A stretch of DNA of 64,000 nt from Escherichia phage SD2: the sequence record PQ821640; one strand, given 5' to 3'. Position numbers and translations under genes: made by a program. Of the stretch, positions 1 through 64,000 are shown one piece after another (position 1 is the first letter of the stretch; every line of letters begins with the position of its first letter). A model generated the notes under the pieces. That model worked only from the letters and a program-made list of their open reading frames with translations. It searched no databases and had not been told where the DNA came from.

Positions 1-835
1 CTTTTAAAGATGCAAACGGAACTATTTCAAGGATCTTTTGTGCAAAACTCAATGCTTCACGATAAGAGTTGAAATATTTACGTACACGGTAACGACCTTC
101 CAATTTAGCAACACTCACGCTTACACCTGCTTCAATGAGTGAAGCATAGATTGGCATTTCACTTTCTGTCCACTCAAAGCTAACTTGTGTTCCTTTACAA
201 CTTTGTGCTCGCAAAGTCACTGTTAACATTTTTCTTTCATCTACTGCACAATTGATGCTGTGCCAGTGTGGATAAGCAAAATGATAATCTTTATCCTCTA
301 AAAGTTTAAAACCATTTTGTCCGAATTGTTCAAAGATGTTGTTGATTCTTTCTTGATTAATACCGCGTGAACTTGCTTCAAATACACAAGTAGGAATGCC
401 ATATTGTAAACTGTATGCCATTTCTTTTTCCATAGCAGCTTCACGGTTTTCAACAATATCCAACACCCATAACTTCTGTGCTTTTTCAGAACGTGTACGT
501 TGCCCCAGTTTAGAAAAACCTTCTTTATCATCGAATTTGTTAGTGATCCCTACTCGGAAGCCTAAATCTTTTCTCCACATTAGGTATACCACCATCTGAT
601 CATCTTTCAGAACATAAGGTGAAGCCCAAATACGATGGTTATGTGTCATATCTAAAGTCTTACCTTTAGCAGTAATAACATTCCTACCTTTTGTACGTGT
701 AGATAAAGTCTTATTTGTTACTTTTCTAAATGTAACTTTACCGTTAGAATAAGACTCTACCTTATCACCTATTTGCAGGTCTTTCATTGTAACCTGACCA
801 TTTTCGGTATTAAGTACCGTGTTTTCTGACACACA
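1..835 (-). mobile_element. putative intein (Hint domain, partial) inserted in helicase motif III
   Basis: Insert starts CVSENTVLNTENGQVTMKDLQIGDKV (block A-like, Cys1); TxxH block-B-like KGKTLDMTHNHRIW about 64 aa later; remainder of helicase motif III not seen before window edge. Confidence 0.5.
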
Positions 836-1597
836 TTGGAATTCATCACCAACTACCACAATTTGTTTTGCAGATTTAGCATTTCGCAGAATAGACAAGA
901 ATGCAGGGTTAACATCCTGGAATTCATCCCCAAAAATAATGTCATAACCAAGATCAGCACCAGACAATTCAAACAATTTTACATAGGTGTCGTGCGTCAT
1001 CAAAGTATCTGTGTTAGGGTCAATGCGCTCTCGCCACAATTGTTTTGCATACTTAACTACTTCTGTAATTAGTTTGTGTTCGTTAATACCTTTTCTTTTA
1101 ATATCTGCAAGATGTACACTAGGAAAATGTTTACGGCTGATAAAAGGATCATCCGAAAATTCAAACTTACCTACGGTTTGCTTGATCATTAAACCAATCA
1201 TAGCACGAGTTAAAAGTGTTTTCCCTCGTTTATCAATAAGATTATTAATCTTAAATTTCTTTGCTATCTCACTACCTGTACCTGCAACGTTAACATACTG
1301 TCCTTCTGGTCGGGACAGTTTTGCACGTAAACGATGATCCAGGAATTGATAGCAAATGGAATGCAATGTACGGCATTCTACATTTGGTGGCATCTTACGC
1401 CGTGCTTCTTCTGCCATGCTTTTATTGAAAGCTAAGTAAAGAATGCGATCTTCTGTACTGTTAGCCAGCAAATAAAGTGTTGACGTTTTTCCTGATCCAG
1501 ATTTAGCTTGGATAGTTAAAAACCGATGATCTGGAAAAGCCTCCTTAATAGCTGTTTGCTCTTCTGTTGGAGTAAAACTCAACTCTTTCTTAGCCAT
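1..1597 (-). CDS. UvrD/PcrA-like SF1 helicase, N-terminal part, interrupted by an intein; ORF runs off the window start
   Basis: Hand translation from ATG at 1597 stays open to position 1. Walker A AKSGSGKTST, motif Ia LAFNKSMAEEAR, motif II FGDEFQDVN, motif III VVVGDEFQ followed by Cys255 starting a Hint-like insert. Not in ORF track because no stop in window. Confidence 0.75.
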   Translation of the reverse strand, partial: MAKKELSFTPTEEQTAIKEAFPDHRFLTIQAKSGSGKTSTLYLLANSTEDRILYLAFNKSMAEEARRKMPPNVECRTLHSICYQFLDHRLRAKLSRPEGQYVNVAGTGSEIAKKFKINNLIDKRGKTLLTRAMIGLMIKQTVGKFEFSDDPFISRKHFPSVHLADIKRKGINEHKLITEVVKYAKQLWRERIDPNTDTLMTHDTYVKLFELSGADLGYDIIFGDEFQDVNPAFLSILRNAKSAKQIVVVGDEFQCVSENTVLNTENGQVTMKDLQIGDKVESYSNGKVTFRKVTNKTLSTRTKGRNVITAKGKTLDMTHNHRIWASPYVLKDDQMVVYLMWRKDLGFRVGITNKFDDKEGFSKLGQRTRSEKAQKLWVLDIVENREAAMEKEMAYSLQYGIPTCVFEASSRGINQERINNIFEQFGQNGFKLLEDKDYHFAYPHWHSINCAVDERKMLTVTLRAQSCKGTQVSFEWTESEMPIYASLIEAGVSVSVAKLEGRYRVRKYFNSYREALSFAQKILEIVPFASLK

Positions 1598-1598
1598 T

Positions 1599-2075
1599 TC
1601 AACCTCTCTTAATTTGTTTAACAAGCATAGGAACAAAATCTCGTTTTAAAATTTGTTCAATAATATGATCAGGTAGCTGTTGGAAATTATAATTAAACGC
1701 TACTGTCTCACCTTTAGGTGTTTCTACCCGCACATATAGCATGTTACGAAGTTTATCCACTTGTGCTGTATATTCTAAACCATGTAATTGATGCATTGCA
1801 AACATCAAATCATCAGTTTCAGTTTGGAATCTATCCCTTGTTTGCATCAAGGATAAGGTAAAAGGTAGATTTTCCCTAAGAGCCACCTTCTTAGGAATTA
1901 GTGAAGGGAAATACTCCCCAATAACTTCCTGTGTAAGCTGAATACACTCTTTTTCAAGTTGGTTTTGTTCCTTAAGTTCACAAACACTTTTTTGTAAAGT
2001 GTTAACCTCTTTTTGCAAAGCTGCTAGTTGAGCACTTAACTTTCTTTTTTGATTACGACCAAAACGTTTAGACAT
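1599..2075 (-). CDS. hypothetical protein (coiled-coil N-terminus)
   Basis: 158-aa ORF; SD AGGGGGA upstream of ATG at 2075; tightly packed with neighbours. Confidence 0.7.
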   Translation of the reverse strand: MSKRFGRNQKRKLSAQLAALQKEVNTLQKSVCELKEQNQLEKECIQLTQEVIGEYFPSLIPKKVALRENLPFTLSLMQTRDRFQTETDDLMFAMHQLHGLEYTAQVDKLRNMLYVRVETPKGETVAFNYNFQQLPDHIIEQILKRDFVPMLVKQIKRG

Positions 2076-2083
2076 ATTTCCCC

Positions 2084-2599
2084 CTAGTAAAACCCCTTAA
2101 CAATTTGTATTAACTCGGCACAACGGTTGACCAACTTTTCATCGTACAATACACGTTGTGGCATATGTTGTATAATATACTCCATTTGCTCATGCCATGT
2201 CCACTTTTCTTTTTTGTCCGGGATAACATCACTAGCACGAGAATTATCTTTTAATGTTTGTATAATCCAATTGCTTGGAAAGTGCTCTCCACCTTTTTTA
2301 AATGGTTTATAGTGGCCTAGAGTGAATTGAGAATCCCCTGTTAGAGCACCCAATTTATTTAGATGGATAATCAAACTACGAAACACGTAGTATTCATAGA
2401 TGTTATCCACCGTATAGCAAGCATAATATTTCAAGATGCCCTTATCTCGCGGATACTTACCAACATCCAGATTACACCAGTTGACATTTTCTGGATCATA
2501 GTTGTGTTCCTTAAGCCATATTTCTCTTTCATCAAAGTCTGGGTATATTACCGCCCTGCTTACAGAGTCAACAAGTGGAGATTGAGCATCAAAAAACAT
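2084..2599 (-). CDS. hypothetical protein
   Basis: 171-aa ORF; SD AAGGAA upstream of ATG at 2599. Confidence 0.7.
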   Translation of the reverse strand: MFFDAQSPLVDSVSRAVIYPDFDEREIWLKEHNYDPENVNWCNLDVGKYPRDKGILKYYACYTVDNIYEYYVFRSLIIHLNKLGALTGDSQFTLGHYKPFKKGGEHFPSNWIIQTLKDNSRASDVIPDKKEKWTWHEQMEYIIQHMPQRVLYDEKLVNRCAELIQIVKGFY

Positions 2600-2620
2600 T
2601 ATATTTTCCTTATTGGTTTA

Positions 2621-2986
2621 TTAAACGTTTTCTAAATCTTTTAAGGCATTACCCAACGTTAGAACAATAACATCGTTTGCTGCCTCTTCCCCATTGATAT
2701 TGGTGAAATTTGGTGTGACAAAAGTAACCATATAAAACTCGTCCACCTGGAAGACAGCAATAACACCGTCCATCTTAACATCTTGACGAAAGGAAAAACC
2801 AATCATCTTCTCTTGCAAAGGCATATCCCCTTCCTTCATTACTGCCAGGGAGTTTTCAGGAATGTTATATTTATCTGCTCCGATGTAGATGTACGTAATG
2901 TTATCTTTATCGTGATGATACAGGGTTGCTTTTTCCATATCTAAACCTGACAGATCAAATACGTTAATTTCTTGTGTAGTCTTCAT
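2621..2986 (-). CDS. hypothetical protein
   Basis: Track ORF 2621..3061 trimmed to ATG at 2986, which has GGGAGGA SD. Confidence 0.6.
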   Translation of the reverse strand: MKTTQEINVFDLSGLDMEKATLYHHDKDNITYIYIGADKYNIPENSLAVMKEGDMPLQEKMIGFSFRQDVKMDGVIAVFQVDEFYMVTFVTPNFTNINGEEAANDVIVLTLGNALKDLENV

Positions 2987-3350
2987 AAATATCCTCCCAA
3001 ATCCAATAATCATCTGTGTAAGTAGGATGCCTTTTATCCCACTCTGTTCTAGCCCAAGCAACCGCTGCTACCAATACATCACCATGACAAGGTTGAGGTG
3101 AGCAGAAGCAAACTAAGTCTTTCCCTTCTAATTCTAACAAATCCTCAAGAGTGATTTTACCACAACGAATTTGTTCCCACAACCACTCTTTATATCTTTG
3201 TATAGTTGATCCTCGTGGTTCATCATCCTTTAACTTAAAAGGATTTGCAAACTTTGAGGCTTTTAACCCCATATGAGGCATAGCTCTGCCAATGTACACT
3301 GCACCTTCAGGTATTACTTTACCTAAATGGTAGAAATTTAATACTTTCAT
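2964..3350 (-). CDS. DUF4326-like protein
   Basis: Track start 3374 is TTG; first ATG at 3350. Motifs VYIGR, NPF, LVCFCSPQPCHGDVL recalled as DUF4326 family. Confidence 0.55.
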   Translation of the reverse strand: MKVLNFYHLGKVIPEGAVYIGRAMPHMGLKASKFANPFKLKDDEPRGSTIQRYKEWLWEQIRCGKITLEDLLELEGKDLVCFCSPQPCHGDVLVAAVAWARTEWDKRHPTYTDDYWIWEDIYEDYTRN

Positions 3351-3351
3351 A

Positions 3352-3702
3352 TTAACCCAAACACATCTGTGCAATCAAGCCCTGTATAAATTTATTAGCT
3401 TCTTTACTGTCGTAATCAGTTTCTTCTGGATATCCATCTCCATCGTACACAACTGTACCTTCAATATACCCTGCCTCAATTAAGGCACGGATCATATCAA
3501 ATTGCCAGCATGAGTTACCAAATGGACGTTTACCATTAAAACACTCTTCTTCTCTCCATAACGTAGAGAGTAGTTGTCGGAAATATTCCCGTACAGTGAC
3601 AGTACCAAGATCTGAATCCTCAAACATAACATCCAGGGCATCAGGATTGCTTTTCTCTACATAAGGAATATATTTAACACCATTAATAGTTACATCAAGC
3701 AT
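3352..3702 (-). CDS. hypothetical protein
   Basis: 116-aa ORF; AAGGAGA SD; stop of upstream gene overlaps start (TAAATG). Confidence 0.7.
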   Translation of the reverse strand: MLDVTINGVKYIPYVEKSNPDALDVMFEDSDLGTVTVREYFRQLLSTLWREEECFNGKRPFGNSCWQFDMIRALIEAGYIEGTVVYDGDGYPEETDYDSKEANKFIQGLIAQMCLG

Positions 3703-4065
3703 TTATTTCTCCTTATCATCATATTCTAGGAACATATCTGCACGATATGCTTTACGCTCTTCAAACTTAGCAGGATCTACAACAATAAGCAATACAAGGT
3801 TAACATCTAAATACTTCTTAACAAATAGAAATAAATCTTTTCCACAGTTAAAACCTACACCAGTATAGGCATCCCCATATTGATCTACTGATTTAATCTT
3901 CTTACTAACCGTACACTCTATGCTATTCTTTTCTTCTTGGTATAAGGCTTTCCCACCCCAATATGTAAAGAATTTAGTACCGTCAGCACCAAGTTTAAAA
4001 CCTTCTGTTGCATGTCCAGCAAATGAAAGTAAACATAACCAAGTGATCATCAGGTACTTTAGCAT
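3703..4065 (-). CDS. hypothetical secreted protein (signal peptide)
   Basis: Start moved to Met19 (MLKYLMITWLCLLSFAGHA signal-like); overlaps stop of upstream gene. Confidence 0.6.
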   Translation of the reverse strand: MLKYLMITWLCLLSFAGHATEGFKLGADGTKFFTYWGGKALYQEEKNSIECTVSKKIKSVDQYGDAYTGVGFNCGKDLFLFVKKYLDVNLVLLIVVDPAKFEERKAYRADMFLEYDDKEK

Positions 4066-4066
4066 T

Positions 4067-4549
4067 TTAACCACCCAATTGCAAATGTTTAGAAAGAACA
4101 ATATCCCACTGATCACCACAACCGTTATCTATGCGGAACATAATGTACGTATCATCTTCTTCTACAACATATAACACCTCATAGGAATTACAACAGCCTT
4201 CCCAATTTTTAACAGCCTCTGGTGTATCATGTGTAAAAATTTCATTACCATCATACGACCAAAACAAAGGGGTGAGGTTTTCGAACGTCAGTAAAGTAGG
4301 GTTTACTTCATCTTTAACTGCTTCCTCATATTCTTTATGTGTTTGTACTGCTTTAGTTAGTGTACTCATGTCTATCTCCTTTTCTCCTTCTTGACTATGA
4401 AGGATAGCGAACTCTCTAAACTCCACCTCACGCCATGTTTTCAGGTAGTGCTTTATAATTTGATCAACATCTGCCTGTTCAACGTTACTTTTCAAGCAAT
4501 AGTAGTCATGGTCTTCACCCATTCTACCCCATATGCTATACATTGTCAT
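4067..4549 (-). CDS. hypothetical protein
   Basis: 160-aa ORF in operon-like array. Confidence 0.7.
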   Translation of the reverse strand: MTMYSIWGRMGEDHDYYCLKSNVEQADVDQIIKHYLKTWREVEFREFAILHSQEGEKEIDMSTLTKAVQTHKEYEEAVKDEVNPTLLTFENLTPLFWSYDGNEIFTHDTPEAVKNWEGCCNSYEVLYVVEEDDTYIMFRIDNGCGDQWDIVLSKHLQLGG

Positions 4550-4817
4550 CTGATTGATCCTTCACATTGTTCTTGGCATACACAGGAATAACATCATGGT
4601 GATCTTTATTACTTTCGTCTGTTAAAGCCCAAAACAACTTACCTGCCGGATGTTTAAAGATGTAAGCAATAGGTTCCTCTTCCTGTGCTTCTTTGCTACG
4701 GATGCCATCCCGCCAGGCAAGCCAAGTGTAGATCATCATCTCTTGACGTTCTTCTTCATTAGGCCACAGATGGGGTAGAAAGTTTTTATCAAACCATTGC
4801 TTAAATTCTTCAGTCAT
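4536..4817 (-). CDS. hypothetical protein
   Basis: 93-aa ORF; GGAG SD upstream of ATG at 4817. Confidence 0.7.
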   Translation of the reverse strand: MTEEFKQWFDKNFLPHLWPNEEERQEMMIYTWLAWRDGIRSKEAQEEEPIAYIFKHPAGKLFWALTDESNKDHHDVIPVYAKNNVKDQSDDNV

Positions 4818-4827
4818 AGTCTACTCC

Positions 4828-4992
4828 TTAGCGTACAAAGTTAACTTCTGCTTCTTTCAACTTTGACACTTCTACATAACCACCATGATCATCTTTAATC
4901 CATTCTTTTCCTTTACGGATGATAACAGGGTAGGTAGAGTGAGTAAGTTTAGGTACAGATCTTTTTGTTTTAGTGATAGAAATGTTTTGCAT
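4828..4992 (-). CDS. small hypothetical protein (54 aa)
   Basis: Hand-translated MQNISITKTKRSVPKLTHSTYPVIIRKGKEW...; GGAG SD; below track cutoff. Confidence 0.4.
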   Translation of the reverse strand: MQNISITKTKRSVPKLTHSTYPVIIRKGKEWIKDDHGGYVEVSKLKEAEVNFVR

Positions 4993-5052
4993 AGTAGTCT
5001 CCTTAGTAAATTTTACATAGAGTCTAGATTATTTAGTAGGTAGAGTCAATAA

Positions 5053-5319
5053 CTAATTACTGTTAGATCTGTACTCTGTCTTCCATTCACAATGGTAAAC
5101 TTCAACAGGTTCTAACTTCCAGTGTTCAGGAACTAGTTCAGGACAATATCTACAAAAGAGAAATAGATAGATAACTAAGACAGGTATTAAATAGTAAAAT
5201 GGTATACGATCATAACCATACTTACGAGATAACATGTAGACATATAGATAGGGTATAACAATTAATCCTATAACTATAAGTAAGAAGAGAAGTATAAACC
5301 TTAGTGTAGTAACATCCAT
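5053..5319 (-). CDS. hypothetical membrane protein
   Basis: 88 aa with long hydrophobic stretch; AGGAGA SD. Confidence 0.6.
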   Translation of the reverse strand: MDVTTLRFILLFLLIVIGLIVIPYLYVYMLSRKYGYDRIPFYYLIPVLVIYLFLFCRYCPELVPEHWKLEPVEVYHCEWKTEYRSNSN

Positions 5320-5397
5320 AGTATTCTCCTATACAGTAATATACTCTGTTCCTGCCCCTCCATGAGTGACAGGAACAATATCTATAGAGAATACTAA

Positions 5398-5458
5398 CTC
5401 GCTTCGCTCGTCACCTTTCAGGTTTAGGGTAGCATGTTTTTCTGAAAAAGTCAATACT
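5398..5458 (+). repeat. about 60-bp element, first copy (see 30747..30805)
   Basis: Same orientation on the plus strand although flanking genes are on the minus strand. Confidence 0.6.
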
Positions 5459-5483
5459 CTCCACAAAACTTTACAAAATACTT

Positions 5484-5756
5484 TTACATAGGTACAACAG
5501 AGTCTGTTTTGAAGTCGTACATATGATTTACACCTGTGATTTTTGACATAGAGATTGCACGTTTAGCACCTGCAATTACCTGGTCTGTCTTCTTAATCTC
5601 TTCACGGAACTTACGTACAGTTAGAGAGAAGAAACGATGATCCATCCATTGACGATTCACACGATCACGCTTGAAGTGACGGAAATCTTCAATCTGTTTA
5701 TTGCGCAATCGGCGCAGTACATGCAATAATTTATAGTAAGGGTGTTTATTTTTCAT
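5484..5756 (-). CDS. hypothetical basic protein
   Basis: 90-aa ORF; GGAGAA SD. Confidence 0.6.
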   Translation of the reverse strand: MKNKHPYYKLLHVLRRLRNKQIEDFRHFKRDRVNRQWMDHRFFSLTVRKFREEIKKTDQVIAGAKRAISMSKITGVNHMYDFKTDSVVPM

Positions 5757-5759
5757 AAT

Positions 5760-6188
5760 TTATTCTCCAAATCGAAAATCGTCAATATCATCAAACCATA
5801 CACAATGGCGAGTCCTTTCTTTTTCTGTTGCAGACATTGTTTCAACAGCTTTAGGACTAAGCACAACAGGAATGTAACGAACAGGTCGTTCATAATAGTA
5901 GCCATACTTTTCTGTATTAGCTGCCTCAAAGACTTTACGGCGTTCTTCAAGATCTTCTATGGTGAATCCTACCATATAACCATCATGTTTGCTACCCCAT
6001 CCTTCCTCACTTTCAACAATCGGGATATAAAAGCCGTTACGCGTCCCTGACGCTGGTTCCTCTTGAGCCTGAAGGCAAGCCTCCCATCCTGCTTTAAAGA
6101 CGTTATAGAGCGATTTACGCACGTTATGAGTGCCGCTTTCGCTTGCTGGATAGAGTTCATTAAACTTGTCTTGGATTTGTTGTGTCAT
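5760..6188 (-). CDS. hypothetical protein
   Basis: 142-aa ORF; AAGGGG SD. Confidence 0.7.
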   Translation of the reverse strand: MTQQIQDKFNELYPASESGTHNVRKSLYNVFKAGWEACLQAQEEPASGTRNGFYIPIVESEEGWGSKHDGYMVGFTIEDLEERRKVFEAANTEKYGYYYERPVRYIPVVLSPKAVETMSATEKERTRHCVWFDDIDDFRFGE

Positions 6189-6331
6189 ACTCGCCCCTTA
6201 GTGATTATTTGACCAGCTAAACAAATAGCTTGTAGTACAATAAAGAAGTAGCCTAATTTTACACTACCCAATACCCAGAATGCAATGTTTGCAAACAAAC
6301 AAAAAGTAATATTAAGTCTAAAGAATAACAT
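6185..6331 (-). CDS. small hydrophobic protein (48 aa)
   Basis: Hand translation MLFFRLNITFCLFANIAFWVLG...; start abuts upstream stop; stop overlaps next start (ATGA). Confidence 0.35.
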   Translation of the reverse strand: MLFFRLNITFCLFANIAFWVLGSVKLGYFFIVLQAICLAGQIITKGRV

Positions 6332-6532
6332 TTAATCCCCTTCATATTTAGGTAAAGGCATATATGCCACAATGGGAGGGTAATCAAAGTGAAAATGATG
6401 GTTCACCACAATAATCTTACCAGACATACTTTTATGCACTTCACAATACCCTTTTCCACCATCTTCCATTACCACCACATACTCACCTAGTGGGATATCG
6501 TATGGATCTTCTACTTTTACCCATTCTGTCAT
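6332..6532 (-). CDS. hypothetical protein
   Basis: Track ORF 6332..6598 starts at GTG with no SD; internal ATG at 6532 has GAGGAG SD and ATGA overlap with upstream small ORF. Confidence 0.55.
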   Translation of the reverse strand: MTEWVKVEDPYDIPLGEYVVVMEDGGKGYCEVHKSMSGKIIVVNHHFHFDYPPIVAYMPLPKYEGD

Positions 6533-6684
6533 TTTGTAGACTCCTCGTAGTAAGGTAAAGCCCTGATCAGTTGTTCTGAAGTGCCATTTTGCACCCACGT
6601 AACACCATTGTCAACAGAAACATACCCTTTTTTGTCAATAAATTTACGCAGACAGCCAGTGAACTTATTTTTGTAGATAACCAT
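6529..6684 (-). CDS. small hypothetical protein (51 aa)
   Basis: Hand translation MVIYKNKFTGCLRKFIDKKGYVSVDNG...; AAGGAG SD. Confidence 0.4.
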   Translation of the reverse strand: MVIYKNKFTGCLRKFIDKKGYVSVDNGVTWVQNGTSEQLIRALPYYEESTK

Positions 6685-6696
6685 CTTTACTCCTTG

Positions 6697-7050
6697 TTAC
6701 ATCCACAGGTTATGAAAATACTTAGCAAACAAAATACGACCTTCTAAACGATCTTGCCGTTGTTTTTCATTAACTTCTTCTGGTGGAGTTGAGTCCTTAA
6801 AAGAAGACTCCATTTTTTCAAGAATTTCTAACCAGTGTTCTGCTGCTCGTTCTTCCATATAAGGTAGATAGTCACCTTTAGCGTGTGGGTACATCCGACG
6901 AAGTAACCCACTAGGAATTTTAACATTGTTTGTGGCTATCACTTTTGCACGATACGCAGAAAGTGCATTGTAGATCAGTTTACTTAGTGTCACATCCAGA
7001 TCAAGAAGATCACTCTCTTCAAATTGAATTTCATCGTGTACAATTTTCAT
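6697..7050 (-). CDS. hypothetical protein
   Basis: 117-aa ORF. Confidence 0.65.
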   Translation of the reverse strand: MKIVHDEIQFEESDLLDLDVTLSKLIYNALSAYRAKVIATNNVKIPSGLLRRMYPHAKGDYLPYMEERAAEHWLEILEKMESSFKDSTPPEEVNEKQRQDRLEGRILFAKYFHNLWM

Positions 7051-7334
7051 CGTGCCTTCTCCCGATCTGCATCTAATTTCAACAAGAAATCTGTATACTC
7101 TTCCGAACCTTGGTGTAAAAACATGTGATAAGAGCTTACCAGTTTCTTCGTTGTCGTATAACGTTCCATTTCCCCAACAACACCTCCACCTAGTGTGTAG
7201 AGCACAATACCTTCAACTCCAACATAGGTTACTACTTCAACCAAGTCTGTGTTATCCCAATAGTAGTTAGGTGACACAATAAGATCGCCCACTGCCAGTT
7301 TAATGTTTGCTACTTCGTCTTGTGAATAATACAT
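7047..7334 (-). CDS. hypothetical protein
   Basis: 95-aa ORF; 4-nt overlap with neighbour. Confidence 0.65.
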   Translation of the reverse strand: MYYSQDEVANIKLAVGDLIVSPNYYWDNTDLVEVVTYVGVEGIVLYTLGGGVVGEMERYTTTKKLVSSYHMFLHQGSEEYTDFLLKLDADREKAR

Positions 7335-7346
7335 TTGGTTCTCCTC

Positions 7347-7640
7347 TCACATTAAGACACGTTTTGTGTTGATGGGAGCATCATCAAACATGTTAAGAAC
7401 ATTGTCAAGCAGTTTTACTAATTCATTTGTAATTTGTTCCCTTGAACGGGAGGAAGTGAGCACTTTGCTTTCACCAACAATATGCATAACTTTTATAGGA
7501 GCATCTAAAATGATGTTGTGCTGACGATCCTCTTCAAAAGAAGCCAACCATTTCTCATTGTTACCGTGCAAGGCTACAATCACACCAAAACCGTTAATTG
7601 TTTCAGAAATATTCTTAGTTGCTAAAGTAATGTTCATCAT
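7347..7640 (-). CDS. hypothetical protein
   Basis: 97-aa ORF; first gene of the leftward block next to the divergent region. Confidence 0.65.
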   Translation of the reverse strand: MMNITLATKNISETINGFGVIVALHGNNEKWLASFEEDRQHNIILDAPIKVMHIVGESKVLTSSRSREQITNELVKLLDNVLNMFDDAPINTKRVLM

Positions 7641-7696
7641 CTACCTCTTTTGTTACGATACACACAGAGTACCAGAAACTAATTTCAGATCAAGTA

Positions 7697-7724
7697 TTGA
7701 CATACTGTTTTATTGTGCTAATCT
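7697..7724 (+). promoter_or_regulatory. sigma70-like promoter (TTGACA-16-TAATCT)
   Basis: TTGACA at 7697-7702, -10-like 7719-7724, upstream of ORF starting 7757. Confidence 0.5.
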
Positions 7725-7756
7725 TAATGCATACACAAATGAGAGGAGATAAACGA

Positions 7757-8308
7757 ATGCAAAACACCGATCTGACTTGGGTAGAAGCCAAAGAAGCAAT
7801 GTTAAAAGGCAAACGTGTTAAACATAAATACTTTTGCGAAGGGGAATGGTTTGAAATGCGTAACCAATCCCTTGTAGACGAAAAAGGAAATAACATGGAA
7901 CAATGGTTCAAAAATGAAATTTGGCAGGGAACAGGTTGGTCTATAGTTGAAGATCAGCCTAACTCAAGCGCACTGTTTAGCCCTATTATGTATCGCGTCA
8001 TCGGTGCTTTAGTTGTTGATCACGGGATTGCAGTGGAAAAAGAATGCTGGGAAGAGGTATCTTTTTTCAACCTGGCTTCTTATGCAAAAAGCCATATGCA
8101 CTTGTTTGAAGAAGGGGGTGAATTTGTTCTTCGTATGCGCTATGGCAAAGAATTCAGATTACCACTTGATAATGATGTAGACACTGTTGTAAAATGGTTA
8201 GCAGAGCATTATGCTTACGATGCAATTTGTGGTCGCAGCTTCGGTAACGAACGCTGGGACATGATTTGTGAAAAATATGATTTTGAGCCGGAATACGGAG
8301 TTTTATAA
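7757..8308 (+). CDS. hypothetical protein with DUF2829-like N-terminus
   Basis: Track ORF began at TTG inside the promoter; ATG at 7757 has GAGAGGAG SD. N-terminus TWVEAKEAMLKGKRVKHKYFCEGEWFEM. Confidence 0.6.
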   Translation: MQNTDLTWVEAKEAMLKGKRVKHKYFCEGEWFEMRNQSLVDEKGNNMEQWFKNEIWQGTGWSIVEDQPNSSALFSPIMYRVIGALVVDHGIAVEKECWEEVSFFNLASYAKSHMHLFEEGGEFVLRMRYGKEFRLPLDNDVDTVVKWLAEHYAYDAICGRSFGNERWDMICEKYDFEPEYGVL

Positions 8309-8559
8309 TGTTAAGTATCAAACCTAAAATGATAACAGCAGATGAAGCAGACTTTATTTTCAAATGTGGACGTGTATGGAGAGAATTCACAAAAGGGAAT
8401 GAAGTGGTTGTTGTTGTCGAACACAAGATATCTATCCAGGATCTGTTTGGACAATATGTTGATGTTATTAAATTAGGTATTGACAAGGGTTTAGTTGAGG
8501 TGTTAACATTAGATCAAGTTGAAGCAGAGCACCTCGATAAAGTGGTGGTTGAATTTTAA
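8308..8559 (+). CDS. hypothetical protein
   Basis: 83-aa ORF; start overlaps upstream stop. Confidence 0.6.
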   Translation: MLSIKPKMITADEADFIFKCGRVWREFTKGNEVVVVVEHKISIQDLFGQYVDVIKLGIDKGLVEVLTLDQVEAEHLDKVVVEF

Positions 8560-8579
8560 AATACAGACGGGAGAAAGGT

Positions 8580-8753
8580 ATGAGTTTCTTTGTTACAGTA
8601 TTTATGGCTATCTGGATTGTAGTCTCACTCGTTCTTTTCCTGGTGGGTTGTCTGGAAGAGATTAAGAAAGCAGTTATTTGCGGTTTCTTTGGCTTTATTA
8701 TCTCTCCTGCCTGGATGTGGTTCTTCATTATGATTGGTTTCCTTAAAAGGTAA
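8580..8753 (+). CDS. small membrane protein (57 aa)
   Basis: Hand translation MSFFVTVFMAIWIVVSLVLFLVGCLEE...; GGGAGAAAGG SD. Confidence 0.5.
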   Translation: MSFFVTVFMAIWIVVSLVLFLVGCLEEIKKAVICGFFGFIISPAWMWFFIMIGFLKR

Positions 8754-8767
8754 GTGAGGAATAAAGA

Positions 8768-9205
8768 ATGAGTAAAACAAACGCAATCGCAGATAAAGCA
8801 ACGGATGTACTTCTGAACATGGTTAACGTCACTATTCAAACAATGAGTGATGTTGTGGAGTTTGGAAAACAACAAATTCCAGAAGTAATCCATCAATTAC
8901 TAGTGTGGAAAGCAGTATCCGCAGGTTTATGGCAACTTTTTAGTATTTGCTTTATGTTTATTACTTTTATTGCTGTGCGGAACCTCGTAAAAGCAATTAA
9001 AGATAAAGAATGCCTGTGGTCACGAGATCGCTATGGTGAAGTATCTGCTTTACCTATTGTTGGTCTTGTTGTCTGTGCTTTCTTTTTCTTTTTAGGATTT
9101 GTTATTTTCTTTTCGAATTTTGATTGGCTAAAAATCATTATTGCACCAAAAGTGTATCTGATTGAATTTGCTGCTGATTTAATTCGTTCATCTCAACAAA
9201 AATAA
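8768..9205 (+). CDS. hypothetical membrane protein
   Basis: 145 aa with several hydrophobic segments. Confidence 0.7.
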   Translation: MSKTNAIADKATDVLLNMVNVTIQTMSDVVEFGKQQIPEVIHQLLVWKAVSAGLWQLFSICFMFITFIAVRNLVKAIKDKECLWSRDRYGEVSALPIVGLVVCAFFFFLGFVIFFSNFDWLKIIIAPKVYLIEFAADLIRSSQQK

Positions 9206-9216
9206 AAGGGGTTAAA

Positions 9217-10344
9217 ATGAAATACACGATTTATGGTGATATTGTAAGTGTAAATAAAGATATGGGTGTGGAATCTAATTATCTTCCACCTGGATTCTAT
9301 ACTGTTAGTCGTGATCCCCTTGGCAATTATTTTTTAAGCCGTGGTAATCTAACAGGTGTACCGGATGTTCTGTATGGTGAAACAGAAAAACGAGCAAATC
9401 ACGTTATCCGTACATTCCATCGCCGGAGTGCACAAGGTAAAAATACAGGTTTGCTTCTGACAGGAACTAAGGGCAGTGGTAAAACTATGTTAGCCAAGCT
9501 CATTAGTCGTGACCTTGTAGAAGAAGGTATTCCAACTATTATGGTTACTCAAGCCTACAGTGATGCTAATTTCATTGAACTTATTAGCAAGATCACCGAC
9601 AAAGCAGTGATTATTTTTGACGAGTTTGATAAAGTGTATGAGAAGAAACAAGATCAAGAAGCACTTCTCACTTTGTTAGATGGTACTGGCAGTGGTAATA
9701 AACTGTTTATTCTAACTAAAAACAGTGGCTTTATCTCTGAATTCTTTCTAAATCGTCCTAGTCGTGTGTTTTATAATTTTAATTATGATAAAATCTCACT
9801 AGAAACTATGATTGACTATTTAGATAAAAACCTGGATAACAAAGCACACTTTGATAATTTCCAAAGACTTTGGGATGTAAGTTTAGAGTTGTCCTTTGAT
9901 GTGATCCAAGGTATAGTAGAAGAACTTAATTTCTACCCTGATTTATCCTTTAAAGAATGCATCTCTATGATGGGCGTTTCTTTGGGTGGTGGTAATAAAT
10001 GGGATATCAGCAGCGTTGTTATTAATGGAAAACTTCAGAAAGTTAGCTGGGTATCTAGTTGGCATAACTTCACACCTGCAATCTTTTTAGGTGGTTCGTG
10101 CACACTAGACGTGTACTTGTCATCTCCAAGTGATGCAGACTCTAAAGAAGCCCTTGCTAATAGCTCTTACGTGGTTTTTGATGATGAAGGCGATGCTCGA
10201 ATTCCATTGAATGCGACAAAAATGAAAGCAGATCTTATTACAGGCGGTAAAATCGTTGTGTTTAGTGATGATCCAGAAGATTCTTTCCGTATTGTTCTGG
10301 AACCAACTATCACCAATGGTGCAACTTTGGCAAGTGTGTTTTAA
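9217..10344 (+). CDS. AAA+ family ATPase
   Basis: Walker A GTKGSGKTMLAK; Walker B VIIFDEFD. Confidence 0.75.
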   Translation: MKYTIYGDIVSVNKDMGVESNYLPPGFYTVSRDPLGNYFLSRGNLTGVPDVLYGETEKRANHVIRTFHRRSAQGKNTGLLLTGTKGSGKTMLAKLISRDLVEEGIPTIMVTQAYSDANFIELISKITDKAVIIFDEFDKVYEKKQDQEALLTLLDGTGSGNKLFILTKNSGFISEFFLNRPSRVFYNFNYDKISLETMIDYLDKNLDNKAHFDNFQRLWDVSLELSFDVIQGIVEELNFYPDLSFKECISMMGVSLGGGNKWDISSVVINGKLQKVSWVSSWHNFTPAIFLGGSCTLDVYLSSPSDADSKEALANSSYVVFDDEGDARIPLNATKMKADLITGGKIVVFSDDPEDSFRIVLEPTITNGATLASVF

Positions 10345-10360
10345 GTAAGCCAGCAAATAA

Positions 10361-10385
10361 AAACCCGCTTCGGCGGGTTTTCTTG
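10361..10385 (+). terminator. rho-independent terminator
   Basis: CCCGCTTCGGCGGG hairpin followed by TTTTCTT. Confidence 0.75.
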
Positions 10386-10418
10386 CATTAATGCCAGATT
10401 TAATAAGAGGAGTAGTAG

Positions 10419-11408
10419 ATGGCAGCACCAAAATCATGGGAACAATATAAAGAAGAGTGTATACCAATAGCAGAGAGTAAGCAAATCCAAATCTTAGGAT
10501 GGACGGGACAATGGAAAGGGGTCCACACAAAACTTGATTTGTTGTGCCATTGTGGTTATAAATGGGATACTACAAGTATTAACAGTTTTAAATGTGGTAG
10601 CGGTTGTCCACAATGTAGGAGGAAGAATATAAGGAAGTCACAAACAATGTCCGACGATCAACATATTGCAGATTTCTTTTCTACAGGGGAATTTAAGGAA
10701 GGCACTATCTTCACTAACACAGGAACACGGGGTAAAGGATGTAGGAATATTATCTGGATGGTTGAATGTCCTGTTTGCTCTCATGATGAATATGTTCAAG
10801 CAGGTGTTTGTGATGGTAAATTTTACTCTGAAGGAGATAACCTTAAACGAGGGTATATTCCGTGTCGTTGTGGGAACTATCGGTATACAGAAGACCAGAT
10901 CACCTATAGGGTAAAAAAGGAAGTAGAAGGGAAAGGGTATGTCTGGGTAGATTGGATTACCAAACCCTCTTCTATAGGTAAGTTTAAATATCTTTGTCTT
11001 GTGCATGGTGAGCAGATAGGGAGTGCTAATAATTTATTAAGCCTCGGTCGAGGTTGTCCTATGTGTGCTGGTCATAGTCAGCAGCAGTTATATATTAATA
11101 TTGTTAAGGATGATAATATTATAGTTGCTCTTAAGTTTGGTATAGCTAAAGATAGTGATAGGCGATTAAACATTCAAAATAGCCGTAATCTGTTTTTTAT
11201 GGAACGTATTTGTTTATATGATTTTAGCACAGTGAAACAGTGTAAGGCTGCTGAAAGAGCTATAAAGAAAAAATTAAAAACTGGTATTTTAACAGCAAGA
11301 GAGTTGAAAGACGGTCATACAGAAACAGTAAGTGTTTCTGATTTGGAAAATCTTCAAAAAATTATTACACAATATGGTGGCAAGTTAGTATACAATAAGG
11401 AGGTGTAA
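10419..11408 (+). CDS. Cys-rich zinc-ribbon repeat protein, C-terminal T5orf172/GIY-YIG-like region
   Basis: Repeated CxxC pairs (CHCGYKW, GCPQC, CPVCSHDEY, CRCG, GCPMCAGH); AGAGGAG SD. Confidence 0.65.
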   Translation: MAAPKSWEQYKEECIPIAESKQIQILGWTGQWKGVHTKLDLLCHCGYKWDTTSINSFKCGSGCPQCRRKNIRKSQTMSDDQHIADFFSTGEFKEGTIFTNTGTRGKGCRNIIWMVECPVCSHDEYVQAGVCDGKFYSEGDNLKRGYIPCRCGNYRYTEDQITYRVKKEVEGKGYVWVDWITKPSSIGKFKYLCLVHGEQIGSANNLLSLGRGCPMCAGHSQQQLYINIVKDDNIIVALKFGIAKDSDRRLNIQNSRNLFFMERICLYDFSTVKQCKAAERAIKKKLKTGILTARELKDGHTETVSVSDLENLQKIITQYGGKLVYNKEV

Positions 11409-11960
11409 ATGCGGATTACTGATAAGTATGTGTTCTTCTTTTCAGCAAAAGATGAATTTAGCAACTGGTATCTATCATCTTTTATTGAACCTTTAGCACC
11501 CAAGTATAATAATTCTATTACAAGTTCTGTTGAATTTACTTGTGTGGAACAATATATGATGTGGAGAAAAGCATGTTTGTTTTATGATTACAGTATTGCA
11601 TCTTCTATTTTAACCGGAGATCTAAGATATACAGGAGAAAAAGAACAAGCATATTATAAGCGACTAGGCAGATTAGTTAAAGATTATGATGAAGATACCT
11701 GGACTTCTTTACGGGAGAAGATTGTCAAACGTGGTTTGTATCTTAAATACACACAAAATGAAGATCTCAAAAATAAACTTATAACCTACGCAGATAAGGA
11801 GTTCGTAGAGGCAAGCCCTTATGATTCTATTTATGGTATCAAAATGGGGATGTGGGATCGTGACGTGGAAAATAAGGACTGTTGGAAAGGACAAAATCTT
11901 TTAGGAAAATGGCATACAGACCTTGCTGTTTATCTAAAAGCACAATCTGATATTTCCTGA
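11409..11960 (+). CDS. NADAR (YbiA-like, DUF1768) domain protein
   Basis: FFFSAKDEFSNWYLSSF, EQYMMWRKA and GQNLLGKWHTDLAVYL align with my recollection of E. coli YbiA; AAGGAGG SD. Confidence 0.7.
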   Translation: MRITDKYVFFFSAKDEFSNWYLSSFIEPLAPKYNNSITSSVEFTCVEQYMMWRKACLFYDYSIASSILTGDLRYTGEKEQAYYKRLGRLVKDYDEDTWTSLREKIVKRGLYLKYTQNEDLKNKLITYADKEFVEASPYDSIYGIKMGMWDRDVENKDCWKGQNLLGKWHTDLAVYLKAQSDIS

Positions 11961-12020
11961 TATTTTGAAAATTTTTATTTTTATAAAAAGGGGTGTGGGT
12001 TTCATGTACGGAAATTCACC

Positions 12021-12041
12021 CTCTGAATAATATATTCAGAG
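12021..12041. repeat. perfect inverted repeat CTCTGAATA-ATA-TATTCAGAG
   Basis: 9-bp stem, 3-nt loop, read directly; overlaps a second palindrome CAGAGTA...TACTCTG (12037-12062). Confidence 0.6.
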
Positions 12042-12174
12042 TAAATATTATTTTGTACTCTGTTAATAAATTATTTAATTTGTTTGTTGGATTATGATAT
12101 CTGGTTTTTAAAAGGCATACTATCTCTTAACTACTACTTATAACAGAACAGTAAAATCATTTTTATAAAAAGGA

Positions 12175-12382
12175 CAAAATTATTTAAAGTTTTTACAGAT
12201 TTTTGGATACAAATTTTGAAAATGAAAAGTTCAAGTTTGGTCAAAATTATTTAAAGTTTTTGTATGTATTTCTATCCAGATTTTGAAAATGAAAACTTCA
12301 ATTTTTTAAAAATTCCCCAGTTTATTTAAAGTTTTTTTACCTTTTTCCGTAGAAAAATCAAAAATGAAAAGTTCAATTTCGT
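12175..12382. repeat. three tandem direct repeats of about 68 bp
   Basis: Each unit begins TTATTTAAAGTTTTT and ends TTTTGAAAATGAAAAGTTCAA; AT-rich, non-coding. Confidence 0.7.
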
Positions 12383-12400
12383 GTTTTTATGGGTATGCGT

Positions 12401-12515
12401 ATGATAATCATTCTCATTTGTAAATGAGAATCATTATCATTTAATTATGTAAATGATAAGCATTCTCACTAAGAGAATGAGAATCATTAGCAAATGAGAA
12501 TTTTTCTCATTTGCA
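12401..12515. promoter_or_regulatory. cluster of five or more Fur-box-like dyad motifs
   Basis: ATGATAATCATTCTCATT, AATGAGAATCATTATCATT, ATGATAAGCATTCTCA, GAGAATGAGAATCATTAGC, AATGAGAATTTTTCTCATT; compare E. coli Fur box GATAATGATAATCATTATC. Confidence 0.45.
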
Positions 12516-12772
12516 GAATAACGCGCAGGGGCGGTGTTTGTCTCGCGCTCCCGTGTCCCCTCGCCATACAATAAGAATAGCATAACCAACAACAAAAGCA
12601 AGCGATTATTTTTATCTTTACATTTCTTTACAAATTTATTTTAGACGAGCTACCGGCGATCAACCTTCCAACCAGTGCCCCTGGTATGTTAGCCCCGCCT
12701 TTACGCCGTGGGGGTGGCGCTTCCTCTTCTGTATGTAAAACAGTATAAGCCCGATCCCTGGGCTTGTCAAGA

Positions 12773-13039
12773 TTATTTTTTGTTTTCTTGCCAGGATAGG
12801 ACACCTAACCAAAAATACATGTCGCCCCGTGCCCCTGGCGGGATCTTGCTTTCCCCGCCGCCACTGCAAGCCCATAAATAACCATTTACGAACGTATCAA
12901 AGTGATCTATCTCTTCCACCTTATGATCGCCCAGGTTGAGAACGGTTTCAACCTTTAAGCCCGTTGCGCTTGCTACCTGGTGCACCGTGCCGCCTTGCCA
13001 GCCCAATGAGTGCATGAGATGTAAAGGAGTATTTGTCAT
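12773..13039 (-). CDS. hypothetical protein inside a GC-rich, compositionally atypical segment
   Basis: 88-aa ORF on the opposite strand to the surrounding plus block, within 12520-13130 which is visibly GC-richer; overlapping track ORFs in other frames judged spurious. Confidence 0.4.
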   Translation of the reverse strand: MTNTPLHLMHSLGWQGGTVHQVASATGLKVETVLNLGDHKVEEIDHFDTFVNGYLWACSGGGESKIPPGARGDMYFWLGVLSWQENKK

Positions 13040-13149
13040 GGTATCGCCCTTTCTTTGATGTGCGCCCTGGTTGGCGCGGTAGAAAGATAATAGCCGTTTC
13101 CTTTATAGATAGCAAGCAAAAAAGAAATGAAAAAAGATTAAAAAAATGG

Positions 13150-13209
13150 TTGACGTTCCTCACCTGGTAGCGTAGTATTCATCTTGTCGAGGGGCGGCAA
13201 TAGTGCCGC
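13150..13209 (+). promoter_or_regulatory. promoter (TTGACG-17-TAGTAT) plus 5' hairpin GCGGC-AATAGT-GCCGC
   Basis: Read directly; upstream of ORF 13234. Confidence 0.6.
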
Positions 13210-13233
13210 TCATAACAGAAGAGAGAAATAATC

Positions 13234-13506
13234 ATGGCATCATATAGCGCATCAATGATCGTAGCTGGCATCACTGGTAAACCTATGCGCGGTGGCGGAT
13301 CTTTCGCTAACATCAATATTGATGGACGTTTATCCCTGGACGCAGCGATCACAGTGGCACGGGAAACGTTTAAAAAAGAATGTAATTTCAATAAACAAGA
13401 TTATCTCGGTTTCGCTATTGAAAAAACCGCGCGATTTGTGGATTATAAAAGCCCGAAAATGATCGACACTACACTAAAAGCGCAAGATGTAGCGTTTTTG
13501 CTTTAA
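13234..13506 (+). CDS. hypothetical early protein
   Basis: 90 aa; preceded by promoter-hairpin cassette. Confidence 0.7.
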   Translation: MASYSASMIVAGITGKPMRGGGSFANINIDGRLSLDAAITVARETFKKECNFNKQDYLGFAIEKTARFVDYKSPKMIDTTLKAQDVAFLL

Positions 13507-13509
13507 GTC

Positions 13510-13569
13510 TTGACACTGAAAAATAATTTGGTAATATATACTCCATAAGGCGGGAAATGGTTTCCCGCC
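13510..13569 (+). promoter_or_regulatory. promoter (TTGACA-16-TAATAT) plus hairpin GGCGGGAAA-TGG-TTTCCCGCC
   Basis: Perfect 9-bp stem at 13549-13569, read directly. Confidence 0.65.
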
Positions 13570-13591
13570 AAAACAAAGAAAGGGTAACACA

Positions 13592-13954
13592 ATGAGCAAG
13601 CAAATCAATACTATCATGTTAAACCTGGTATCTTTCCGCGATGACGTGAAAAACCTTTCGCGTGATGCAGTGGATGCACGGATCGAAAGCTATCGCACAC
13701 AGATCGCAACGTTACCGCTGAAACGTGATCAACATGCCGCTAATATGATGCTTGATGCTATGATTAAAAAGATGATTCAATGTGATCTTACCCTGGCTTA
13801 TGAATATGCTGGCGATCTCTTTGTAACATATAGCAAGCCCGTTCCAGGTATGAGCACCACGGAAGAATTGCATGCCTTAAATCTGCGACAAGATGCATGG
13901 GATAACATGCGCCGTGTTATGGTATGGGTAGAAAGCGGTAAAATTTACGAATAA
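13592..13954 (+). CDS. hypothetical early protein
   Basis: 120 aa; AAGGG SD. Confidence 0.7.
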   Translation: MSKQINTIMLNLVSFRDDVKNLSRDAVDARIESYRTQIATLPLKRDQHAANMMLDAMIKKMIQCDLTLAYEYAGDLFVTYSKPVPGMSTTEELHALNLRQDAWDNMRRVMVWVESGKIYE

Positions 13955-13960
13955 AAACGG

Positions 13961-14014
13961 TTGACATTGCACTAAAACCTGATAAGCTATCTTAAAGCGG
14001 GAATTGTTCCCGCT
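13961..14014 (+). promoter_or_regulatory. promoter (TTGACA) plus hairpin AGCGGGAA-TTG-TTCCCGCT
   Basis: Read directly; -10 weak. Confidence 0.5.
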
Positions 14015-14032
14015 TACATAGGATAAAACTTT

Positions 14033-14179
14033 ATGAAACAATATGTAATGAGTATTCATACCAAAAACGGCGCTACTGTTACGACTCCGGCACGGTTTGC
14101 ACTTGTAAACCGTTGCAAGAGACTAAAACGAGAGTTAAAAAATAACCGTGCAACGGGCTTTAAACGCTGGGGAGGATAA
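14033..14179 (+). CDS. small basic protein (48 aa)
   Basis: Hand translation MKQYVMSIHTKNGATVTTPARFALVNRCKRLKRELKNNRATGFKRWGG. Confidence 0.5.
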   Translation: MKQYVMSIHTKNGATVTTPARFALVNRCKRLKRELKNNRATGFKRWGG

Positions 14180-14181
14180 TC

Positions 14182-14442
14182 TTGTTTTTTCTAAAAGTTT
14201 TTGATAATGTGATCGCTTTTGAACATGCTACAACGTTCGACCTGGCGAGATACGCTATCAGGTTTAAAGATAATGTTTATCCCCGTGCTGGCGGCGGTTA
14301 CACTATTTTTAATCATCGCAACGCGCAACTGACTGATGTAACTAATCCAGATCCTGGAGTGTATCGCATAGGCTGGCTACCGTCAAAAGACGCGGCAAGC
14401 ATGTTTAAGTTATGTAAACTACTAACAGAAGAGGCGAACTAA
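14182..14442 (+). CDS. hypothetical protein, TTG start
   Basis: GGGAGG 6 nt upstream of TTG; no in-frame ATG near the start. Confidence 0.45.
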   Translation: MFFLKVFDNVIAFEHATTFDLARYAIRFKDNVYPRAGGGYTIFNHRNAQLTDVTNPDPGVYRIGWLPSKDAASMFKLCKLLTEEAN

Positions 14443-14443
14443 C

Positions 14444-14998
14444 ATGGGGCGTGAATATGTGATCCAGTCCTGGGTAAAGCATGACGCAAATGATCCGCGC
14501 ATAATACCAGATGACATGATCGATCACATGGTGGGGTATAGCGGGGAGCAGATAGGAAATCGAGCGGCAAAGAGCAACGGCAACACCAGAACGAGATCCG
14601 TTCGCCCTGGATGGCTGGCAAATGGTAACGCTGACATTGCAAGCGCCGCAGATCCAAGCGATGACGCTAAAAATAATCCCTTGTATAACATTGATCCGGC
14701 TTTTAAGGTGTTGGAAGAGTATCCCGCTAAATTAGCCGCACTAGATAAAGCATACGAAGAAAAACGGGTGGCATGGACTGTATACAACACCGCTAAAATG
14801 GTGCTAGATGCAAAATTGATTAAAGCCCAGGAGAAGATCAATAAACTTGTTACCATAGCGCAAGAGGAAGACCAGGACGACCAGGAGGAAGAGGAAGAAA
14901 TCATGCCTATCCTGGAAGAGGAAGAGATCCAGCCATACATGCCGACGGAAGAGGAAAAAAGACAAGCCTTAAAAAATTATAAAAATTGTATTGTGTAA
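14444..14998 (+). CDS. hypothetical protein with acidic C-terminal tail
   Basis: 184 aa ending in an EDQDDQEEEEE-rich tail. Confidence 0.7.
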   Translation: MGREYVIQSWVKHDANDPRIIPDDMIDHMVGYSGEQIGNRAAKSNGNTRTRSVRPGWLANGNADIASAADPSDDAKNNPLYNIDPAFKVLEEYPAKLAALDKAYEEKRVAWTVYNTAKMVLDAKLIKAQEKINKLVTIAQEEDQDDQEEEEEIMPILEEEEIQPYMPTEEEKRQALKNYKNCIV

Positions 14999-15001
14999 GG
15001 C

Positions 15002-15057
15002 TTGACATATGCAAACAAGCCCCGTAATATGTACCACATAGAGCGGGGCAACGCCCC
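15002..15057 (+). promoter_or_regulatory. promoter (TTGACA-17-TAATAT) plus hairpin GGGGC-AAC-GCCCC, no ORF directly downstream
   Basis: Followed by a second promoter rather than an RBS. Confidence 0.55.
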
Positions 15058-15079
15058 ATAAGGTGAAATAAAAAATCAC

Positions 15080-15108
15080 TTGACACCTGAAATCAGTAAG
15101 CTATAATG
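15080..15108 (+). promoter_or_regulatory. sigma70 consensus promoter (TTGACA-17-TATAAT)
   Basis: Perfect -35 and -10 hexamers. Confidence 0.65.
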
Positions 15109-15144
15109 CTTATATAAATTAAAGCGTTACTAAGGAATAAAATC

Positions 15145-15510
15145 ATGGCTAAAAATATTAATGTTTCTGCTTATGCTACCCTGGCTAATACTGCTAAAAT
15201 TGAACTATCCAGCATTGAAGCGGTACATATTAGCGCCCGTCGCTGGTTTCAAAAGTCTTATGGTAATACTTATTTCTCTTTGATGGTTGACGTTGAGATC
15301 GGCGGTAAACTGATTGAAGTCGTTAACGTTCCGTTTCATTATGGTTATGGTGATCATTTTGATACCGTTGCCCTGGAAGAGTTTAGCAAGGTTATCAACC
15401 TGGAAGGTAAAGAGTTTTCAAATTATGCTTATCTTTCCCGTTTTTGCCGTGATAATGGGATCGCTGTATACAGTCATGCAAGCGATGTTAAACGTAAAAA
15501 AGATTTATAA
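15145..15510 (+). CDS. hypothetical early protein
   Basis: 121 aa. Confidence 0.7.
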   Translation: MAKNINVSAYATLANTAKIELSSIEAVHISARRWFQKSYGNTYFSLMVDVEIGGKLIEVVNVPFHYGYGDHFDTVALEEFSKVINLEGKEFSNYAYLSRFCRDNGIAVYSHASDVKRKKDL

Positions 15511-15516
15511 AAAGCA

Positions 15517-15576
15517 TTGACAGCACGAATAAAAAGAGTAAAATGTTTCATATCAGGACGGGGGAACGGTTTCCCC
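15517..15576 (+). promoter_or_regulatory. promoter (TTGACA-16-TAAAAT) plus hairpin GGGGGAA-CGG-TTTCCCC
   Basis: Read directly. Confidence 0.55.
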
Positions 15577-15599
15577 TCCTAACAAAGAGAGAAATAAAA

Positions 15600-15782
15600 A
15601 TGGCTAAATGCACTATTTGTAAGAAAGAAATAGTATTAGTTCCAAGCGCCCGTGAACGTGCCGCTAAGTTCGGTGGCAAACCGTCAGACTATACGAAAAT
15701 GTTTACTACCCATGCAGCTTGTCAAGTAGCAAAACGTTCACAAGAAAGCGTAGAATTAATGCGTAAACTTTCCAAAAAATAA
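15600..15782 (+). CDS. small Cys-containing protein (60 aa), possible zinc ribbon
   Basis: Track ORF started inside the promoter; ATG at 15600 follows GAGAGA; CTICKK...HAAC. Confidence 0.6.
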   Translation: MAKCTICKKEIVLVPSARERAAKFGGKPSDYTKMFTTHAACQVAKRSQESVELMRKLSKK

Positions 15783-15785
15783 GTA

Positions 15786-15844
15786 TTGACAAAGTATTTT
15801 ATTACTATATAATGGTTTACATCGAGAGCGGGAATAGTTCCCGC
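15786..15844 (+). promoter_or_regulatory. promoter (TTGACA-16-TATAAT) plus hairpin GCGGGAA-TAG-TTCCCGC
   Basis: Read directly. Confidence 0.65.
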
Positions 15845-15868
15845 CTCACTGAAAAAGAGATTAACATC

Positions 15869-16108
15869 ATGGCTAAATCTAAAATGTACAACGGTCACAA
15901 AAATAAAACTCATTGGAATGTAAGCCTTTGGATTAATAACGATCCAGGTTTTTATAATATGGCAAAAGAATTTATAGCCGTGAACAACAATAAAGATAAC
16001 GCCGCGCGTGAAATGATGTCATTACTTAACGAAATGGGCCAAAATACTACGCCAGATGGCTATAAATTCAGTAAAACCAGTATCCGCGCCGCTATGGTAG
16101 GAATGTAA
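15869..16108 (+). CDS. hypothetical early protein
   Basis: Start trimmed to ATG after the hairpin (MAKSKMYNG...). Confidence 0.65.
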   Translation: MAKSKMYNGHKNKTHWNVSLWINNDPGFYNMAKEFIAVNNNKDNAAREMMSLLNEMGQNTTPDGYKFSKTSIRAAMVGM

Positions 16109-16117
16109 TAAAAGCAG

Positions 16118-16177
16118 TTGACAACGTTTTTTAATCTGGTATAGTTTATCACATAGGGCGGGAAATGGTTTCCCGCC
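16118..16177 (+). promoter_or_regulatory. promoter (TTGACA-16-TATAGT) plus hairpin GGCGGGAAA-TGG-TTTCCCGCC
   Basis: Read directly. Confidence 0.65.
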
Positions 16178-16199
16178 AAATGAAAGAAAGGTTATCATT

Positions 16200-16427
16200 A
16201 TGGCTATCGTTATTGTTCGCGTATCCGGCACGGTTGGAATCTCCCAGGTAGTAGCAGTTATCACCGAGAAGAAAGGGGATGATCTTCACTCCTCCTTGAA
16301 TAGCTGGGCGGTCGCTAATTTCGGGCAATGGTCGAGCGTTGAGTATATCGAATCCTACCAGGTGCCAACGATTAGCCTAACCGATCTGAATGTTGATCGC
16401 TTATTGTGCCTGGATGGATTAAACTAA
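16200..16427 (+). CDS. hypothetical early protein
   Basis: 75 aa. Confidence 0.65.
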   Translation: MAIVIVRVSGTVGISQVVAVITEKKGDDLHSSLNSWAVANFGQWSSVEYIESYQVPTISLTDLNVDRLLCLDGLN

Positions 16428-16435
16428 AAATAATC

Positions 16436-16491
16436 TTGACAAGATAACTAAAATCAGTAAAATGTAATGCATAGGGCGGCAATAGTGCCGC
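16436..16491 (+). promoter_or_regulatory. promoter (TTGACA-16-TAAAAT) plus hairpin GCGGC-AATAGT-GCCGC
   Basis: Read directly. Confidence 0.65.
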
Positions 16492-16514
16492 TCATAGTAA
16501 GAGAGATTATCAAA

Positions 16515-16730
16515 ATGGCTAATATCCGCACACTGTTAAAAAATGCAAGTCAAGTTTTATTTTCAGATGACGAGTATTTCAACAAAGACATTACAGGCGT
16601 GAAAAATTTAAAAGACGTGAAGGATGTTATCGGTATCCGTGGATCTTTACGTAAAGGTGACATATACGGTAACAAGGTGCAATATAAACTATCAAAAGAT
16701 TATGATTTTACTTTGACAATTATTTCATAA
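16515..16730 (+). CDS. hypothetical early protein
   Basis: Start trimmed to ATG at 16515 (MANIRTLL...). Confidence 0.65.
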   Translation: MANIRTLLKNASQVLFSDDEYFNKDITGVKNLKDVKDVIGIRGSLRKGDIYGNKVQYKLSKDYDFTLTIIS

Positions 16731-16737
16731 AACTACT

Positions 16738-16797
16738 TGCAAACCTGGTAAAATAAAGTAAACTATATTCATTAAGGCGGTGGAATAGCCCACCGCC
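16738..16797 (+). promoter_or_regulatory. promoter-like region plus hairpin GGCGGTGG-AATAGC-CCACCGCC
   Basis: 8-bp perfect stem; promoter hexamers less clear (TTGCAA, TAAACT). Confidence 0.45.
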
Positions 16798-16820
16798 TAA
16801 CAAAGAGAAGAGGAAACATC

Positions 16821-16991
16821 ATGATCACTTTCGCTACCCGTGAAGCCGCTCGCAACGTTGCACGTAAAGTTAACGCCGCCAACCTGGGCGCTACGCTTAA
16901 AGCCCCGGTGAAAGATGAATCAGGAAAATGGATCTTTCCTGGTCTGCGTCACGCTGATAAGCTGGGGACATTAACGTTAAAAAATAAATAA
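16821..16991 (+). CDS. small hypothetical protein (56 aa)
   Basis: Hand translation MITFATREAARNVARKVNAANLG...; GAGGAAA SD. Confidence 0.55.
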   Translation: MITFATREAARNVARKVNAANLGATLKAPVKDESGKWIFPGLRHADKLGTLTLKNK

Positions 16992-16998
16992 TATCCGC

Positions 16999-17027
16999 TT
17001 GACAGTAGCATCATTTATAAGTAAAGT
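16999..17027 (+). promoter_or_regulatory. sigma70-like promoter (TTGACA-17-TAAAGT)
   Basis: Read directly; no hairpin of the usual type. Confidence 0.45.
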
Positions 17028-17121
17028 AACAACAACGGCGGGAAAATTATTGGTTATATATTGCAAGCATGATCATAACTTTGGCAAAATATCATAACGT
17101 AGCGTAATCGAGAGGAAAAAC

Positions 17122-17259
17122 ATGAACGCATCACAGCAGATCGAAAAATTCAACCGCAGCAAGGCGCGTAAAAATTGGAACGAAGAGATCACCAAGAAAG
17201 GCGATAAGCGGAACAAAACAAAAAGAGATCGCAGCACAAAAAGACACTGGAACGAATAA
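17122..17259 (+). CDS. small basic protein (45 aa)
   Basis: MNASQQIEKFNRSKARKNWNEEITKKGDKRNKTKRDRSTKRHWNE; GAGAGGAAA SD; terminator immediately downstream. Confidence 0.5.
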   Translation: MNASQQIEKFNRSKARKNWNEEITKKGDKRNKTKRDRSTKRHWNE

Positions 17260-17262
17260 CAA

Positions 17263-17287
17263 AAAGGGCGCAATAAGCGCCCTTTTA
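17263..17287 (+). terminator. rho-independent terminator
   Basis: GGGCGC-AATAA-GCGCCC then TTTT. Confidence 0.75.
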
Positions 17288-17377
17288 GCTTATATAGAGG
17301 CTTGTTACCCATAGGCAATGGTAACGCCAGGGCAAGCCTATAAATCAACGTTAGACGGCTTTACAGGAGCTTTAAAA

Positions 17378-17560
17378 ATGAGATTAGAAGAAATAAGCAA
17401 GGCACTAGCCCAGGGGCAAAGGTTATGCGCCCGATATCGTGATCAATATGGCTTTATAACTAGCGGCGTGATCCTGGGGATTGAAGGCAATAAAATTTTT
17501 ATTGACACGTTGAAAAACGTTGTATATAGTGACAATATAATCTCAATAAAACATATATGA
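17378..17560 (+). CDS. hypothetical protein (60 aa)
   Basis: Start at ATG after CAGGAG SD; track ORF begins earlier at 17318. Confidence 0.5.
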   Translation: MRLEEISKALAQGQRLCARYRDQYGFITSGVILGIEGNKIFIDTLKNVVYSDNIISIKHI

Positions 17561-17568
17561 GGCAAGAA

Positions 17569-17970
17569 ATGAAAAAATTATTGATCGCTGGTTTAATCTC
17601 TTTTGGCATGGTTGGAACATCTAGCGCGGCGATATCCTCCACAGTAGCAGAATTAAGCGCCGTTGATGCAATGGAAAACGTCATGATCATTAATAACGCG
17701 ATCCCCGATGAAATCATGGAGGATTCACACATGATCGCTTATGGTGCTGTTACACAATTAACGGCAAAAATAGATAAATCTATTGTTAATGGCTTAAATG
17801 AAGATGTACCATGTGAAATTATTACCAGTGTGCTAACGACTCAAAATTTTACGCCGTGGCTAAAAAGTATTCAAAAGGTACACAGCACCGCCGCAGATCG
17901 TAGCAATGAAAAACTAGTGTCAGCACTTGCAACGTATACCCTAGCAAAATGTACCGAGATAAAAGGTTGA
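17569..17970 (+). CDS. hypothetical secreted/periplasmic protein
   Basis: MKKLLIAGLISFGMVGTSSAA signal-peptide-like N-terminus; GAGG SD. Confidence 0.65.
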   Translation: MKKLLIAGLISFGMVGTSSAAISSTVAELSAVDAMENVMIINNAIPDEIMEDSHMIAYGAVTQLTAKIDKSIVNGLNEDVPCEIITSVLTTQNFTPWLKSIQKVHSTAADRSNEKLVSALATYTLAKCTEIKG

Positions 17971-17993
17971 CAATATAGAAAGCACGTTATAAG
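17967..17993 (+). promoter_or_regulatory. sigma70-like promoter (TTGACA-15-TATAAG)
   Basis: Read directly. Confidence 0.45.
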
Positions 17994-18015
17994 ATACACA
18001 ACAAAGGAGAACCAC

Positions 18016-18318
18016 ATGAACGGCATAGCTAAAACGTTTTTTCTTTTTTCTGGTGTAAATGATCCATCAATAAAAGTCGATAGTGTAAAAGAAAACAATA
18101 CTATCACCGCTAAATTGTTTCAAGATGAAACAAATAACGTGCTAATCATTAATCTTAAAGAAATAACGAAAGGTTATTATACTATTGCTTACCATGCGAT
18201 CTATCATGCGGGTACTAGTGAGGAAGTGCAAACAAGCAACAACGAAAGCGCGGCGCTACCTGGTGATCTGGTGCTGGGCGTTATCAGTTTAATTGTCAAT
18301 GATTTTTTTAAGGAGTAA
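18016..18318 (+). CDS. hypothetical protein
   Basis: 100 aa; AAGGAG SD. Confidence 0.65.
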   Translation: MNGIAKTFFLFSGVNDPSIKVDSVKENNTITAKLFQDETNNVLIINLKEITKGYYTIAYHAIYHAGTSEEVQTSNNESAALPGDLVLGVISLIVNDFFKE

Positions 18319-18322
18319 AACC

Positions 18323-18418
18323 ATGCCCTATTTACATTTATTTTTCGGTATCTTATTGACAGGATCTTTTTTCTTCTGTATGCTTGTTTCTATTGTAAAC
18401 CACGTTTTAAGACATTAA
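18323..18418 (+). CDS. tiny hydrophobic peptide (31 aa)
   Basis: MPYLHLFFGILLTGSFFFCMLVSIVNHVLRH; AAGGAG SD. Confidence 0.3.
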   Translation: MPYLHLFFGILLTGSFFFCMLVSIVNHVLRH

Positions 18419-18427
18419 GGAAACAGC

Positions 18428-18547
18428 ATGAAAATTATTCCCGTACAGTATAGCGTAATAAATCCAGCATATGAGGAAGGAAGGAAAACAAGCATGGCTT
18501 TATGTTGTATTACTACTATAGCCATGTTATTATATATTGTGTTTTAA
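18428..18547 (+). CDS. tiny membrane peptide (39 aa)
   Basis: MKIIPVQYSVINPAYEEGRKTSMALCCITTIAMLLYIVF; AAGGAAA SD. Confidence 0.3.
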   Translation: MKIIPVQYSVINPAYEEGRKTSMALCCITTIAMLLYIVF

Positions 18548-18576
18548 TAGGTTTTATAGTTGTACGCTTTAAAGGC

Positions 18577-18604
18577 TTGACAATTTTTTGTTATGCTTTA
18601 AAAT
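18577..18604 (+). promoter_or_regulatory. sigma70-like promoter (TTGACA-16-TAAAAT)
   Basis: Read directly. Confidence 0.45.
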
Positions 18605-18647
18605 ATATCTTGAAAACGGCAAAGGCCGCAAACAAAAGGGTAAAATT

Positions 18648-18971
18648 ATGAAATCTGTGATCGGTGTTTATTTGGATAACTCTGATTTTTTCTATCATCG
18701 TGCGCGTTTCCTTGATGCGATTGAAATGATAGAATCAGGCTTTAAAGAGTATCGCCTTGCACATGATGACCTGGAAGCATTACAGGGCAATAGTGTTTTT
18801 ACATTGCAAGCTAAAGCACTATGTAAAAGCCGGATCGACATTGCGAGCAAAAAGATAGAACGCGGCATGTCCTGGTTACGCACCGCAGAAATTAACATGG
18901 GGCAATGGTACGGCGAAAACTTAGAAAATAAACTCACTTTTGTAAATGTAGAAAATCTTAAAGATTATTGA
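18648..18971 (+). CDS. hypothetical protein
   Basis: Start trimmed to ATG at 18648. Confidence 0.6.
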   Translation: MKSVIGVYLDNSDFFYHRARFLDAIEMIESGFKEYRLAHDDLEALQGNSVFTLQAKALCKSRIDIASKKIERGMSWLRTAEINMGQWYGENLENKLTFVNVENLKDY

Positions 18972-19033
18972 TTGACAGCACGCCTGATAAGGAGTATATT
19001 GTATCTCATAGAGCGGGGAAATGGTTTCCCCGC
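18972..19033 (+). promoter_or_regulatory. promoter (TTGACA-17-TATATT) plus hairpin GCGGGGAAA-TGG-TTTCCCCGC
   Basis: Read directly. Confidence 0.65.
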
Positions 19034-19053
19034 CTTAACAGAAGAGATAAGAT

Positions 19054-19338
19054 ATGAAAATCACAAAAGCACTTTTCAACTATGCAGCACGTCGCGGATT
19101 ATGCTTATCCGTTGAAAATTTAGGAAAAGAAGATTTTTTGTGCTTTTGGGAGCTTGAGAATGATAATGAGTGGATCTTCTCTTATTCTATCTGCAAAGAT
19201 CAAAATGGTTGCTTGTTAACCTGGCACGGTAATATCTATTTGCCGGAAGAAATAAAACAAGAATTACCAGGCACGATCATGACTGAGAAACAGCTTAAGG
19301 AAGTGATCAATTTTGTAAGGCAAAACATTAAAAAATAA
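19054..19338 (+). CDS. hypothetical early protein
   Basis: 94 aa. Confidence 0.7.
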   Translation: MKITKALFNYAARRGLCLSVENLGKEDFLCFWELENDNEWIFSYSICKDQNGCLLTWHGNIYLPEEIKQELPGTIMTEKQLKEVINFVRQNIKK

Positions 19339-19339
19339 T

Positions 19340-19400
19340 TTGACAGTAGGCAAACAACGTAGTAAAGTTTACCACATAGGGCGGGAAATGGTTTCCCGCC
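19340..19400 (+). promoter_or_regulatory. promoter (TTGACA-17-TAAAGT) plus hairpin GGCGGGAAA-TGG-TTTCCCGCC
   Basis: Read directly. Confidence 0.6.
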
Positions 19401-19418
19401 AGAATAGAGAGAACTAAA

Positions 19419-19523
19419 ATGATTATTCTTACCATGATGTGCGCGGCGGTTATTATTCCTTTGATAACGCTTATTGTTTCTGAGATCGATGATCTTCTCT
19501 TTGAAAGAAGTTTAAAAAAGTAA
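19419..19523 (+). CDS. tiny membrane peptide (34 aa)
   Basis: MIILTMMCAAVIIPLITLIVSEIDDLLFERSLKK. Confidence 0.4.
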   Translation: MIILTMMCAAVIIPLITLIVSEIDDLLFERSLKK

Positions 19524-19585
19524 TTGACAACGGCTAATAAGCTGATAATATGTATCACATAGGGCGGGGCAATAAGGCAACGCCC
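19524..19585 (+). promoter_or_regulatory. promoter (TTGACA-17-TAATAT) plus weaker hairpin GGGCG...CGCCC
   Basis: 5-bp stem with long loop. Confidence 0.5.
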
Positions 19586-19603
19586 ACTAATGAGGGTAGC
19601 ATC

Positions 19604-19708
19604 ATGTTAGAGAAAATTTTCACGGTTGTAATAGTGGGCCTGGCGTTATCGGTTGGAGTGATTGCAACTATGGCTAACATGATCCTATCTTCCCACGGTA
19701 TCGGCTAA
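19604..19708 (+). CDS. tiny membrane peptide (34 aa)
   Basis: MLEKIFTVVIVGLALSVGVIATMANMILSSHGIG. Confidence 0.4.
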   Translation: MLEKIFTVVIVGLALSVGVIATMANMILSSHGIG

Positions 19709-19722
19709 AAGAGAAACACAAC

Positions 19723-20109
19723 ATGAAAACAGAAATCATTATTGAAATCATCAACGGTTATAAAGAAGCCTTTATTTTTGCTGAATCAGCAAGGGATCAT
19801 GAAGGTAATTTTATTGATAACTTAGACGATTATGATTTTTCAGATCAAGCCCATCAACGGATCATTAATGACGTAGCGGCTTATTGTGATGCCAATGATG
19901 CTGCTATCTCTGAGGCAATGAGCGACGGCGCAACAGCAAACCAGATCGGGAATGATTTACATTTTACCCGTAACGGTCACGGCGTAGGTTTTTGGGATCG
20001 CCCTGAAATATACACTACTAACACCGCCAACCGCCTAACAAATGCAGCTAGATTAATGCCATCGGTGCATGCTTACATTGGTGAAGATAATTTGATTTAT
20101 ATTGAATAA
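19723..20109 (+). CDS. hypothetical protein
   Basis: 128 aa. Confidence 0.7.
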   Translation: MKTEIIIEIINGYKEAFIFAESARDHEGNFIDNLDDYDFSDQAHQRIINDVAAYCDANDAAISEAMSDGATANQIGNDLHFTRNGHGVGFWDRPEIYTTNTANRLTNAARLMPSVHAYIGEDNLIYIE

Positions 20110-20115
20110 AAAGTG

Positions 20116-20174
20116 TTGACACCGATCCCCAATATGGTATTATTTACCACGTAGGCGGGAAATGGTTTCCCGCC
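20116..20174 (+). promoter_or_regulatory. promoter (TTGACA-16-TATTAT) plus hairpin GGCGGGAAA-TGG-TTTCCCGCC
   Basis: Read directly. Confidence 0.65.
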
Positions 20175-20198
20175 AGGTAATCAAAAAAGGTAAACATT

Positions 20199-20588
20199 AT
20201 GCGCAACCTGATTTCTGTTTCTAACGTTGAAAAATTTCAATCCTTGCAGGGTATCATTAACAACGTAGCGCCTTTTTTAGTCAATGGCTTGATTGCAAAG
20301 ATGAAAAATAAACATCATGCGGCATGGTCTGCTTATTGCTTTGATAATGATGAAAAAGCGGCTGAAATGATGTTAAATATGCTTTTGGATAGTGTAGAAT
20401 CATCTTTACCGGAAAACATCGCAGAAGAGATCACCTATCGTTATAATATGGCGATCACTTACCAGGAGGTTGCGCAATTCAACATGATGGATGATGACGA
20501 ACAACAGGATCAAGAAATGTTCTGGGAGTATGCAGATCGTCAATCGGCTTTTGATGAAAAGTTAGCGATGTATTATAACGAATATTAA
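20199..20588 (+). CDS. hypothetical acidic protein
   Basis: 129 aa. Confidence 0.7.
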   Translation: MRNLISVSNVEKFQSLQGIINNVAPFLVNGLIAKMKNKHHAAWSAYCFDNDEKAAEMMLNMLLDSVESSLPENIAEEITYRYNMAITYQEVAQFNMMDDDEQQDQEMFWEYADRQSAFDEKLAMYYNEY

Positions 20589-20602
20589 TACACGGTAAAA
20601 GA

Positions 20603-20630
20603 AAGGGGCGCACTAAGCGCCCTTTTTTGT
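20603..20630 (+). terminator. rho-independent terminator
   Basis: GGGCGC-ACTAA-GCGCCC then TTTTTT. Confidence 0.75.
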
Positions 20631-20973
20631 ATTCTTTTTTCACGATGGAAACAACACGTAAAGAATAGGCGTAAAGGTGGCGTAAAACAGCCTAAAACCG
20701 ATTATAACCGCTTAAACAAGGTAGGGATGATTAATCACCTTACCAGGATGAAAAAGCCGTTATAAAGCTATCTAGAGCGTTTAAAGCACATAGGAAATAA
20801 TTTGCTTTTTATCTTGCCTTTTATTCTGCTTTTGATTATTATTATGGAACGGGCGGCACCTGGGAGCAGGGGAAGATAATCACCGGACGATCTTATTATA
20901 TATTGATAGCTTCCACCTATCAAACAACAAAACATTAAAGAAATAAACTATCAAATCTTTACAATCTCACCTA

Positions 20974-21033
20974 TTGACACCGGATCGCCCTTATACTAAG
21001 ATGTATCACGTAGGCGGGAAGTGGTTTCCCGCT
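20974..21033 (+). promoter_or_regulatory. promoter (TTGACA-17-TAAGAT) plus hairpin GCGGGAAG-TGG-TTTCCCGC
   Basis: Read directly. Confidence 0.55.
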
Positions 21034-21051
21034 CAATATAGGAATCATATC

Positions 21052-21282
21052 ATGATCGAACAAATTAAACGCGCTGAGGCTATTAACGGCAATGTGATCT
21101 ACTCTGTCAGCAATAACGAAAAAGGCGTACCTTATGCAGCGGTGATAGTACAGCCTGACGGTGATTATTGGTTTACTGTATACGGATCTTATTCTTTTGG
21201 GCGTCCAGTACATGATAAAATTTTGAAAGTAGCTAATCCCACTGGGAAGAATATCACAGTAGAAAAATTCTTTGAAAAATAA
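21052..21282 (+). CDS. hypothetical early protein
   Basis: Start trimmed to ATG at 21052. Confidence 0.65.
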   Translation: MIEQIKRAEAINGNVIYSVSNNEKGVPYAAVIVQPDGDYWFTVYGSYSFGRPVHDKILKVANPTGKNITVEKFFEK

Positions 21283-21357
21283 CTTGCTTTATAGCCTCTG
21301 TTAATTTATAGTTATCGTGTAGGGCAAGCAATTTTAAACGGTAAACGAGGAATCTCC

Positions 21358-21741
21358 ATGAGCAATATCATCAACCTGGCGGCTACTGTAAACGGTAAAG
21401 ATTTTAACGGCGCTGTAGATCGTGATCCTATGTGGTACTTGTCAGTATTTAAAGGCGATCTGGTTGAAGTTAGAACAACCGAAGGGTATAGCGATGATTA
21501 TAAATGCGAGATCCATTTACATAACTGGTACACGGGGAAAACTTATGCGCTAAACCATGCGTTTATCGGGAAAATTGAATATCGCGAGATGATCGACGAA
21601 GAAACGGGGCAAGATTTTAGCGATTATGTTTATATTCGTTCAGAAACATTAGCCGAACGTTTGATCGAGAAAATGAAAGCAAAAAATAAAATTAATTTAG
21701 CTCATTGGCTTGATATAACAAACGATCCGGCTTATAAGTAA
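21358..21741 (+). CDS. hypothetical protein
   Basis: 127 aa; GAGGAA SD. Confidence 0.7.
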   Translation: MSNIINLAATVNGKDFNGAVDRDPMWYLSVFKGDLVEVRTTEGYSDDYKCEIHLHNWYTGKTYALNHAFIGKIEYREMIDEETGQDFSDYVYIRSETLAERLIEKMKAKNKINLAHWLDITNDPAYK

Positions 21742-21751
21742 ATAACATTTC

Positions 21752-21785
21752 ACACCAGGGCGCACAAAGCGCCCTTTCTTTTTTA
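21752..21785 (+). terminator. rho-independent terminator
   Basis: AGGGCGC-ACAAA-GCGCCCT then TTCTTTTTT. Confidence 0.75.
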
Positions 21786-21988
21786 CCTAAATAAAGATGA
21801 TAGCTTTTACCTATCAAAAACGTTCACCGAAAAAAGTGAATAGATCGCGGTATCGAGCTAATCAAGGAGCAGATGAACAACCATACCATGAAGATCATAA
21901 GGCGCTTACAACGTGTTTTAGACCGCTTATTTTTAATTTCTTCATGTAACTATCTGGCAAAAACAGCCTTTTTCTTGTCTTTCCTCTT

Positions 21989-22065
21989 AAATGATAATCA
22001 TTCTTATTTATAGCTGATTATTTATGCAATAAACTGAATAATGTAATAATGATAATCATTCTTAA
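21989..22065. promoter_or_regulatory. two direct copies of AATGATAATCATTCTTA (Fur-box-like)
   Basis: At about 21989 and 22047 inside an AT-rich non-coding region. Confidence 0.45.
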
Positions 22066-22890
22066 CTTAAGACCATCTAACCTATAAAATAATAAGTTAT
22101 CTAACTAAATTAAAACTAATTATCTCACCTTTATTTATAACTTACTGTTACTATCTCATTGATAACCTTATATTAAACAACAATAACTAATATAAATTAT
22201 TACTAAGCTAAATATAATCTATCTAACCTTTAAAACTATAATTATAATCTATCGAATTGTTGCACAAAGTAACTATTAAATTGTTAGTAACATTACTAAA
22301 TAATTAATATCCTATCTATTTATGATCTAATCTTTACCTTCCTATTTATTACCTAAATAATCATTTCATACCGTAATCATTTCATACAATAATTATAACA
22401 AGAAATATAATTAACAAGCGTATCATTAGCAGCCTATGCCGGACACATAGGCGGCTAATAATAACGCAACTACACACCCCACATAATAACCATCACCGAT
22501 AGTTATTATTTGTGCTTATGTAGCTTGCAACAACTGCAAGCGCAACAATATACATGGTATATTGTATTCCCTTACATTGTTGCGGTGCGTTATTATTAGC
22601 TAATGTTTGGAACATTGGCTATAATATAAGCTATCCAATAATAAACATAGTGAATAATAACCCTGATGATCATAATGCGCCACCTTCCAGGGGGCGCTAT
22701 GTGAACACAAAGAAATCTTTCTTGTCAAGAAAAATATTACCATTATTGCGCAAAATTATTTACATCTGAATAGATGGTTTTTCATACTATTGCCCCATAT
22801 AGCCTATCATTTGTTGAGCCTACTTTCTTAAAAGCGCAATAAATTAGAATTATCTTGATTTTTAGGGCGTTTTATAGTATAGAAAATATG

Positions 22891-22915
22891 CAAATGATAA
22901 TCATTATCAGTTATC
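22891..22915. promoter_or_regulatory. Fur-box-like site AATGATAATCATTATC
   Basis: 16 consecutive matches to the E. coli Fur consensus as I recall it. Confidence 0.5.
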
Positions 22916-23070
22916 TTCCACGGGTGGCACTATTTCACGCAGGATCATTTCATTTGGCAAGGTGTATATAGATGTTTAGACTTGCCAAGCCATTGATTTG
23001 CTTAGAATTTATCTGTTTTGTTGTGAGTAATGCCTTTCTTGCTCAGAAAATAATCAAAAGTCTTATAAGT

Positions 23071-23114
23071 CATTGAATGATAATGCAAATGATAATAATT
23101 CTCATTGATATTTG
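23071..23114. promoter_or_regulatory. degenerate tandem Fur-box-like motifs
   Basis: GAATGATAATGCAAATGATAATAATTCTCATTGATA. Confidence 0.4.
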
Positions 23115-23512
23115 AGGGGGACGGTCAGCAGAAATCGGGGGGCGCTGAAAATCGCGTTAAGCACCTCTCGCAAGCGAGCAGTATTTTGCGGCAAGTTATT
23201 GATATTATTGACTTTACGCTTATGAAAAGGGGGTGTGTCGAAATAAATCGGGTATACCGGAAAATTTTTGTGGCATAGATATTTATTTGTCTATATTATG
23301 TACAAAGGGGTGTGTTAAAAATATTAGGTATATATAGAATAATTGATAGGGAAATCCTATACTAAATCCTTCATTATTGCAGCGGGTGAAAGACAGAATC
23401 GAAGATGCAAATAATGCTTGCATTGGATAGAAATGTCTGTATAGTGGTTTGCATACCGCGCACGACGCGTTTCCATTTTCAATAAAATGTTAGCATTATG
23501 GGGAGGTAGAAA

Positions 23513-23980
23513 ATGAGCGAAAAACCAGTGAGAGCTTCCACAATATTGGAAGCATACCTGCAATGCGTTGTAGATTACGTCAAGAGAAACTCCAGCCTAC
23601 TGGACGTCTACCGTGCAGATGATGGCGATGTTGGTATTGTCTATGTGAAACACACTTTATCCGCGCGTAATGAGGTTTTCCGTGCAAGTATGTTAGGGTG
23701 TGATCGTGTTCGTGTGAACTATTTAGACCCGAACTATCGCCATGCTCTTGAAGATATTGAAGATTATCTTCCTCGCTGCCCGACAGGTAATGCAAAAGTG
23801 GCAGAAGAAGCCCCACAAGGTGTTGATTATCGTGTAGCCTTGTGGAAAAAGGCACGTCAACTACAAGTGCTGAATGAAATGAAAGAAGAGATTGAAAAAG
23901 AACTGAAAGAAGATTTTGGTATGCTTCCAAAAGACGCTTTGAAATGGTATGATGAACTAGGAGGAGAAAGTTATGAATAA
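23513..23980 (+). CDS. hypothetical protein
   Basis: 155 aa; GGGGAGG SD. Confidence 0.7.
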   Translation: MSEKPVRASTILEAYLQCVVDYVKRNSSLLDVYRADDGDVGIVYVKHTLSARNEVFRASMLGCDRVRVNYLDPNYRHALEDIEDYLPRCPTGNAKVAEEAPQGVDYRVALWKKARQLQVLNEMKEEIEKELKEDFGMLPKDALKWYDELGGESYE

Positions 23981-24149
23981 AGGAACTACTGTATATTTAG
24001 TGACTAAGAACACCCCAGGTTGGAATCAGTGCACAACAACTCCGTATAAGATTTGTGCAACATTGGAACTAGCACGACGTGCAGAAGCAGAAGTTGATGC
24101 TATGCGATACAGCTATGGTGAAATCATTCCTTTTACTCTTCAACAATAA
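23973..24149 (+). CDS. small hypothetical protein (58 aa)
   Basis: MNKGTTVYLVTKNTPGWNQCTTTPYKICATLELARR...; GGAGGAG SD; overlaps upstream stop. Confidence 0.45.
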   Translation: MNKGTTVYLVTKNTPGWNQCTTTPYKICATLELARRAEAEVDAMRYSYGEIIPFTLQQ

Positions 24150-24160
24150 GGATTTGTGTA

Positions 24161-24613
24161 ATGTTTGAAATTGGTAAAGTGTATCGTTTTAAGAACGCAT
24201 CTTATATCCGTAAGTTTGCTAATATGTCTGAGTGCAATAGCAGGATTGCTTCTTTCTTAGGTGATTCCTATTTTCGTGTATTAGATGTGGATGACTGGTA
24301 TGGTGTCACTGCTTTGCAATCCTTAGCAGGAGAACAAGAAATTATCGCTCAAAATGAAGGAGACTTTCTTCAGTGTTACACGTTGCTTGCAAAAAGTGAG
24401 TTTGAATACTTTGTAGAAGTATTAGAAGAAGCACCAAAAAGTAAACACGAAGAGAAATACCTGCTTGTAGTGGATGGAGTTCCGATCATGGAAACCATCT
24501 CCCGTGAGGAAGTTGAAAAAGAGGCAAAACGTTACAAACTGGATCGTACACAGAGTGTAGTCGAAGTCTATTCTCTTGTTGGTGTTGCAGATATTAATGT
24601 GACCATTGTATAA
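24161..24613 (+). CDS. hypothetical protein
   Basis: 150 aa. Confidence 0.7.
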   Translation: MFEIGKVYRFKNASYIRKFANMSECNSRIASFLGDSYFRVLDVDDWYGVTALQSLAGEQEIIAQNEGDFLQCYTLLAKSEFEYFVEVLEEAPKSKHEEKYLLVVDGVPIMETISREEVEKEAKRYKLDRTQSVVEVYSLVGVADINVTIV

Positions 24614-24825
24614 TATATATGTAATGACAGATACATTCTTCGTGTATCTGATAAGTCTCCTATGTTTGACTGGCGGGGCTGGTGGCTACTGGCTCCGATG
24701 CAAGGTCTGACTGACGTGGAAAAGGAGGCTTATGTGTATACAAAAGAAGAGATAGAAGATAGCCTTTATTTGACAGATAATATTAAGAATGGTATCTTTG
24801 AGTGTAAATTGAAAGGAGAGGAAGA

Positions 24826-25125
24826 ATGACTGTTACAGAAAAACTGCGCTGTATTGCAAAGCAAAGTGGGGAAGGCTTATGGTTTCCTATTGATGAAGTT
24901 ATTCAAGACTGTTATGATCAGGCAAAAACTGGCAAATACTCCAAGGCATTTAAACCATCTGTTTTCGGTTTGGATGACTACCCGACAAATGAACAAGCAA
25001 AGAAACGTCAAGTTGATTTGATTGATCTTGCTATGGAAGCACTACGAGAGCGTGGACTTAGTAAGGTGTATGCTTTAAACACCAAAGAAGGTTTTGTAGA
25101 TTCAGTGATCGTAGACTGGCATTAA
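24826..25125 (+). CDS. hypothetical protein
   Basis: 99 aa; AAGGAGAGGAAG SD. Confidence 0.7.
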   Translation: MTVTEKLRCIAKQSGEGLWFPIDEVIQDCYDQAKTGKYSKAFKPSVFGLDDYPTNEQAKKRQVDLIDLAMEALRERGLSKVYALNTKEGFVDSVIVDWH

Positions 25126-25134
25126 GGAGAAGCC

Positions 25135-25503
25135 ATGCAAGAGAATAATAAAGTGTGTAACATGAAAAGCAGCCCCTATTTGCTACAATTTTATGAGTGG
25201 TGGTTGGAACAAGAAGATACAAACTTTAGCAAAAAGCATTATGGTCTTTGCACGTGTCTTGTAGACTTCTTATACAACATTGCTTGGATAAAAGATGTTG
25301 AGAATGTAGCAAACCTTCAAGCCTCTGTACGAGAGGAAATGAAGGAACAGTTTAAGAAAGCAGGTTTGAACCATTTACATCCATTTAATACAGATTTCTC
25401 ACATTACTTTACAGAAACAGAGTTAGGCATTGCACACCTTAACAAAGAACGTGTACAATGGGTGATTGATCGTATTCGTGATATGGAGAAATACAATGGT
25501 TAA
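25135..25503 (+). CDS. hypothetical protein, paralog of 26127..26711
   Basis: Shares LLQFY, LHPFN and HLNKxRxxWV motifs with the 26127 ORF. Confidence 0.7.
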   Translation: MQENNKVCNMKSSPYLLQFYEWWLEQEDTNFSKKHYGLCTCLVDFLYNIAWIKDVENVANLQASVREEMKEQFKKAGLNHLHPFNTDFSHYFTETELGIAHLNKERVQWVIDRIRDMEKYNG

Positions 25504-25714
25504 GTTTAAAACTTTCTGTGCAATCTCTGTTTGTCTTATTCTTGCATACGTGTTATTCTCTGGTATCATTCGTTTAGGTGATCATATGGCAAGAGAAGCT
25601 CGTGAAAGTGAAGCTAAAAAAGAACAGTGTATTGTGTTCAAGCATCAAAGAAATGCTGAAAAGTTTCTCGCACTTGATTGCAATCGTTATGTATCTTATC
25701 AAATGTATGAGTAA
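25496..25714 (+). CDS. membrane-anchored small protein, paralog of 30205..30429
   Basis: N-terminal TM helix then C-x3-KH-x3-AE-x-FL; start trimmed to ATG at 25496. Confidence 0.6.
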   Translation: MVKFKTFCAISVCLILAYVLFSGIIRLGDHMAREARESEAKKEQCIVFKHQRNAEKFLALDCNRYVSYQMYE

Positions 25715-25723
25715 GGAGGATTT

Positions 25724-25948
25724 ATGGTAAAACGTCTGGAATGGGATGCGTGTACTGCTCACGCTTGTCACTGCGATATTGTGGAAGATCCTAATGGAGA
25801 AATGGTGTATTATGAGAACTACGAAGCATTGCACAATGCTGTGATTGCTTTGCTGGATGATATTAGCTCACGCTACCCAGGACAACAATTCACGTGTCCA
25901 CATATTCAACTGTTAGCCAAACTTACGGAGTATCCAAGTGTTCCATAA
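25724..25948 (+). CDS. hypothetical protein, paralog of 31078..31341
   Basis: Shares CDIVxDPxGxxV motif. Confidence 0.65.
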   Translation: MVKRLEWDACTAHACHCDIVEDPNGEMVYYENYEALHNAVIALLDDISSRYPGQQFTCPHIQLLAKLTEYPSVP

Positions 25949-26126
25949 TATGGGTGTCCCTGAACAACTACTCTTTATTGTAGGACTAGTAGGCTTATTG
26001 GCGGCTGGAGCTAAAGCCGCTTCTCACACGCGTCACATAATGTTAAGATTTCTATTCCTGCTCCCTTCTATCCTCGTACTACTAGTCATACTGATCGATA
26101 ACATTTTTCACAATTAAGGAGAGGTC

Positions 26127-26711
26127 ATGAGTAAAATTATACCAAGCAGTTATGAATTATTGCAGTTTTATGTATATTATATAGACTGGGTTACTAGATC
26201 GAATGTTAAAGACAATGCGATGTTTAGTAAAAGCATCTGTTTAACGGAAAGTATCTTCCGTTATTGGCACACAGGCAGAAAGTGTACACACAGTGAAGCT
26301 ATGCGCATTGTAGGTGAATACCTGGAGCAATTGCAAAAAGCAGAACTTCCTGTCCTTCACCCATTCAACGAATCTAAAGAAGAATTAGAACAAGAGTGTA
26401 GGGAAGGTAAGTGCCATTTGAATAAAAAACGTATTGAATGGGTAAGGCAACGTTTAGCCGATGCAGGAAAGACTCCTAGTGACTCTGACTATACGTGGTA
26501 CGATGTAGAGGGTTTAGTTCAAGGTTTTGAGGCTTGTGCTATAGATAATACCAACTTTGCCAAAATTTTATGCGAGGTTTATGATCTGGCAGATAAAATC
26601 CGAAATCAAGGATGGAAACAAGAGCATAAAGAATCATATGAACGTCTTGACAAGATTTTCAAACAGATCTATTCTAACCACAAAGAGATGTTCCAAATGG
26701 AGGATGTGTAA
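26127..26711 (+). CDS. hypothetical protein (paralog family)
   Basis: 194 aa; GGAGAGG SD. Confidence 0.7.
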   Translation: MSKIIPSSYELLQFYVYYIDWVTRSNVKDNAMFSKSICLTESIFRYWHTGRKCTHSEAMRIVGEYLEQLQKAELPVLHPFNESKEELEQECREGKCHLNKKRIEWVRQRLADAGKTPSDSDYTWYDVEGLVQGFEACAIDNTNFAKILCEVYDLADKIRNQGWKQEHKESYERLDKIFKQIYSNHKEMFQMEDV

Positions 26712-27394
26712 TGAAAGAGATTATGTTTGAAGGTCATCGTTACGAAGTCCCAGACAATGCAAATTTCATGGCTCGTGATATCACTGGAGATGTGTTCTGG
26801 TTTGAAGATGAACCTGTGTTTTCGAACAAACACTGGTTTTCACAACAATCTTCTTCTGAAAATATGACTTTTGGCTACGTAGAACCTAAAGTCTGTTGCA
26901 GAGCAGCTTCTTCTTTGGTAAAAATTTCCCAGGATGATCAAGAAAATACTCCAGATGTTGTTAGTGCACTACTGAAGTACATTGCAGAACTTGAGAAGAA
27001 AATTAAAGAAGCAGAAACTAAGGTGAAAGCACGATCAGCAATCATTGAAGCTATGTCTGAACGTATTTTAGAACTAGAAGATTTGTGTGGAGAGGCTTAT
27101 CAAGTGGTTGGTGCACTGGCTTGTGAAGCACAAATGTTTGAAACTTCAGAGCAAGTTTCACATATGTTAGATAATTTAAGTGAATGTAAAATGATTCATG
27201 ATGATGTATTGCCATTCTGTTGCAATGTTAACAAAACAGAGCAAACAGAAGATTCAGAAACAGTTTATGTTCCGCTAATGTGTGTTCCAGATCATCTAAA
27301 AGGTGTATTCTCTTGTAAATGGTCACTGTTGAGCGTTACTAATTGTGGTGAAAACTATTCTGCTAACATTGAATTGCTAAAACACGTTAAATAA
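26711..27394 (+). CDS. hypothetical protein with coiled-coil segment
   Basis: 227 aa. Confidence 0.7.
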   Translation: MKEIMFEGHRYEVPDNANFMARDITGDVFWFEDEPVFSNKHWFSQQSSSENMTFGYVEPKVCCRAASSLVKISQDDQENTPDVVSALLKYIAELEKKIKEAETKVKARSAIIEAMSERILELEDLCGEAYQVVGALACEAQMFETSEQVSHMLDNLSECKMIHDDVLPFCCNVNKTEQTEDSETVYVPLMCVPDHLKGVFSCKWSLLSVTNCGENYSANIELLKHVK

Positions 27395-27404
27395 GGAGAG
27401 TAAG

Positions 27405-27809
27405 ATGTGGTCTGTTAAAATCAAATATAATGCGCAGTATTATGGTGGAAAACCTTACGAAGTTGTTATTTGTGATTGTATCTCTAAAGACGTTGCACAG
27501 CTTTGTGGCGCTGGTGTTAGTGAAGCTATGAACAAAATGCATAATTCTACTGTGCGTTTCCTGGATCGGGATATTCCAGAAGATGTAAATGACTATGGTT
27601 ACGAAGTTATTTACAGTGAAGGTAAGAAGCTCTCTATTGAAGATGCACTTAAAGCACTACCTGCTATGTGCAACCCGACACCAGAAGCAGTTAAAGAGAT
27701 TTTACCAGAATCCAACCCCGATGAATATGCTTCTATGGTTGCTTCAGATATGTGGAATCTCTGTCGAGAAACTATGATTAAAAATCTTGTGGAGATGGCA
27801 CATGAGTAA
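27405..27809 (+). CDS. hypothetical protein
   Basis: 134 aa; AAGGAGAG SD. Confidence 0.7.
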   Translation: MWSVKIKYNAQYYGGKPYEVVICDCISKDVAQLCGAGVSEAMNKMHNSTVRFLDRDIPEDVNDYGYEVIYSEGKKLSIEDALKALPAMCNPTPEAVKEILPESNPDEYASMVASDMWNLCRETMIKNLVEMAHE

Positions 27810-28020
27810 AACGCACTTTATACATCCGTTTGATCCAAAGAACAAGGCGGTCATACACCGCCGTTGGACTGAAACGCGCATTACAAAATGTCCTGTGCCA
27901 GCAGCACAGGAATATAACAAAACATATAAAGCAGAATTCGTGGAGTACACCTTTGTGAATAACAAAGGGAAGGAGGTTTATGTTCCAGAATACTGCCTTT
28001 GGATAAAATGGGAGGAATAA
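27802..28020 (+). CDS. hypothetical protein
   Basis: Start trimmed to ATG at 27802; overlaps upstream stop. Confidence 0.6.
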   Translation: MSKTHFIHPFDPKNKAVIHRRWTETRITKCPVPAAQEYNKTYKAEFVEYTFVNNKGKEVYVPEYCLWIKWEE

Positions 28021-28187
28021 TGCAAACATTTTTTATCGACAAGTTCAACAAAAATATGAACACGTGGATGGCAACATTCACTATGCAATTTGCGTCATTT
28101 AAAGAGGCTCAAGAATGGTGCGATCAACACAAGGATTTTGATTTTTACTATCAAATTAATCCAAATCTCTCTCCAGAGGAGAAATAA
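28020..28187 (+). CDS. small hypothetical protein (55 aa)
   Basis: ATG at 28020 after GGGAGGA; TAATG overlap with upstream stop. Confidence 0.5.
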   Translation: MQTFFIDKFNKNMNTWMATFTMQFASFKEAQEWCDQHKDFDFYYQINPNLSPEEK

Positions 28188-28188
28188 T

Positions 28189-28533
28189 ATGTTGGCTGAT
28201 ATTGAAATCCTTATGTACCGACAAGGTATGATCAAGATGTGGCTGGATTCTTTTAGCAACATATACTGCACAGTGCGATCAGCAGAGGAGCGTAAAACGC
28301 TTATTTTATCTGCTATTATTGATAAACAACGTTTCTTCAAAGAAGTTTTGCAAACAGGATTCTCCGATGCAGGAGTAGAGATTGCAACTCTTAGTCTTGG
28401 GGTGCTGTCTTACTTGGAGTCCGTTGTTTTATATGTCTTCTCTTTAGAAGAAGACTTGCAATTGGAAGCATTAAAACTTATTCTAAATGCTGCAATTGAC
28501 ATAGAACAAAATCGAATTGATTCTTTTGAATAA
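28189..28533 (+). CDS. hypothetical protein
   Basis: Start trimmed to ATG at 28189 after GGAGAA. Confidence 0.65.
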   Translation: MLADIEILMYRQGMIKMWLDSFSNIYCTVRSAEERKTLILSAIIDKQRFFKEVLQTGFSDAGVEIATLSLGVLSYLESVVLYVFSLEEDLQLEALKLILNAAIDIEQNRIDSFE

Positions 28534-28549
28534 AAATAAGGAGAAAACT

Positions 28550-29008
28550 ATGCAAGAGGTTAAACATTATCCACATGGTCGTAGTTTTGTAGCTGTATGG
28601 CATGTTCCTGCTCGTAATGAACTGTTTTGTGCATCTTTTCATTATAAAGATGGACAATATTTCACCTATGACGAAACGATGGATGATTTTATCCCAGAGT
28701 GCGATCATGGGTATACACCAATGTTCTTTAAACGTATGAAAGCTCGTTTCTTCGTTACAGATGTTGATGGTGAACCTACTTGGCACATCGAAGAAGATTG
28801 GCAATATTCTGTGGATATTAAAGAAGCCCCAGAATGGGCTACACTGCTGGTACACGTCAAAACCCCTACCCTTGACGTTATGGCGTGGGTTAATCATGAT
28901 GATACCCATTTCCAATACATAAATAGTAGCACAGAAATTTCTGGTGAGATTATTGGTCGTTGGAAACCTACGAATCAGGTTGCTATTGTTGGATATAAGA
29001 CAGTATAA
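28550..29008 (+). CDS. hypothetical protein
   Basis: Start trimmed to ATG at 28550 after AAGGAGAA. Confidence 0.7.
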   Translation: MQEVKHYPHGRSFVAVWHVPARNELFCASFHYKDGQYFTYDETMDDFIPECDHGYTPMFFKRMKARFFVTDVDGEPTWHIEEDWQYSVDIKEAPEWATLLVHVKTPTLDVMAWVNHDDTHFQYINSSTEISGEIIGRWKPTNQVAIVGYKTV

Positions 29009-29009
29009 T

Positions 29010-29204
29010 ATGAAAAATAGCGTAGACTGGGATGATTTATCCGATTTTGAAAAATGGTTCTTAGGTAGTGGTTGTTATGCAGATGGGGATCTCGAAAGAG
29101 ATCCTTCTGGAAACTACACTATGCCATTAACCCAAGGTTTTTATGAGTGCTGGTGCGCAGCACAAGACAACGTACTGAATAAGGAGACAACACAATGCAA
29201 TTAA
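29010..29204 (+). CDS. hypothetical protein (64 aa)
   Basis: Start at first ATG after upstream stop. Confidence 0.5.
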   Translation: MKNSVDWDDLSDFEKWFLGSGCYADGDLERDPSGNYTMPLTQGFYECWCAAQDNVLNKETTQCN

Positions 29205-29434
29205 ACATCGGACAACCAATTTTTGATGCAGATACTGGTCAATATGCAGTAATTGTTGCTCGTATGAGCGGTGATGATTTTATTGTTTCAGAACTACTTG
29301 AATCAGATCCGCAACTGCGCGTAGTATGTGACCTATATCTTCGAGACGAAAGTGATCGCATTGCACTGAAAGAAGATGGTATGCTCTACTACACCTGGAC
29401 TAGAGATCCTGGGGTAACGGAGGTAGAGGTATAA
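29195..29434 (+). CDS. hypothetical protein
   Basis: 79 aa. Confidence 0.65.
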   Translation: MQLNIGQPIFDADTGQYAVIVARMSGDDFIVSELLESDPQLRVVCDLYLRDESDRIALKEDGMLYYTWTRDPGVTEVEV

Positions 29435-29733
29435 TGGTAAGGAACAGGGGTTTACATAAAAGAAGACACCTTACTTACTGGCATCGTAAAGTACATGAAC
29501 CTGTATCAAAGAAAGAATGGCAATACCTGCCTTATGGAAAGGAGCGAAGAAAGTATTTGTTAGCTCATTTAAGGGTACATGGTTCGCTTCCTGTTAACAG
29601 TAAGTGGCAATTGCAAACAGCTTATGACGAAGATATGAAATATTTGTTAAAGAGAGGCATTATTTGCCTTGTTAAGATAGGGCGATGGAAATCTCGTCAA
29701 TCCTATATCGTACTTAAACAGGAGAAACCATGA
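29434..29733 (+). CDS. hypothetical basic protein
   Basis: 99 aa. Confidence 0.65.
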   Translation: MVRNRGLHKRRHLTYWHRKVHEPVSKKEWQYLPYGKERRKYLLAHLRVHGSLPVNSKWQLQTAYDEDMKYLLKRGIICLVKIGRWKSRQSYIVLKQEKP

Positions 29734-29981
29734 ATATCAAAGATGTTGTAGCATACGTAGCAGATGAAGTTAAAAACCATACAAGTTTACTGAAAGTAAT
29801 GGTTGTGGTTAAAAATGGCATTGGACAAGTAAACGTACAACATGTCTTATCTGATACTGTATATAATGTGTTTGAATGTAAAGACACACCTCATGGAGTA
29901 CGTGTGGTGTATATTGATAACAATTTCAAAGAGTGTGTGAGACATACCTTAAAAAATGAGCTAAGGATCACAACCTTATGA
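29730..29981 (+). CDS. hypothetical protein
   Basis: 83 aa. Confidence 0.65.
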   Translation: MNIKDVVAYVADEVKNHTSLLKVMVVVKNGIGQVNVQHVLSDTVYNVFECKDTPHGVRVVYIDNNFKECVRHTLKNELRITTL

Positions 29982-30151
29982 GTTATTATGTTGTACCTTA
30001 TGCCAATAAGTGGAGAGTAAGAGAAACTTGTTTTCTATTCTCCTGGTGGGCTACATTCGGAGATGGTTGTGGAAATGATACAGGAAAGCCTGTAGAGTAT
30101 GACACAAAAGAAGAATGTGAACAGTGGATAAAATTAACACAAAGATGTTGA
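29978..30151 (+). CDS. small hypothetical protein (57 aa)
   Basis: MSYYVVPYANKWRVRETCFLFSWWATFGDGCGND... Confidence 0.45.
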   Translation: MSYYVVPYANKWRVRETCFLFSWWATFGDGCGNDTGKPVEYDTKEECEQWIKLTQRC

Positions 30152-30176
30152 CACGATCTTAACTTCTTGTTAGTAT
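30148..30176 (+). promoter_or_regulatory. sigma70-like promoter (TTGACA-17-TAGTAT)
   Basis: Read directly. Confidence 0.5.
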
Positions 30177-30204
30177 CAATGTGTACTAACGATAAGGAGG
30201 GTTT

Positions 30205-30429
30205 ATGAAGTCTGTAAACAAGTTGCAACAATTTTTGTTATCAACAGCAATCTTTTTGCTTTTGTTAATTGGTATTCTGTATGGTGCATCTAACTTATAC
30301 AATCTACACAACAATGTAGAACATAACATAGAGAAGTGCACCATTCTAAAACACAATAAACAAGCAGAAGATTTCTTAAAGAATAAATGTTACAACTACA
30401 TTGATTATGAGGAGACAAATAATGATTAA
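30205..30429 (+). CDS. membrane-anchored small protein (paralog of 25496..25714)
   Basis: AAGGAGGG SD; TM helix then CTILKHNKQAEDFL. Confidence 0.65.
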   Translation: MKSVNKLQQFLLSTAIFLLLLIGILYGASNLYNLHNNVEHNIEKCTILKHNKQAEDFLKNKCYNYIDYEETNND

Positions 30430-30664
30430 AGAATTAGGCATGCGAGTATACAGTGAGTGGACTCCAAGCAATGGCCCAGGAGTTGTTGCAGCTAAGTGTA
30501 TCAATGGTCGTATTGAGTACCTGGAAGGTTATGAAGATAATGAAGAGTTAGTAGATTATGCTAAATCTTTTATTGAAGATGATACAGACTTTATTGTATT
30601 ATATGATACAGGAGAGTTAGAGTATGGATATGATGGAGATGGGGATATCTTTGAACTTCAATAA
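30422..30664 (+). CDS. hypothetical acidic protein
   Basis: Start trimmed to ATG at 30422 after GAGGAGA. Confidence 0.6.
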   Translation: MIKELGMRVYSEWTPSNGPGVVAAKCINGRIEYLEGYEDNEELVDYAKSFIEDDTDFIVLYDTGELEYGYDGDGDIFELQ

Positions 30665-30746
30665 GAGTAGTAAGTAAGATATAAAGAGTGTATAGTTAGT
30701 AACATTACATATACTCTTTCCATGTATAACATGGAATATTCTCTAC

Positions 30747-30805
30747 CTCGCTATCGCTCGGTATATAAGATTAGGGTAGCATGTTTTTTACGAAAAGTAA
30801 AACTG
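30747..30805 (+). repeat. about 60-bp element, second copy of the one at 5398..5458
   Basis: CTCGCTATCGCTCG...TTAGGGTAGCATGTTTTTT...GAAAAGTAAAACTG versus CTCGCTTCGCTCG...TTAGGGTAGCATGTTTTTC...GAAAAAGTCAATACT. Confidence 0.6.
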
Positions 30806-30859
30806 TTTGTACCGATTGATAGCAGGTTTTTAATAGATTTTATCTATGAGGAGTAGAAA

Positions 30860-31078
30860 TTGTACAAATTATATAAAGCAAAAGATAAGTTTACGGGTAA
30901 TACATCTGGTTTCTATGTAACACCTCGTGGTGTTGCTGTGTTCGATTGGATCTCTGGTACTCCAGATCGTGAAATGATCTCTCTTGTAAAACTGTCGGAA
31001 CAAGAGTACACTTACGGTGACATTACAACATTCTATTCTCGTGCAGAAAATCCAAAACTGATCGCGGAGTGGGAATAA
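30860..31078 (+). CDS. hypothetical protein, TTG start
   Basis: GAGGAG 7 nt upstream of TTG. Confidence 0.5.
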   Translation: MYKLYKAKDKFTGNTSGFYVTPRGVAVFDWISGTPDREMISLVKLSEQEYTYGDITTFYSRAENPKLIAEWE

Positions 31079-31341
31079 TGGTTACACGATATGGCTTAGA
31101 GGTGTACAGCCAAGGTGCTGCTGGTCAGTGTGATATTGTACCAGATCCAGAAGGGGATTATGTTCTTCTTGCTGATTACAATAAGCTAGAAGAAAGACTT
31201 CTGGCTGTGTATGCTAAAGAAAACAAAACAATCTGCCCTTATTGCAGTGGAATGGGTTGGGTGGTTGCAGATGTTGGACAAATGTACGAATGTGTGCCTT
31301 GTAAAACCACAGGATTTATTGAAAAGGATACTGACAAATGA
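31078..31341 (+). CDS. hypothetical Cys-containing protein (paralog of 25724..25948)
   Basis: ATG at 31078 overlaps upstream stop (TAATG); CPYCSG...CVPC. Confidence 0.6.
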   Translation: MVTRYGLEVYSQGAAGQCDIVPDPEGDYVLLADYNKLEERLLAVYAKENKTICPYCSGMGWVVADVGQMYECVPCKTTGFIEKDTDK

Positions 31342-31586
31342 CTGTAGCAGATAAAATGAGAGAACTGGCAGAAAACGCAGAACTTAACAAAGCAAAGGAT
31401 AGTCTACAAAATATCTACTCGTATATTGAGAGAGCAGCTAAAGATGGAGACAGAGAAGTTGCTATATATACGCTTTATCCAACTTTTGTAAAAGTTAACT
31501 TGGATGCTGAAGGTTTTTCAACTTTTATTGATACAGAAACATCTCATTACGACGAAAACTTTACTCGAATAGTTATTCGATGGTAA
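31338..31586 (+). CDS. hypothetical protein
   Basis: 82 aa. Confidence 0.65.
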   Translation: MTVADKMRELAENAELNKAKDSLQNIYSYIERAAKDGDREVAIYTLYPTFVKVNLDAEGFSTFIDTETSHYDENFTRIVIRW

Positions 31587-31691
31587 ATTTCTGACATTTA
31601 TACGCCCTGGCTACCTGGGCGTAATAAATTCAGCTTATATTTGATCCGCGCCTTCGGCGCTTAGGCAAAGCCACGCCACACAGGAGGGTTT

Positions 31692-32102
31692 ATGTTCAAA
31701 TGGTTAAAAGGGTTTCTAACATCTTTGGCAGAACCTAAGCAAGATGTTATTAAAAGCTCTATCACAGGAAAACCGCTTGTTATAGTCACAGGCGGCTTTG
31801 GTCATGGGTTTTCTCTTAAACAAACAGATATAGGTTTACAGGGGTGTCTGATTAGCTTTAGAATCACTCAATTAGGAGATAATAGACAAACAATCTTAGA
31901 TCTTTTCAATGGGGAGTTTGATGATTATTTATCTAAGAGGGATAAAGAACGTCTGATCGAGCATATAAAACACCGCTATGAGCGTGGTGGTTACTATTTA
32001 GAGACAAAACGTAATTCACAAGGTGATCTTGACATAGTTAGCATAGCGTGGGATAATGAATTTAAAACTAAACTTGGTAAACTTCTGGAGGAGTTATGGT
32101 AA
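31692..32102 (+). CDS. hypothetical protein
   Basis: 136 aa; AGGAGGG SD. Confidence 0.7.
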   Translation: MFKWLKGFLTSLAEPKQDVIKSSITGKPLVIVTGGFGHGFSLKQTDIGLQGCLISFRITQLGDNRQTILDLFNGEFDDYLSKRDKERLIEHIKHRYERGGYYLETKRNSQGDLDIVSIAWDNEFKTKLGKLLEELW

Positions 32103-32278
32103 ATATTAAAACAGGTGATATTGTACGTCTTGCCAGCGAAGAAATGTTAATGACTGTAATGGTATCTACTTACGATACTTGCGAAGTGGTGTGGTTTGAT
32201 GTTAATGAGCAACTACAGAAAGCTACATTTGATAAACGTATGCTTCGTAAAGTTGAAGAAGTGAAGGAGGAAGAATAA
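32096..32278 (+). CDS. hypothetical protein (60 aa)
   Basis: Overlaps neighbours by a few nt. Confidence 0.55.
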   Translation: MVNIKTGDIVRLASEEMLMTVMVSTYDTCEVVWFDVNEQLQKATFDKRMLRKVEEVKEEE

Positions 32279-32279
32279 T

Positions 32280-32492
32280 ATGGGAATGTTGCTTCGTGTT
32301 TTTGTGTTTCTTATGTTCTGGATTATCGTTGGTAACGGTATTGTATTTTTGATTTTTCCTGAAGTGATGACAGGTAATGAAAATAAGGCAGTGCCTTACA
32401 TTATGCTTATCGGTTACGGTATTGGTACACTTGGACTACTGTTTGCTGATTGGTTAATCAATACTTTGTTCTCTAAGTACAGGAACAACTAA
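32280..32492 (+). CDS. small membrane protein
   Basis: 70 aa, two hydrophobic segments. Confidence 0.6.
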   Translation: MGMLLRVFVFLMFWIIVGNGIVFLIFPEVMTGNENKAVPYIMLIGYGIGTLGLLFADWLINTLFSKYRNN

Positions 32493-32493
32493 T

Positions 32494-32766
32494 ATGTCGG
32501 AAAACTTACCTAATGTTTTCTTTTGTTTTGTAGATGGTGTTACACAAGAAATTATAGTTGACGAAGAAGGTATGTTTACTTATTTTGCATCTGAAGAAGA
32601 GGCAAAACTATCAGCTATGAAATGTATAAGCCAAATGTCAGTACCTGCTGTCAACAGGTTCGGTATTGCCCAGGTGTATAAAACAGTAACAGAGTTTACA
32701 CCAGATCGAAAACTAACTTTTCTTAACGTTCACTTTGTTTGTAAGTTTAGTGAACTACGACATTAA
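32494..32766 (+). CDS. hypothetical protein
   Basis: 90 aa. Confidence 0.65.
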   Translation: MSENLPNVFFCFVDGVTQEIIVDEEGMFTYFASEEEAKLSAMKCISQMSVPAVNRFGIAQVYKTVTEFTPDRKLTFLNVHFVCKFSELRH

Positions 32767-32780
32767 AAGCAGGAGTAAAA

Positions 32781-33380
32781 ATGAAAGAATATTGGAGTGG
32801 TGAGAAGGGCTTGCTAAAGCCAGGGATGCTTTTGCGAGTAAAGAACATGTTGATCACACAAGATTACATAATGCCTAATCCTGGAGCATTAGTAGAATTC
32901 CTTACTGCGCGAGATCAACCTGGGGTTGGTGAAATGTGGATTGTAACGTGGATATCTCTCGATAGTAAATTGCGCGTTGCTCCTATTGACCCAAAACACT
33001 TGGAATCTCCTTACGCCAGCATTGATTCTCGGATCATAGATTTGGCTAGAGTTTATAAAGCTAGGACTGGTGTAGAATTAGATGTAGAAATTTTAAATCA
33101 ATGTATTGACTTCTTACCTGAAAAAGTGCATAATGCACAACAAGAAGATAGCAGTTTAGAAGTTATTCTTCTGAATGATGGGATGTTCTCTGGTTTAGCA
33201 TCTGTAGATTTTCCAATAACATTAAGATTGTTACCTGGAGAATACGTACTGGATGAAGATACTATTGCTATATCCTCTAAAATTTTAGAACTCATTCCAG
33301 GTGCAAGGTGTGTTGGTGATACATCTTCCTTGCTGTTTACTCTGAATGAAGAAGCCGTTATAGTTAAAAAGGAGAAGTAA
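32781..33380 (+). CDS. hypothetical protein
   Basis: 199 aa; AGGAG SD. Confidence 0.7.
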   Translation: MKEYWSGEKGLLKPGMLLRVKNMLITQDYIMPNPGALVEFLTARDQPGVGEMWIVTWISLDSKLRVAPIDPKHLESPYASIDSRIIDLARVYKARTGVELDVEILNQCIDFLPEKVHNAQQEDSSLEVILLNDGMFSGLASVDFPITLRLLPGEYVLDEDTIAISSKILELIPGARCVGDTSSLLFTLNEEAVIVKKEK

Positions 33381-33485
33381 ATGATGACGTTTATTGTTGG
33401 TGTTGTTGTTGGTTATTTTGGTCACAAGTATCAGGATGTTATCATCGCTAAAGTTGACGAAGTAATCGAAAAATTTAAACACTAA
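33381..33485 (+). CDS. tiny membrane peptide (34 aa)
   Basis: MMTFIVGVVVGYFGHKYQDVIIAKVDEVIEKFKH; GGAGAAG SD. Confidence 0.4.
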   Translation: MMTFIVGVVVGYFGHKYQDVIIAKVDEVIEKFKH

Positions 33486-33536
33486 TTTTCTAAAAGGCTG
33501 TACTATTGTGCAGCCTATCTTTCAAAGGAGAGTAAA

Positions 33537-33710
33537 ATGTTCAAAGATACCAATTATAAATGTGTACATTGTGGTAAATCTTTTGGTGATCACCAAGCTA
33601 AGACGTTCAATTGTCCACGAAAAGGGCGAGGTAGCTTTAAAGGTTTTAATCCATCCCACGTTTATTCTCCCAACTACGAGAAACCAGAAGAAGAAAAATT
33701 TGTAATCTGA
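33537..33710 (+). CDS. small zinc-ribbon-like protein (57 aa)
   Basis: MFKDTNYKCVHCGKSFGDHQAKTFNCPRKG...; AAGGAGAG SD; replaces overlapping track ORF 33508..33705. Confidence 0.5.
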   Translation: MFKDTNYKCVHCGKSFGDHQAKTFNCPRKGRGSFKGFNPSHVYSPNYEKPEEEKFVI

Positions 33711-33719
33711 GGAGGCAAT

Positions 33720-34007
33720 ATGGAACTAGTACAAGAAGTTTATGAAAAACTAAAAGAAGAGAGTCTTGATTGGCCTGAACATGCTCTTATTGTCGTCAAA
33801 GATACTAATGGTGAAATAAAATTCTCAAGTGTGAGTGAAGACGATGTTGTTTTAAGTCCTACAGGATATTATATGAGAGGTGTTACGTGTCTGTTCAACA
33901 CCAAAGTGTATCCTGAAGTTAAACTTAGTTACGGTGAACCTGATCATCCAGAAATCGTTACACGTAATGAATATGAAAATTATTATTTTGCTCGTGAAAG
34001 CAAATAA
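33720..34007 (+). CDS. hypothetical protein
   Basis: 95 aa; GAGGAGG SD. Confidence 0.7.
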   Translation: MELVQEVYEKLKEESLDWPEHALIVVKDTNGEIKFSSVSEDDVVLSPTGYYMRGVTCLFNTKVYPEVKLSYGEPDHPEIVTRNEYENYYFARESK

Positions 34008-34015
34008 GGAAAACT

Positions 34016-34339
34016 ATGCAAAAAATAAATACTGGTTCTCGTCCTAAACAGAAGCAAACAAAAGCAAGGGTATCTTATGTTGATAACTCTTGTTATAATT
34101 TCAAAAATGTTAAAGAAGTTATCATTGATGAAAAAGAAGGTTTGATTCACATTTCATCTGAACGTTTGAAAGGTAGTGTTACTCTTCGTGAGAATGTATC
34201 TATACCTATGAAAGTTGTGGTTACACTCTGTGTTGATAAGCCAGATGTTGTTAACTACTATGTGTTCCGTGATAGTTGTATTTCATCACATAATAAGATT
34301 TTTAAATCTTCGCACGTTAAAACAAAACACATTGTATAA
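34016..34339 (+). CDS. hypothetical protein
   Basis: 107 aa; AAGGAAA SD. Confidence 0.7.
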   Translation: MQKINTGSRPKQKQTKARVSYVDNSCYNFKNVKEVIIDEKEGLIHISSERLKGSVTLRENVSIPMKVVVTLCVDKPDVVNYYVFRDSCISSHNKIFKSSHVKTKHIV

Positions 34340-34344
34340 CACAT

Positions 34345-34370
34345 AAACCCGCTTCGGCGGGTTTTCTTGT
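34345..34370 (+). terminator. rho-independent terminator (same module as 10361)
   Basis: CCCGCTTCGGCGGG then TTTTCTT. Confidence 0.75.
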
Positions 34371-34424
34371 ATATACGCTCTTTATCTGTTATAAACACTT
34401 TTACCATAAACAATAGGAGGTATT

Positions 34425-34646
34425 ATGTCTGTAGTTGTAGAAGGTAGTATTGGTTTCTTAGTAGATAACCCTCACCCTTTCGTGGTTAAGGTTCATATTC
34501 AAGAAAAGGTAAGCAACAATACGTGGCTGTGCTTGTTAGATAGTAAGATACACTCTTATACAGAGGTTTATCTTCACACTTGGCAAATTGGTACAATAAC
34601 AGCAGAGGATGAATTGATAATTGAACTATATGAACGAGATCTATAG
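34425..34646 (+). CDS. hypothetical protein
   Basis: 73 aa; AGGAGG SD. Confidence 0.65.
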   Translation: MSVVVEGSIGFLVDNPHPFVVKVHIQEKVSNNTWLCLLDSKIHSYTEVYLHTWQIGTITAEDELIIELYERDL

Positions 34647-34727
34647 ATGACTTTATTAGAGAGTATAGTAGTGTTAATCATCTTTATCATTGTTGTCATA
34701 GGATATTTTACAGAAGACTAAAATAAA

Positions 34728-34759
34728 GCCCCTAGAATCGCTTCTAGGGGCTTTTGTTT
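34728..34759. terminator. bidirectional terminator at the convergence of plus and minus blocks
   Basis: GCCCCTAG-AATCGCT-TCTAGGGGC flanked by A-run upstream and T-run downstream. Confidence 0.7.
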
Positions 34760-34821
34760 GTATTAGGTAGGGAAACGTATTACTAAAATAAAAAGTGCGT
34801 TAGAATGCGTTACAGGAGGTT

Positions 34822-35079
34822 TTAGGAATGCATAAAATCTTCTTCAGGGCAGGTTGAGAGATAAGAGATGCACGTTGGGACAACAACAACATTGTCTTTA
34901 AGGTTTTCAACCAAGCCTTTTGTAATCCCAGCCACTGCCCCGTTAATATCTGCTTGACGGATACCAAAGCCTTGTTGTGCGGATAGATAACAAAATCCCT
35001 CACCTTTCTGTTGATTGTTATTGAAGTAATAAACGTAGTGCATCATAAAATGGTCTTTAACGATTTGTTCTGTGGTCAT
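34822..35079 (-). CDS. hypothetical protein
   Basis: 85 aa; AGGAGA SD. Confidence 0.55.
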   Translation of the reverse strand: MTTEQIVKDHFMMHYVYYFNNNQQKGEGFCYLSAQQGFGIRQADINGAVAGITKGLVENLKDNVVVVPTCISYLSTCPEEDFMHS

Positions 35080-35090
35080 AATATTCTCCT

Positions 35091-35114
35091 ATAAGAAAAG
35101 GGGCTTTCGCCCCC
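35091..35114 (-). terminator. rho-independent terminator
   Basis: GGGGC-TTTC-GCCCC with T-run on the minus strand. Confidence 0.6.
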
Positions 35115-35123
35115 TTGGTTAAG

Positions 35124-35936
35124 TTATTTAGTCAAATGATCTTCTATCATTTTTATGAAAGCAGGATTGCTAAAAGCATCTGCGGCCTTTTCTCGATAAA
35201 CAAAGACTCCTCTATCTTCGTAAAGAAGAGTTTCTTCGTAATTAATTCCTGGGTTAACAACAATCATTTTTGTACCCATATTAAGTGCAGGGAATAATTC
35301 CCAATTAAAATTGATAACTTGGTTTGAACATCCTACTACTACAACCAAATCTTGCATGGTCAAAGTATCAAACAAGTGAGCCATATCTGCATACAAAGGT
35401 GCAGCCTCACCAAAAAATACAACATTAGGCTTCACCCAGTTGTAATCATCTATGTTTATACTGTTGTAACCAATATCTACCAGTGTTTTGTAATCCCCAG
35501 GATGCATACGGTAAACTACTTCAGGAAGATATCCGTGCACGTGGATAACAGAATCCCTGTCTACACCTGCTCGCTCTAGTAGATCATCAACGTTTGTTGT
35601 CAAGTTTACTACTTGGTTAGGATATTCCTTAAACCACTTTGCTATTTGAATATGTGCAGCATTAGGTTGTACATCTTTAAGCTCAACACGTCTTTTGTTA
35701 TAAAATTCGTGTGTTTTGGCATACAAATCCATACCGTTTTCGTCTACACCACCAACCACTGGAAGATCTGGTGATGTTCTCACACGATAACCTGCTTGGA
35801 AAGCTCCAATATCGCAGATCTCTTCTAAATCCCATTCTTCCCATAAGGCACGACCACTATCTGTGTCTGTTCGGAATGTTCGAATCCCACTGTCTGCACT
35901 TAAACCAGCTCCACTAACAAAAATTACTCTTCGCAT
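35124..35936 (-). CDS. Sir2-family (sirtuin-like) NAD-binding protein, no Cys4 zinc module seen
   Basis: GAGLSADSGIRTFR, TTNVDDLLERAG, HVHG, PNVVFFGE, VVVGCS match sirtuin core motifs as I recall them. Confidence 0.75.
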   Translation of the reverse strand: MRRVIFVSGAGLSADSGIRTFRTDTDSGRALWEEWDLEEICDIGAFQAGYRVRTSPDLPVVGGVDENGMDLYAKTHEFYNKRRVELKDVQPNAAHIQIAKWFKEYPNQVVNLTTNVDDLLERAGVDRDSVIHVHGYLPEVVYRMHPGDYKTLVDIGYNSINIDDYNWVKPNVVFFGEAAPLYADMAHLFDTLTMQDLVVVVGCSNQVINFNWELFPALNMGTKMIVVNPGINYEETLLYEDRGVFVYREKAADAFSNPAFIKMIEDHLTK

Positions 35937-36493
35937 TCAATATCCTCTTCGTAATCATCATACCAAGAAGATGCGTCGTAACGCTCTTCCTCTTCAAAAT
36001 CCCAATTAATTTCTACTCCAAAATCTAAAAACAATTTAACAATGTTTTCTGTAGAATAGTATTTATCATAAGCGTTAGCTAGTTCCCAATACTTATCACT
36101 CAATTTTTTATAATTAGGATCATTATAATCATGAGCTACTTTATCACCATAATCATACATCTCTTGTTCAGCTTTAAGCATAGCTTCTGGTGTAAGAAGA
36201 TTAGGGAACGGACGATTTCTTTCTTTTAACTTAGAAGCAATCCAGTTTGCAACATTCGCCACTTCACCATCTCGATTATCACCTAAACAACTTGCATAAT
36301 CTCCATCTTCGTAAGTGCCTAAATCCCCACTGACTTCATGTACAATAGATGAATACGATCCACACGTTTCACAATCTGAAAAAGTGTCTACTGTTGTAAT
36401 ATCAATAGATAAAACTGGTAAAGCCATAGCTTCTTTCACACAAGCCTCCTCATATAATAACATATCATCAAAACCCATATATCCTCCAGACAA
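35924..36493 (-). CDS. hypothetical acidic protein
   Basis: 189 aa. Confidence 0.7.
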   Translation of the reverse strand: MSGGYMGFDDMLLYEEACVKEAMALPVLSIDITTVDTFSDCETCGSYSSIVHEVSGDLGTYEDGDYASCLGDNRDGEVANVANWIASKLKERNRPFPNLLTPEAMLKAEQEMYDYGDKVAHDYNDPNYKKLSDKYWELANAYDKYYSTENIVKLFLDFGVEINWDFEEEERYDASSWYDDYEEDIECEE

Positions 36494-36520
36494 ATAAAGC
36501 CCCTGGTTGGGGGCTTTGGT
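36493..36520 (-). terminator. rho-independent terminator
   Basis: AGCCCCCAACCAGGGGCT hairpin with T-run on the minus strand. Confidence 0.6.
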
Positions 36521-36533
36521 TAAGTTTTACGGA

Positions 36534-37145
36534 TTATACCAGACTTTTAAGGTAGTTGTCAAGTGCTTCTTGATCACCTTGACAAACATAGCAACGGAAG
36601 TCTTGAGCAGAAGGTTCTTTGTCCTCTTCCCAATCCCAATAGACAGTACCTTTGTAGCGTGAACCTGGGAACTCGAAGTACGCTACATGGGTAATATGGT
36701 GTGGGCCACCCCAAAACTCTGTAAAAGTAAATTGAGGATACGCTGCTTTAACTGTATTTTCAAACCAAGTTTTACGATCTAATGCTTCGTTTATAAAATA
36801 AGCATGGCGTTCCATTTCATCCCAATCTTTCCAAACGCATTTTTCATCCAAAGAAAAAACAAAATTCTCACTGTTAAAATCGTCTGTATCTGATTCCAAA
36901 ATATCATAATCATGTGCGCTAGGTATCCACCATCCAGCTTCTAATAGTGCTTTCGCAGGTACAAAACCTTTTTCAGCGTATTGATCAAATTCTTTTACTC
37001 TACGTACAGTGCAGTATTCATCTTCACCACCAATGTCCAGTATACAAGCGCCTTTGCGTCTTGCTGCAAGACCATGTGTATCAAAAACTACAACACTACC
37101 TTCACCATCTTCACGATCTACTTGATATGCAACTTTTTGAGTCAT
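36534..37145 (-). CDS. hypothetical protein
   Basis: 203 aa. Confidence 0.7.
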   Translation of the reverse strand: MTQKVAYQVDREDGEGSVVVFDTHGLAARRKGACILDIGGEDEYCTVRRVKEFDQYAEKGFVPAKALLEAGWWIPSAHDYDILESDTDDFNSENFVFSLDEKCVWKDWDEMERHAYFINEALDRKTWFENTVKAAYPQFTFTEFWGGPHHITHVAYFEFPGSRYKGTVYWDWEEDKEPSAQDFRCYVCQGDQEALDNYLKSLV

Positions 37146-37268
37146 ATTACCCCCAATGTATATGGGAAATTAACCAAAAGATAAATTCCCAAAAACACCA
37201 ACCAAGAAAAGTTAATGGAATTATAAAAGCTATCAAAGCAGTCTTCCAGCCTTTCCACAATGTTTCCA

Positions 37269-38258
37269 TCATTCCTCCATACACTTAAGAATATGTGCAA
37301 TGACAGGTATAGTCCAACCATTACCTAACATCTTATATGCTTGTGTGTTACTACTTACTTTAAAGTAATCATCTGGAACACCTTGTAAGCGGCAACACTC
37401 TTTAACCGTTAACTTTCTATAATGCACACCTTCACTCAATTTTTCAAAGGCATCCAGATATCTTCCAGGTGGAATGTAAGCTAATAGTACGTCTTTCGGC
37501 ACAGTCGTGAGGCAACGAGTTTTTTCACTGTCCTGAACTTCCAAGCAATGTACCAAACGATCAGTTTTAGATGTACTACGTTTGCCATTTTCATTAATTC
37601 TACGCCCATATATTGCCGCTGGATAAAAAACCAGTTGTCTGCGACTCTTTTCAAAATACTGTTCTATATTACCACCTTTGGCATAATTTGCATCTATGCA
37701 ATACGCCTTGTCCCTGTCTACAATACTATCATCTTCAATGATATCTTGCAACACTTCATTGGTAATATCCCAAGGCTTTATTTCCCAATTGCACCAGTAT
37801 AAACGTTGTCTATTCTGTGCCGTGAAATCTGCGGAGTTAATGAACACAGGATCAACACCTAAGTAACTTGTGATCACGTTTTCCCACTCCACCTTCATCT
37901 TAACGTTTTCAAGCATGAACTTAACATTAGGGTTAAACTTTTTAATATGTTCAAGGATTTCAACATATTCAAAGAACAGTTTAGATCGCGGATCTTGAAA
38001 GTTCAAACCCTTACCAGAAGAAGAGAAGCCTTGGCACGGACTACCACCTAGCAAAAGATCAATTTCTCCCCACGGGATATCCCATTCTCTCCATTTTGTA
38101 ACATCACCTAATTGAACAATATCTGGAAAATTGGCTTGGCTTTCAGCTATGGCAAATTTGTCCAACTCTGAAGCATAATACTTATCTACTTCAATACCTG
38201 CACTTTTTAGTGCAAGCATTCCTCCTGACATACCATCAAAAAGACTTAAAACTTTCAT
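37269..38258 (-). CDS. DNA (cytosine-5)-methyltransferase
   Basis: Motif I FDGMSGG, motif IV GGSPCQGFS, motif VI ENV. Confidence 0.9.
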   Translation of the reverse strand: MKVLSLFDGMSGGMLALKSAGIEVDKYYASELDKFAIAESQANFPDIVQLGDVTKWREWDIPWGEIDLLLGGSPCQGFSSSGKGLNFQDPRSKLFFEYVEILEHIKKFNPNVKFMLENVKMKVEWENVITSYLGVDPVFINSADFTAQNRQRLYWCNWEIKPWDITNEVLQDIIEDDSIVDRDKAYCIDANYAKGGNIEQYFEKSRRQLVFYPAAIYGRRINENGKRSTSKTDRLVHCLEVQDSEKTRCLTTVPKDVLLAYIPPGRYLDAFEKLSEGVHYRKLTVKECCRLQGVPDDYFKVSSNTQAYKMLGNGWTIPVIAHILKCMEE

Positions 38259-38671
38259 TATTGCTTCTTCTCCTTAACACTAGCTGGTAATTCTGCCTTA
38301 AGGCAGAAGTTTAAACGGTAAGCCTCATTTTCATTTAAAAGTACAGATTCACACGATAACCAGAACAAGAGATCCTCAATACTAGGACTGTGAAGCCAAC
38401 AGTGCAGAAGAGAATGTTGTTCTATATCAATGTAATTTAGCAACAAGCCTTGTAAGGCGTAACTAGTTCCTGTCGTTTTTGCTTTTTCAAGGATGATATT
38501 GTGTTTACTAACAACCTTCTTTCTAAGACCAAACCATTTATTAACAACAACAGTCTCTTCTTGTAGTTGTTTTCTTATTTTCTCACATTCTTTAACTACA
38601 ATCTGCATCTTATCCACTGCTGATTGAAGTTGTTCTTTTGTTGGGTTTACAAAATAGTCACTATAATACAT
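38258..38671 (-). CDS. hypothetical protein
   Basis: 137 aa; sigma70-like promoter immediately upstream on the minus strand. Confidence 0.65.
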   Translation of the reverse strand: MYYSDYFVNPTKEQLQSAVDKMQIVVKECEKIRKQLQEETVVVNKWFGLRKKVVSKHNIILEKAKTTGTSYALQGLLLNYIDIEQHSLLHCWLHSPSIEDLLFWLSCESVLLNENEAYRLNFCLKAELPASVKEKKQ

Positions 38672-38726
38672 ACTAATCTCCTCTTCTGTTTTTGTGTAGT
38701 TTATTCGAAAAAACTGGTGTTGTCAA

Positions 38727-38747
38727 CAAAAAACCCGCCGAAGCGGG
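38727..38747 (-). terminator. rho-independent terminator (reverse complement of the 10361/34345 module)
   Basis: Minus strand reads CCCGCTTCGGCGGG then TTTTTTG. Confidence 0.75.
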
Positions 38748-38753
38748 TTTATA

Positions 38754-39011
38754 TTATTCTACAGGAATTTCTTCACCAAGAGAAACTTCCAAACGGAATG
38801 CTTTACTTTCAATACATTCACTACCTTTTAAGAAATCGAATTGCACTATAGACTGACTTAATAGAATAGATAGAATCACATCGCAATCTTCACTAGGAGC
38901 CAGATGTTTGTATTCTTCCTTCAAGGTAACATCATAAAAACATAAATCCCCTACTCCTAGTTCATCCCATCCTTCCCACGCATCTACAAAGTTAAACTCT
39001 AAACCTTTCAT
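38754..39011 (-). CDS. hypothetical protein
   Basis: 85 aa. Confidence 0.6.
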   Translation of the reverse strand: MKGLEFNFVDAWEGWDELGVGDLCFYDVTLKEEYKHLAPSEDCDVILSILLSQSIVQFDFLKGSECIESKAFRLEVSLGEEIPVE

Positions 39012-39532
39012 ACAACCTCCTCGTAATTGTTATTGTGTTTTACTGTCTCAACATACAATAAAGATTCCATCTGTAAGACATTACCAGAAATAATAAATCC
39101 ATAAGCCATTTCAGATGTGTCTATATCATACGCCCCGTCTTCCGGTTTAGCAAAGTGTAAAACTATTTCATCTGGGTTTTCTTCATCCCATATTTTAGAA
39201 ATTTTCCGAACCAGAATATTAGCTAAAATAGTTGACATTCGGGATAAAGCTGTATCCTCGTATCTTTTAAAACCTAACCAATAGAGGTTAAGAATTTCTA
39301 CTTCTTCTTGTGTTAAGTTTTTGTCTAAAGTAATCAGATCTGTAGGATACATCGTTTTTGTTGAATCTACTATTACAAAACCTGGAGTGTTATGAAAAAC
39401 AATCTTAACTTTATCACGTATGAAGTTTAAACCTTGTGCCTCAACTATATATTGTATTGTAGGTACAATATCGTTTGTTACATCAATAAAGCTATCTTTA
39501 ATGACGCTTATATTATTTCTGGACAAGACCAT
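39008..39532 (-). CDS. hypothetical protein
   Basis: 174 aa. Confidence 0.7.
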   Translation of the reverse strand: MVLSRNNISVIKDSFIDVTNDIVPTIQYIVEAQGLNFIRDKVKIVFHNTPGFVIVDSTKTMYPTDLITLDKNLTQEEVEILNLYWLGFKRYEDTALSRMSTILANILVRKISKIWDEENPDEIVLHFAKPEDGAYDIDTSEMAYGFIISGNVLQMESLLYVETVKHNNNYEEVV

Positions 39533-40091
39533 TCTCCTCTAAAATAGGTTTAATAAATTCGAAGATTTGTTTTTTACTTTTACCTCGAATATTAAAACAA
39601 GGAACATTAAACTTTTTAGCCAACATCCAAGCTGTTCTTGTACCACCTAAAGGATCTCCATTTTTATCTGTATTTGCACAAGCTAAAAGAAAACAAGATG
39701 GTTTTGGATTCTCAAGATCTCTGCCAAGAACTTGGTGGATATTCCTTTGATGTAATTTTTTAGCACCTTGAGATAATCTGTCCCAAGCAGGATGCAATTC
39801 TTTTGCATATTGCAAGGTTAGAGCATAGTTTACACTATCTGGTCTGTCAAGAACAATAACCTCTCCCTCTATCTCATTACCTTTAAACGAAGGCCAAGGA
39901 ATGTATATTTCTTTCTTTGTATTGTTTCCACTATCATATACCCCGCATTCAAATGCGGAATCTGCGCCTTCTGCTTTACCAGATCGTAAAATGAACCATG
40001 TAGATAACCATTTGGCAACAGCTACCATAGTGTCCCATTCTTCGTCTGTAATATCTCTGCTACCAACACCTGTGTAGAATAAATCGCTCAT
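39513..40091 (-). CDS. putative SLOG/DprA-like Rossmann-fold protein
   Basis: Track ORF trimmed to ATG at 40091 (AAGGAGAA SD); GVGSRD and SGKAEGADSAFECG resemble DprA/LOG-type motifs; tentative. Confidence 0.5.
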   Translation of the reverse strand: MSDLFYTGVGSRDITDEEWDTMVAVAKWLSTWFILRSGKAEGADSAFECGVYDSGNNTKKEIYIPWPSFKGNEIEGEVIVLDRPDSVNYALTLQYAKELHPAWDRLSQGAKKLHQRNIHQVLGRDLENPKPSCFLLACANTDKNGDPLGGTRTAWMLAKKFNVPCFNIRGKSKKQIFEFIKPILEENGLVQK

Positions 40092-40101
40092 GGTTTTCTC
40101 C

Positions 40102-40422
40102 TTAACAAGTAATATTGGGAATAATACTGGGAGTAACAATTGGAGTAATAGGGTACGTAAACCAAGGGCTTCCAATTTCCCAAGGACTATAAGGTGTACG
40201 AGGATCAAATGGAGGCGTTACTTGAGGCTTTTTCCAAATCTCCGCTAGTTGTTTCTTCCATTTATCCCTTGCTGTATCGTTATCTTCATCCAACTGTTCG
40301 TCATTATCTTTTATTTCTGATTTTGGAAATAAAAGCTCTTTGACTAACTCAACGTCTTCCGTTTCAATAGTAGTTTCTTTCGTAATATTCCCTACCGTCT
40401 CTTTAATTGTGACTTTATACAT
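40102..40422 (-). CDS. hypothetical protein
   Basis: 106 aa. Confidence 0.6.
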   Translation of the reverse strand: MYKVTIKETVGNITKETTIETEDVELVKELLFPKSEIKDNDEQLDEDNDTARDKWKKQLAEIWKKPQVTPPFDPRTPYSPWEIGSPWFTYPITPIVTPSIIPNITC

Positions 40423-41168
40423 TAGTCCTCCTCTAAAGTAGAATAAAATTGTAACGTATTTGAATCATCAAAATATGCAAAGGTTAAATTACCATTGAAC
40501 ACAGATCCAGTATCCATATATACCCTATTACTGCTAATTACAGGTTTAGGAACATAAGAATGCCCGTGAAATACATAATCTACTCCTGAAACTCTAGGAA
40601 GAAGAATCCCTTCAAGGGCGCAATCTATCATATCACGATCCCACATTAAAGATTCTGTGAATCGAGATACTTGTTCTTTATTCATATTCGAACAAAATGG
40701 CAAAACTTCCGTCACTGGTAGATGTTCCAAAACTGAAGGATATCCTCCGTGAATAAAGCCTAGTTTCATATTACGATAGTTGACAACAAGTACAACAGGT
40801 AAATCTTCTAGCATCAAAGCAAGAGCAGTTGCACCTTCTTCTCCACACTCATTTAGAACTGTATGGCCTCCGTTCTGAAACCAACATTCGTAATATCGCC
40901 TATCACCTTCTAGCAACCCTTTAATCATCATATCTTCGTGATTTCCACGAATAGCATAGCGATTTAGCTTTCTGGTGAATTCAACGGTACAACGAAAATT
41001 CTGCTTGCCGCGATCTGTAAGATCTCCTAAAGATACAACAACATCTTGATCTCGAATACCTAAAGTATTAACACCTTTCTGGTATAAATCAAAGCAACCA
41101 TGTAAATCACCAATAATAAACAGGTCTTGATCATCTTTTACACTAATTTCTTGATATACTAGCATCAA
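40422..41168 (-). CDS. Ser/Thr protein phosphatase (calcineurin-like metallophosphoesterase)
   Basis: GDLHGC, GDLTDRG, GNHE motifs. Confidence 0.8.
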   Translation of the reverse strand: MMLVYQEISVKDDQDLFIIGDLHGCFDLYQKGVNTLGIRDQDVVVSLGDLTDRGKQNFRCTVEFTRKLNRYAIRGNHEDMMIKGLLEGDRRYYECWFQNGGHTVLNECGEEGATALALMLEDLPVVLVVNYRNMKLGFIHGGYPSVLEHLPVTEVLPFCSNMNKEQVSRFTESLMWDRDMIDCALEGILLPRVSGVDYVFHGHSYVPKPVISSNRVYMDTGSVFNGNLTFAYFDDSNTLQFYSTLEED

Positions 41169-41491
41169 CTCTCCTCAAAATCCATAAGTATAAAGATATT
41201 AACTTTACCTTCTATATTATGTTCTACAACAAGATCTGCAAATTCTTTGTAGGCTTTTTCTTCTATTTGCTCAATGTGAGACGCTACATCTTTGTATATA
41301 GCGTCACCATCTACTTTAACAAGGAGGAATAGAGATCTTACCTCAATCTCTTTATTTTTACGGGGTAGAAAATCGACGGCTTCTTGTATACGCCAGCCGA
41401 GATACCCTGGAGTCCTTTGAATATCCTCCAAATGACTTTCTAAGATTTCCCTTCCTTTGTCTATTAAAGCCTGTTCTGTCGTTATTTTCAT
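41165..41491 (-). CDS. hypothetical protein
   Basis: 108 aa. Confidence 0.65.
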   Translation of the reverse strand: MKITTEQALIDKGREILESHLEDIQRTPGYLGWRIQEAVDFLPRKNKEIEVRSLFLLVKVDGDAIYKDVASHIEQIEEKAYKEFADLVVEHNIEGKVNIFILMDFEES

Positions 41492-41501
41492 CCCCTTCTC
41501 C

Positions 41502-42074
41502 TTAATGTGTTAATGAAACTGCGTAACTAAACACAGGTTCAGATATTACATCGGCTACAGTAATAAAAACGTCCTCATCTTGCGTTGTTTCTACACGACA
41601 TACAGTTACACCATTTACCACAAATTCAACGCAATGTGGAATATCTTCACAAACGAATGTAGTGTAAGTAACACCCAAAGCATCATACAAAGATTTAACA
41701 GTATTTGCAAGTGCCGCAGTTTCTTCTTTTTCTGAAACAATGAATGCTGTAACAACAAGATTGTTTGCATAGTTTAGACTGTCCTCTATAGCCAATGATT
41801 TACAAGGTAGTAATGCAAAATATTTACCTGGTTTAATCAGACCTGCTTCCCATTGATTCAAAATTGCCTGGGATGGTTTAGTAATATAAAACAGATTTTC
41901 ACTTGGGTTATCAATATTACTTCTGGCAATACAACGTGAAGGATTATTAATATCAAACACATGATCAAAATCTACACAAACTGGTAAACTGAAAGGTGTA
42001 AATTTTTTACCTAATAATCCTACTGCTGACAATATGTTTGCTGTGCTTATCTTCCCGTTAAAAGCTAAACGCAT
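41502..42074 (-). CDS. hypothetical protein
   Basis: 190 aa. Confidence 0.7.
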   Translation of the reverse strand: MRLAFNGKISTANILSAVGLLGKKFTPFSLPVCVDFDHVFDINNPSRCIARSNIDNPSENLFYITKPSQAILNQWEAGLIKPGKYFALLPCKSLAIEDSLNYANNLVVTAFIVSEKEETAALANTVKSLYDALGVTYTTFVCEDIPHCVEFVVNGVTVCRVETTQDEDVFITVADVISEPVFSYAVSLTH

Positions 42075-42085
42075 ATTTAACTCCT

Positions 42086-42289
42086 TTAACTAGCAACCGT
42101 AACTTCCGAACTTTCTTCTTTCGTACTATCTACGATATGCCTGGTGGCAATATACGAGACTTGCCAGTTACCATCTGGTGTAGTCTCAATAAGTACCCTA
42201 TCTACTTCGAGAAAATGCAAAAATTCAACCATCGCTCGCTTCGATAGGAATTGTTTTTTAACAGTCTCCTCAAAAGATTGAACTGCCAT
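42086..42289 (-). CDS. hypothetical protein
   Basis: 67 aa. Confidence 0.55.
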   Translation of the reverse strand: MAVQSFEETVKKQFLSKRAMVEFLHFLEVDRVLIETTPDGNWQVSYIATRHIVDSTKEESSEVTVAS

Positions 42290-42298
42290 GTTTCCTCC

Positions 42299-42961
42299 TT
42301 ATTTAATATCCAATTTTGCACAAAGACGTTGTACCGCTTTGGCATCGAACAAACTCCCACGAATAGTTCTCTTTCCTGATTCATTCAGATGCTTTGCAAT
42401 CGTCATATATGGCGTTTTACAAGCTCTGTATGCAACTAAAGAATCTTTTAAAGAAAGCGCAAACTCTTTTGAGCGTTTTGCTTCTTCTGTTTTCGTATAA
42501 TCTGTTCTTTTGTATTTAGGGTTTGCTGCACCAAGAAGCGTTCCCTTCGCTTTTGCTACCTTAAGGCTCTTCTTAACACGATCAGATATTGCACGAGCCT
42601 CTTCTTCTGCCAGAACTGCTAAAATATTTATTATCATATTTTCAGCGGAGGGCATAGTTGCTATCCGTACATTAATCATCTCTAACAAGGTTGCAACAGA
42701 AGCTGTGTTACGTCCCAGACGGTCAACCTTAGCAACAACAAGTGTAGCACCTGTTTCTTTGCAAAGATTAACAGCTTTTACAAGCTCTCTACGTTGCTTC
42801 CAATCGCCTTTACCAGAATAAAACTCTGCAAAGCTACCTACAATAGTATAATTTTCTTGTGAATCCAGGAAGCGTTGGATATCTGCTTCCTGTGATTCTA
42901 TACCATACTGGTTGCCTTGTTGTTTCTTCTTAGAAAGTCGATGATACAGTACAAACTTCAT
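42299..42961 (-). CDS. small serine recombinase (resolvase/invertase family)
   Basis: N-terminal YHRLSKKKQQ with catalytic Ser, VAKVDRLGRN motif, C-terminal HTH-like segment. Confidence 0.85.
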   Translation of the reverse strand: MKFVLYHRLSKKKQQGNQYGIESQEADIQRFLDSQENYTIVGSFAEFYSGKGDWKQRRELVKAVNLCKETGATLVVAKVDRLGRNTASVATLLEMINVRIATMPSAENMIINILAVLAEEEARAISDRVKKSLKVAKAKGTLLGAANPKYKRTDYTKTEEAKRSKEFALSLKDSLVAYRACKTPYMTIAKHLNESGKRTIRGSLFDAKAVQRLCAKLDIK

Positions 42962-43018
42962 AACACCCTCCTGTTCTGTTGCAGGAAGTATGCACTACCT
43001 TAATGTTAAAGTCAACAG

Positions 43019-43234
43019 TTAAGTAGTGGTAATATCATCCTCTTGAATATCAGGGTCAACTTCTGCAAAGATAGCCTCTACAGGAATTTCTTCACCTGCT
43101 ATTCTAGAAAGAAGCACTGAACCAATAGCTTTTGCGTGTTCTTCGGATTCCGCATAAACATTAGTTCCTGTGTCTTTTTTCTTAGTTTCGTTAAAATATA
43201 CCAGATAGTAATTGTATGCCATTATTCTTCCCAA
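43019..43234 (-). CDS. hypothetical protein
   Basis: 71 aa. Confidence 0.55.
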   Translation of the reverse strand: MGRIMAYNYYLVYFNETKKKDTGTNVYAESEEHAKAIGSVLLSRIAGEEIPVEAIFAEVDPDIQEDDITTT

Positions 43235-43473
43235 TCGTTGTTACGAGCACTTTCAAGAACCTTGACAACTTCTGCGTACTCTACAGCTAAACCAGCACAC
43301 ACTTCAGCTTGTTTTGCAATTGCTTGCTTAAAGAACATAGCGATTGCAACACTCTGTGTTGTGTGAATGTTATCTGCTTTAGTTGATACATGAAGATCAA
43401 AATCTTCTTCATCAAAGGTGAGTTCCATAGTAACAATAAATTTCTCGGTCATAAAAATGCTCCTCTTAAACAA
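43222..43473 (-). CDS. hypothetical protein
   Basis: 83 aa. Confidence 0.6.
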   Translation of the reverse strand: MFKRSIFMTEKFIVTMELTFDEEDFDLHVSTKADNIHTTQSVAIAMFFKQAIAKQAEVCAGLAVEYAEVVKVLESARNNDWEE

Positions 43474-43975
43474 AATAGAAAGGTTGAGTTAAACCCAGCC
43501 TGTTTTTTGGGTCGTAGACGTACCAAGCATATGCTGTCTTGTCAGTACCACCTGCAACAAAAGATGGTCGTTCAGAAAGAACAATCAAATTTGTTGGTGG
43601 ATTCTGTTTATGGAATTCCCTTCGTTTAATAGACTCTAGGAACCCAAGACGCAACAAGTATATGCAAACGTCTGCTTCTTTTAAGCTCTTTTGCAAGAAC
43701 TCAAGTGCAAGTCTGAATGGTGGATTTGTGATTATAATATCCGGCTTAGTATGCCATTCGTGGTTAAAATAATCCTTCCCTTCTTCTAACTCACAATATT
43801 CTGATCCTTCTGGAAAATATTGATAAATTGCAGCAGCAGCGCCTTTACATGGTTCTGCAAAAATAAAACCTTCTTCTTTAAGGTTATTAAAATCTATTAC
43901 ACTAAATAATGCATTTATACATTTTTGTGGAGTAGGATAGTAATCAGTTGGTGGACGATCATACTTATTTGCCAC
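43466..43975 (-). CDS. DNA N6-adenine methyltransferase (phage type)
   Basis: Catalytic NPPF in DIIITNPPF and an N-terminal Tyr/Pro-rich segment. Confidence 0.75.
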   Translation of the reverse strand: MANKYDRPPTDYYPTPQKCINALFSVIDFNNLKEEGFIFAEPCKGAAAAIYQYFPEGSEYCELEEGKDYFNHEWHTKPDIIITNPPFRLALEFLQKSLKEADVCIYLLRLGFLESIKRREFHKQNPPTNLIVLSERPSFVAGGTDKTAYAWYVYDPKNRLGLTQPFYFV

Positions 43976-44393
43976 TACTTAAAATCTCCTCTTTTGTGAT
44001 TTCAGGGTTTTCTTCAAAAACCATAATATCTCTTAAGAACGTTAATTCTTCCATAGATACTGGTATTGTATCTTCTTCTGTTTTTCGTTTACATAAGTCG
44101 TCAAGAAAGTTTTTAACGCTTTCTGACACATCATAAAATTTCAACAGTTGATAATCACAGGAGGAGATCCTATCTAGTTCTAACATTCTTTCTAAGATAT
44201 TTTCTGTGTTGCCGTACAACACACGAACTTCTCCGAAAGGGTTGACTAAATATTGTGAAGTTCTGAACCATCCCTTTTTAGATACAGTGTAACGCTGTTC
44301 TGCTAAACTTTCAATAAAATTTTTAGCCCTTTTACAGTTTTGTTCTAAAGAGTAGTAGGCTTTTTCTACAAAGATTACAGGTACTGGTAACAT
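43965..44393 (-). CDS. hypothetical protein
   Basis: 142 aa; AGGAGGA SD. Confidence 0.65.
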   Translation of the reverse strand: MLPVPVIFVEKAYYSLEQNCKRAKNFIESLAEQRYTVSKKGWFRTSQYLVNPFGEVRVLYGNTENILERMLELDRISSCDYQLLKFYDVSESVKNFLDDLCKRKTEEDTIPVSMEELTFLRDIMVFEENPEITKEEILSSGK

Positions 44394-44407
44394 ATCTCCT
44401 CCTAATA

Positions 44408-44424
44408 ACCCCCGTGAGGGGGTT
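44408..44424 (-). terminator. intergenic hairpin (possible attenuator or processing site)
   Basis: AACCCCC-GTGA-GGGGGTT; no clear T-run. Confidence 0.35.
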
Positions 44425-44433
44425 TATGTTAGA

Positions 44434-45087
44434 TTAATTATCAGAGGATACTTTATCAAGTTTTTCAGAGACTGTCAATACTTTTTCTTGTGATTCTTTC
44501 ATTTCTGCTAAAATACTTTCAGCTTCATCACTATCAGGATCACCAGTCAACAGCATACTAATTAGTTGCTCCTTGCTGAAGTTCAGAATATCTTCCGCTG
44601 TTAGCTCCAGTTGTTCTTCAATCTCTTCGACAAAAGTTTCACCGCCTGAAAAAGCATCTCGTAGTTTTGCAACTTCCATCGCTTCTTCTGGGGTTGCCCC
44701 AGCGTCTAAAGCTGCTAAAGCAAAATCTGCCCCACTACCAACAGCATAGTAATCTTCAGTTAAAGGATATGCTCGCGTTGGATTATTACCCTCGTGCATA
44801 TAAATTTTACCGTCTGGGTGAACAACCAATGCCACAAACTCTTCATCTTCTTTATCAGGATCTGACTGGATCACCAAGCCTGGGATTGTCTCTTGTGCTG
44901 CCTGGCACTGTAAGTTTTGTTCGAACCAAGAAAAGAAAGTCAGGATAGAAGACAGACGTCCTGCACCACCAACAAGGTAATCCCCAATTTTACGCACTTT
45001 CTTGAAATTTAAAGTGTCTACTCGATTACCTACTGTTACTTTACCGTCAGATAGAATTTTGTTATGTGTTGCAATAATTGTTGTCAT
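44434..45087 (-). CDS. HslV-like N-terminal-nucleophile peptidase with acidic C-terminal extension
   Basis: MTTIIATHNKILSDGKVTVGN, FxxVRKIGDYLVGGAG and AVGSGADFALAAL resemble E. coli HslV as I recall it; Thr2 as putative nucleophile. Confidence 0.7.
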   Translation of the reverse strand: MTTIIATHNKILSDGKVTVGNRVDTLNFKKVRKIGDYLVGGAGRLSSILTFFSWFEQNLQCQAAQETIPGLVIQSDPDKEDEEFVALVVHPDGKIYMHEGNNPTRAYPLTEDYYAVGSGADFALAALDAGATPEEAMEVAKLRDAFSGGETFVEEIEEQLELTAEDILNFSKEQLISMLLTGDPDSDEAESILAEMKESQEKVLTVSEKLDKVSSDN

Positions 45088-45578
45088 TGTACTTCCTCCT
45101 GTAGTGTTTTAAGGACTGCTTTACCACCGCTTACATACTTACGTAGGTAATCAATAGCTCTTAGTGTTTCTTTATCCACAAGAATTTTATTGGTTCTTGT
45201 TAGTGGATGATTTAGTAAATCACTGCAATTTCTTACTAACATAGATTTCTTGTGAAAGATACTGCTAAGAAAAAGAAGTTTAGAATCTTCTTCATCAATC
45301 AGGAGTAATTCTGAATTAGACCCAGCTACATTTATTATACACTCAAACAAGCCTTCTTGACTATCAGATAATTCCTGGTAATATTTAGTTAGCCAATCCT
45401 CTCCTTTTAACCAACTAAAAAACATCTGAACTTTTTGCAAAGTTGTCATGTTCTCTAAACGAAGAGATATTTCTTTTTCAATCTTGTCAATATAAATCTG
45501 TCTAAACTCATTCGGCTTAACTAAGCCAGCTTGATAGCATTCATCAATACCATTGCGATCAATCTCAATTAGCGTCAT
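45084..45578 (-). CDS. hypothetical protein
   Basis: 164 aa. Confidence 0.65.
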   Translation of the reverse strand: MTLIEIDRNGIDECYQAGLVKPNEFRQIYIDKIEKEISLRLENMTTLQKVQMFFSWLKGEDWLTKYYQELSDSQEGLFECIINVAGSNSELLLIDEEDSKLLFLSSIFHKKSMLVRNCSDLLNHPLTRTNKILVDKETLRAIDYLRKYVSGGKAVLKTLQEEVQ

Positions 45579-45614
45579 TTAACCTCCATAATAGGCATCC
45601 TTGCCTTGTAATTA

Positions 45615-46367
45615 TTAATATACTTCCGTGATGAACTGAGACAAACGGGAACGTTGGTTATCAGCAGTTGTCATTTCAACATAACCAATAAAATCTACAA
45701 TAGCTTCCCTTTCTCCTTCTTCGTTAATAGGAACAACACGATCTAACAAATCACCTAACCCGTTAGCTCTTCGTTTAATTGCATATGTTTGATTAACATC
45801 GCCCATAATGACAATACGTGTATTAAGACCTGCTCGCTCAAGGAGAAGTTTTACTGTGTTTGGTGACATAAGTTGAACTTCATCAATAAGAATAATGCTG
45901 TTATCCCACGTAGCACCTAGTGCATAGTTCGGAATATTAAGTTCAATTTTGCCACTTGCAATATCGTTTTCCAATTTATTTGCAGTCATAAACTGTTGGA
46001 AAATTCTTTTAGTTGACTCGTAGTGTGCTGCTAGTTTATCAGTCTTATCTCCAGATAAGAAACCGATTTGGTCATCACCTACTTCTGTCGGGTTTTTAAG
46101 GAAAATCAACTTTCTGAAGTCACCAGCTTTAAGCATTTGCAATGCTTTCCATAGTGCTGTTGTCGTTTTTCCTGTTCCTGCTGGGGCATTCACAATGGTT
46201 AAATCATTCCAAACCATGCTTCTTACAATAGCTTCTTGATTCCCAACAGGGGTAAATTCATCAAGACGGTAATCATCATTTCCTACTGCTTTAGCCGCAT
46301 AACGACTGGCACGTTTGTCATCATTGGCTGCTGATTGACGACGAGCCTTTGCGGTTTTATTTCCCAT
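45615..46367 (-). CDS. phoH: PhoH-like ATPase
   Basis: Walker A APAGTGKTTTA, Walker B ILIDEVQ. Confidence 0.85.
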   Translation of the reverse strand: MGNKTAKARRQSAANDDKRASRYAAKAVGNDDYRLDEFTPVGNQEAIVRSMVWNDLTIVNAPAGTGKTTTALWKALQMLKAGDFRKLIFLKNPTEVGDDQIGFLSGDKTDKLAAHYESTKRIFQQFMTANKLENDIASGKIELNIPNYALGATWDNSIILIDEVQLMSPNTVKLLLERAGLNTRIVIMGDVNQTYAIKRRANGLGDLLDRVVPINEEGEREAIVDFIGYVEMTTADNQRSRLSQFITEVY

Positions 46368-46379
46368 GTTTGCACTCCT

Positions 46380-46405
46380 TATAAAAGGGGCTTTCGCCCC
46401 TTTGT
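46380..46405 (-). terminator. rho-independent terminator
   Basis: GGGGC-TTTC-GCCCC then T-run on the minus strand. Confidence 0.7.
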
Positions 46406-46906
46406 TTAGTTATAAGCGTCTAATGTTCCAGTTTTAAGCACCTGAATTACACGCTCTGCGCGATTAGGCGTTTGGCGATACCATTTACTTTTACGTAAAT
46501 TTATAGAGGCTTGAGTATAATATGAATTACTCACTAAAGTCAAGCTATTTTTGAAAGATTCTGCACCTTTCAATCCCATTTGAAATACCATATTAATAAT
46601 AGCCATTTTACGATTAGGACTTACTTTATCGTAAATAGGAGATAATATGGTGCTTGAATGGATTTGTTGTATCGCTTTCTTTACGTCACTCTCAAAGATT
46701 CTTCTAGCTTCCGCTTCAGTAATAACTCCATTGGTTTTTCTACCTACTAAGTTATCAAGAATGCGTATAGCTTCTGCTTTATCTTTGAGTTTTGTCAGAA
46801 GGTGTCCAATACCAACTGTCCAATACCCTTCGGTATCAGGATATACAGTTAGCTTTAGTCCTTCATCAAAACGTAACATATCAAACACATCAACTACTTT
46901 AGCCAT
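46406..46906 (-). CDS. T4-type lysozyme (GH24 endolysin)
   Basis: DEGLKLTVYPDTEGYWTVGIGHLL closely matches the T4 lysozyme N-terminus as I recall it. Confidence 0.9.
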   Translation of the reverse strand: MAKVVDVFDMLRFDEGLKLTVYPDTEGYWTVGIGHLLTKLKDKAEAIRILDNLVGRKTNGVITEAEARRIFESDVKKAIQQIHSSTILSPIYDKVSPNRKMAIINMVFQMGLKGAESFKNSLTLVSNSYYTQASINLRKSKWYRQTPNRAERVIQVLKTGTLDAYN

Positions 46907-46918
46907 GTTTTCCTTATA

Positions 46919-47062
46919 TTAGTCGCCCTCCCCATGATCTAGCTCTTGAAACAGTAGGTGTTCAGGAGACATTTCACGTTTAGGCTTCGTCTTTTTAGTT
47001 TGGGACTTAAGCTCTGTTGCCAAAGCACGAGAAAAGATCTTACGTTTCTGTTTACCTTTCAT
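46919..47062 (-). CDS. small basic protein (47 aa)
   Basis: MKGKQKRKIFSRALATELKSQTKKTKPKREMSPEHLLFQ...; GGAG SD. Confidence 0.4.
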   Translation of the reverse strand: MKGKQKRKIFSRALATELKSQTKKTKPKREMSPEHLLFQELDHGEGD

Positions 47063-47066
47063 ATTG

Positions 47067-47333
47067 TTACTCCGCAATCTGAGCCATGAATTCACGTAGT
47101 TCAGAAAAACCTCCTACGTGGGTTAGCTGTTCACCATCTTCCACAAAAATCTGAGGAAATGTGCGTGGTAGAACACCTGTTTTCTCTAAAACCAGATTCT
47201 GAATCTGATCTAAAGAATAGTCTTCATCTAAGGTAAGATATTTAAAATCCTGTTCACGCTGTTCTAGTAGAATCTTAGCGTTAGTGCAGAAAGGACAATT
47301 TGGTTTACCGTAGATAATAAAATTCATTTTCAC
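47067..47333 (-). CDS. glutaredoxin-like protein
   Basis: CPFC active-site motif in IIYGKPNCPFCTNAK. Confidence 0.85.
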   Translation of the reverse strand: MKMNFIIYGKPNCPFCTNAKILLEQREQDFKYLTLDEDYSLDQIQNLVLEKTGVLPRTFPQIFVEDGEQLTHVGGFSELREFMAQIAE

Positions 47334-48160
47334 TCCTTGTTTAAAAGTATAGTTAAAGTTCTTACAATACCGCTATCAACACTTCGCGGATTTAAAGTAG
47401 GATCTGTTTTTAAATAAGATGTTGCTGGTCTGACTGCTTTGGAATTATAGGTTGAAGCAGATACAGGATTAACTGTAACAGATAAATCTATAACAAGAAA
47501 TATCTTTCGTGCAAAATCATACCAAGAAATATAATCTGCACCTGCATAGTGTACAATTTTACTATTTACACCATCTTTTACAAGTTTAAAAATTGTTTCT
47601 GCAAGATCAGGTGCATAAGTAGGACATGACAAATGATCACATACTACATTAAATTCTTTTTGACCACCGTTGTAGCGTTCCAACATAGTTTTCAAAAAGT
47701 TATGTCCAAATTCACTATAAACAGAAGCTGTTCTGATAATAAGTGCTGTAGGACAAACTGTTTGTACTAAAGTTTCACCTAATTGTTTACTGTAACCGTA
47801 GGTGTTCAAGGGGTTTGTTTTACTATCTTCTGTGCCAGCAACATGCCCATCAAAAACATAGTCTGTTGAAATATGTACAAACTGTATCAGTAAATCATTA
47901 CATGCTTTGGCAATGTTTGTTGCACCGTATGCATTAACATTTATACAGGTGTTAACATCTTCTTCAGCTTTATCTACTGCCGTGTAAGCCGCACAATTCA
48001 CAACAACATCAGGCACATGCTGTACAAGACTATTCATAACATCTTTAAAGTTGGTAATGTCTACATCACTTGCTTCAATCAAAATAACATCTTCGGGCGC
48101 AACTTTTGCCAAAGACTGTCCTAATTGACCTTTTGAACCAAAGATTAAAAATTTTGTCAA
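47330..48160 (-). CDS. rmlD: dTDP-4-dehydrorhamnose reductase
   Basis: N-terminal Rossmann FGSKGQLG; last gene of an rmlB-A-C-D array; overlaps rmlC by 4 nt. Confidence 0.8.
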   Translation of the reverse strand: MTKFLIFGSKGQLGQSLAKVAPEDVILIEASDVDITNFKDVMNSLVQHVPDVVVNCAAYTAVDKAEEDVNTCINVNAYGATNIAKACNDLLIQFVHISTDYVFDGHVAGTEDSKTNPLNTYGYSKQLGETLVQTVCPTALIIRTASVYSEFGHNFLKTMLERYNGGQKEFNVVCDHLSCPTYAPDLAETIFKLVKDGVNSKIVHYAGADYISWYDFARKIFLVIDLSVTVNPVSASTYNSKAVRPATSYLKTDPTLNPRSVDSGIVRTLTILLNKE

Positions 48161-48711
48161 AATATGATCTCCTTTAGTGTTTTGGCTTGCTGATCTTTTT
48201 GTGACAAGATAGGTTTAAAATTAATATCATTAAAGATTAAATCAAAACCCCAATCAATATTGATATCTGGATCATTCCACGCAAGACTACACTCTGAAGT
48301 CGGATCGTAATATTCTGTACATTTATATTCAAAATCAGCAATGTCACTAATCACAACAAAGCCATGAGCGAAACCAGGAGGAATCCAAAATTGTGTTTTA
48401 TTCTTTTCAGATAAGAGAACACCTACCCATTCTCCAAATGTTGGACTACCAACCCTAATATCTACAGCAACATCATAAACTTCACCACGAACACAACGTA
48501 CTAACTTCCCTTGTGGGTTTTTCTTTTGAAAATGAAGCCCACGTAGAACTCCTCGAATAGAACGTGAGTGGTTATCCTGGACAAAGTTTTGTTTACCTAT
48601 GTATTGATCATATAAAGCCTGATTAAAACTTTCTAAGAAAAAGCCACGTTCATCTCCGTAAACGTCAGGTTGAATGATCAACAAATCTTCGATTTTTGTT
48701 GCTTGAATCAT
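48157..48711 (-). CDS. rmlC: dTDP-4-dehydrorhamnose 3,5-epimerase
   Basis: Cupin-type RmlC sequence; operon context. Confidence 0.85.
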   Translation of the reverse strand: MIQATKIEDLLIIQPDVYGDERGFFLESFNQALYDQYIGKQNFVQDNHSRSIRGVLRGLHFQKKNPQGKLVRCVRGEVYDVAVDIRVGSPTFGEWVGVLLSEKNKTQFWIPPGFAHGFVVISDIADFEYKCTEYYDPTSECSLAWNDPDINIDWGFDLIFNDINFKPILSQKDQQAKTLKEIIF

Positions 48712-48723
48712 TTAATTCCCCCT

Positions 48724-49593
48724 TTATTTTAATTTAAGTAAATACTTACCGTAGTCTGTTTTACTTAAAACCTCTCCAGAATTTTTTACAGAATCTAAAG
48801 TAATCCATTCATTTTTAAAAGCAATCTCTTCCAGGCATGCAACCTTCATACCTTGTTGCTTTTCTATTGCATGAACAAATTGAGATGCCTCCATAAGACT
48901 TTCATGTGTTCCTGTATCCAGCCAAGTGAAACCTCTTCCTAGTTTACAGACACGTAAAGTTTTTTCTTTCCAGTACATCTCATTTATATCTGTAATCTCT
49001 AACTCCCCTCTAGCAGAAGGTTTAACGCTCTTAGCTTTCTGTATAACAGAATTATCGTAAAAGTACAAGCCTGTGATTGCGTAGTTGCTTTTTGGTGCTT
49101 TTGGTTTTTCTTCAATACTCACCACTGTACCTTCAGAATCAAACTCAACAACACCAAATCTTTCAGGATCATTTACGTGATACCCAAAAATATTAGCTCC
49201 ACCATTCTTTTCAATATGTTCTTTAGCAGAATCTAAAATGCTACCAAAACTCTGACCAAAGAATAAATTATCACCTAGCACAAGTGCTACAGAATCTTCA
49301 CCAATAAAGTTCTCACCAATAATAAAGGCTTCTGCTAAACCTTTTGGGCTGTTCTGTACTGCATACTGTAGGGAAATACCAAAAGAAGAACCATCACCTA
49401 AAAGATTTACAAAATTAATTTGATCTTCTGGTGTTGTAATTATTAGTATTTCCCTAATTCCAGAAAGCATTAGGACAGAGAGTGGATAATAAATCATAGG
49501 CTTATCGTAAATTGGTAATAGTTGTTTACTAAACCCTTTAGTAACTGGGTAAAGTCTTGTTCCGCTACCACCTGCTAAGATAATACCTTTCAT
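48724..49593 (-). CDS. rmlA: glucose-1-phosphate thymidylyltransferase
   Basis: [18 protein letters not shown] signature N-terminus. Confidence 0.9.
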
Positions 49594-49601
49594 ACTCCTC
49601 C

Positions 49602-50591
49602 TTAAACTTTATTTTCCCACCACTCTTTGTTATCTACATACCAATCAATGGTTGAATAAAGTTTTTCTTCAAATGTGCCTTTAGCTTTCCACCCTAATTC
49701 CTTTTCAATCTTATAAGGATTCACTTCATATCTTAGATCATGCCCAGGTCTATCTGTAACCATCTCAATTAGGCTACAAGCATCTGTTTCAGATGGATAC
49801 ACCGCATCCATATAATCACAAATCATATAGATTACATCAATATTAGTTCTAGGGTTTCTGCTCCCAATATTATATGTTTCTCCAGATTTGCCTTTAGTTA
49901 CTACTAGGTGTAATGCTTCTGCGTGATCGTCAACGTATAACCAGTCTCTTACTTGAAGACCATTGCCATAAACAGGGATTGGTTTATTCATCAAGATATT
50001 TGTTATCGTTTTAGGTATTAGTTTTTCTGGATGATGATATGCTCCAAAATTATTTGAACAATTTGTTATAACTGTCGGAATACCATAAGTACGATGCCAC
50101 GCTCTTACCAAATGATCGCTTGCTGCCTTAGATGCAGCATATGGACTACTTGGCTTATAAGGATTCTGTTCTGTAAACGGATAATCCCCTTCTTCCAGAT
50201 CACCATACACTTCATCTGTTGAAATATGATGGAACATTTTAAGATTTGATTTATCTCCCATTAAACGAACAGCTTCTAGAAGATTAAATGTCCCAACAAT
50301 ATTTGAATTTATAAAAACACTCGGTGATGCTATTGAATTATCTACGTGACTTTCTGCTGCAAGATGCATTATATAATCTGGATTAACATCTGCCACAATC
50401 TTAGCAGTTAACTGCGCATTTGTCAAGTCAACACGACAAAACTTTACATTGGGTGTTTCTGATAAATTTCTAGGGTCTGAAGCGTAACCCCATTTATCTA
50501 TAACGTAAATATCATTTTTAGTATTTTTAGCCAGGAAACGAACTACCGCACTTCCAATAAAGCCTAAACCACCTGTTACTAAGTATTTCAT
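49602..50591 (-). CDS. rmlB: dTDP-glucose 4,6-dehydratase
   Basis: GGLGFIGS Rossmann motif and YAASKAASD catalytic YxxxK. Confidence 0.9.
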
Positions 50592-50785
50592 TTAGTCTCC
50601 TTCCAATTATTCCCTTCAGTAAAAATAATACCTTCATAAAACAACCATCTGGAACCTTTTTCAACAGGAACAGGAAGCTCTTCTTCAGTAAAGTTATAAA
50701 CCTCTCTAGCATCTTCTAAAAGTGATGCAAATGTTTTTGGACTTACTGTTACGCGAGGAGCATTGATCAGTTGATCTAGCATCAT
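50588..50785 (-). CDS. hypothetical protein
   Basis: Track ORF 50588..50878 trimmed to internal ATG with AAGGAGG SD. Confidence 0.5.
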   Translation of the reverse strand: MMLDQLINAPRVTVSPKTFASLLEDAREVYNFTEEELPVPVEKGSRWLFYEGIIFTEGNNWKETK

Positions 50786-50798
50786 TCTACTATCCTCC

Positions 50799-51125
50799 TT
50801 ACCAAACGTGTTGAGAAATAATAGTTTCCGTTTCAATGTTATATTTTTCAAGAAGTTGTGCATAGGCTTCTTTTGCATTCTTATTTAGTTGCTCAAGATC
50901 TACAGCTACACTTCCTTCGCCACCTTCTAAATAAATCCCATATATGCAATAAGATGCATCAGCGTCATAGAAAGGTGAGATACGGCTTAAATCAAGACCT
51001 TCTTGTAAGAACCAATTAAAATCTCCATCAAATTCTTCTTCAATTCTAGGATCTTCTCCTACAGCCTCTTCCCATTTATTAAAAGGCGCACCCTGTAATA
51101 TACGCCATGCAATATCAATTCCCAT
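50799..51125 (-). CDS. hypothetical acidic protein
   Basis: 108 aa. Confidence 0.6.
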   Translation of the reverse strand: MGIDIAWRILQGAPFNKWEEAVGEDPRIEEEFDGDFNWFLQEGLDLSRISPFYDADASYCIYGIYLEGGEGSVAVDLEQLNKNAKEAYAQLLEKYNIETETIISQHVW

Positions 51126-51261
51126 TATCTTCCTCCTCTTCTTTTTCTTCCGTATGAACGAAACCTAAACCGTTACAATTCCAACAAGGAATAAATTGTT
51201 CCATACTAACAATAAAATTCCCAGTGCCACCACAGACAGGACAAATACTTACATCATCCAT
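51115..51261 (-). CDS. small zinc-ribbon protein (48 aa)
   Basis: MDDVSICPVCGGTGNFIVSMEQFIPCWNCNGLGF...; GGAG SD. Confidence 0.4.
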   Translation of the reverse strand: MDDVSICPVCGGTGNFIVSMEQFIPCWNCNGLGFVHTEEKEEEEDNGN

Positions 51262-51263
51262 TA

Positions 51264-51470
51264 TTAAAGCTCCTCAATCTTTTCTAACATCTGTTTTAAC
51301 TCATTCTCTGTTAACAGAATTTCTGTGATACCATCATAAGTTTCTACCATCAGAGTAAAACATTTTTCTCCATCTGAACACACAAAAGCGCCACCTTCAT
51401 CTTCTGTTAAGTCAGAATTAATATCTACATCAACAAAATCAATCATCTTTTTCTCCTTTGATAATTTCAA
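51264..51470 (-). CDS. hypothetical protein
   Basis: 68 aa. Confidence 0.6.
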   Translation of the reverse strand: MKLSKEKKMIDFVDVDINSDLTEDEGGAFVCSDGEKCFTLMVETYDGITEILLTENELKQMLEKIEEL

Positions 51471-51657
51471 ACTTGGCTACACCATTAACTATAATATGAC
51501 CGCATGACATAACTCCTAGCCAATGATCACCATTCTTTTTTAAACGTTTGCCGTAAACATCACAGAAACCATTCTGTAATTCGGAAGCCTCATAAGAGGC
51601 TCCCTTTTCGAAAACGTCTTTGAAGTCAGAAATTAATCCAACACAAAGTAGTTTCAT
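51439..51657 (-). CDS. hypothetical protein
   Basis: 72 aa; TAATG coupling with nrdB stop. Confidence 0.55.
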   Translation of the reverse strand: MKLLCVGLISDFKDVFEKGASYEASELQNGFCDVYGKRLKKNGDHWLGVMSCGHIIVNGVAKFEIIKGEKDD

Positions 51658-52742
51658 TAGAAGTCTAACTCCTCGTCATCACTTACATCTTTATTTGCTG
51701 AATTCAGTTTGTAAGCTGTAATTTGGATCTCCTGTGCTGCTGCTTGAATTTGATCTGGATTTAACCAAACATCCATCCAAGGCAGTGGACTTTTCTTCGG
51801 TGCACGGAATTTGTGTTTCATTTTCAGTCTGCGATAGATAGGTGCAGCATTGAAGTAAACCCAAAGTTTGAACAACTCTGCGTTACCACCAACGATAACC
51901 CTTCCTTCACTAAACAGATAGTCACACCAATCTTCCTCTTGTCCAACTACCGTGTCAAGAATTTCTGTCAGAACGTCGATATTATCTTCGTATACTTTTC
52001 TCCAAACAGGATCTTTCAGCAGTGCATCAATAATAGCATAATCCATTTTAACGTGCAATAGTTCATCCAACATAATTTTTTGAATGAGTTTAGCTGCACC
52101 TACAAACAGTTGCTGCTCTGCTAAAGCAAATGTTGCAGCAAAAGAGGATATGAATTGAATGCCTTCCAGACCGATAAGTGCAATCATTCCTTTCAGGATC
52201 AGTAGACGAAGGTTATCATCCTTCTCAATCAGACCTAGAGCATATTTATGTCCTGCTTCTGCCAGATCACTCATTACCTCTTCAACTATACCCATCCTTT
52301 GGAAGATTCTTTCATTCTCCATAATCTGATCGATAACTTCATTTGGATTAGGGATACACTGACGAATAATTTCAGAATATGTCAAAGCGTGTAAAACTTC
52401 CATTTCCGATTGCTTCATCATCATTGCACATGCTTCGTTGTTGCTTAAAAATGGTGCAAACAAAGTGATAATTGATTTAGCAAGTGAATCATTTTCCCAT
52501 TGGAAAGATAGGTTTTTGATCATAACATCATAGTTGCTTTTAGAACAAGCTACGAAATCTTTTCGTGTCTGATCTAAGTCTACTTCGTTTTCATCCCAAT
52601 CTTGCTGTTTTTGTAGTTTGTACAGACGATGCATTTCTGGGTATGTTACATTAATAGAATCAAAAATACCTAACTGTTCTCCCAAAAATACAGGATAGAA
52701 ACCTTCTTTGTAAGTGTCGTTGTATAAATTAATCGCTGCCAT
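51657..52742 (-). CDS. nrdB: ribonucleotide reductase class Ia beta subunit
   Basis: Di-iron ligand region (EVLHALTYSEII) and overall R2-like sequence; GGAGG SD. Confidence 0.9.
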   Translation of the reverse strand: MAAINLYNDTYKEGFYPVFLGEQLGIFDSINVTYPEMHRLYKLQKQQDWDENEVDLDQTRKDFVACSKSNYDVMIKNLSFQWENDSLAKSIITLFAPFLSNNEACAMMMKQSEMEVLHALTYSEIIRQCIPNPNEVIDQIMENERIFQRMGIVEEVMSDLAEAGHKYALGLIEKDDNLRLLILKGMIALIGLEGIQFISSFAATFALAEQQLFVGAAKLIQKIMLDELLHVKMDYAIIDALLKDPVWRKVYEDNIDVLTEILDTVVGQEEDWCDYLFSEGRVIVGGNAELFKLWVYFNAAPIYRRLKMKHKFRAPKKSPLPWMDVWLNPDQIQAAAQEIQITAYKLNSANKDVSDDEELDF

Positions 52743-53064
52743 TTAAATCCTCCACAATATCACACATTGCTTTTATTGTATCAATGTGTTTTCTCTCCAT
52801 ACCATTCTCTATGTAAGCCTTCTCTAATGCGTTCCATACACTCTTTGTGAGTAGTACAGTAACCTCTCCATCATATCTTGCCCTGGTTAAAGCATACCAG
52901 GTAGCTTCGGGATCATTGGAAGCCCATATTTCAACACTGGAAAATTGAAAACCTGCAATATAATGGCAACACCAATCGAATGTAAAATCTTTACTATCTA
53001 CCAGTGTATAATTTCCCCAACGTCTTTGTGGTGTTGCTCCAGGTAATACAACTAATGTAGGCAT
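52729..53064 (-). CDS. hypothetical protein
   Basis: Track ORF trimmed to ATG at 53064, which follows the nrdA terminator and an AAGGAGG SD. Confidence 0.55.
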   Translation of the reverse strand: MPTLVVLPGATPQRRWGNYTLVDSKDFTFDWCCHYIAGFQFSSVEIWASNDPEATWYALTRARYDGEVTVLLTKSVWNALEKAYIENGMERKHIDTIKAMCDIVEDLNGSD

Positions 53065-53074
53065 ATTCCTCCTT

Positions 53075-53096
53075 AAGAAAGGGGGACAAAGCCCCC
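53075..53096 (-). terminator. rho-independent terminator after nrdA
   Basis: GGGGGCTTTGTCCCCC then TTTCTT on the minus strand. Confidence 0.7.
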
Positions 53097-53104
53097 TAGT
53101 TTCA

Positions 53105-55366
53105 TTACATCTTACAAGCCTCACAACCAGATTCTTCATCTTCTTGAGCGAGTGAGGTTGCCGATTTTGTTCTACTATTTAGATAGTACAAAGATTTACC
53201 ACCAAGTTTTGCAAACTGAAGGATATATTGCATTTCTGATTTAATGGATAAACGACCACCTTCCATCTTAGAATAGTCAATCCACTTATCACATGATGCA
53301 CCTTGATCTAAGAATTTAGTCAATAATCCATATGCTTCAGCCATATCTTTATCTGGCGTATCCCAAGCCGATTGGTAAATATCTTTTAGTTTATCATAGT
53401 CTGGCACAATAAATAGGACATTACCTTTTTGGCTTTGTTTATAAACTATAGTATCACGTACAGGATACACAGAGTTAGTCGTATTACTTACGAGACTACT
53501 GGACTCATTCGGAGCAATAGCTGCTAATACACTATTTCGGATACCGCCTTGTGCAATGATATCTTGTCGTAAACCTTCCCAATCCATTTTAAGTTTAAAA
53601 TTGCCAATATCGTCTACAGCTTTAGCGTAGGTATCAATAGGCAACCATCCTTCAGGCCATTTGGTTTTATGCATCCATTCTGCATTACCCTTCTCTTTTG
53701 CCAAACGAAGAGAAGCTCTTGCTAACCAGTAATAATGCCTTTCTGCTAATTCGTGAATTAGTTTTTTGCCGTAAGGATCTGAATAAGTAACAAAATTACT
53801 TGCCAGATAATGTGCAAGGTTTGTAATACCTACACCGATAGACCTACGTGCTTTAGCAGTGATTTCGTTATGTTTAAACGGATACTGCATTGTTTCAATA
53901 ACATTATCAATAGTTAGAACTGTATAATATGCAACATCTTCATATTCTTCTGGTGTAACACGACCAGCTACAATAGAAGACAGGAAGCATAATGCCAATT
54001 CTTGATCTTCTGTATTCTCACCTGTGAAAAGATCAGTTATATTGTGAAATGCTTTCGTAGGTAAGAAAATTTCTTGGCACAAGTTTGACTGATAAATAAC
54101 ATCCTTAAACGGAGTATGCCTATTAGCATTATCCGCAAAGAACATATAAATACGTCCTGTCTCTGCTCTTTGTGTAATAATTTCTGCCAGAAGATCTCGT
54201 GCTTTTACAAACTTCTTCTTAATACGTTTGCGACTAACTTTTTCATATACTTCTTCAAACTCTTCCTCGCTTTTATAAAGCGCCTCATAGAGTTCTGGTG
54301 CTTCGTCATAACTAACTAGCATCCAATCTTTACCTTTTGCTGCACGGCGCAGGAAAGCATTGTTTACTACGATAGAGTAATCAAGTTTATCTACTCGTTT
54401 TTCACTAACAGTAGTTGGGTTTTTCAAACGTACCAGATCTTCAAAATCAGGTTCTAATATTGTAAACGTTACTGTTGCACTTCCACCACGACTTGCTTGT
54501 TTTGATGCTCCAACACTTGTCTCCATCCATTTCAGATATGGTAAAAGACCACCGTGAACAATACGGTTGTTCTTAACACCTTGTCCTGTAGCACGGGTTT
54601 GGAGGTTAACACCAATACCTGCATTATTCAATGTATATTCATGCGCAAGATAGTTAGCAATTGCTAAAGATTCTGCTGTATCATCTGCTCTAAACAGACA
54701 ACAAGAAGCACTACCTTTAATCTTAGTACGCAAAGTTGTTAAATAAGGCGATGGTAAATTAATCTTAAGATCACTTACGTAGGTATATAGACGTTTAATG
54801 TCTTCTACTCTGCGATCTTTTGGTTGAATTTCCATTACCTTCATTGCTACACCAATGAATAAAAACTGTGGTGATTCAAAAACAACATCATTGATCGCAT
54901 CTTTCACAAGATACTTATCAACCATCTGGCGCAGTACGGAATAACCATAAGTTAGGTTTTTATCGTGATTGACAATTTTACCAATCTCAATAATTTCTTC
55001 TTCTGTATAATCCATTTTTCCCCAATAGCCTTTACTTACAGACATATTGTAGAAATCCAGGAGGGAGGGGATATTGTGATATCCCCCATGAGCCTGTTTA
55101 TAAATCATACCAAGAAGTAACCGACCTGCCATATCACTATATGCCTGATCTTTCTTATCAATACATGCTGCTATCATAGCTTTATGTAAATCACGAGTAG
55201 GCACACCGTCGTAACAACGTTTAACAGCTTCAAGTTCAATTTCAGACCAATTTAATTTACCAGCAGCAAACTCTGACCATTTACGAAGTTTTTCTGGATT
55301 AAATTCTTCTTTCTTGCCGTTTGTTTTTGTTACATAACGGATAGATTTGCTTAGATACTGAGTCAC
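53105..55366 (-). CDS. nrdA: ribonucleotide reductase class Ia alpha subunit
   Basis: 753 aa aligning along its length with my recollection of E. coli NrdA; C-terminal CEAC pair; apparent GTG start with AGGAG SD. Confidence 0.95.
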   Translation of the reverse strand: MTQYLSKSIRYVTKTNGKKEEFNPEKLRKWSEFAAGKLNWSEIELEAVKRCYDGVPTRDLHKAMIAACIDKKDQAYSDMAGRLLLGMIYKQAHGGYHNIPSLLDFYNMSVSKGYWGKMDYTEEEIIEIGKIVNHDKNLTYGYSVLRQMVDKYLVKDAINDVVFESPQFLFIGVAMKVMEIQPKDRRVEDIKRLYTYVSDLKINLPSPYLTTLRTKIKGSASCCLFRADDTAESLAIANYLAHEYTLNNAGIGVNLQTRATGQGVKNNRIVHGGLLPYLKWMETSVGASKQASRGGSATVTFTILEPDFEDLVRLKNPTTVSEKRVDKLDYSIVVNNAFLRRAAKGKDWMLVSYDEAPELYEALYKSEEEFEEVYEKVSRKRIKKKFVKARDLLAEIITQRAETGRIYMFFADNANRHTPFKDVIYQSNLCQEIFLPTKAFHNITDLFTGENTEDQELALCFLSSIVAGRVTPEEYEDVAYYTVLTIDNVIETMQYPFKHNEITAKARRSIGVGITNLAHYLASNFVTYSDPYGKKLIHELAERHYYWLARASLRLAKEKGNAEWMHKTKWPEGWLPIDTYAKAVDDIGNFKLKMDWEGLRQDIIAQGGIRNSVLAAIAPNESSSLVSNTTNSVYPVRDTIVYKQSQKGNVLFIVPDYDKLKDIYQSAWDTPDKDMAEAYGLLTKFLDQGASCDKWIDYSKMEGGRLSIKSEMQYILQFAKLGGKSLYYLNSRTKSATSLAQEDEESGCEACKM

Positions 55367-55377
55367 TTCCTCTCCTA

Positions 55378-55638
55378 TTAATTGTGCATGTTTAGAACAT
55401 CTACATCATAACCGCCACGCATCTCATTATATAAGCCATTTGCGTATAGAAAACCTTCAAAATGATCTATACCTTCAAAACCTTTTGCCTTTGCTTTGCG
55501 GTCTGCTTCTTGTCTTTTTGGTGATAATCTTTTAGATGTATCAAGGATAACTGTTACATTGCAACCTAATGTTTCATCAAAATAGACTTCAATTTCACAG
55601 CCTTCATATTTATTACTTTCTGTCATTTGGCCTCTCAA
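55378..55638 (-). CDS. hypothetical protein
   Basis: 86 aa. Confidence 0.6.
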   Translation of the reverse strand: MRGQMTESNKYEGCEIEVYFDETLGCNVTVILDTSKRLSPKRQEADRKAKAKGFEGIDHFEGFLYANGLYNEMRGGYDVDVLNMHN

Positions 55639-56049
55639 TTAGAATTCAGAATCATCATCTCGTGATGGATCATGTTCATTTCCGAAGTCTTCCATTTTGA
55701 TATGAGAGCTACCCCAACCTGTAAAATCTTCTTCTCCAAAGTGCAAAATATCTACACCTTGATAGATTCGCTTATATTTATAGTCTTGTCGAACTGGGAA
55801 AGTATACAATGTAGTATTTGCAAACACCACACGTCGATTGTTGTTACTACGAATATTAACACCACGTTCTACTGTATAATGTCCATCGGTAGACATACCA
55901 AGCATTACTAATGCTGCTCGCAATGTGGTGTTATGATACTCGTGAGGAATTTTTCCTCCGTGCTTTTTAGCCATTTCTTTCCAGATCGGTGTAGCCTTAA
56001 TGGTAGACATACTTACGGTCGCCCAAATGGTTGTATTAATTAGTGACAT
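55639..56049 (-). CDS. hypothetical protein
   Basis: 136 aa. Confidence 0.6.
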   Translation of the reverse strand: MSLINTTIWATVSMSTIKATPIWKEMAKKHGGKIPHEYHNTTLRAALVMLGMSTDGHYTVERGVNIRSNNNRRVVFANTTLYTFPVRQDYKYKRIYQGVDILHFGEEDFTGWGSSHIKMEDFGNEHDPSRDDDSEF

Positions 56050-56146
56050 AAATTCTCCTTCTCTCTTTTAAGGAGAGCATAGCTCTCCTAACGTTAGCCT
56101 ATACTACACGAATCTCAATTAAAAGTCAACTATAATTTTAAGTTGA

Positions 56147-57118
56147 TCACCATTTTGTATGGTTCGTCAAAAGTTGACGATGTTGAATCCAACCACAGAA
56201 GTTTCCACTCCACAAACGATGTTTACGATCCATATGTGTAATACCTTCTTCCCAAGAGGAAGGGAACGGAGGAATATTAATACCACCTTTCTGTTGTTTT
56301 AATCCTGACAAATCCATTTCTTTCATTGGCGTTGCCTGGTGTTCAAACGGAGATGCATGTACCTTTTGTCCAGACAGCAAACGAGAATAGATATCCAATG
56401 CTTTATCTTTAGTATCATTCAACTTACGATAACTTACCTGAGCGCAACAAGAAGCTGAAATAGCTTTTGCTTCATCTTCTGTCAACATTTTCTCGTTGGA
56501 GAAGGTTTCACCCAAGAAATAACGGATCATACCAGTTTCTGGATCTCGATCACGATTAACGTAAGGTGTATGCCATTCCCCTGGGAAAAGAAGATATGGT
56601 TCAGAAGATTCATACAGTTTTTTAATTTCTTTAGCAAGAGCCTCAATAGTAGGATCTGCATCAGCATCTACGCGCAACCACAAGAAGTTTTCTAGCTCTG
56701 TAGTGGTTACTACAGTCTTCATACGCTGAAATGGTTCTAGTAGGCGGTTTGCAACCTGTTTATGATAACCAGCAAGGGCAAACTCTTCTGCAAAACGTGC
56801 AGCACTTAGCGCAGCCAAGTCCCACCATTCTTTTGCAGTGTAACCTGCATCAATCAGGGCATCGTGATCTGTGCCTTTATCTTGCATACCTGGTTGGTTA
56901 GCACCAAAACGATAAGGACGTGCTGGAGATTGCCGTACCATTTCAATCAGGGTTTTAACAGGGATAGCTCGACTTGATGCTGCATTACGAGAAAACAAAC
57001 GATGCGTCATCAATTCAGAGTGAATGATTCGAGGATATTCAAGTTCAAAGGTAACAATATCCTTACCTTCGGATGTTTGAGAGTGTGCAATAATTTTTGC
57101 TGAAATAGAATTTGTCAT
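56147..57118 (-). CDS. ThyX-family (flavin-dependent thymidylate synthase-like) protein with atypical THR motif
   Basis: VTFELEYPRIIHSELMTHRLFSRNAASSRA aligns with the ThyX FTF...RHRxxSxNxxSxR region, but the first Arg of RHR is Thr; 323 aa, longer than typical ThyX. Confidence 0.6.
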   Translation of the reverse strand: MTNSISAKIIAHSQTSEGKDIVTFELEYPRIIHSELMTHRLFSRNAASSRAIPVKTLIEMVRQSPARPYRFGANQPGMQDKGTDHDALIDAGYTAKEWWDLAALSAARFAEEFALAGYHKQVANRLLEPFQRMKTVVTTTELENFLWLRVDADADPTIEALAKEIKKLYESSEPYLLFPGEWHTPYVNRDRDPETGMIRYFLGETFSNEKMLTEDEAKAISASCCAQVSYRKLNDTKDKALDIYSRLLSGQKVHASPFEHQATPMKEMDLSGLKQQKGGINIPPFPSSWEEGITHMDRKHRLWSGNFCGWIQHRQLLTNHTKW

Positions 57119-57127
57119 TATTTCTCC

Positions 57128-57718
57128 TTAAGGTAGTAAAATACTTTCAATTTCTTCCCACTGATTATTTAAACCAGTGATAATTACATTAGGAAGTTTC
57201 TTTAACTCTTCCAAATATGGATCTTCGTAAATAGTGTTGAAATATATTTTCAACGTTTCATCTGGAAACAGGACAAGATTTTCAGCCCTATCGTCAATAG
57301 TTACATCGCAAGGTAATAAGTATTTTTCTTTTGTTGCGAAAAAACCATTACCAGATGTTCTACTAAAATCCACTTTATCTAAAGATCGTGTTACGTGTCT
57401 ATATTTAGAACTAAGGTGTCCACCCTTAGTGTGACTCGCTATAGATATATTAGCTCCATTTGCAATTATACGATGAACAACATCTGTACTATTAGGTACT
57501 ACTCCCATAGTATCATATAGATGTTGGTTATCCCAAAAAGAGTAAGGATCTACACCAAATTGCTTTTTAAAATCAGGGAAATATTTCGTAATATCATAGT
57601 GCACAGTTTTATGTGTCTTATCAAATTTGATATTAGATCTACTTACCGCATTTAACCAATTTAACCATTCTATATCCGCTGGAGCTATTACTAAATCCCA
57701 ATCACATACTAGACGCAT
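57128..57718 (-). CDS. putative HAD-type 5'(3')-deoxyribonucleotidase
   Basis: Track ORF trimmed to ATG at 57718 (AGGAG SD); DWD near the N-terminus (VCDWDLVIA) resembles HAD motif I; tentative. Confidence 0.45.
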   Translation of the reverse strand: MRLVCDWDLVIAPADIEWLNWLNAVSRSNIKFDKTHKTVHYDITKYFPDFKKQFGVDPYSFWDNQHLYDTMGVVPNSTDVVHRIIANGANISIASHTKGGHLSSKYRHVTRSLDKVDFSRTSGNGFFATKEKYLLPCDVTIDDRAENLVLFPDETLKIYFNTIYEDPYLEELKKLPNVIITGLNNQWEEIESILLP

Positions 57719-58265
57719 TATTTCTCCTGTTATAACATTTTCTACACATTGTTTCGTAAATGTCTTCTCCTCCAATAACAATCTGTTCTTTAGAGTCGAT
57801 AAGTCTAGCATTGAAAATAGCTTTTCTTCCACATTTACAAATGCTTTTCAATTCTGTAATTGAATCTGCTATGGCTAATAACCGTTCAGAACCTTCAAAC
57901 AATTCTGTAGCAAAATCTGTTTTAAGTCCATAGCAGAATACAGGAATATCGTAATTATCTACCACATCTCCAAGAATGTCAACCATATCTTTAGTTAGGA
58001 ATTGTGATTCATCCACAAATACTGCATCTACTGGATTTTCTTTAAGTTGTGTATAAATTTCCAGCATATCTTCTTTTGTTTTAACTGGTTTTGCTTCCTC
58101 TTTAATACCTATCCTGGAAGCAATAGCACCACCAGATCTGGTATCTAAAGCTGAAGTTAAAAGAAGAACTTTCATATTTCTTTCTTTATAGTTCCAAGCT
58201 GTTTGTAGAAGATGTGTGCTTTTACCACTGTTCATCGGACTATATCGGAAATAAAGTTTAGCCAT
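57702..58265 (-). CDS. tdk: thymidine kinase
   Basis: MAKLYFRYSPMNSGKSTHLLQTAWNYKERNM closely matches the E. coli Tdk N-terminus as I recall it; C-terminal CxxC pairs. Confidence 0.9.
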   Translation of the reverse strand: MAKLYFRYSPMNSGKSTHLLQTAWNYKERNMKVLLLTSALDTRSGGAIASRIGIKEEAKPVKTKEDMLEIYTQLKENPVDAVFVDESQFLTKDMVDILGDVVDNYDIPVFCYGLKTDFATELFEGSERLLAIADSITELKSICKCGRKAIFNARLIDSKEQIVIGGEDIYETMCRKCYNRRNNASSM

Positions 58266-58310
58266 ATTTTCTCCTCTAACGCTCCCGTTTGTGGGAGCGA
58301 TAATACTTTA

Positions 58311-58886
58311 TTATTTCTCTTCGTCAAGAAGAATTTTTACTATTTGTTTTCTTCGCTTACTTACTGTACTTTCTGGTGAAATTCCGCGCTTCGTTAGCCA
58401 ATTTTTATCCTTTTTAGACTGGCATAAAGCTATCGCTTCCTTCTCCGCTTTTGCTTCCCTGAATGTCATATCGTGCTTGTCAGCATAAGCTAGGATAGCG
58501 TTACACTGCTTACAAACTACACGCAGGTCGTCTTCTGTTACATACAATAGGCGTAAAACAAAACTTGGGATATCTTCATAACAGGTTAATGTACCTGCTG
58601 CATTAATATGGTCTACTTGAAAATCTTTCATACCTCCTGTATGTCCACACAATTCACATTGACAATTCCAAACCTGTTTCGGTTTGCCTGTTTTCTTATC
58701 TAAAACTACATTGCCATCTTTATCCAACCTATCGGCTTTAAATCGTACAGATTGGATCTTTTTTATCTTATTCGGGTGTCTCACCCATGCTTTCCTTAAG
58801 CAACCCCTTAAATATGTATAAAAGGCTGCTTGAGTTTTCCAAGGTGTTCCATCTCCCCAAATAACTTTAGGTTCTTTATTTTCCAA
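58311..58886 (-). CDS. HNH-family endonuclease
   Basis: CQCELCGH...FQVDHINAAG...CKQCN pattern. Confidence 0.6.
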   Translation of the reverse strand: MENKEPKVIWGDGTPWKTQAAFYTYLRGCLRKAWVRHPNKIKKIQSVRFKADRLDKDGNVVLDKKTGKPKQVWNCQCELCGHTGGMKDFQVDHINAAGTLTCYEDIPSFVLRLLYVTEDDLRVVCKQCNAILAYADKHDMTFREAKAEKEAIALCQSKKDKNWLTKRGISPESTVSKRRKQIVKILLDEEK

Positions 58887-59076
58887 TAGTGCTCACCTTT
58901 TTAGCTACATAATCTCCAGGTGGAATGTTATATTTAAAGAAAAGCATACGGTCTAAACCCGCCTTACACATGTTTTCTGGGATTGTGATTGTATATAGGA
59001 GTTTATCTCCACGTTTATTGTATATTTTATATACTTCACCCTCTCCGTATTGTTTACCGTGAGAAGCCATCCACAC
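58876..59076 (-). CDS. hypothetical protein
   Basis: 66 aa. Confidence 0.55.
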   Translation of the reverse strand: MWMASHGKQYGEGEVYKIYNKRGDKLLYTITIPENMCKAGLDRMLFFKYNIPPGDYVAKKVSTIGK

Positions 59077-59455
59077 TCTCCTTCAATTGTTCAATAGCAT
59101 CTGCTGCTTCAATATACTTACCTTTATACATTGCTTTTAAAGCCTTACGAACAAGATCATCGTCTGTGTATAAATCAATTAGCTGATTAGCTAACTCAAT
59201 TTTTACAGGATTTTTTAAGTTAGGGTAGGCTTCATACAACATATTGTAATATTTATCACTCAATTCTTTTTCAATATGAATAACGTGAATCGCTTTGTTT
59301 AGGTTGATCACACGATCACCTTTGTTTCGACAAGCATACTTAGCTAATTTAGTGAAACAAGGAGTTGCACCAATTAGATATGCAAGTTCCAAAGGTTGCA
59401 TACGCATACGTTTGTAGTGATCACCATCAATTTGAATATCCAGTGCTGTAGTCAT
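59054..59455 (-). CDS. hypothetical protein
   Basis: 133 aa. Confidence 0.65.
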   Translation of the reverse strand: MTTALDIQIDGDHYKRMRMQPLELAYLIGATPCFTKLAKYACRNKGDRVINLNKAIHVIHIEKELSDKYYNMLYEAYPNLKNPVKIELANQLIDLYTDDDLVRKALKAMYKGKYIEAADAIEQLKESVDGFSR

Positions 59456-59465
59456 AAATCCTCCA

Positions 59466-59490
59466 AAAATAAAGGGGCTTTCGCCCCTTT
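59466..59490 (-). terminator. rho-independent terminator
   Basis: GGGGC-TTTC-GCCCC then TTTATTTTT on the minus strand. Confidence 0.7.
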
Positions 59491-59493
59491 TTA

Positions 59494-60456
59494 TTAAATT
59501 CCAATAACAGTGTTTACACGCTTCTCTTTGCTACGCAAATTAACACGTCCACGAGACAGGCTATTACATGATGTGCATCTTAGCACTTGGAATGTACTAA
59601 CCGCTGTTGTGTAAACCTTACCAGGAACAACTTCAAGGTGCTCTTTACCGCAACGAGGACAACGAAGTTTTTCATCGTCATAGAATGCAGATACGTTAGG
59701 ATGTTGTGGAATCCACGCACGAAGTTTGATGTAAAGATCTCTAAGAGAAACAACATCACCATCATTGTATGTTTGCATACGGAAGAAGGCGTGTCTGTCT
59801 CCTTCACAACATGCTTTCCACAAAGGAAAACCTTCATTATCAAGTTTAAAGTTTTCTGTATCAAAATACAAACACATTTCTTTAAGCGCATTAGAAGGTA
59901 GTGCAAACTGCTTCTTAGCTGCCTTGAGTGTATCAATTACAACATAGTGTGATGGTGGCTCCATACCGTGAAAAGCAAAACGTTGGTTAATATAAGCCTT
60001 ATCAAACTTAATACCGTTGTGCGCGATCACAATATCTGCATCGTCAAGCAAGTGCCACAGATCTTGACATAATTCCCAATCATCTGTATGATCTATGTCA
60101 AACAGAGGGTAATTGCTAAGGTTCTTACCTTCTACTTCTCCTGTTTCTAAATCAGCAGATGAATAGGAAAGCAAGTAACCTCGACGAATAACTTGTTCAG
60201 GTGCAATAAAGGCTTTGAAACGTGAGAAGCTATACACAATCTCCGGTGCTGTCTCTACGTCAATAATTTTAATTACTGGCCCACCTTTATCTTGCGGAGC
60301 ACCGCGATGTGGTGAATTTACACGAGCTAAGTAATCATTTACTGTGCTCTTCTTAGTAGAACTTCCCAACACCTCTTGTGCAATCTTACGCGAAGAATAA
60401 CCTTGTGCTTTCATAGATACAATCAAGGCTTTCTGTTCGTCTGTTAATTTACTCAA
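59494..60456 (-). CDS. DEDDh-type 3'-5' exonuclease with N-terminal HTH and C-terminal zinc ribbon
   Basis: IIDVETAP (Exo I), VIAHNGIKFDKAYI (Exo II), TYNDGD (Exo III-like); CPRCG...CTSCN at the C-terminus. Confidence 0.65.
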   Translation of the reverse strand: MSKLTDEQKALIVSMKAQGYSSRKIAQEVLGSSTKKSTVNDYLARVNSPHRGAPQDKGGPVIKIIDVETAPEIVYSFSRFKAFIAPEQVIRRGYLLSYSSADLETGEVEGKNLSNYPLFDIDHTDDWELCQDLWHLLDDADIVIAHNGIKFDKAYINQRFAFHGMEPPSHYVVIDTLKAAKKQFALPSNALKEMCLYFDTENFKLDNEGFPLWKACCEGDRHAFFRMQTYNDGDVVSLRDLYIKLRAWIPQHPNVSAFYDDEKLRCPRCGKEHLEVVPGKVYTTAVSTFQVLRCTSCNSLSRGRVNLRSKEKRVNTVIGI

Positions 60457-61487
60457 TGTTCCTCCTGCTCTGAAATATATGCTTGTAGCATACTTTCAAA
60501 AGTTGTTTCATCATTCGCCCAACGTTTCATATATACCAACTGAAAAATTGTCTCTATCCATTCGTCAGTTGTCATCTCTACTTCTTCACCATCCCAAGAA
60601 GTAAATTTAACGCCATCTGGGAACCATTCATAATACTGATCTTTAACTGTCTGAAAAAGTTCAGCCTGTGTTTTACATTTGGAAATAAGATTAAAGCAAG
60701 TAATATCTCCAAACTTAACATCGAAATCTTGGTAAGGTCGAATACTATCTGTCTTATCGCCCATTAGCATTTGATAAGCTAACCAGTAACTACCCCAACC
60801 CTTAATTTCTTTTTTCTTACCTTTTTCTACGATCCAGATATCACCGATAGATTCATCAATCAGAATAATACAAGGATTTTTATAAACACCATCCTCTTTA
60901 TAAAAGTTAAAGAGTAAACTTGGTGTGTGCAAGCTATCTTTGTCGATAGATGCTACAATATGAGAAAACTTACCAGTTTCCTTGTAGGCTTTATACCCTG
61001 CATACCCATAGATTTCTAAAGCATCATCTGCCTCAATACCAGTAACAACGTCACCGTTATGTTTTTCAACTAGATAATCTTTAGTATCTGATAAATGGAT
61101 TGGTCTTAAATCTGATCGTTCTGATTTATATTCTTTTGGCATTTTGAAAGAATGCCGGAAGGTTTTTCCTACCCCGATGACACCGCAATACTTTTGAAGT
61201 TTTAGGTGATCCATCATCTGGGTTATTTTTGTCTTTGCAGCTTGAAACGTAAAAGAAATATTATCTGGGACTATTTGAACATCTTTTATTTCAAAATCTT
61301 CTCTAGAGAACAACTTTTTACCAGAAGCTTCGCGTTGCGCGTTAAGTGCTCCTAACCATCCTCCAATATTTTTTGAAGATTTACCCCAAAAATCTGTTCT
61401 TGTTTCAAACTCTTTTACATTACCGGAAGCCTTGTGTACAGCGTGGATTTTTCTTTGTTCTAAAGCTGAAGACGCTTGGAACGCCAC
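60453..61487 (-). CDS. putative 5'-3' exonuclease / flap endonuclease family protein
   Basis: MLMGDKTDSIRPY resembles the FEN GDxxDNIPG motif; tentative. Confidence 0.45.
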   Translation of the reverse strand: MAFQASSALEQRKIHAVHKASGNVKEFETRTDFWGKSSKNIGGWLGALNAQREASGKKLFSREDFEIKDVQIVPDNISFTFQAAKTKITQMMDHLKLQKYCGVIGVGKTFRHSFKMPKEYKSERSDLRPIHLSDTKDYLVEKHNGDVVTGIEADDALEIYGYAGYKAYKETGKFSHIVASIDKDSLHTPSLLFNFYKEDGVYKNPCIILIDESIGDIWIVEKGKKKEIKGWGSYWLAYQMLMGDKTDSIRPYQDFDVKFGDITCFNLISKCKTQAELFQTVKDQYYEWFPDGVKFTSWDGEEVEMTTDEWIETIFQLVYMKRWANDETTFESMLQAYISEQEEH

Positions 61488-61579
61488 TTGATCGTAGTCT
61501 ATTGCAAGAATTGTGTTCTCGTCAACATATTTGTGCAGGTCTTCCGGTTGGATTAAAATGTAACCGCTAATATTACCTC

Positions 61580-61795
61580 CTATTCATCATCATCTGAACT
61601 CTCTGTTGAGAATGTTCGTGTGTAGGGACACTGACGACTTGCAGAAACCTCTATAACCTTGTCGTACATACCGTTAGAGTAAAAACAGTATTTTGTACTT
61701 CCAGAAACTTGTTCTCCAGAATTAATTAAAGTTATTTGACCAGCATAAGAATAAGAACTGATTACTAAAAGTAAACCGACAAGAAGTTTTTTCAT
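61580..61795 (-). CDS. small secreted protein
   Basis: MKKLLVGLLLVISSYSYAGQ signal-peptide-like N-terminus; GGAG SD. Confidence 0.6.
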   Translation of the reverse strand: MKKLLVGLLLVISSYSYAGQITLINSGEQVSGSTKYCFYSNGMYDKVIEVSASRQCPYTRTFSTESSDDDE

Positions 61796-61869
61796 GGTGT
61801 GTCTCCTTAAAAGCCCACCTAACTAAGTAGGTAGGCATATTAACACATATTAAATTAGTAAGTCAAGTA

Positions 61870-62754
61870 TTATTTTTGAATAGTTGACTTGATAAGGTCT
61901 TGCATAATACCACGGATTTCGTTAAAGCACAGAAGGACAGATGCTTCAAAAGATCCTTCTTCATCATTAAAGTATTTAGGGAATTTAATACCACTCAACT
62001 TAAATTCTTTATCAACAATAAAGTTAACGAAACCGTCATATTCCAGGCCAATGGCAACAACGTGCTTACCATCTTCCATAAGTTCTACTGCACGAGATTC
62101 ATAAAGGGACTCTTTACTCCATACAACCACACCTTCCGAATCTTCAAGTTTAATATAATTACCCAGGGTCAGTCGTTCAGCCTCATGTTCTTCTAAGATG
62201 GTATCAAAACCTTTAATAATGGCTTCTTCGTGTACACTAAACGGCAGAACTGGGAAAGTACCCAACACCTCACGAAGAAATACAGCAATATCTTCACTAA
62301 TTTTCTTAGAACCATTAAGAACATAGGTAATACTGTTTTCAGTGTCTACAACAACATAGTTATAGAAATCATCTGCCTCTGTTTCTGGGAGCAGAGAAAA
62401 GACAATATCAGCCTCAATTGCTTTTTTGCTTTCTTTGTCCAAGAAGAACTCTTTAGTAGGATTTGCAGCAATAAACTCTTGTTCCATCTCCTGGAGTTTT
62501 TCATTAAGAATGCGTTTAACTTTCTTCTTGTTAACTTTCTTAACAGACTGCCCTACTTTAATAACCTCTAAACCAGAGAACACTTTTACATAGGAACCAT
62601 CATCTTCAAAACGAACAAGACCAATGGTATGTGCTTGTTGCCCCTGTGCCACAACAAAATCCAGCGGTTTGTCTGTTACTGTGTTCAGTGCTGAAATAGA
62701 CAGACCATCACCAGAAATCAGGGTTACGCAAGATTTGAAATTTTTAGCAAACAT
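61870..62754 (-). CDS. rdgC: RdgC-like recombination-associated protein
   Basis: Track start is TTG; ATG at 62754 has GAGGAG SD. SLLPETEADDFYNYVVVDTEN...LREVLGTFPVLPFS aligns with my recollection of E. coli RdgC. Confidence 0.6.
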   Translation of the reverse strand: MFAKNFKSCVTLISGDGLSISALNTVTDKPLDFVVAQGQQAHTIGLVRFEDDGSYVKVFSGLEVIKVGQSVKKVNKKKVKRILNEKLQEMEQEFIAANPTKEFFLDKESKKAIEADIVFSLLPETEADDFYNYVVVDTENSITYVLNGSKKISEDIAVFLREVLGTFPVLPFSVHEEAIIKGFDTILEEHEAERLTLGNYIKLEDSEGVVVWSKESLYESRAVELMEDGKHVVAIGLEYDGFVNFIVDKEFKLSGIKFPKYFNDEEGSFEASVLLCFNEIRGIMQDLIKSTIQK

Positions 62755-62764
62755 AGTTTTCTCC

Positions 62765-63043
62765 TCAAATAACAACTACAAAATATTTTACACCATCATA
62801 TTCGACAATATGATCAGGATATTTAAATCCTTTATAAGATTTACCAAACAGACTAACAGCTTCATTAGCTTTGTTTTGCGGATTACTCAACCACTGTTCT
62901 TCTGTGTAAAACTTAAATTCTGTTCTCTTACCTTCTTTTTCTAAACCAACAATTTCCTGTGTGATATCTTCAATACCTGCATTCTTCAAGGATTTAATTA
63001 CCTGACGCAAACCGTGTTTAAAGATATCTTCTGCTGTTAACAT
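62765..63043 (-). CDS. hypothetical protein
   Basis: 92 aa; GGAGG SD. Confidence 0.6.
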   Translation of the reverse strand: MLTAEDIFKHGLRQVIKSLKNAGIEDITQEIVGLEKEGKRTEFKFYTEEQWLSNPQNKANEAVSLFGKSYKGFKYPDHIVEYDGVKYFVVVI

Positions 63044-63056
63044 AATACCTCCAATA

Positions 63057-63072
63057 AGCCCCCGAAGGGGCT
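63057..63072. terminator. intergenic hairpin (possible terminator)
   Basis: AGCCCC-CGAA-GGGGCT; T-rich on the plus side only. Confidence 0.4.
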
Positions 63073-63079
63073 TTATTTC

Positions 63080-63802
63080 TTAAGCAATGATTGCTGCGAT
63101 ATTAGGTTTAACAAAGGTAGATGGCTTCATAATTTTACCTTTGTCATCAAAGAATACGTATACCTTTTGAACTTCGTTATATACAGCATGTACTCCAGTA
63201 TAAGAACCTTCTGCACGATCTTTGCTTCGCATCTCGATAGCATCACACTCTTTTTCAAGAGCTTCAACAATATCCTTAGTTTCCCAAATAGCCAGGAGTT
63301 GCTTCTTGGTAGGATACTTGGACTCATTGCTATTCAACACTTCACGCATAACCTTCTTCTCGTTATAAACAGAACGCACCAAAGTATCTCGTGCCATACG
63401 TGTAAGTGTAAGAGACATTAGGGCAAATTGCAAGTCATTTTCTACCATTTTATCAAATTCAATGATAACATCGTAAATGTTTTCTGCCAGAACATCTCCT
63501 GTCGGCATTTCCAGAGCTTTATCAACACCTTCTTTACCAAAGAACATAAACGCCAGGTAGGATGCTACCACAAAAATATCTGCTGCTGCATCAAGTAATT
63601 CAACGTGATCATTTTCCTGTGCTGCTGCTTGGAACTCTTTTAGTTCTTCTCGTACAAAAGAAAGTTGAGCTTCAAACATCTCTTGAGTAAACTCTGGAGT
63701 TACGCCACCACGTGCCTTAGCATTCCAAGCAACAATTTGATCGGCAGCTTTGATAAAGAAGCTATTGTCCACTTTTACTTGTTTGAAAAAATTCTCGATC
63801 AT
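63080..63802 (-). CDS. putative MazG-like nucleotide pyrophosphohydrolase
   Basis: EELKEFQAAAQENDHVELLDAAADIFVV resembles the MazG EExxE...D motif; tentative. Confidence 0.45.
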   Translation of the reverse strand: MIENFFKQVKVDNSFFIKAADQIVAWNAKARGGVTPEFTQEMFEAQLSFVREELKEFQAAAQENDHVELLDAAADIFVVASYLAFMFFGKEGVDKALEMPTGDVLAENIYDVIIEFDKMVENDLQFALMSLTLTRMARDTLVRSVYNEKKVMREVLNSNESKYPTKKQLLAIWETKDIVEALEKECDAIEMRSKDRAEGSYTGVHAVYNEVQKVYVFFDDKGKIMKPSTFVKPNIAAIIA

Positions 63803-63811
63803 TATTTCTCC

Positions 63812-63991
63812 TTATTTAAAATATTGTTCTAACAAAACACTAATGCGAACTACCGATTCGCCCATATACGCCCCAGCACAGAGGAAAACAACAAATCTAC
63901 AAAAATTGCAGTACCATTTGTTCACTGGAAACGAGGCTAACATTATAATTGCAATAGCAATTAACATCATAAGAAATGTTACTAATACCAT
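63812..63991 (-). CDS. small membrane protein (59 aa)
   Basis: MVLVTFLMMLIAIAIIMLASFPVNKWYCNFCRFVVFLCAG...; GAGG SD; below track cutoff. Confidence 0.35.
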   Translation of the reverse strand: MVLVTFLMMLIAIAIIMLASFPVNKWYCNFCRFVVFLCAGAYMGESVVRISVLLEQYFK

Positions 63992-64000
63992 ATTTACCTC

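Follow-up and report, generated by a model that had tools for sequence, protein, structure and literature searches.

Phages make small non-coding RNAs from promoters of their own, as T4 does with the species C and D RNAs. Other structured phage RNAs are promoter-proximal and act through the host machinery, the HK022 put RNA and the pseudoknot of the T4 gene 32 leader among them. Transcription-primed origins of replication include ColE1 RNA II, oriF and oriG of T4, and the primary origin of T7. The Fur box has the consensus GATAATGATAATCATTATC. Phages related to rV5 and phi92 are common candidates for therapy and biocontrol; to our knowledge, some 70% of their genes, and every one of their long "non-coding" boxes, lack an explanation. 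The genome map of rV5 shows an ORF-less "non-coding" box that is not discussed, and the rV5 origin could not be located (PMC3606486). The pseudo-ToxI of phage phiTE has a 36-nt tandem repeat at the escape locus 106,714-106,772 (PMC3475682).

Here, we describe a GC-rich patch in a 64,000-nt stretch of Escherichia phage SD2 (PQ821640; the window is this whole stretch). We propose, with a probability of roughly 0.55, that the patch comprises two leftward units, side by side at the start of the early region: a small gene and a stand-alone small-RNA gene (Table 1). The element in the second unit would be a new, previously undescribed family within the phage-encoded structured small RNAs. Like the T4 species C and D RNAs and pseudo-ToxI, it is a short non-coding unit of a lytic phage, apparently transcribed by the host RNA polymerase. 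Unlike them, it is a single-copy predicted pseudoknot plus hairpin found across subfamilies, and it has no relationship to them in sequence or structure. A type III antitoxin mimic of the pseudo-ToxI kind was rejected: the phiTE copy of the element lies at 39,680-39,848 and pseudo-ToxI at 106.7 kb, and no tandem repeats are found in the core of the element.

With the put RNA and the gene 32 leader, the locus shares its layout only, a conserved fold a few nucleotides from an early start. Another parallel with the gene 32 operator is an A/U-rich tract after an H-type pseudoknot, the latter predicted for the element. However, most of the phages considered here have no downstream gene that the element could anti-terminate or translationally control, and the put RNA, two stem-loops with no pseudoknot, has no sequence similarity to the element. 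The locus recalls the transcription-primed origins in its strong promoter, its predicted G-rich structured transcript, and the AT-rich repeats alongside, a likeness from which the PAc and Ro1 elements depart in having no AT-rich repeats. Palindromes beside the element are like Fur-repressed promoters in that they match 16 of 19 consensus positions and, in relatives, sit in a promoter-like spacer. They are unlike Fur boxes in that they occur in a lytic phage, flank a non-coding unit, and have the half-site GAGAAT rather than GATAAT, and they may instead be sites for a phage protein.

Table 1. Features of the GC-rich patch and its flanks, by position in the window.
Feature	Position	Strand	Basis or remark
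Three 67-79-nt AT-rich direct repeats	12159-12379		GC 23%; possible iterons or regulatory sites
4-5 palindromes AATGAGAATCATTCTCATT, Fur-box-like	12400-12511		Consensus comparison
Conserved GC-rich block with motif GGTGTTTGTCT	12521-12575		63.6% GC; alignments
Two direct TCTTTACA repeats	12615-12632		Just past 3' edge of RNA core; kept in most relatives
Candidate structured small RNA	12642-12736	-	Covariance model, covariation, promoter position
Invariant CTACCGGCGAT	12650-12660		Within RNA element
Predicted alternative stem P1	12655-12658 with 12704-12707	-	Invariant CGCC; exclusive of S1
Predicted hairpin P2 with single-nucleotide bulge	12669-12688 (plus-strand coordinates)	-	7/9 pairs compensatory
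Predicted pseudoknot stem S2	12693-12696 with 12710-12714	-	Covaries
Predicted stem S1, CGCC/GGCG	12716-12719 with 12704-12707	-	Invariant
Putative sigma-70 promoter, TTGACA-N17-TATACT	12742-12770	-	11/12 consensus matches
88-aa protein gene, phrog_19316	12773-13039	-	Homology, substitution bias, five-helix prediction
Promoter-like TTGCTA-N17-TATTAT	13087-13115	-	Upstream of 88-aa gene; consensus match only
Promoter-like TTGACG-N17-TAGTAT	13150-13178	+	Head of rightward early genes; invariant among close relatives

The GC-rich patch and its 88-aa gene

The window is Justusliebigvirus DNA, from a phi92/rV5-like coliphage whose relatives are ~148-kb myoviruses of the Stephanstirmvirinae. Between 11900 and 13700 it is 97-98% identical to the Justusliebigvirus genomes W22, alia, and PHB05 (megablast). 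A strand map drawn from ORFs of at least 110 aa places a plus-strand gene block of ~26 kb from ~7.7 to 33.4 kb, with minus-strand genes up to ~7 kb and again beyond the block. An earlier, sequence-only reading had pointed to an 88-aa minus-strand ORF inside the plus block, and we find it there. Its strand makes it the odd one out; according to the ORF list, the remaining minus-strand ORFs in the block overlap plus-strand ORFs.

That reading also described the surrounding segment as richer in GC than its AT-rich neighborhood, and sliding 600-bp windows bear this out. GC is 48.1% at positions 12520-13130, compared with 37.1% (sd 2.8) for the 600-bp windows as a whole, only 0.16% of which are as GC-rich. 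The maximum for the 64 kb falls here, and the minimum (24.7%) in the left neighbor, 11900-12500. Within the patch, GC is uneven, falling from the first conserved block (Table 1) to 23.1% at 12576-12640, then rising to 58.9% at 12641-12735 and standing at 49.1% in the 88-aa ORF. Conserved non-coding blocks contribute about half of the GC signal. The high GC of the patch can be traced to RNA stems and to the atypical codon composition of the ORF, rather than to a recent insertion. The patch is made up of two features, the 88-aa gene and an adjoining candidate structured RNA.

Homologues of the 88-aa protein with 50-68% amino acid identity are found by tblastn in distant phages (W70, Av-05, Kashira, phiTE_079, and CR9-like contigs), and the gene also occurs in Vequintavirinae. 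An N-terminal motif, LMxxLxWxGGTVxQVAxxTGLxV, is invariant in the protein alignment, as is a C-terminal FWxG. The window and W70 ORFs differ at 24, 17, and 42 sites in the three codon positions, with 22 synonymous codon changes, a pattern that we read as the signature of purifying selection on the protein. Judged by this conservation, the ORF is a genuine protein-coding gene. Its family is small: among 5.8 billion sequences there are just 21 protein clusters, whose records are all phage, metagenomic, or unnamed. PHROGs assigns the protein to phrog_19316, a family of unknown function, and the AlphaFold2 model has five helices (pLDDT 93.4). Pfam gave no match above cutoff, a PDB sequence search nothing better than E >= 0.5, and Foldseek against PDB no match at E < 1; the BFVD viral structure library returned only uncharacterised members of the same family. 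A Cro/XRE-like HTH regulator was considered and dropped, as neither Pfam nor the structural comparisons gave an HTH match.

The slot occupied by this gene holds unrelated small minus-strand ORFs in KpS8/GAP31, P8734, and ChuuTotoro, and is empty in CR9, SSE121, and ABPH49. It is thus a variable cargo position. A codon-usage comparison, which the sequence-only reading had proposed together with database searches, shows that GC3 of the ORF is 52.8%, compared with 34.4 +/- 5.7% in 19 neighboring genes. Together with the variable slot, this makes exchange among related phages plausible, and the GC3 value fits exchange among related higher-GC phages rather than recent import from bacteria.

At least 127 phage records have the patch at this syntenic position, and all close relatives share its arrangement. 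In their records, the ORF is labelled as a hypothetical protein, and the interval between the upstream NADAR gene and the ORF carries no annotation. These observations bear on the recent horizontal acquisition suggested by the sequence-only reading, in which the patch would be a foreign GC-rich insert with the 88-aa ORF as its payload. The raised GC3, the unrelated or missing ORFs in the slot, and the small and patchily distributed protein family would all fit such an insert. However, the shared arrangement, the presence of the gene in Vequintavirinae, and the occurrence of the RNA core in two subfamilies and a further genus are difficult to reconcile with recent arrival. The segment is found in no E. 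coli genome and has no bacterial match, so the searches gave no bacterial source; the patch shows neither mobility genes nor flanking repeats; and the non-coding blocks account for much of the composition. A recent insert is largely refuted by synteny, and we regard it as very improbable.

The conserved element and its predicted fold

The 611-nt segment matches 236 phage records in a sensitive blastn search. In Certrevirus, Seunavirus, Mydovirus, and others, just 125-210 nt (~12521-12739) can be aligned, at 72-85% identity and mostly in unannotated DNA; in these phages, the ORF and the remainder of the query have diverged past detection. Within the alignable part, a ~90-nt core (12642-12735) is nearly invariant. 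This element is common to Stephanstirmvirinae, Vequintavirinae, and the Aeromonas phage PAc (Plateaulakevirus). Phage Ro1 carries a second copy, and 23 further copies lie on metagenomic contigs. In some phages, homing endonuclease genes adjoin the element.

A covariance model trained on 27 diverse copies gives 52.5-107 bits to 39 elements and at most 20.5 bits to unrelated loci. The window has a single copy, on the minus strand (94.1 bits), with the match spanning 12642-12725 and a predicted 5' end at ~12734-12736. No match to the element was found in E. coli genomes. A pattern scan of one genome from each of 185,579 bacterial species gave 31 matches, roughly in line with a by-hand chance estimate of about 20; the single real match is a phage contig mis-binned as a MAG. 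With a loose pattern, CCGGCGAT...CGCCGT...GGCG, 119 of 120 loci were chance matches. Across the whole window, Rfam 15 gave no match at gathering thresholds and ARAGORN detected 0 tRNA or tmRNA genes; at E <= 10 over 12000-13300, Rfam returned just low-complexity matches on AT-rich palindromes and none on 12642-12736. In the literature on these phages, we found no transcriptome, non-coding RNA, or Fur-box report relevant to the element.

The predicted fold consists of a short stem (S1), a second stem (S2) formed by its loop, and a bulged hairpin (P2); stem sequences are given in the minus (RNA) sense. The 5' strand of S2 lies within S1, which is the order of an H-type pseudoknot. S2 is CCCC/GGGG in the window, with CCAA/UUGG and CCAG/CUGG as variants elsewhere, so that C-G is replaced by A-U in at least 11 sequences; the exception is a metagenomic copy (L219) in which two of the four pairs are broken. 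P2 is present in every copy, even where its sequence differs wholly (P8734, Tr1, PAc, and the metagenomic L158), and on two metagenomic contigs, L226 among them, it has shrunk to a C(UUCG)G mini-hairpin in the minus sense. Its length differs by 1, 2, 5, and 6 nt between copies; non-multiples of three are among these changes, and thus the element is not coding. S1 and the alternative stem P1 are both invariant and therefore carry no covariation.

Pair counts were made on a model-based alignment of 39 distinct sequences. In this alignment, 93.2% of cells are paired, compared with 83.1% in shuffles, and changes on both sides affect eight pairs and 52 cells. The covariation score of 0.212, against 0.070, is reached by 0 of 500 shuffles, and slid controls give at most 0.053; because the alignment had been fitted in part to this structure and the relatedness of the sequences makes the shuffle statistics overstate independence, we take these figures as support and not as exact probabilities. 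RNAalifold on closely similar copies recovered one compensatory pair only, and divergent homologues were needed to see the others. Folding energies of long transcripts are no better than those of shuffles (z = +1.0 and -0.1). By virtue of compensatory substitutions beyond the controls, we judge the element to be a structured RNA. The sequence-only reading had named a structured RNA as its alternative for the whole segment; this is supported only for the ~90-nt sub-segment 12642-12736, which is separate from the ORF.

Several resemblances to known RNAs were dropped on inspection by eye. Complementarity of GGAAGGUGGAUC to the 16S 3' end (Shine-Dalgarno pairing) would involve variable positions, and the tract is absent in P8734. 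Likenesses to SRP RNA domain IV and to the tRNA D-arm were also set aside, as was an HDV-like ribozyme topology, for which the P1 complement that is needed is missing.

The core could also act only as a double-stranded DNA binding site, for example, for packaging or partition, and have no role as RNA. Its extreme conservation, which extends to unpaired positions, is in keeping with a DNA site, and several deposited genomes begin near the patch; the adjoining homing endonuclease genes might be read in the same way. However, duplex DNA needs no pairing, and here pairing is kept while the sequence changes wholly, as in P8734, Tr1, L158, and the UUCG mini-hairpin of L226. A promoter is, moreover, always present at a fixed distance. 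We therefore consider a site without any RNA role extremely improbable.

Promoter, strand, and flanking repeats

All 33 elements that were checked have a minus-strand sigma-70 site with 9-12 of 12 consensus matches and a spacer of 17-18 nt, and in every one the -10 hexamer ends 9-16 nt before the element (position 1 of the model). Thus, conservation starts at the predicted transcription start. The -35 and -10 hexamers are conserved across copies, and the spacer between them is a hairpin, rich in GC and changing in sequence, which in the window lies at 12747-12765 with an A-tract upstream at 12775-12790. Hexamers, spacing (17 +/- 1 bp), and conserved position all agree with a sigma-70 promoter, and we treat the site as a putative one. 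With its A-tract, it also matches the early-promoter consensus of Certrevirus, AAAA(N4)TGTTGAC(N17)TATAAT (PMC7344957). The plus-strand promoter-like site at 13150-13178 is divergent from the leftward unit. A second plus-strand promoter beside the core, TTGCAA-17-TACAAA, was discarded by eye for lack of conservation in this window.

Several lines of evidence bear on the strand of the RNA, among them the minus-strand promoter seen at all 33 elements. This promoter is retained in PAc and in the second Ro1 copy, where no plus-strand signals are seen. Of 34 distinct P2 hairpins, 26 are stabler in the minus sense, and special tetraloops number three in the minus and one in the plus sense, which is weak evidence. 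The canonical loop geometry of H-type pseudoknots can serve as a yardstick: loops L1 (1-2 nt) and L3 (5-7 nt, A-rich) are canonical only in the minus sense. G-U wobbles leave the strand unsettled by their counts, with five fitting the plus sense only and two the minus sense only. Taking these together, we infer that the minus strand is probably the functional strand. GC skew of the plus strand is negative at the locus, and thus the minus-strand RNA is G-rich.

Downstream of the core, from 12642 to 12520, the minus strand of this window shows no convincing intrinsic terminator, which counts against the minus strand as the functional one. A terminator-ended, Hfq-type small RNA was accordingly rejected, there being no GC hairpin with a direct U-run downstream of the core. 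The Ro1 element is followed directly, on the same strand, by an HNH endonuclease ORF that has an AAGGAGG and an ATG of its own, and this points to the minus strand.

Beyond the core lie the conserved GC-rich block, for which RNAalifold found no consensus structure, and then the palindromes. Of the 19 positions of the Fur consensus, the latter agree at 16, and a further site, at 22890, agrees at 17. With up to three mismatches, the Fur consensus occurs six times in the window against 0.03 expected, and a search with the palindrome gives 12 matches against 0.06 expected. In relatives, the palindromes overlap a plus-strand promoter-like sequence, TTGAAT-N18-CAGAAT, lying in its spacer, and this sequence is directed at the RNA gene. 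These signals raise the alternative that the functional RNA is a plus-strand, iron-responsive transcript, which in relatives would start at ~12525 from the Fur-palindrome promoter and end at the hairpin 12747-12765, or that both strands are made as a sense/antisense switch.

Most relatives do keep the form TTGAAT-N18-(C/T)(A/T/G)GAAT with an embedded palindrome, and in 4MG and P8734 the palindrome comprises 16 contiguous Fur-consensus bases. The excess of Fur-consensus matches, the five wobble pairs that fit the plus sense only, and a hairpin followed by a T-run at 12747-12790 also fit a plus-strand transcript. However, the T-run begins ~10 nt past the hairpin here and ~25 nt past it in CR9. 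The -35 of the plus-strand site is degenerate in this window (GCAAAT), and the promoter scan calls none; the metagenomic copies L158 and L159 have a different palindrome. PAc and the second Ro1 copy have kept the element and the minus-strand promoter where both the plus-strand promoter and the palindromes are missing. A plus-strand or two-strand role is, in our view, improbable.

The main rival to two leftward units is a replication-origin module, in which the leftward promoter would fire into the AT-rich repeats and the G-rich structured transcript would act as a primer or R-loop former. The promoter is directed at the lowest-GC DNA of the window (23-25%), with its three long direct repeats; their motif, TTTGAAAATGAAAAGTTCAA, occurs three times against 0.06 expected. 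In the same place, phiTE has about eight GGGTCTCGATC repeats. Repeats that are lineage-specific next to an invariant core are expected of initiator sites with a host-facing element. The G-richness of the minus-strand RNA fits as well, and rV5 has an origin that its authors could not locate (PMC3606486).

However, the PAc element has no repeat region and adjoins a gene terminator, and the second Ro1 copy is followed by the HNH gene, again without AT-rich repeats. That the element stands without such repeats in both phages weakens the case for an origin. Cumulative GC skew does not turn at the patch, a second AT-rich and ORF-free region at 21950-23500 is an equally good candidate, and R-loop priming has no need of a compact, covarying pseudoknot. 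We thus consider an origin unlikely.

Proposed function and significance

The two-unit arrangement that we favor would work as follows. The first unit would encode the 88-aa all-helical protein, which belongs to no known family, from a variable accessory slot. The second would have a host-type sigma-70 promoter (12770-12742) that starts a transcript at ~12735. The first ~90 nt of this transcript would fold compactly, with a short stem whose loop pairs downstream to give an H-type pseudoknot. The rest of the fold would comprise the bulged hairpin of variable sequence, invariant junctions, and an invariant 3' segment, AUCGCCGGUAG. The RNA would be made early in infection.

The near-invariance of the element across several groups of large lytic phages, together with its own host-type promoter and the homing endonuclease genes beside it in some phages, suggests an important early function. 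Invariant unpaired nucleotides combined with covarying stems and a pseudoknot are typical of RNAs that a protein or ligand recognises by their fold, and unlike base-pairing regulators. We therefore offer, as a tentative guess that may well be wrong, that the RNA acts in trans as a folded molecule bound by a conserved host or phage factor, and not by pairing with variable mRNAs. A more far-reaching possibility, which we think improbable, is a new RNA class with an aptamer- or ribozyme-like core that would be made minutes after infection and bind a universally conserved host component. In most lineages, it would be opposed by the convergent promoter with its Fur-box-like operator, and this sense/antisense switch would make an early decision on development or replication depend on the iron status of the host.

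The element is kept almost unchanged where the neighboring DNA has no detectable similarity, and it is a candidate new family for RNA databases. If the Fur-box-like sites are real, they would represent a rare case of a lytic phage sensing the iron status of its host. For this phage group, the element offers a small, mutable experimental target through which host takeover or the start of replication might be approached.

Repeats and inserts flanking the RNA element

The repeat arrays to the left of the conserved RNA element, a candidate structured small RNA, differ by lineage between the window and phage phiTE (see table). In the window, each copy of the exact 15-nt repeat contains the palindrome TTTTTATAAAAA. 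In phage alia and many relatives, a 257-bp insert separates the early promoter from the first early gene. Within the insert lie a very small ORF with a hydrophobic product and one more site that resembles a promoter, the second there. The window and the related phage W22 are without this alia-type insert.

Coordinates of repeats, genes, and other features in the window and in compared phages
Feature	Sequence	Position	Strand	Remark
Gene for CapR-homology/T5orf172 protein	Window	10419-11408	plus	Upstream of the GC-rich patch
Gene for NADAR-domain protein	Window	11409-11960	plus	Upstream of the GC-rich patch
Exact 15-nt repeat ATTTTTATAAAAAGG	Window	11977-11991 and 12159-12173		Spacing 182 bp; after the NADAR gene
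Three direct repeats, 67-79 nt each	Window	12159-12379		Left of the RNA element
GGGTCTCGATC repeats, ~8 copies	phiTE	~1480-1740 of L005 (phiTE)		Left of the RNA element
257-bp insert	alia	~3830-4085 of L002 (alia)		Equivalent point in window ~13196
AT-rich region without ORFs, ~1.5 kb	Window	21950-23500		Second-lowest GC of the window

A second AT-rich region

A consensus scan of the window placed Fur-box-like sites within the ORF-free AT-rich region at 21990, 22045, 22890 (a 17/19 match to the Fur consensus), and 23088. This region is a candidate for a further regulatory or origin region. It also contains a GC hairpin, GCGCCACCTTCCAGGGGGCGC, at ~22680-22700. This hairpin includes CCACCTTCCA, a string identical to one found at the RNA-core junction in relatives (CCACCTTCC); the sharing may be a coincidence.

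Database labels and an RNA element in two copies

Four GenBank records labeled as Campylobacter phages A145, B15, C3, and A150 (MG065645, MG065650, MG065656, and MG065639) match the coliphage segment of the window, with identities across the 611-nt GC-rich query of 97% for A145 and 92.5% for B15. Their host labels are probably wrong. The 4-kb contig JAEZZU010000352.1, which bears the RNA element, is a fragment of a Stephanstirmvirinae-like phage, although its bin is named "MAG: Proteobacteria bacterium".

In Raoultella phage Ro1 (L150, 2172-3026), two diverged copies of the RNA element lie one on either side of an HNH endonuclease gene. One copy resembles that of phage P8734 and the other that of phage KpS8, and each has a separate minus-strand promoter. 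This arrangement looks like the insertion of a homing endonuclease with co-conversion.

Follow-up and report, generated by a model that had tools for sequence, protein, structure and literature searches.

Promoter-early stem-loops (PeSLs) have been described in the T4-like phages RB49/phi1, PST and nt-1 (Arbiol et al. 2010 PMC2839356; Comeau et al. 2014 PMC4122927). In the RB49 sequence, which we read directly, the stem-loop occupies the -35/-10 spacer or overlaps the -10, and in PST and nt-1 it is located just upstream of the promoter. Here we describe a related arrangement in Escherichia phage SD2, whose analysed 64-kb stretch (the window) is that of a Justusliebigvirus, a phi92-like coliphage. 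Direct reading and script scans identified at 13150..21051 (+) an array of early-expression cassettes together with the small ORFs they drive. In contrast to the PeSLs, the hairpin of this array always lies downstream of the predicted start, within the cassette's own 5' leader.

Organisation of the array

The array is made of about 17 near-identical units of ~85 bp each that drive small early genes. Intact GC-rich hairpin cassettes number 14, all on the + strand within 13150-21051 (cassettes 1-9 and 13-17 below, where the first coordinate is the start of the -35), so that the claim of at least 14 promoter/hairpin/RBS cassettes in the first-pass annotation is borne out by reading and script scan. 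Besides these there are one half-hairpin cassette (16999), one weak hairpin (18577) and two hairpin-less promoters (15080, 17967).

Cassette 1: 13150..13233, +, TTGACG-17-TAGTAT; hairpin 13192-13211, GGGCGGCA-ATAG-TGCCGCTC; ATG 13234
Cassette 2: 13510..13591, +, hairpin 13549-13569, GGCGGGAAA-TGG-TTTCCCGCC; ATG 13592
Cassette 3: 13961..14032, +, hairpin 13995-14015, AAGCGGGAA-TTG-TTCCCGCTT; ATG 14033
Cassette 4, orphan: 15002..15079, +, promoter and hairpin 15045-15057, GGGGC-AAC-GCCCC
Hairpin-less consensus promoter: 15080..15144, +, TTGACA-16-TATAAT; ATG 15145
Cassette 5: 15517..15599, +, hairpin 15555-15580, jumbo-phage-type GGGGGAA-CGG-TTTCCCC core; ATG 15600
Cassette 6: 15786..15868, +, hairpin 15828-15844, GCGGGAA-TAG-TTCCCGC; ATG 15869
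Cassette 7: 16118..16199, +, hairpin 16157-16177, GGCGGGAAA-TGG-TTTCCCGCC; ATG 16200
Cassette 8: 16436..16514, +, hairpin 16474-16493, GGGCGGCA-ATAG-TGCCGCTC; ATG 16515
Cassette 9: 16737..16820, +, -35 TTGCAA; hairpin 16775-16798, AGGCGGTGG-AATAGC-CCACCGCCT; ATG 16821
Cassette 10, broken: 16999..17121, +, promoter and 5' arm only, GGCGGGAAA at 17037-17045
Hairpin-less promoter: 17967..18015, +, TTGACA-17-TAAGAT; ATG 18016
Weak-hairpin promoter: 18577..18647, +, 4-bp stem CGGC-AAAG-GCCG; ATG 18648
Cassette 13: 18972..19053, +, hairpin 19013-19033, GCGGGGAAA-TGG-TTTCCCCGC; ATG 19054
Cassette 14: 19340..19418, +, hairpin 19380-19400, GGCGGGAAA-TGG-TTTCCCGCC; ATG 19419
Cassette 15: 19524..19603, +, composite hairpin 19562-19585, GGGCG-GGGCAATAAGGCAA-CGCCC; ATG 19604
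Cassette 16: 20116..20198, +, hairpin 20154-20174, GGCGGGAAA-TGG-TTTCCCGCC; ATG 20199
Cassette 17: 20974..21051, +, hairpin 21013-21032, GGCGGGAAG-TGG-TTTCCCGC, one G.U pair; ATG 21052

A Shine-Dalgarno sequence (SD) and ATG directly follow the hairpin in 13/14 intact cassettes, the exception being cassette 4, where the next element is another promoter (15080) with no ORF between. All the small ORFs of the array are assigned to PHROGs of unknown function, in line with the earlier description of them as small and without recognisable motifs. Exact + strand TTGACA-N16-18-TAnnnT sites are concentrated here, with 18 of the 25 in the 64-kb window falling in the 7.9-kb array. When the whole window was scanned with a covariance model and filters off, every match at E<1 lay within 13538-21045 (+) and no copy of the element was found outside the early array.

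Cassette geometry and predicted start site

The order of the unit is TTGACA-N16/17-TAnnnT, ~10-14 nt, the GC hairpin, then an unpaired leader rich in A and G that contains the SD, and the ATG. The promoters are near-consensus for sigma70, with an A-rich region upstream; this supports the TTGACA/TAnnnT layout of the first-pass annotation, and corrects its spacer of 15-17 nt to 16-17 nt. The stem begins 10-14 nt after the end of the -10 except in cassette 3 (6 nt only, with ACATAGG coming 3' of the hairpin), and 17-24 nt separate its end from the ATG, the start codon context often being ATGGCTAA. The stretch between -10 and stem usually reads KTAYCAC-R-TAG, and the CA(C/T)ATAG block, earlier described as conserved, is found as a CAYATAG-like sequence in most cassettes and not in all. 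Among 79 distinct cassettes from the window and its relatives, 74 have a purine at the 8th position after the -10 and 69 have C immediately before it. Spacing and a Y-R rule accordingly place the most likely transcription start at this purine, which is the R of C-R-TAG. With this predicted start the hairpin would cover the transcript from roughly +4/+5 to +25, preceded by a predicted unpaired 5' overhang of 3-5 nt.

Hairpin folding and covariation

Folding of the predicted leaders, one of the checks proposed at first, gave a single 5'-proximal hairpin with RBS and AUG unpaired, the hairpins having energies of ~-8 to -19 kcal/mol with z <= -3.2 in 10/14, which supports the placement of the conserved hairpin in the predicted 5' leader. 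In 82 distinct copies 98.5% of the stem cells are paired and compensatory changes occur in 4/9 pairs (34 cells); 0/500 shuffles matched the observed covariation and every slid control was worse. Since the stems covary, the analysis supports selection on stem pairing and not on stem sequence, as had been argued from stems that vary while pairing is kept. The 45 distinct hairpins form several stem classes that all occupy one position, and the same ORF can have a different hairpin class at orthologous sites (window 13150 vs ESCO13 1446). In gene-sense rows G.U cells outnumber A.C cells (32 vs 8), an excess that is not independent evidence because it comes mostly from one outer pair of one hairpin class. 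The palindrome cannot by itself separate RNA from DNA function. A copy of cassette 9 with inverted loop in the relative L003 shows that a DNA hairpin or cruciform extrudes at least occasionally. An Rfam search with the hairpin element gave no match.

Recombination at the cassettes

Breakpoints are associated with the cassettes and one inter-family transfer was found. In the comparison with four close relatives 17/21 merged breakpoints fall in cassettes vs 21% expected (P ~7e-9), an enrichment that selection by itself would in part produce, since cassettes make up almost all the local intergenic DNA. An extra module of phi92 near cassette 1 is joined at the 5' edge of the hairpin (13192), and EC.P2 and ESCO8 have an extra module near the 15080 promoter, joined at a shared ATGGCTA. 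One phi92 cassette consists of the 5' part of window cassette 5 and the 3' part of cassette 6. Relative to phi92, cassette 10 shows a ~323-bp deletion via 8-9 bp microhomology (GCGGGAAA) within gp236, and cassette 14 has a replacement breakpoint inside the hairpin at 19387; the breakpoint of cassette 16 is at 20173. Cassette 15 with its 34-aa ORF is 92-95% identical to rV5-like phages. A whole module has been inserted as well:

15539..15823, +, inserted single-gene module, ~285 bp by alignment, with a 60-aa ORF at 15600-15782

Its layout is [-10/TSS/hairpin/RBS] - 60-aa ORF - [UP/-35/-10/TSS], both crossovers lying within the -10/TSS part of a cassette, and it is missing from phi92, EC.P2, ESCO8 and ESCO13. 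The ~285-bp module has ~89% identity to Asteriusvirus jumbo phages; by BLAST, 15538-15860 (323 bp) aligns to them at 86-89% identity, and the module is present in ~28 Asteriusvirus genomes vs only ~8 of Justusliebigvirus. At the cassettes single genes come and go or are replaced, with exchange reaching even unrelated giant phages.

The same design in other phages

The same cassette design occurs in unrelated coliphages, namely the Asteriusvirus jumbo phages, whose hairpin copies use GGGGAGAA/TTCTCCCC, and Vequintavirus (rV5-like); cassettes of this kind were seen in slurp01 and FV3. In slurp01 a hairpin of the same type followed by TTTTTT, without a promoter, looks like a real terminator. GenBank labels for the motif contradict each other: in ASO2A the hairpins are rho-independent terminators according to WebGeSTer, two of them also according to TransTermHP, whereas in phAPEC8 the 20-mer is a putative promoter with a PHIRE label. 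The PeSL precedent, the recombination junctions, the Asteriusvirus and Vequintavirus copies and the conflicting labels were not mentioned in the first-pass annotation.

Discussion

The array combines a repeated anatomy, a conserved hairpin structure, confinement to the early region and hairpins without U-tracts. We propose, with a probability of roughly 0.55, that these are portable, PeSL-like early-expression cassettes in which the 5'-proximal leader hairpin acts as a sense-strand RNA stabiliser or insulator, and which also serve as crossover points. We infer that the hairpin works as RNA, stabilising or insulating the mRNA. It would form a sequence-independent structural cap near the mRNA 5' end, protecting and insulating each short early mRNA, would block 3'-exonucleases on read-through RNA of the upstream gene, and would leave the ribosome site open for any attached ORF. 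As a 5' stabiliser the hairpin is plausible, though the predicted overhang of 3-5 nt makes this a borderline case; work by Emory et al. in 1992 and on RppH specificity reportedly puts 3-5 unpaired 5' nt at the limit for protective 5' stem-loops. As near-identical direct repeats, the cassettes also act as crossover points for insertion, deletion and replacement of modules among phi92-like phages and for their exchange with unrelated phages of the same design, a role suggested before for the PeSLs of T4-like phages.

The hairpins might instead be terminators or attenuators insulating genes from upstream-promoter read-through, as Arbiol et al. read the PeSLs, and one PeSL stem-loop of RB49 indeed cut a lacZ reporter as strongly as rrnB T1. 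With intrinsic terminators the hairpins share a GC-rich stem of 5-12 bp and a loop of 3-6 nt; prediction tools assign some of them to this class, as in ASO2A, and the slurp01 hairpin with TTTTTT points the same way. However, a U-tract is lacking (0-3 T among the 8 nt 3' of each stem, with A-rich tails), and the hairpin follows its own promoter rather than preceding it, so that it would stop the cassette's own transcripts too; we have therefore rejected classical terminators. Three canonical terminators with T-runs coexist in or near the array (17262, 20600, 21757), used where needed upstream of the next promoter, among them the following two:

17262..17286, no strand assigned, terminator-type hairpin as contrast case, GGGCGC...GCGCCC between A- and T-runs (listed by the scan as -; read on +, the stem has TTTT at its end)
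20600..20628, +, canonical intrinsic terminator with T-run, upstream of the next promoter

The geometry of T4-type PeSLs, with the stem-loop upstream of or inside the promoter, also differs, and termination or attenuation seems to us unlikely. Very unlikely is the DNA operator already considered in the first-pass annotation, a palindrome at +5 to +25 through which an early-shut-off repressor or other duplex-DNA-binding protein would block the promoters. Its location fits classical steric operators, most phi92-type copies have a common GGCGG...CCGCC core and the neighbouring KTAYCACRTAG block is conserved, but stem sequence and length vary inside one genome, the 8-12 nt spacing of the GGCGG/CCGCC arms places them on different helical faces, loops vary and are inverted in one relative, jumbo-phage copies carry other arms, and compensatory changes keep pairing and not half-site identity.

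A slim chance is given to the hairpin being bound as RNA by one specific protein that coordinates all early mRNAs; this might be an antiterminator of the boxB/N type, a translational repressor like RegA or a processing endonuclease. In favour of it are the many copies of like orientation within a single temporal class, an AAT(A/G)G motif recurring atop many hairpins and the shared design of three phage groups, yet the loops vary in sequence and length (3-11 nt), inversion is tolerated, Rfam gave no match, no boxA-like partner was noticed and the stems are shorter than RNase III requires. We attach an equally low probability to a DNA-level role in which the inverted repeat extrudes as hairpin or cruciform, is itself a hotspot for recombination or replication and is transcribed only incidentally, or alternatively is a phage-specific promoter, as the phAPEC8 20-mer is annotated. 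Junctions within the stem or at its edge (13192, 17037-17045, 19387, 20173) favour such a role, the L003 loop flip supports extrusion of the DNA, and Arbiol et al. (PMC2839356) speculated on a recombination protein binding the GGGG...CCCC stem. Other junctions, however, map to the -10/TSS part or ATGGCTA, as plain homology predicts, and a recombination signal needs neither placement between start site and RBS nor a constant distance to the ATG. A hairpin-type promoter is improbable since no sensible -10 and leader lie 3' of the hairpin, and, according to the rV5 paper, that phage relies on host RNAP.

Among known systems, the intercistronic REP-type 3' barrier hairpins and the RNase III sites of the T7 early region are likewise hairpins between tandem early genes that could define or stabilise read-through segments, whereas the SD2 stems fall short of the length that RNase III needs and each unit has its own promoter. 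The 5' stabilising stem-loops (the E. coli ompA leader, the T4 gene 32 leader, cited in PMC8948821, and engineered 5' hairpins) similarly place a stable hairpin a few nt from the 5' end, here a predicted one, followed by an open RBS; those each serve a single gene and have measured effects on half-life, whereas SD2 has 14 modular repeats with a borderline overhang of 3-5 nt and a predicted stabilising role. Lambda nut boxB and HK022 put (PMC9378689) are RNA structures encoded just 3' of early promoters, but they occur once per operon and the SD2 element at every gene, with no conserved loop, boxA, two-hairpin put fold or Rfam match. The PeSLs are closest: both are repeated intergenic AT-rich regions with a strong sigma70-like promoter, a G-run/C-run stem-loop and SD+ATG, both cluster among small ORFans of plastic early regions, and in both the indel and replacement junctions between close relatives lie within cassettes. 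PeSLs belong to Straboviridae, whereas the SD2-type cassettes, whose hairpins have no U-tracts, are found in Stephanstirmvirinae and also in Asteriusvirus and Vequintavirus. The best reading is that they are analogous to T4-type PeSLs, the new feature being a stem-loop transcribed as a 5'-proximal leader hairpin.

Architecture of the cassette array

The first-pass annotation had claimed at least 14 units of promoter, 5' stem-loop and ribosome-binding site in this region, and sequence reading together with a scripted scan bears this out, recovering 14 intact cassettes, all on the + strand. Each is built in the order TTGACA (TTGACG once, TTGCAA once), a spacer of 16-17 nt, TAnnnT, 10-14 nt (once 6), a GC-rich hairpin, a leader and the ATG; the leader between hairpin and ATG measures 17-24 nt in the 14 cassettes, is A/G-rich and carries the Shine-Dalgarno sequence (SD). 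The near-consensus sigma70-like promoter TTGACA-N16/17-TAnnnT is found in at least 17 cassettes, and 18 of the 25 exact + strand matches to the promoter pattern in the 64 kb fall within the array. The 25 nt 5' of each -35, judged by eye, are A-rich and contain a stop codon. Named like the other intact cassettes by the start of the -35, the units that stand apart in the array are the following.

16999, + strand: broken cassette, keeping the 5' arm GGCGGGAAA alone
18577, + strand: cassette with a weak hairpin, from sequence reading
15080 and 17967, + strand: promoters without a hairpin, from sequence reading
15002, + strand: orphan cassette, counted among the 14 intact ones, directly followed by the 15080 promoter

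A covariance model was built on the segment comprising start site, hairpin and leader and was searched against the 64 kb with filters off; all matches with E<1 lie in 13538-21045 (+), bar mirror matches to perfect palindromes. The small ORFs had been described as lacking recognisable motifs, and in agreement with this each of the 20 scanned is assigned to a PHROG without known function, while the phi92 counterpart of the array, gp225-gp247, is hypothetical throughout. The phage belongs to Justusliebigvirus, Stephanstirmvirinae, and the 7.9-kb region is 95-98% identical to Justusliebigvirus (phi92-like) coliphages, but as 5-9 separate pieces per genome; against Phapecoctavirus the identity is ~85%. 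Six cassette-driven ORFs (ATGs at 13234, 15145, 15600, 15869, 16200 and 16515; products MA(K/N/I/S)) start with ATGGC(T/A), five of them with ATGGCTA, a start also seen in the Asteriusvirus slurp01; the cassette homology therefore extends into the first codons. Judged by their similarity to annotated BASEL phages, the genes before the array (1-13100) include an FtsH-like protease and a UvrD/Rep helicase that contains an intein, and those after it (21400-46000) a Dcm-like methyltransferase, a phosphatase, a sirtuin-family protein and a site-specific recombinase/invertase.

The motif has been picked up by annotation tools, yet without interpretation. In ASO2A (MZ726793) the hairpins are labelled "rho-independent terminator (WebGeSTer)", directly after an annotated "promoter", and in phAPEC8 (NC_020079) the 20-mer ATAGGGCGGCAATGGTGCCG is labelled "putative promoter determined with PHIRE", directly after a "host dependent promoter"; in the phAPEC8 orthologues of the ASO2A cassettes TTGACA overlaps the end of the upstream ORF. 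The papers on rV5, CB7 and CBB describe sigma70 promoters only, and no description of the leader hairpin was found in the literature searched, the scope of which did not include those on phi92 (Schwarzer 2012) and PVP-SE1 (Santos 2011), which may mention hairpins.

Predicted start site and fold of the leader

Transcription is expected to begin at a pyrimidine-purine step (-1/+1) that is spaced from the -10 in the usual way. The 11 nt 3' of the -10 have the consensus K-T-A-Y-C-A-C-R-T-A-G; of 79 distinct copies, 74 have a purine at position 8 (A 51, G 23), and 69 have a C just before it. We infer that this purine is +1, in which case most transcripts would start R-U-A-(G) and continue into the hairpin, with an unpaired 5' overhang of 3-5 nt in most cassettes (range 0-7), compared with about 0-4 for a 5' stabiliser, an element whose gain in mRNA half-life depends on RNase E/RppH.

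The predicted leaders were folded, as the first-pass annotation had proposed, and each gives one 5'-proximal hairpin of ~-8 to -19 kcal/mol, with a z-score of -3.2 or lower in 10 of the 14 cassettes; the SD, the AUG and the remainder of the leader are unpaired in the predicted folds. The covariance model, likewise proposed there, was applied to the relatives and aligned 133 copies, 82 of them distinct, from the window and ten related loci. Among the distinct copies standard pairs occupy 98.5% of the cells, and both sides change at 4 of 9 pairs (34 cells), in an alignment fitted to the covariance model and thus biased in favour of the structure; none of 500 shuffles matches the observed pairing values, and slid registers are all far worse. 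The earlier observation that stems differ while pairing is kept holds in a count that is independent of the model, with 45 distinct hairpins of several stem classes at one position.

Stem classes (5' arm/3' arm), all at the same cassette position
GGCGGGAAA/TTTCCCGCC
GGGCGGCA/TGCCGCTC
GGCGGTGG/CCACCGCC
GGGGC/GCCCC
AAGCGGGAA/TTCCCGCTT
GGGGAGAA/TTCTCCCC and GAGGGGAA/TTCCCCTC: classes of jumbo phages

Arms of the GGCGGG/CCCGCC type have a G-run...C-run character. At orthologous sites the hairpin class ahead of one and the same ORF can change between phages; this and the several classes at one position argue that the hairpin is a generic, exchangeable element under selection for pairing. In gene-sense rows of the covariance-model alignment there are 32 G.U cells and 8 A.C cells, although these cells are not independent and a single outer pair in a single class supplies most of them, and a strand-symmetric count of G.T versus A.C on self-defined stems gives 13 versus 12; the excess is thus only suggestive of a sense-strand (RNA) structure. 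When whole cassettes were simply aligned with MAFFT, RNAalifold predicted no structure because the variable stems are out of register, a problem overcome by seeding the covariance model with the 9-3-9 class. An Rfam scan of 12500-22500 at E <= 1 matched no family.

Recombination junctions and spread among phages

When 12800-21400 was aligned by local BLAST to phi92, EC.P2, muut and ESCO8, and to ESCO13 and ASO2A by way of comparison, nearly all internal alignment ends fell inside cassettes. Merging leaves 21 breakpoints, of which 17 are in a cassette or within 10 nt of one, versus 21% expected (P about 7e-9), an excess that owes part to selection for intact genes, since there is hardly any intergenic DNA in this region outside the cassettes. 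Dissection of the junctions at the nucleotide level carries more weight. A single cassette of phi92 and EC.P2 corresponds to window cassette 15517 in its 5' part and to cassette 15786 in its 3' part, and the window therefore holds an inserted module of ~285 bp, laid out as [-10/TSS/hairpin/RBS]-ORF-[UP/-35/-10/TSS]; muut has a different ORF in this slot. EC.P2 and ESCO8 carry an extra module joined exactly at the shared ATGGCTA start, and phi92 one (gp225) whose junction is the 5' edge of hairpin 1. Cassette 16999 owes its half hairpin (17037-17045) to a ~323-bp deletion relative to phi92, which joins the 5' arm GGCGGGAAA to GCGGGAAAATT (also given as GCGGGAAAATTATTGG) within phi92 gp236 at 8-9 bp of microhomology.

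Over an alignment of 323 bp (window 15538-15860; slurp01 locus 4001-4323), the inserted module is 86-89% identical to about 28 Asteriusvirus jumbo phages (121Q/PBECO4-like, genomes around 350 kb). Among Justusliebigvirus it occurs in only about 8 genomes; it has cassette sequence on both sides, and by these alignments it looks like an inter-family horizontal transfer; since its ORF alone is also about 72% identical in the Klebsiella jumbo phages K64-1 and RCIP0023, an origin in the jumbo lineage is suggested. Within the locus examined, slurp01 shows the same design at nearly all intergenic gaps, in the form TTGACA-16-TATAAT-AGTTTACATCAAG-GGGGAGAA-TAG-TTCTCCCC-ACTAACAGAG...ATG. Promoter-hairpin-leader cassettes occur too in the rV5-like FV3, which shares cassette 15 (19524) and its 34-aa ORF at 92-95% identity.

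FV3 also has a second intergenic repeat, TTTATTTTTAGATGGCCTTGACTCCAGGGCCATCAATAAAGTAAAC (FV3 locus 13831-13910, 14452-14539 and 18171-18255; variant 14786-14861), in which a short hairpin spans the -35 (TTGACT), a geometry like that of the RB49 PeSLs (promoter-early stem-loops) that co-exists with the leader-hairpin cassettes. Window 20630-20970, ~340 bp without a convincing ORF between the terminator at 20600-20628 and the last cassette, contains GGGCGGCACCTGG...; in FV3 (20890-21010) this sequence makes a strong hairpin with z = -4.7. The fold of the window copy is no better than shuffles, and it has no Rfam match.

Alternative readings of the hairpin

The terminator label was rejected for the canonical intrinsic form, as none of the 14 hairpins passes a terminator scan in which the U-tract is at least 5 T in the 8 nt after a GC-rich stem; those 8 nt hold 0-3 T and the tails are A-rich. 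The hairpins sit between promoter and RBS rather than closing a unit ahead of the next promoter, and a stop 5-25 nt past its own promoter would defeat that promoter, which disfavours the reading. The terminator-type hairpins of the region, flanked by T-runs, are at 17262-17286, 20600-20628 and 21757-21775, and both of those listed on the + strand occupy sites proper to a terminator. In slurp01 (5150-5211) a cassette-type hairpin, GGCGGGA-TCAG-TTCCCGCC, is followed by TTTTTT without a promoter, and looks like a genuine terminator made from a cassette hairpin. That the leader hairpins act as attenuators seems unlikely to us. We give similarly little weight to a site for a specific RNA-binding protein, one of the three roles offered by the first-pass annotation: a lambda-type nut has a conserved loop and a boxA beside boxB, and HK022 put a two-hairpin fold, either of them once per early operon, whereas the loops here are variable, the Rfam scan matched no family, and every gene has a single hairpin of its own.

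A DNA operator, the third role offered, is judged improbable, since the arm sequences and their spacing (GGCGG to CCGCC cores 8-12 nt) vary within one genome, the loops range from 3 to 11 nt, and an IMG/VR relative (L003, 654-698, versus window 16765-16809) carries a 6-nt loop exactly inverted, AATAGC to GCTATT, between unchanged stems AGGCGGTGG/CCACCGCCT. By its sequence this reverse-complemented loop is the signature of a hairpin-mediated inversion at the DNA level; that the cassette hairpin is a DNA hairpin hotspot appears nonetheless about as doubtful as the operator. A hairpin-type (N4-like) promoter, or the "phage promoter" of PHIRE, was rejected as unlikely because no usable -10 and leader are apparent 3' of the hairpin and phages of this type reportedly depend on host RNA polymerase (rV5 paper). 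An RNase III site was rejected as well, the stems being just 5-12 bp.

Discussion

The account with the best support is that of a portable early-expression cassette. The transcribed hairpin would form a sequence-independent RNA cap or insulator close to the 5' end, and the same hairpin would be a 3' barrier on read-through RNA, while the repeated cassette sequence would provide homology for module exchange; action at the RNA level, and with it the stabiliser role which the first-pass annotation had listed, is what we infer for the hairpin. What the sequences show is the anatomy, the selection on structure, a make-up unlike that of a terminator, the link of breakpoints with cassettes, and one transfer across families. 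In its widest form, to which we give a probability of roughly 0.3, the leader hairpin with an open A-rich RBS may be a generic early-mRNA design crossing families (large virulent coliphages of no fewer than three groups unrelated to each other: Stephanstirmvirinae, Vequintavirus and Asteriusvirus), shielding early messages against decay that depends on the 5' end, whether the host drives it or the phage accelerates it, and serving as a universal adapter for single anti-host genes which move between unrelated phages and are correctly expressed on arrival. If the account of a portable cassette is correct, it would explain the fast-turnover stock of small early genes (host-takeover or anti-defence) in large virulent coliphages, every gene being carried in a self-contained, pre-tuned expression unit whose repeated ends are homology arms, even across families. 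The cassette could be used as a compact natural promoter/5'UTR part in synthetic biology, the covariance model offers a sequence handle for finding where early-gene arrays lie in phage genomes and where their modules end, and the contradictory database labels of one motif ("terminator" versus "promoter") can be corrected.

The closest known elements are the PeSLs of T4-like phages. In RB49 and phi1 they are repeated cassettes of a sigma70 promoter and a stem-loop between ORFans, proposed to terminate upstream transcription and to drive modular shuffling and mini-circle formation (Arbiol et al. 2010, PMC2839356), and the class was later widened to PST and nt-1, where the stem-loop is immediately upstream of the promoter (Comeau et al. 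2014, PMC4122927). In our own reading of the RB49 sequence the stem-loop lies within the -35/-10 spacer (TTGACAGGGGATC...GATCCCCTATAAT) or over the -10. The window cassettes share with the PeSLs a strong sigma70-like early promoter, an A-rich stretch 5' of the -35 (by eye), an adjacent stable G-run...C-run stem-loop, a place between small ORFs of unknown function in a region mosaic among relatives, and the coincidence of indel and replacement junctions between close relatives with the cassettes. However, the PeSL stem-loop is upstream of, inside or overlapping the promoter and acts on transcripts arriving from upstream, whereas in the window cassettes 10-14 nt separate the -10 from the stem, and the stem-loop is in every case a part of the cassette's own leader and transcript; no PeSL group approaches this geometry except the rare RB49 subclass 'downstream of -10'. 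Traits ascribed to PeSLs also include termination in vivo by the stem-loop and excision of cassette pairs as mini-circles; the window hairpins are without U-tracts. The hosts described for PeSL cassettes are T4-like myoviruses (Straboviridae), not a Justusliebigvirus of the Stephanstirmvirinae. If the proposed reading is true, the PeSL concept would reach past the T4-like phages and gain a distinct geometry, with the stem-loop as a 5' leader element. Composition, setting and recombination signature are shared but geometry and phage family differ, and on these sequence features we therefore regard the window cassettes as PeSL-like, not as strict members of the class.

Follow-up and report, generated by a model that had tools for sequence, protein, structure and literature searches.

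The genome-terminus region of a phi92-like Justusliebigvirus, with a covarying multi-hairpin element and Fur-box look-alikes in and beside the terminal repeat

The DNA analysed here, a window of 64,000 nt from the record of Escherichia phage SD2 (PQ821640), belongs to Justusliebigvirus, the phi92-like myophages, at about 95% identity, and is matched at 93-96% identity by 128 phage records, all of them from Stephanstirmvirinae. Positions 21786-23512 of the window form a gap between the last gene of the right arm (21358-21741, a Phi92_gp248 homologue) and the first gene of the left arm (23513-23980, a Phi92_gp001 homologue). Both flanking genes match PHROG families (phrog_1507 and phrog_14944), whereas the four small ORFs from the gap that were examined match none. 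The original prediction had described the gap as AT-rich and devoid of a convincing ORF, and both descriptions hold: its GC content is 0.320, against 0.371 for the whole window, the bin at 22001-23000 (0.292) is the lowest among the window's 1-kb bins, and the longest ORF is one of 71 aa at 22554-22769. This ORF was rejected as a gene because its ATG lies within a hairpin loop and its start is missing from phi92 and inny. A tRNA search returned none. Syntenic gene-free gaps of 1.5-2 kb are also present in phAPEC8, ASO2A and KP13-26, and the counterpart in LL12 measures about 2.5 kb. Many database records open at arbitrary points or bear at least 10 spurious small ORFs across this region.

At the left border of the gap is the intrinsic terminator of the last right-arm gene (21757-21785, + strand), consisting of a 7-bp stem with six G-C pairs followed by TTCTTTTTT; the same terminator is annotated in phages Paula, phAPEC8 and ASO2A. 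Farther to the right, composition and repeat searches delimit a very AT-rich repeat zone (22060-22416, 357 bp, GC 0.202), the sequence of which is not conserved among genera and the length of which is variable. Within this zone the 16-mer AATAATCATTTCATAC is repeated 2.4 times (22356-22393), constituting the only tandem repeat in the region, and it is probably what the inny and arall records annotate as a repeat_region, as mapped by eye. The short repeats and hairpins previously reported for the gap are indeed there, with small corrections to several coordinates. A multi-hairpin element at 22432-22600 is followed by a spacer (22601-22816) that contains the palindrome TTTCTTG-T-CAAGAAA and a G+C hairpin at 22679-22699, and that spans 216 nt in the window, 251 nt in phi92, about 267 nt in WPEC4, about 280 nt in phi1_175008 and 213 nt in LL12.

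The spacer ends at the feature that establishes what the region is, namely a direct terminal repeat (DTR) present as one collapsed copy at 22817-23159 (+ strand) and recognized by homology to phi92, UAB_1, BME3, WPEC4 and phi1_175008. This interval aligns base for base, with few substitutions, to the annotated DTR-L (1-343) and DTR-R (148270-148612) of phi92 (NC_023693), as well as to the annotated DTR of UAB_1. The ends of the BME3 record, to which the interval is about 96% identical, map onto window positions 22817 and 23158, consistent with the 342-bp DTR called for that phage by PhageTerm (PMC12210895). The WPEC4 record has ends that are identical over 328 bp, and the record of Klebsiella phage phi1_175008 has ends identical over 343 bp, with boundaries homologous to those of the window in both cases. 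Elsewhere, a 328-bp repeat is described for Schickermooser (PMC6563267), six new isolates end in DTRs, as do other members of the subfamily (PMC12695924), and a 459-bp terminal repeat was placed in the gap of LL12 by PhageTerm (PMC6658697). Compared with the DTR of phi92 and of Stephanstirmvirinae more generally, the repeat is the same element with coinciding boundaries and the same flanking genes, differing not in kind but as that of another isolate.

Because the window carries a single copy of the repeat, its boundaries, and with them the ends of this isolate, are deduced from relatives 96% identical to it. By this homology, the virion DNA would be linear, starting at 22817 and ending at 23158/9, and 22817-23159 would therefore recur at each end as a direct repeat of 343 bp, the left physical end beginning AGCCTACTTTC and the right physical end finishing ...AAATCGCGTT(A). 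On the same grounds, 21786-23512 is the genome-terminus, or concatemer-junction, region of a phi92-like Justusliebigvirus, the main identity of which, as genome ends with a 343-bp terminal repeat, is already known. A packaging site was among the candidates first put forward for the gap, and this one was right in substance, since the region includes the DTR together with both phi92-type terminase cut sites; the earlier interpretation as a whole is partly supported.

Conservation across genera extends to both cut sites, which carry related, directly oriented copies of a motif (..GTTR^AGCACCT(T)CTC..), one where the repeat starts and the other immediately beyond it. In three genera, represented by Justusliebigvirus, a Phapecoctavirus-like phage and a Klebsiella phage, the left boundary reads ..TGTTG^AGC.. 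and the right boundary ..GAAAAT(T)CGCGTT(A)^AGCAC... In the window the right-hand motif, AGCACCTCTCGC, is at 23160 (+ strand). WPEC4 and phi1_175008 show a clear likeness between left and right motifs, and the left cut site of the window and of phi92 (AGCCTACTTTCTT) bears a weak likeness to the right motif.

To the right of the DTR, 23160-23512 (+ strand) probably provides the promoter and leader for the first left-arm genes. It contains GGGGTGTG motifs at 23227 and 23304 and a promoter-like TTGCAT-16-TATAGT (23418-23445), and a module at 23384-23517 shares 89-97% identity with DNA that precedes several early genes in Phapecoctavirus; of the 18 weak sites in a sigma-70 promoter scan (11.5 expected), none was convincing. 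The motif AAAGGGGTGTG, said earlier to occur twice here, is matched exactly at 23304 and at 11987; at 23227 the sequence is AAGGGGGTGTG, with one mismatch. A search for it gave four matches against 0.85 expected, which is therefore weakly significant at most.

On the other side of the repeat, about 216 nt to its left, the multi-hairpin element comprises 170 nt that are predicted to fold into a hairpin (A) and a four-way junction. Hairpin A (22432-22452) has a 7-bp stem and a conserved loop, CCGGACA; it corresponds to the inverted repeat AGCCTATG...CATAGGC, which exists as first proposed but belongs at 22431-22452 rather than 22417-22440. The junction (22454-22600), derived from RNAalifold and covariation, is formed by a closing stem (22454-22468/22586-22600), a helix at 22470-22473/22520-22523, and hairpins B (22486-22494/22498-22506), C (22524-22530/22534-22540) and D (22541-22546/22579-22584). 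Hairpin C is the inverted repeat CTTGCA-ACAAC-TGCAAG, likewise genuine, with a span of 22524-22540 in place of about 22523-22539. RNAalifold yields 47 pairs, 13 of which show double compensatory changes, with a covariation score of 0.237 compared with 0.082 for shuffled and at most 0.046 for slid alignments. Pattern scans of IMG/VR and metagenomes added 10 true homologues, after five chance matches were dropped, and the covariation was recovered when the analysis was repeated on 19 sequences (0.214 versus 0.067 shuffled). Across at least five lineages 98.1-98.8% of cells are paired; in hairpin A, double compensatory changes affect three of the seven pairs, and every cell is paired in the 19 sequences. 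The evidence that the base pairs of the element are held by compensatory change in diverged relatives is thus very strong. Searched with a covariance model, the window gives a single hit (155.7 bits) and no second copy, and the Vequintavirus LL12 gives a weak homologue (23.7 bits), located 213 nt from the DTR of that phage. The folding energies are also unusual, with z = -5.6 (+ strand) and -6.3 (- strand) for an RNA fold of 211 nt (22405-22615) and z = -7.9 for a DNA fold of 177 nt (22428-22604). A G+C-rich part of a second non-coding region (12505-12900) was considered as another structured segment and rejected, both strands having been folded with z = -0.9 and -0.5.

Another set of sequences in and around the repeat resembles the E. 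coli Fur box, the 19-bp consensus of which is GATAATGATAATCATTATC. The strongest repeat of the region, AAATGATAATCATT, present four times and overlooked in the original prediction, has this resemblance. Four sites match the Fur box, the best at 17 of 19 positions, and two of them fall within the DTR, where their positions are kept from genus to genus. Sites 1 and 2 (21987-22063) contain exact 13-mer palindromic cores, AATGATAATCATT, at 21990-22002 and 22048-22060, and have counterparts at syntenic positions in phAPEC8, ESCO13, ASO2A and KP13-26; the match beginning at 22045 has three mismatches to GATAATGATAATCATTATC. Site 3 (22890-22908; GCAAATGATAATCATTATC), the 17/19 match, is 73 nt from the left end of the DTR, with a counterpart at DTR position 72 in WPEC4 and another further in, at position 100, in phi1_175008. 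Array 4 (23079-23110; GATAATGCAAATGATAATAATTCTCATT) lies about 50-80 nt from the right end of the DTR, is conserved in WPEC4, phi1_175008 and FKP3, and shares 29 of its 32 nt with the operator between fhuF and yjjZ in E. coli. Matches to the consensus with no more than three mismatches number six in the window, against 0.03 expected; within the region there are three Fur-consensus matches, against 0.057 in composition-matched simulations, and its Fur-like sites carry two, three and four mismatches. Scored in this way, the fhuF operator has three or four mismatches of its own. Searches of 5,426 E. coli genomes gave 41 weak matches; of three that were inspected, one is the fhuF-yjjZ operator and another is the promoter region of a TonB-dependent receptor.

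These sites resemble E. coli Fur operators in being 19-bp palindromes of NATWAT hexamers, with matches of 17/19 and 16/19, and resemble strong Fur operators in their arrangement in arrays. Unlike those operators, they reside in the terminal repeat and non-coding regions of a virulent phage rather than before an iron-uptake gene, an overlapping promoter could not be shown, and they are recognized from sequence. Promoter candidates near the sites are weak (for example, TTGATT-17-TATAGA just upstream of the site at 22890); a consensus scan combined with inspection found no convincing sigma-70 promoter overlapping them, and placement of -35 and -10 elements around them in several lineages revealed no conserved promoter. 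A literature search on Fur boxes in virulent phages gave no relevant result.

Several other explanations bear on the structured and AT-rich DNA to the left of the repeat. The strong covariation, the RNA folding scores and the conservation of unpaired segments, among them CAACTACAC and the GCCGGACAC loop, would suit a structured non-coding RNA at 22432-22600 that is transcribed from one strand and acts in regulation or, like the pRNA of phi29, in packaging near the terminus. However, only two of 796 cells in the 19 sequences are G-U pairs, a scarcity that is unusual for a functional RNA and favors a structure formed by single-stranded DNA, as in the duplication of the T7 repeat. Most of the cells that depart from Watson-Crick pairing read A-C on the + strand (14 cells, at least five events), as opposed to one T-G event on that strand; because A-C on the + strand equates to G-U on the - strand, an RNA read from the - strand is compatible with them, but the asymmetry of about five events to one is not significant. 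Moreover, there is no conserved promoter or intrinsic terminator beside the element (-35/-10 placement was tried in several lineages), and Rfam 15, phi29 pRNA included, gives no match at the gathering score in the whole window and none even at E <= 1 in 21700-23600. A literature search for transcriptomes of the subfamily was without relevant result. Overall, an RNA at this position seems unlikely. It shares with phi29 pRNA (Rfam RF00044) a similar size and a place near the genome end of a fixed-end phage, yet it differs in matching neither its sequence nor its model, in having a four-way rather than a three-way junction, in its near-absence of G-U pairs, and in that no promoter was found. The phi29 DNA that is packaged is protein-primed and has no DTR. 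A replication origin at 22060-22700, in which an unwinding element adjoins initiator-binding repeats, could coexist with a role as terminus and would draw on the 20% GC over 357 bp with its tandem and dispersed repeats, on a gene-free position that is conserved across the subfamily, and on the hexamer ATTAGC, of which relatives carry three to nine direct copies within about 300 nt of the element (about 0.1 expected). Yet the window has just two direct copies, 21786-23512 contains no DnaA box with one mismatch or fewer, and the AT-rich zone is unconserved between genera. In addition, turns in GC skew at about 8 kb and 35 kb track gene orientation rather than this region, and the other non-coding region, at 12175-12380 with its 67-bp repeats, is at least as good a candidate; an origin here is judged rather unlikely.

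It could also be asked whether the repeats require any function. AT-rich DNA readily yields promoter-like and short-repeat matches, as the modest excess in the promoter scan illustrates, and hairpins in a functionless spacer might arise by chance or as mutational by-products. This reading is already contradicted by the covariation, which extends to compensatory changes in five helices, and by the mapping of termini in relatives, where they are conserved; islands conserved across genera and Fur-like sites far above chance also speak against it, and it is regarded as extremely improbable. For the AAATGATAATCATT repeats, a competing reading is recognition by a phage protein, either a regulator or the small terminase, with the likeness to Fur boxes a by-product of AT-rich hexamers. 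Their conserved positions inside the DTR, where terminase-binding repeats are expected, would fit such a protein, as would the want of a clear overlapping promoter and the retention of degenerate versions only in LL12. Against it, the best site is closer to the Fur consensus than the bona fide fhuF operator is, another site nearly reproduces that operator, and a second Fur-like cluster (12397-12515) lies 10 kb from the ends. Two unrelated phages, Muenster and Kenya-K44, furthermore have similar arrays within or close to their terminal repeats; their families (T5-like, Alcyoneusvirus) have hosts in common rather than regulators. Recognition by a phage protein is accordingly considered possible and, on balance, rather unlikely.

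The reading that we favor, and consider likely, is a terminus region in which the 343-bp DTR is accompanied by cis-acting flanks, including an element that folds as single-stranded DNA, and by operators that bind Fur. In this arrangement the non-coding flanks would act as DNA in cis, the left one comprising the terminator, the AT-rich repeats, and the hairpin and four-way junction with their ATTAGC repeats. The element would fold when the DNA becomes single-stranded, aiding processing of the terminus or duplication of the repeat; a terminase or nickase would cut both sites within replicated concatemers, and the repeat would be duplicated through strand-displacement synthesis, as proposed for T7. 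A hairpin in T7 DNA reportedly forms about 190 bp to the left of the repeat, a distance attributed to Chung, Nardone and Hinkle (in 1990). The present region resembles T7-type packaging in its short, non-permuted repeat and fixed ends, and in the inverted repeats that lie a few hundred base pairs (here about 216 nt) to the left of the right-end repeat. It departs from T7 in belonging to a 148-kb myovirus without T7 RNA polymerase or the CJ pause site, in having a 170-nt four-way junction, recognized here by sequence analysis, instead of a simple inverted repeat, and in a cut motif that recurs at both boundaries. In T7, whose terminal repeat must be duplicated, hairpin DNA that includes the repeat has been observed (PMC4281155).

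Host Fur-Fe2+ is the most likely ligand of the four Fur-box-like operators, of which two are within the repeat and two some 800 bp upstream; its binding would render early transcription iron-responsive or, as genome copies build up, would soak up the protein. As far as the literature was searched, neither the multi-hairpin element nor the Fur look-alikes appear to have been described, and it is plausible that both are new cis elements with functions suggested by their sequences. The more specific proposition, that the four-way-junction element is a new terminus-processing structure or a packaging or regulatory RNA and that the arrays are at the same time genuine Fur operators, is offered tentatively, its chances being put clearly below even. 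Were it correct, the element would be a feature situated about 210-280 nt from the DTR throughout Stephanstirmvirinae, with the weak counterpart extending to Vequintavirinae, and as a terminus-processing structure it would be a single-stranded DNA fold through which the repeat is duplicated or terminase is loaded. Fur operators in or near terminal repeats would likewise recur in T5-like and jumbo Klebsiella phages, tying early phage expression to the iron status of the host; alternatively, replicating genomes might titrate Fur and derepress host iron uptake.

The true ends of these genomes matter for the assembly, annotation and engineering of phi92-like and phAPEC8-like phages, which have a broad host range and are being explored for therapy. 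If the element is required in cis, it would provide a handle on how ends are cut and duplicated in large myoviruses with short DTRs, a problem that, to our knowledge, has been worked out in part and for T7 only. Binding of Fur to the Fur-like sites, if it occurs, would mean that virulent enterobacterial phages sense or manipulate the iron regulation of their hosts from the very ends of their genomes.

The region at 21786-23512 lies between two co-directional genes on the + strand, a homologue of Phi92_gp248 (21358-21741), which is followed by a clean intrinsic terminator (21757-21785), and a homologue of Phi92_gp001 (23513-23980). Its GC content is 32.0%, versus 37.1% for the whole window, with a minimum of 20.2% in 22060-22416. 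There are no credible open reading frames (ORFs): none of the four small ORFs tested has a PHROG match, whereas both flanking genes do, and phi92 and inny lack the ATG at which the 71-aa ORF would start. Neither Rfam families nor tRNAs were found in the region. The AT-rich, gene-free character described in the original prediction thus holds, and the hairpins and motifs that it listed are present after small corrections to their coordinates. The motif AAAGGGGTGTG occurs in the window at 11987, 23227 and 23304, each time in intergenic sequence and with a TTGAC-like hexamer about 15-20 nt upstream; it is weakly enriched (4 matches versus 0.85 expected) and might be a promoter element specific to the phage.

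By sequence comparison, the region corresponds to the genome ends of a phi92-like phage, with their direct terminal repeat (DTR). In the reference record of phi92, a 343-bp DTR is annotated at left and right, as it is in the record of Salmonella phage UAB_1, and when aligned to the window this repeat occupies 22817-23159, its left end starting with AGCCTACTTTC and its right end finishing with ...AAATCGCGTTA. The 342-bp repeat of BME3 was determined by PhageTerm (PMC12210895), and the ends of that record map to 22817 and 23158. In other genera, the two record ends are identical in WPEC4 (328 bp) and Klebsiella phage phi1_175008 (343 bp), with homologous boundaries, and a 328-bp repeat has been reported for Schickermooser (PMC6563267). 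No second DTR copy was found elsewhere in the window, which, given the mapping in relatives, displays a single copy of the repeat, as at a concatemer junction. The suggestion of a packaging site was right in substance, and this terminal-repeat identity is ordinary and already known for phi92. Terminus mapping in relatives, together with covariation in a structured element to the left of the repeat, excludes a chance origin of the region's features. The BME3 record (PP239276; L014, L015) has oddities near the terminus that look like an assembly or annotation artefact: its 'DTR-L' feature (146957-147298) is shifted by 73 nt relative to the sequence that the record ends really share, and its first 788 bp recur at 146169-146956, near the far end.

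At 93-96% identity, 128 phage records match the region; almost all are from E. coli myophages in the subfamily Stephanstirmvirinae, within which the window falls in the genus Justusliebigvirus (phi92 group). A syntenic gene-free gap of 1.5-2 kb is kept in phAPEC8, ESCO13 and ASO2A (Phapecoctavirus) and in Klebsiella phage KP13-26, and in more distant relatives conservation is confined to islands at 21758-22104, 22391-22600, 22809-22909, 23065-23114 and 23276-23517. Across the region, about 95% identity to these E. coli phages is also seen in several records labelled 'Campylobacter phage' (MG0656xx, with C. jejuni as host); probably their host labels are wrong or the phages are contaminants.

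The boundaries of the repeat are themselves conserved across three genera, reading ..TGTTG^AGC(A/C)C.. on the left and ..GAAAAT(T)CGCGTT(A)^AGCACCTCTCGC.. on the right. In WPEC4 and phi1_175008, the sequence opening the repeat, AGCACCTTCTCTTAAA, closely resembles that following it (AAGCACTTCTTACG in WPEC4, AAGCACCTCTCGCAAT in phi1_175008), which indicates that one motif lies at both boundaries in direct orientation; the left copy is more diverged in the window and in phi92. Presumably, both cuts are made by the same nuclease specificity and the 343 bp between them are copied by strand displacement, a mechanism proposed for T7 (PMC4281155). The Vequintavirus LL12 has, 4 nt away from its reported repeat boundary, a AGCACTCC motif similar to the cut motif AGCACCTC.

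Directly upstream of the first left-arm gene is a module (23384-23517) with a promoter-like TTGCAT-16-TATAGT at 23418-23445. It is 89-97% identical to sequences preceding several different early genes in Phapecoctavirus (L008 5653-5724 and 6368-6497; L010 4340-4418 and 5065-5131; L007 2122-2200 and 2846-2912), and relatives whose matches span 2.2-2.7 kb carry additional small genes at this position. The module resembles a mobile cassette of early promoter and leader.

To the left of the repeat is a multi-hairpin element, present as one copy in the window according to a covariance model. RNA folding of 22405-22615 gives z = -5.6 and -6.3 against shuffles on the two strands, and 22428-22604 (177 nt) folded as DNA gives z = -7.9. 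Homologues were gathered from at least five lineages, 10 of them through IMG/VR and metagenomes. Their common fold consists of a 7-bp hairpin (22432-22452) and, after it, a four-way junction whose closing stem has 15 bp (22454-22468 paired to 22586-22600). Of the 47 pairs that RNAalifold predicts, 13 have changed on both sides. Among 13 sequences, 98.8% of cells are paired and the covariation score is 0.237, versus 0.082 in shuffles (0/500 as high) and at most 0.046 with slid partners; among 19 sequences, the values are 98.1% and 0.214, versus 0.067 and at most 0.043. In the closing stem, one A-T pair has become T-A, a compensated change, even in arall, a near-identical phage. The model also finds a weak match (23.7 bits, E about 1e-4 to 2e-3) in LL12 (L040, MH491969; 2638-2840, - strand), which holds the same hairpin, 15-bp closing stem and hairpin B (22486-22494/22498-22506 here) and lies 213 nt from the terminal repeat, a 459-bp repeat defined by PhageTerm (PMC6658697), versus 216 nt in the window. 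The element is also carried by 'Pseudomonas phage' PsgM04F and 'Acinetobacter phage' ABPW7. In Klebsiella, Citrobacter and Phapecoctavirus relatives (L009, L018, L019, L017, L008), the hexamer ATTAGC, often as TATTATTAGC, is found in 3-9 direct copies no more than about 300 nt from the element, and the closing stem contains one copy in its 3' arm and an inverted copy in its 5' arm; it is likely a protein-binding iteron.

Whether this element acts as DNA or RNA can be weighed from its base pairs. G-U pairs are almost absent (2/796 cells) and no conserved promoter or terminator was found around it, so that a single-stranded DNA fold, acting in cis at the genome end, is favoured. A non-coding RNA, as the original prediction proposed, is a live rival, its transcript most likely from the - strand: the few non-Watson-Crick cells include at least five A-C events on the + strand, which would be G-U on the - strand, against one T-G event, an asymmetry that is not significant. 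The same scarcity of G-U and of transcription signals, and the lack of an Rfam family, count against an RNA. A replication origin, also among the earlier candidates, is possible without being specifically supported. The AT-rich zone and iterons are compatible with one, but the zone is not conserved between genera, a search for DnaA boxes in the region, allowing 1 mismatch, found none, and direct repeats of 67 bp at 12175-12305, to which a third, looser copy can be added by eye (to about 12380), are as good a candidate. These lie in a second large gene-free region (11961-13230), after the gp223 homologue, together with a cluster (12397-12515) of about five sites resembling the Fur box that includes the palindrome GCAAATGAGAA-TTT-TTCTCATTTGC; conservation is about 70% over 12304-12620 in Phapecoctavirus and about 84% over 12493-12547 in Vequintavirus, and this second region is a candidate origin or regulatory hub.

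The strongest repeat of the terminal region, AAATGATAATCATT (21989, 22047, 22892 and 23087), is the core of the E. coli Fur operator, and the site at 22890 agrees with GATAATGATAATCATTATC in 17 of 19 positions. The whole window has six Fur-box matches with at most 3 mismatches (0.03 expected), and the region has three with at most 4 (0.057 in composition-matched simulations); on the same scale, the fhuF operator itself has 3-4 mismatches. An isolated site at 277-295 (CAAAATGATAATCTTTATC, 3 mismatches) is far from both clusters, in a neighbourhood where genes, judged from GC skew, appear on the - strand. Two sites fall inside the DTR, the right-end one kept in position in three genera and the left-end one more variable (positions 74, 72 and 100). 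When 22860-23125 was searched against 5,426 E. coli genomes, there were 41 matches, all weak; the three inspected were the fhuF-yjjZ operator (29/32 nt), the promoter region of a TonB-dependent receptor, and an uninformative match among prophage and IS remnants. Similar arrays occur in Klebsiella phage Muenster (L043, MT708547; 787-1324), inside the 20-kb terminal repeat of this jumbo Alcyoneusvirus and mostly upstream of the first CDS, whose start overlaps the last of five sites, and in the T5-like Salmonella phage Kenya-K44 (L044, OQ291036; 898-1090), where the sites recur in tandem about every 30 nt and lie 280-470 nt outside the 8.45-kb DTR. Recurrence in unrelated phages with common hosts argues for sites that bind the host factor Fur over a phage-specific protein. 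No promoter overlapping them could be shown; Fur binding might serve iron-responsive early transcription, or replicating genomes might titrate Fur. No literature on Fur boxes in such phage genomes was found in a search that took in few subscription journals.

Two conserved sub-features of these genome ends, the multi-hairpin element and the Fur-box look-alikes, appear to be undescribed. For both, the structural or sequence evidence is strong and function is inferred only, and it is on them, rather than on the known DTR identity, that the interest of the region rests.
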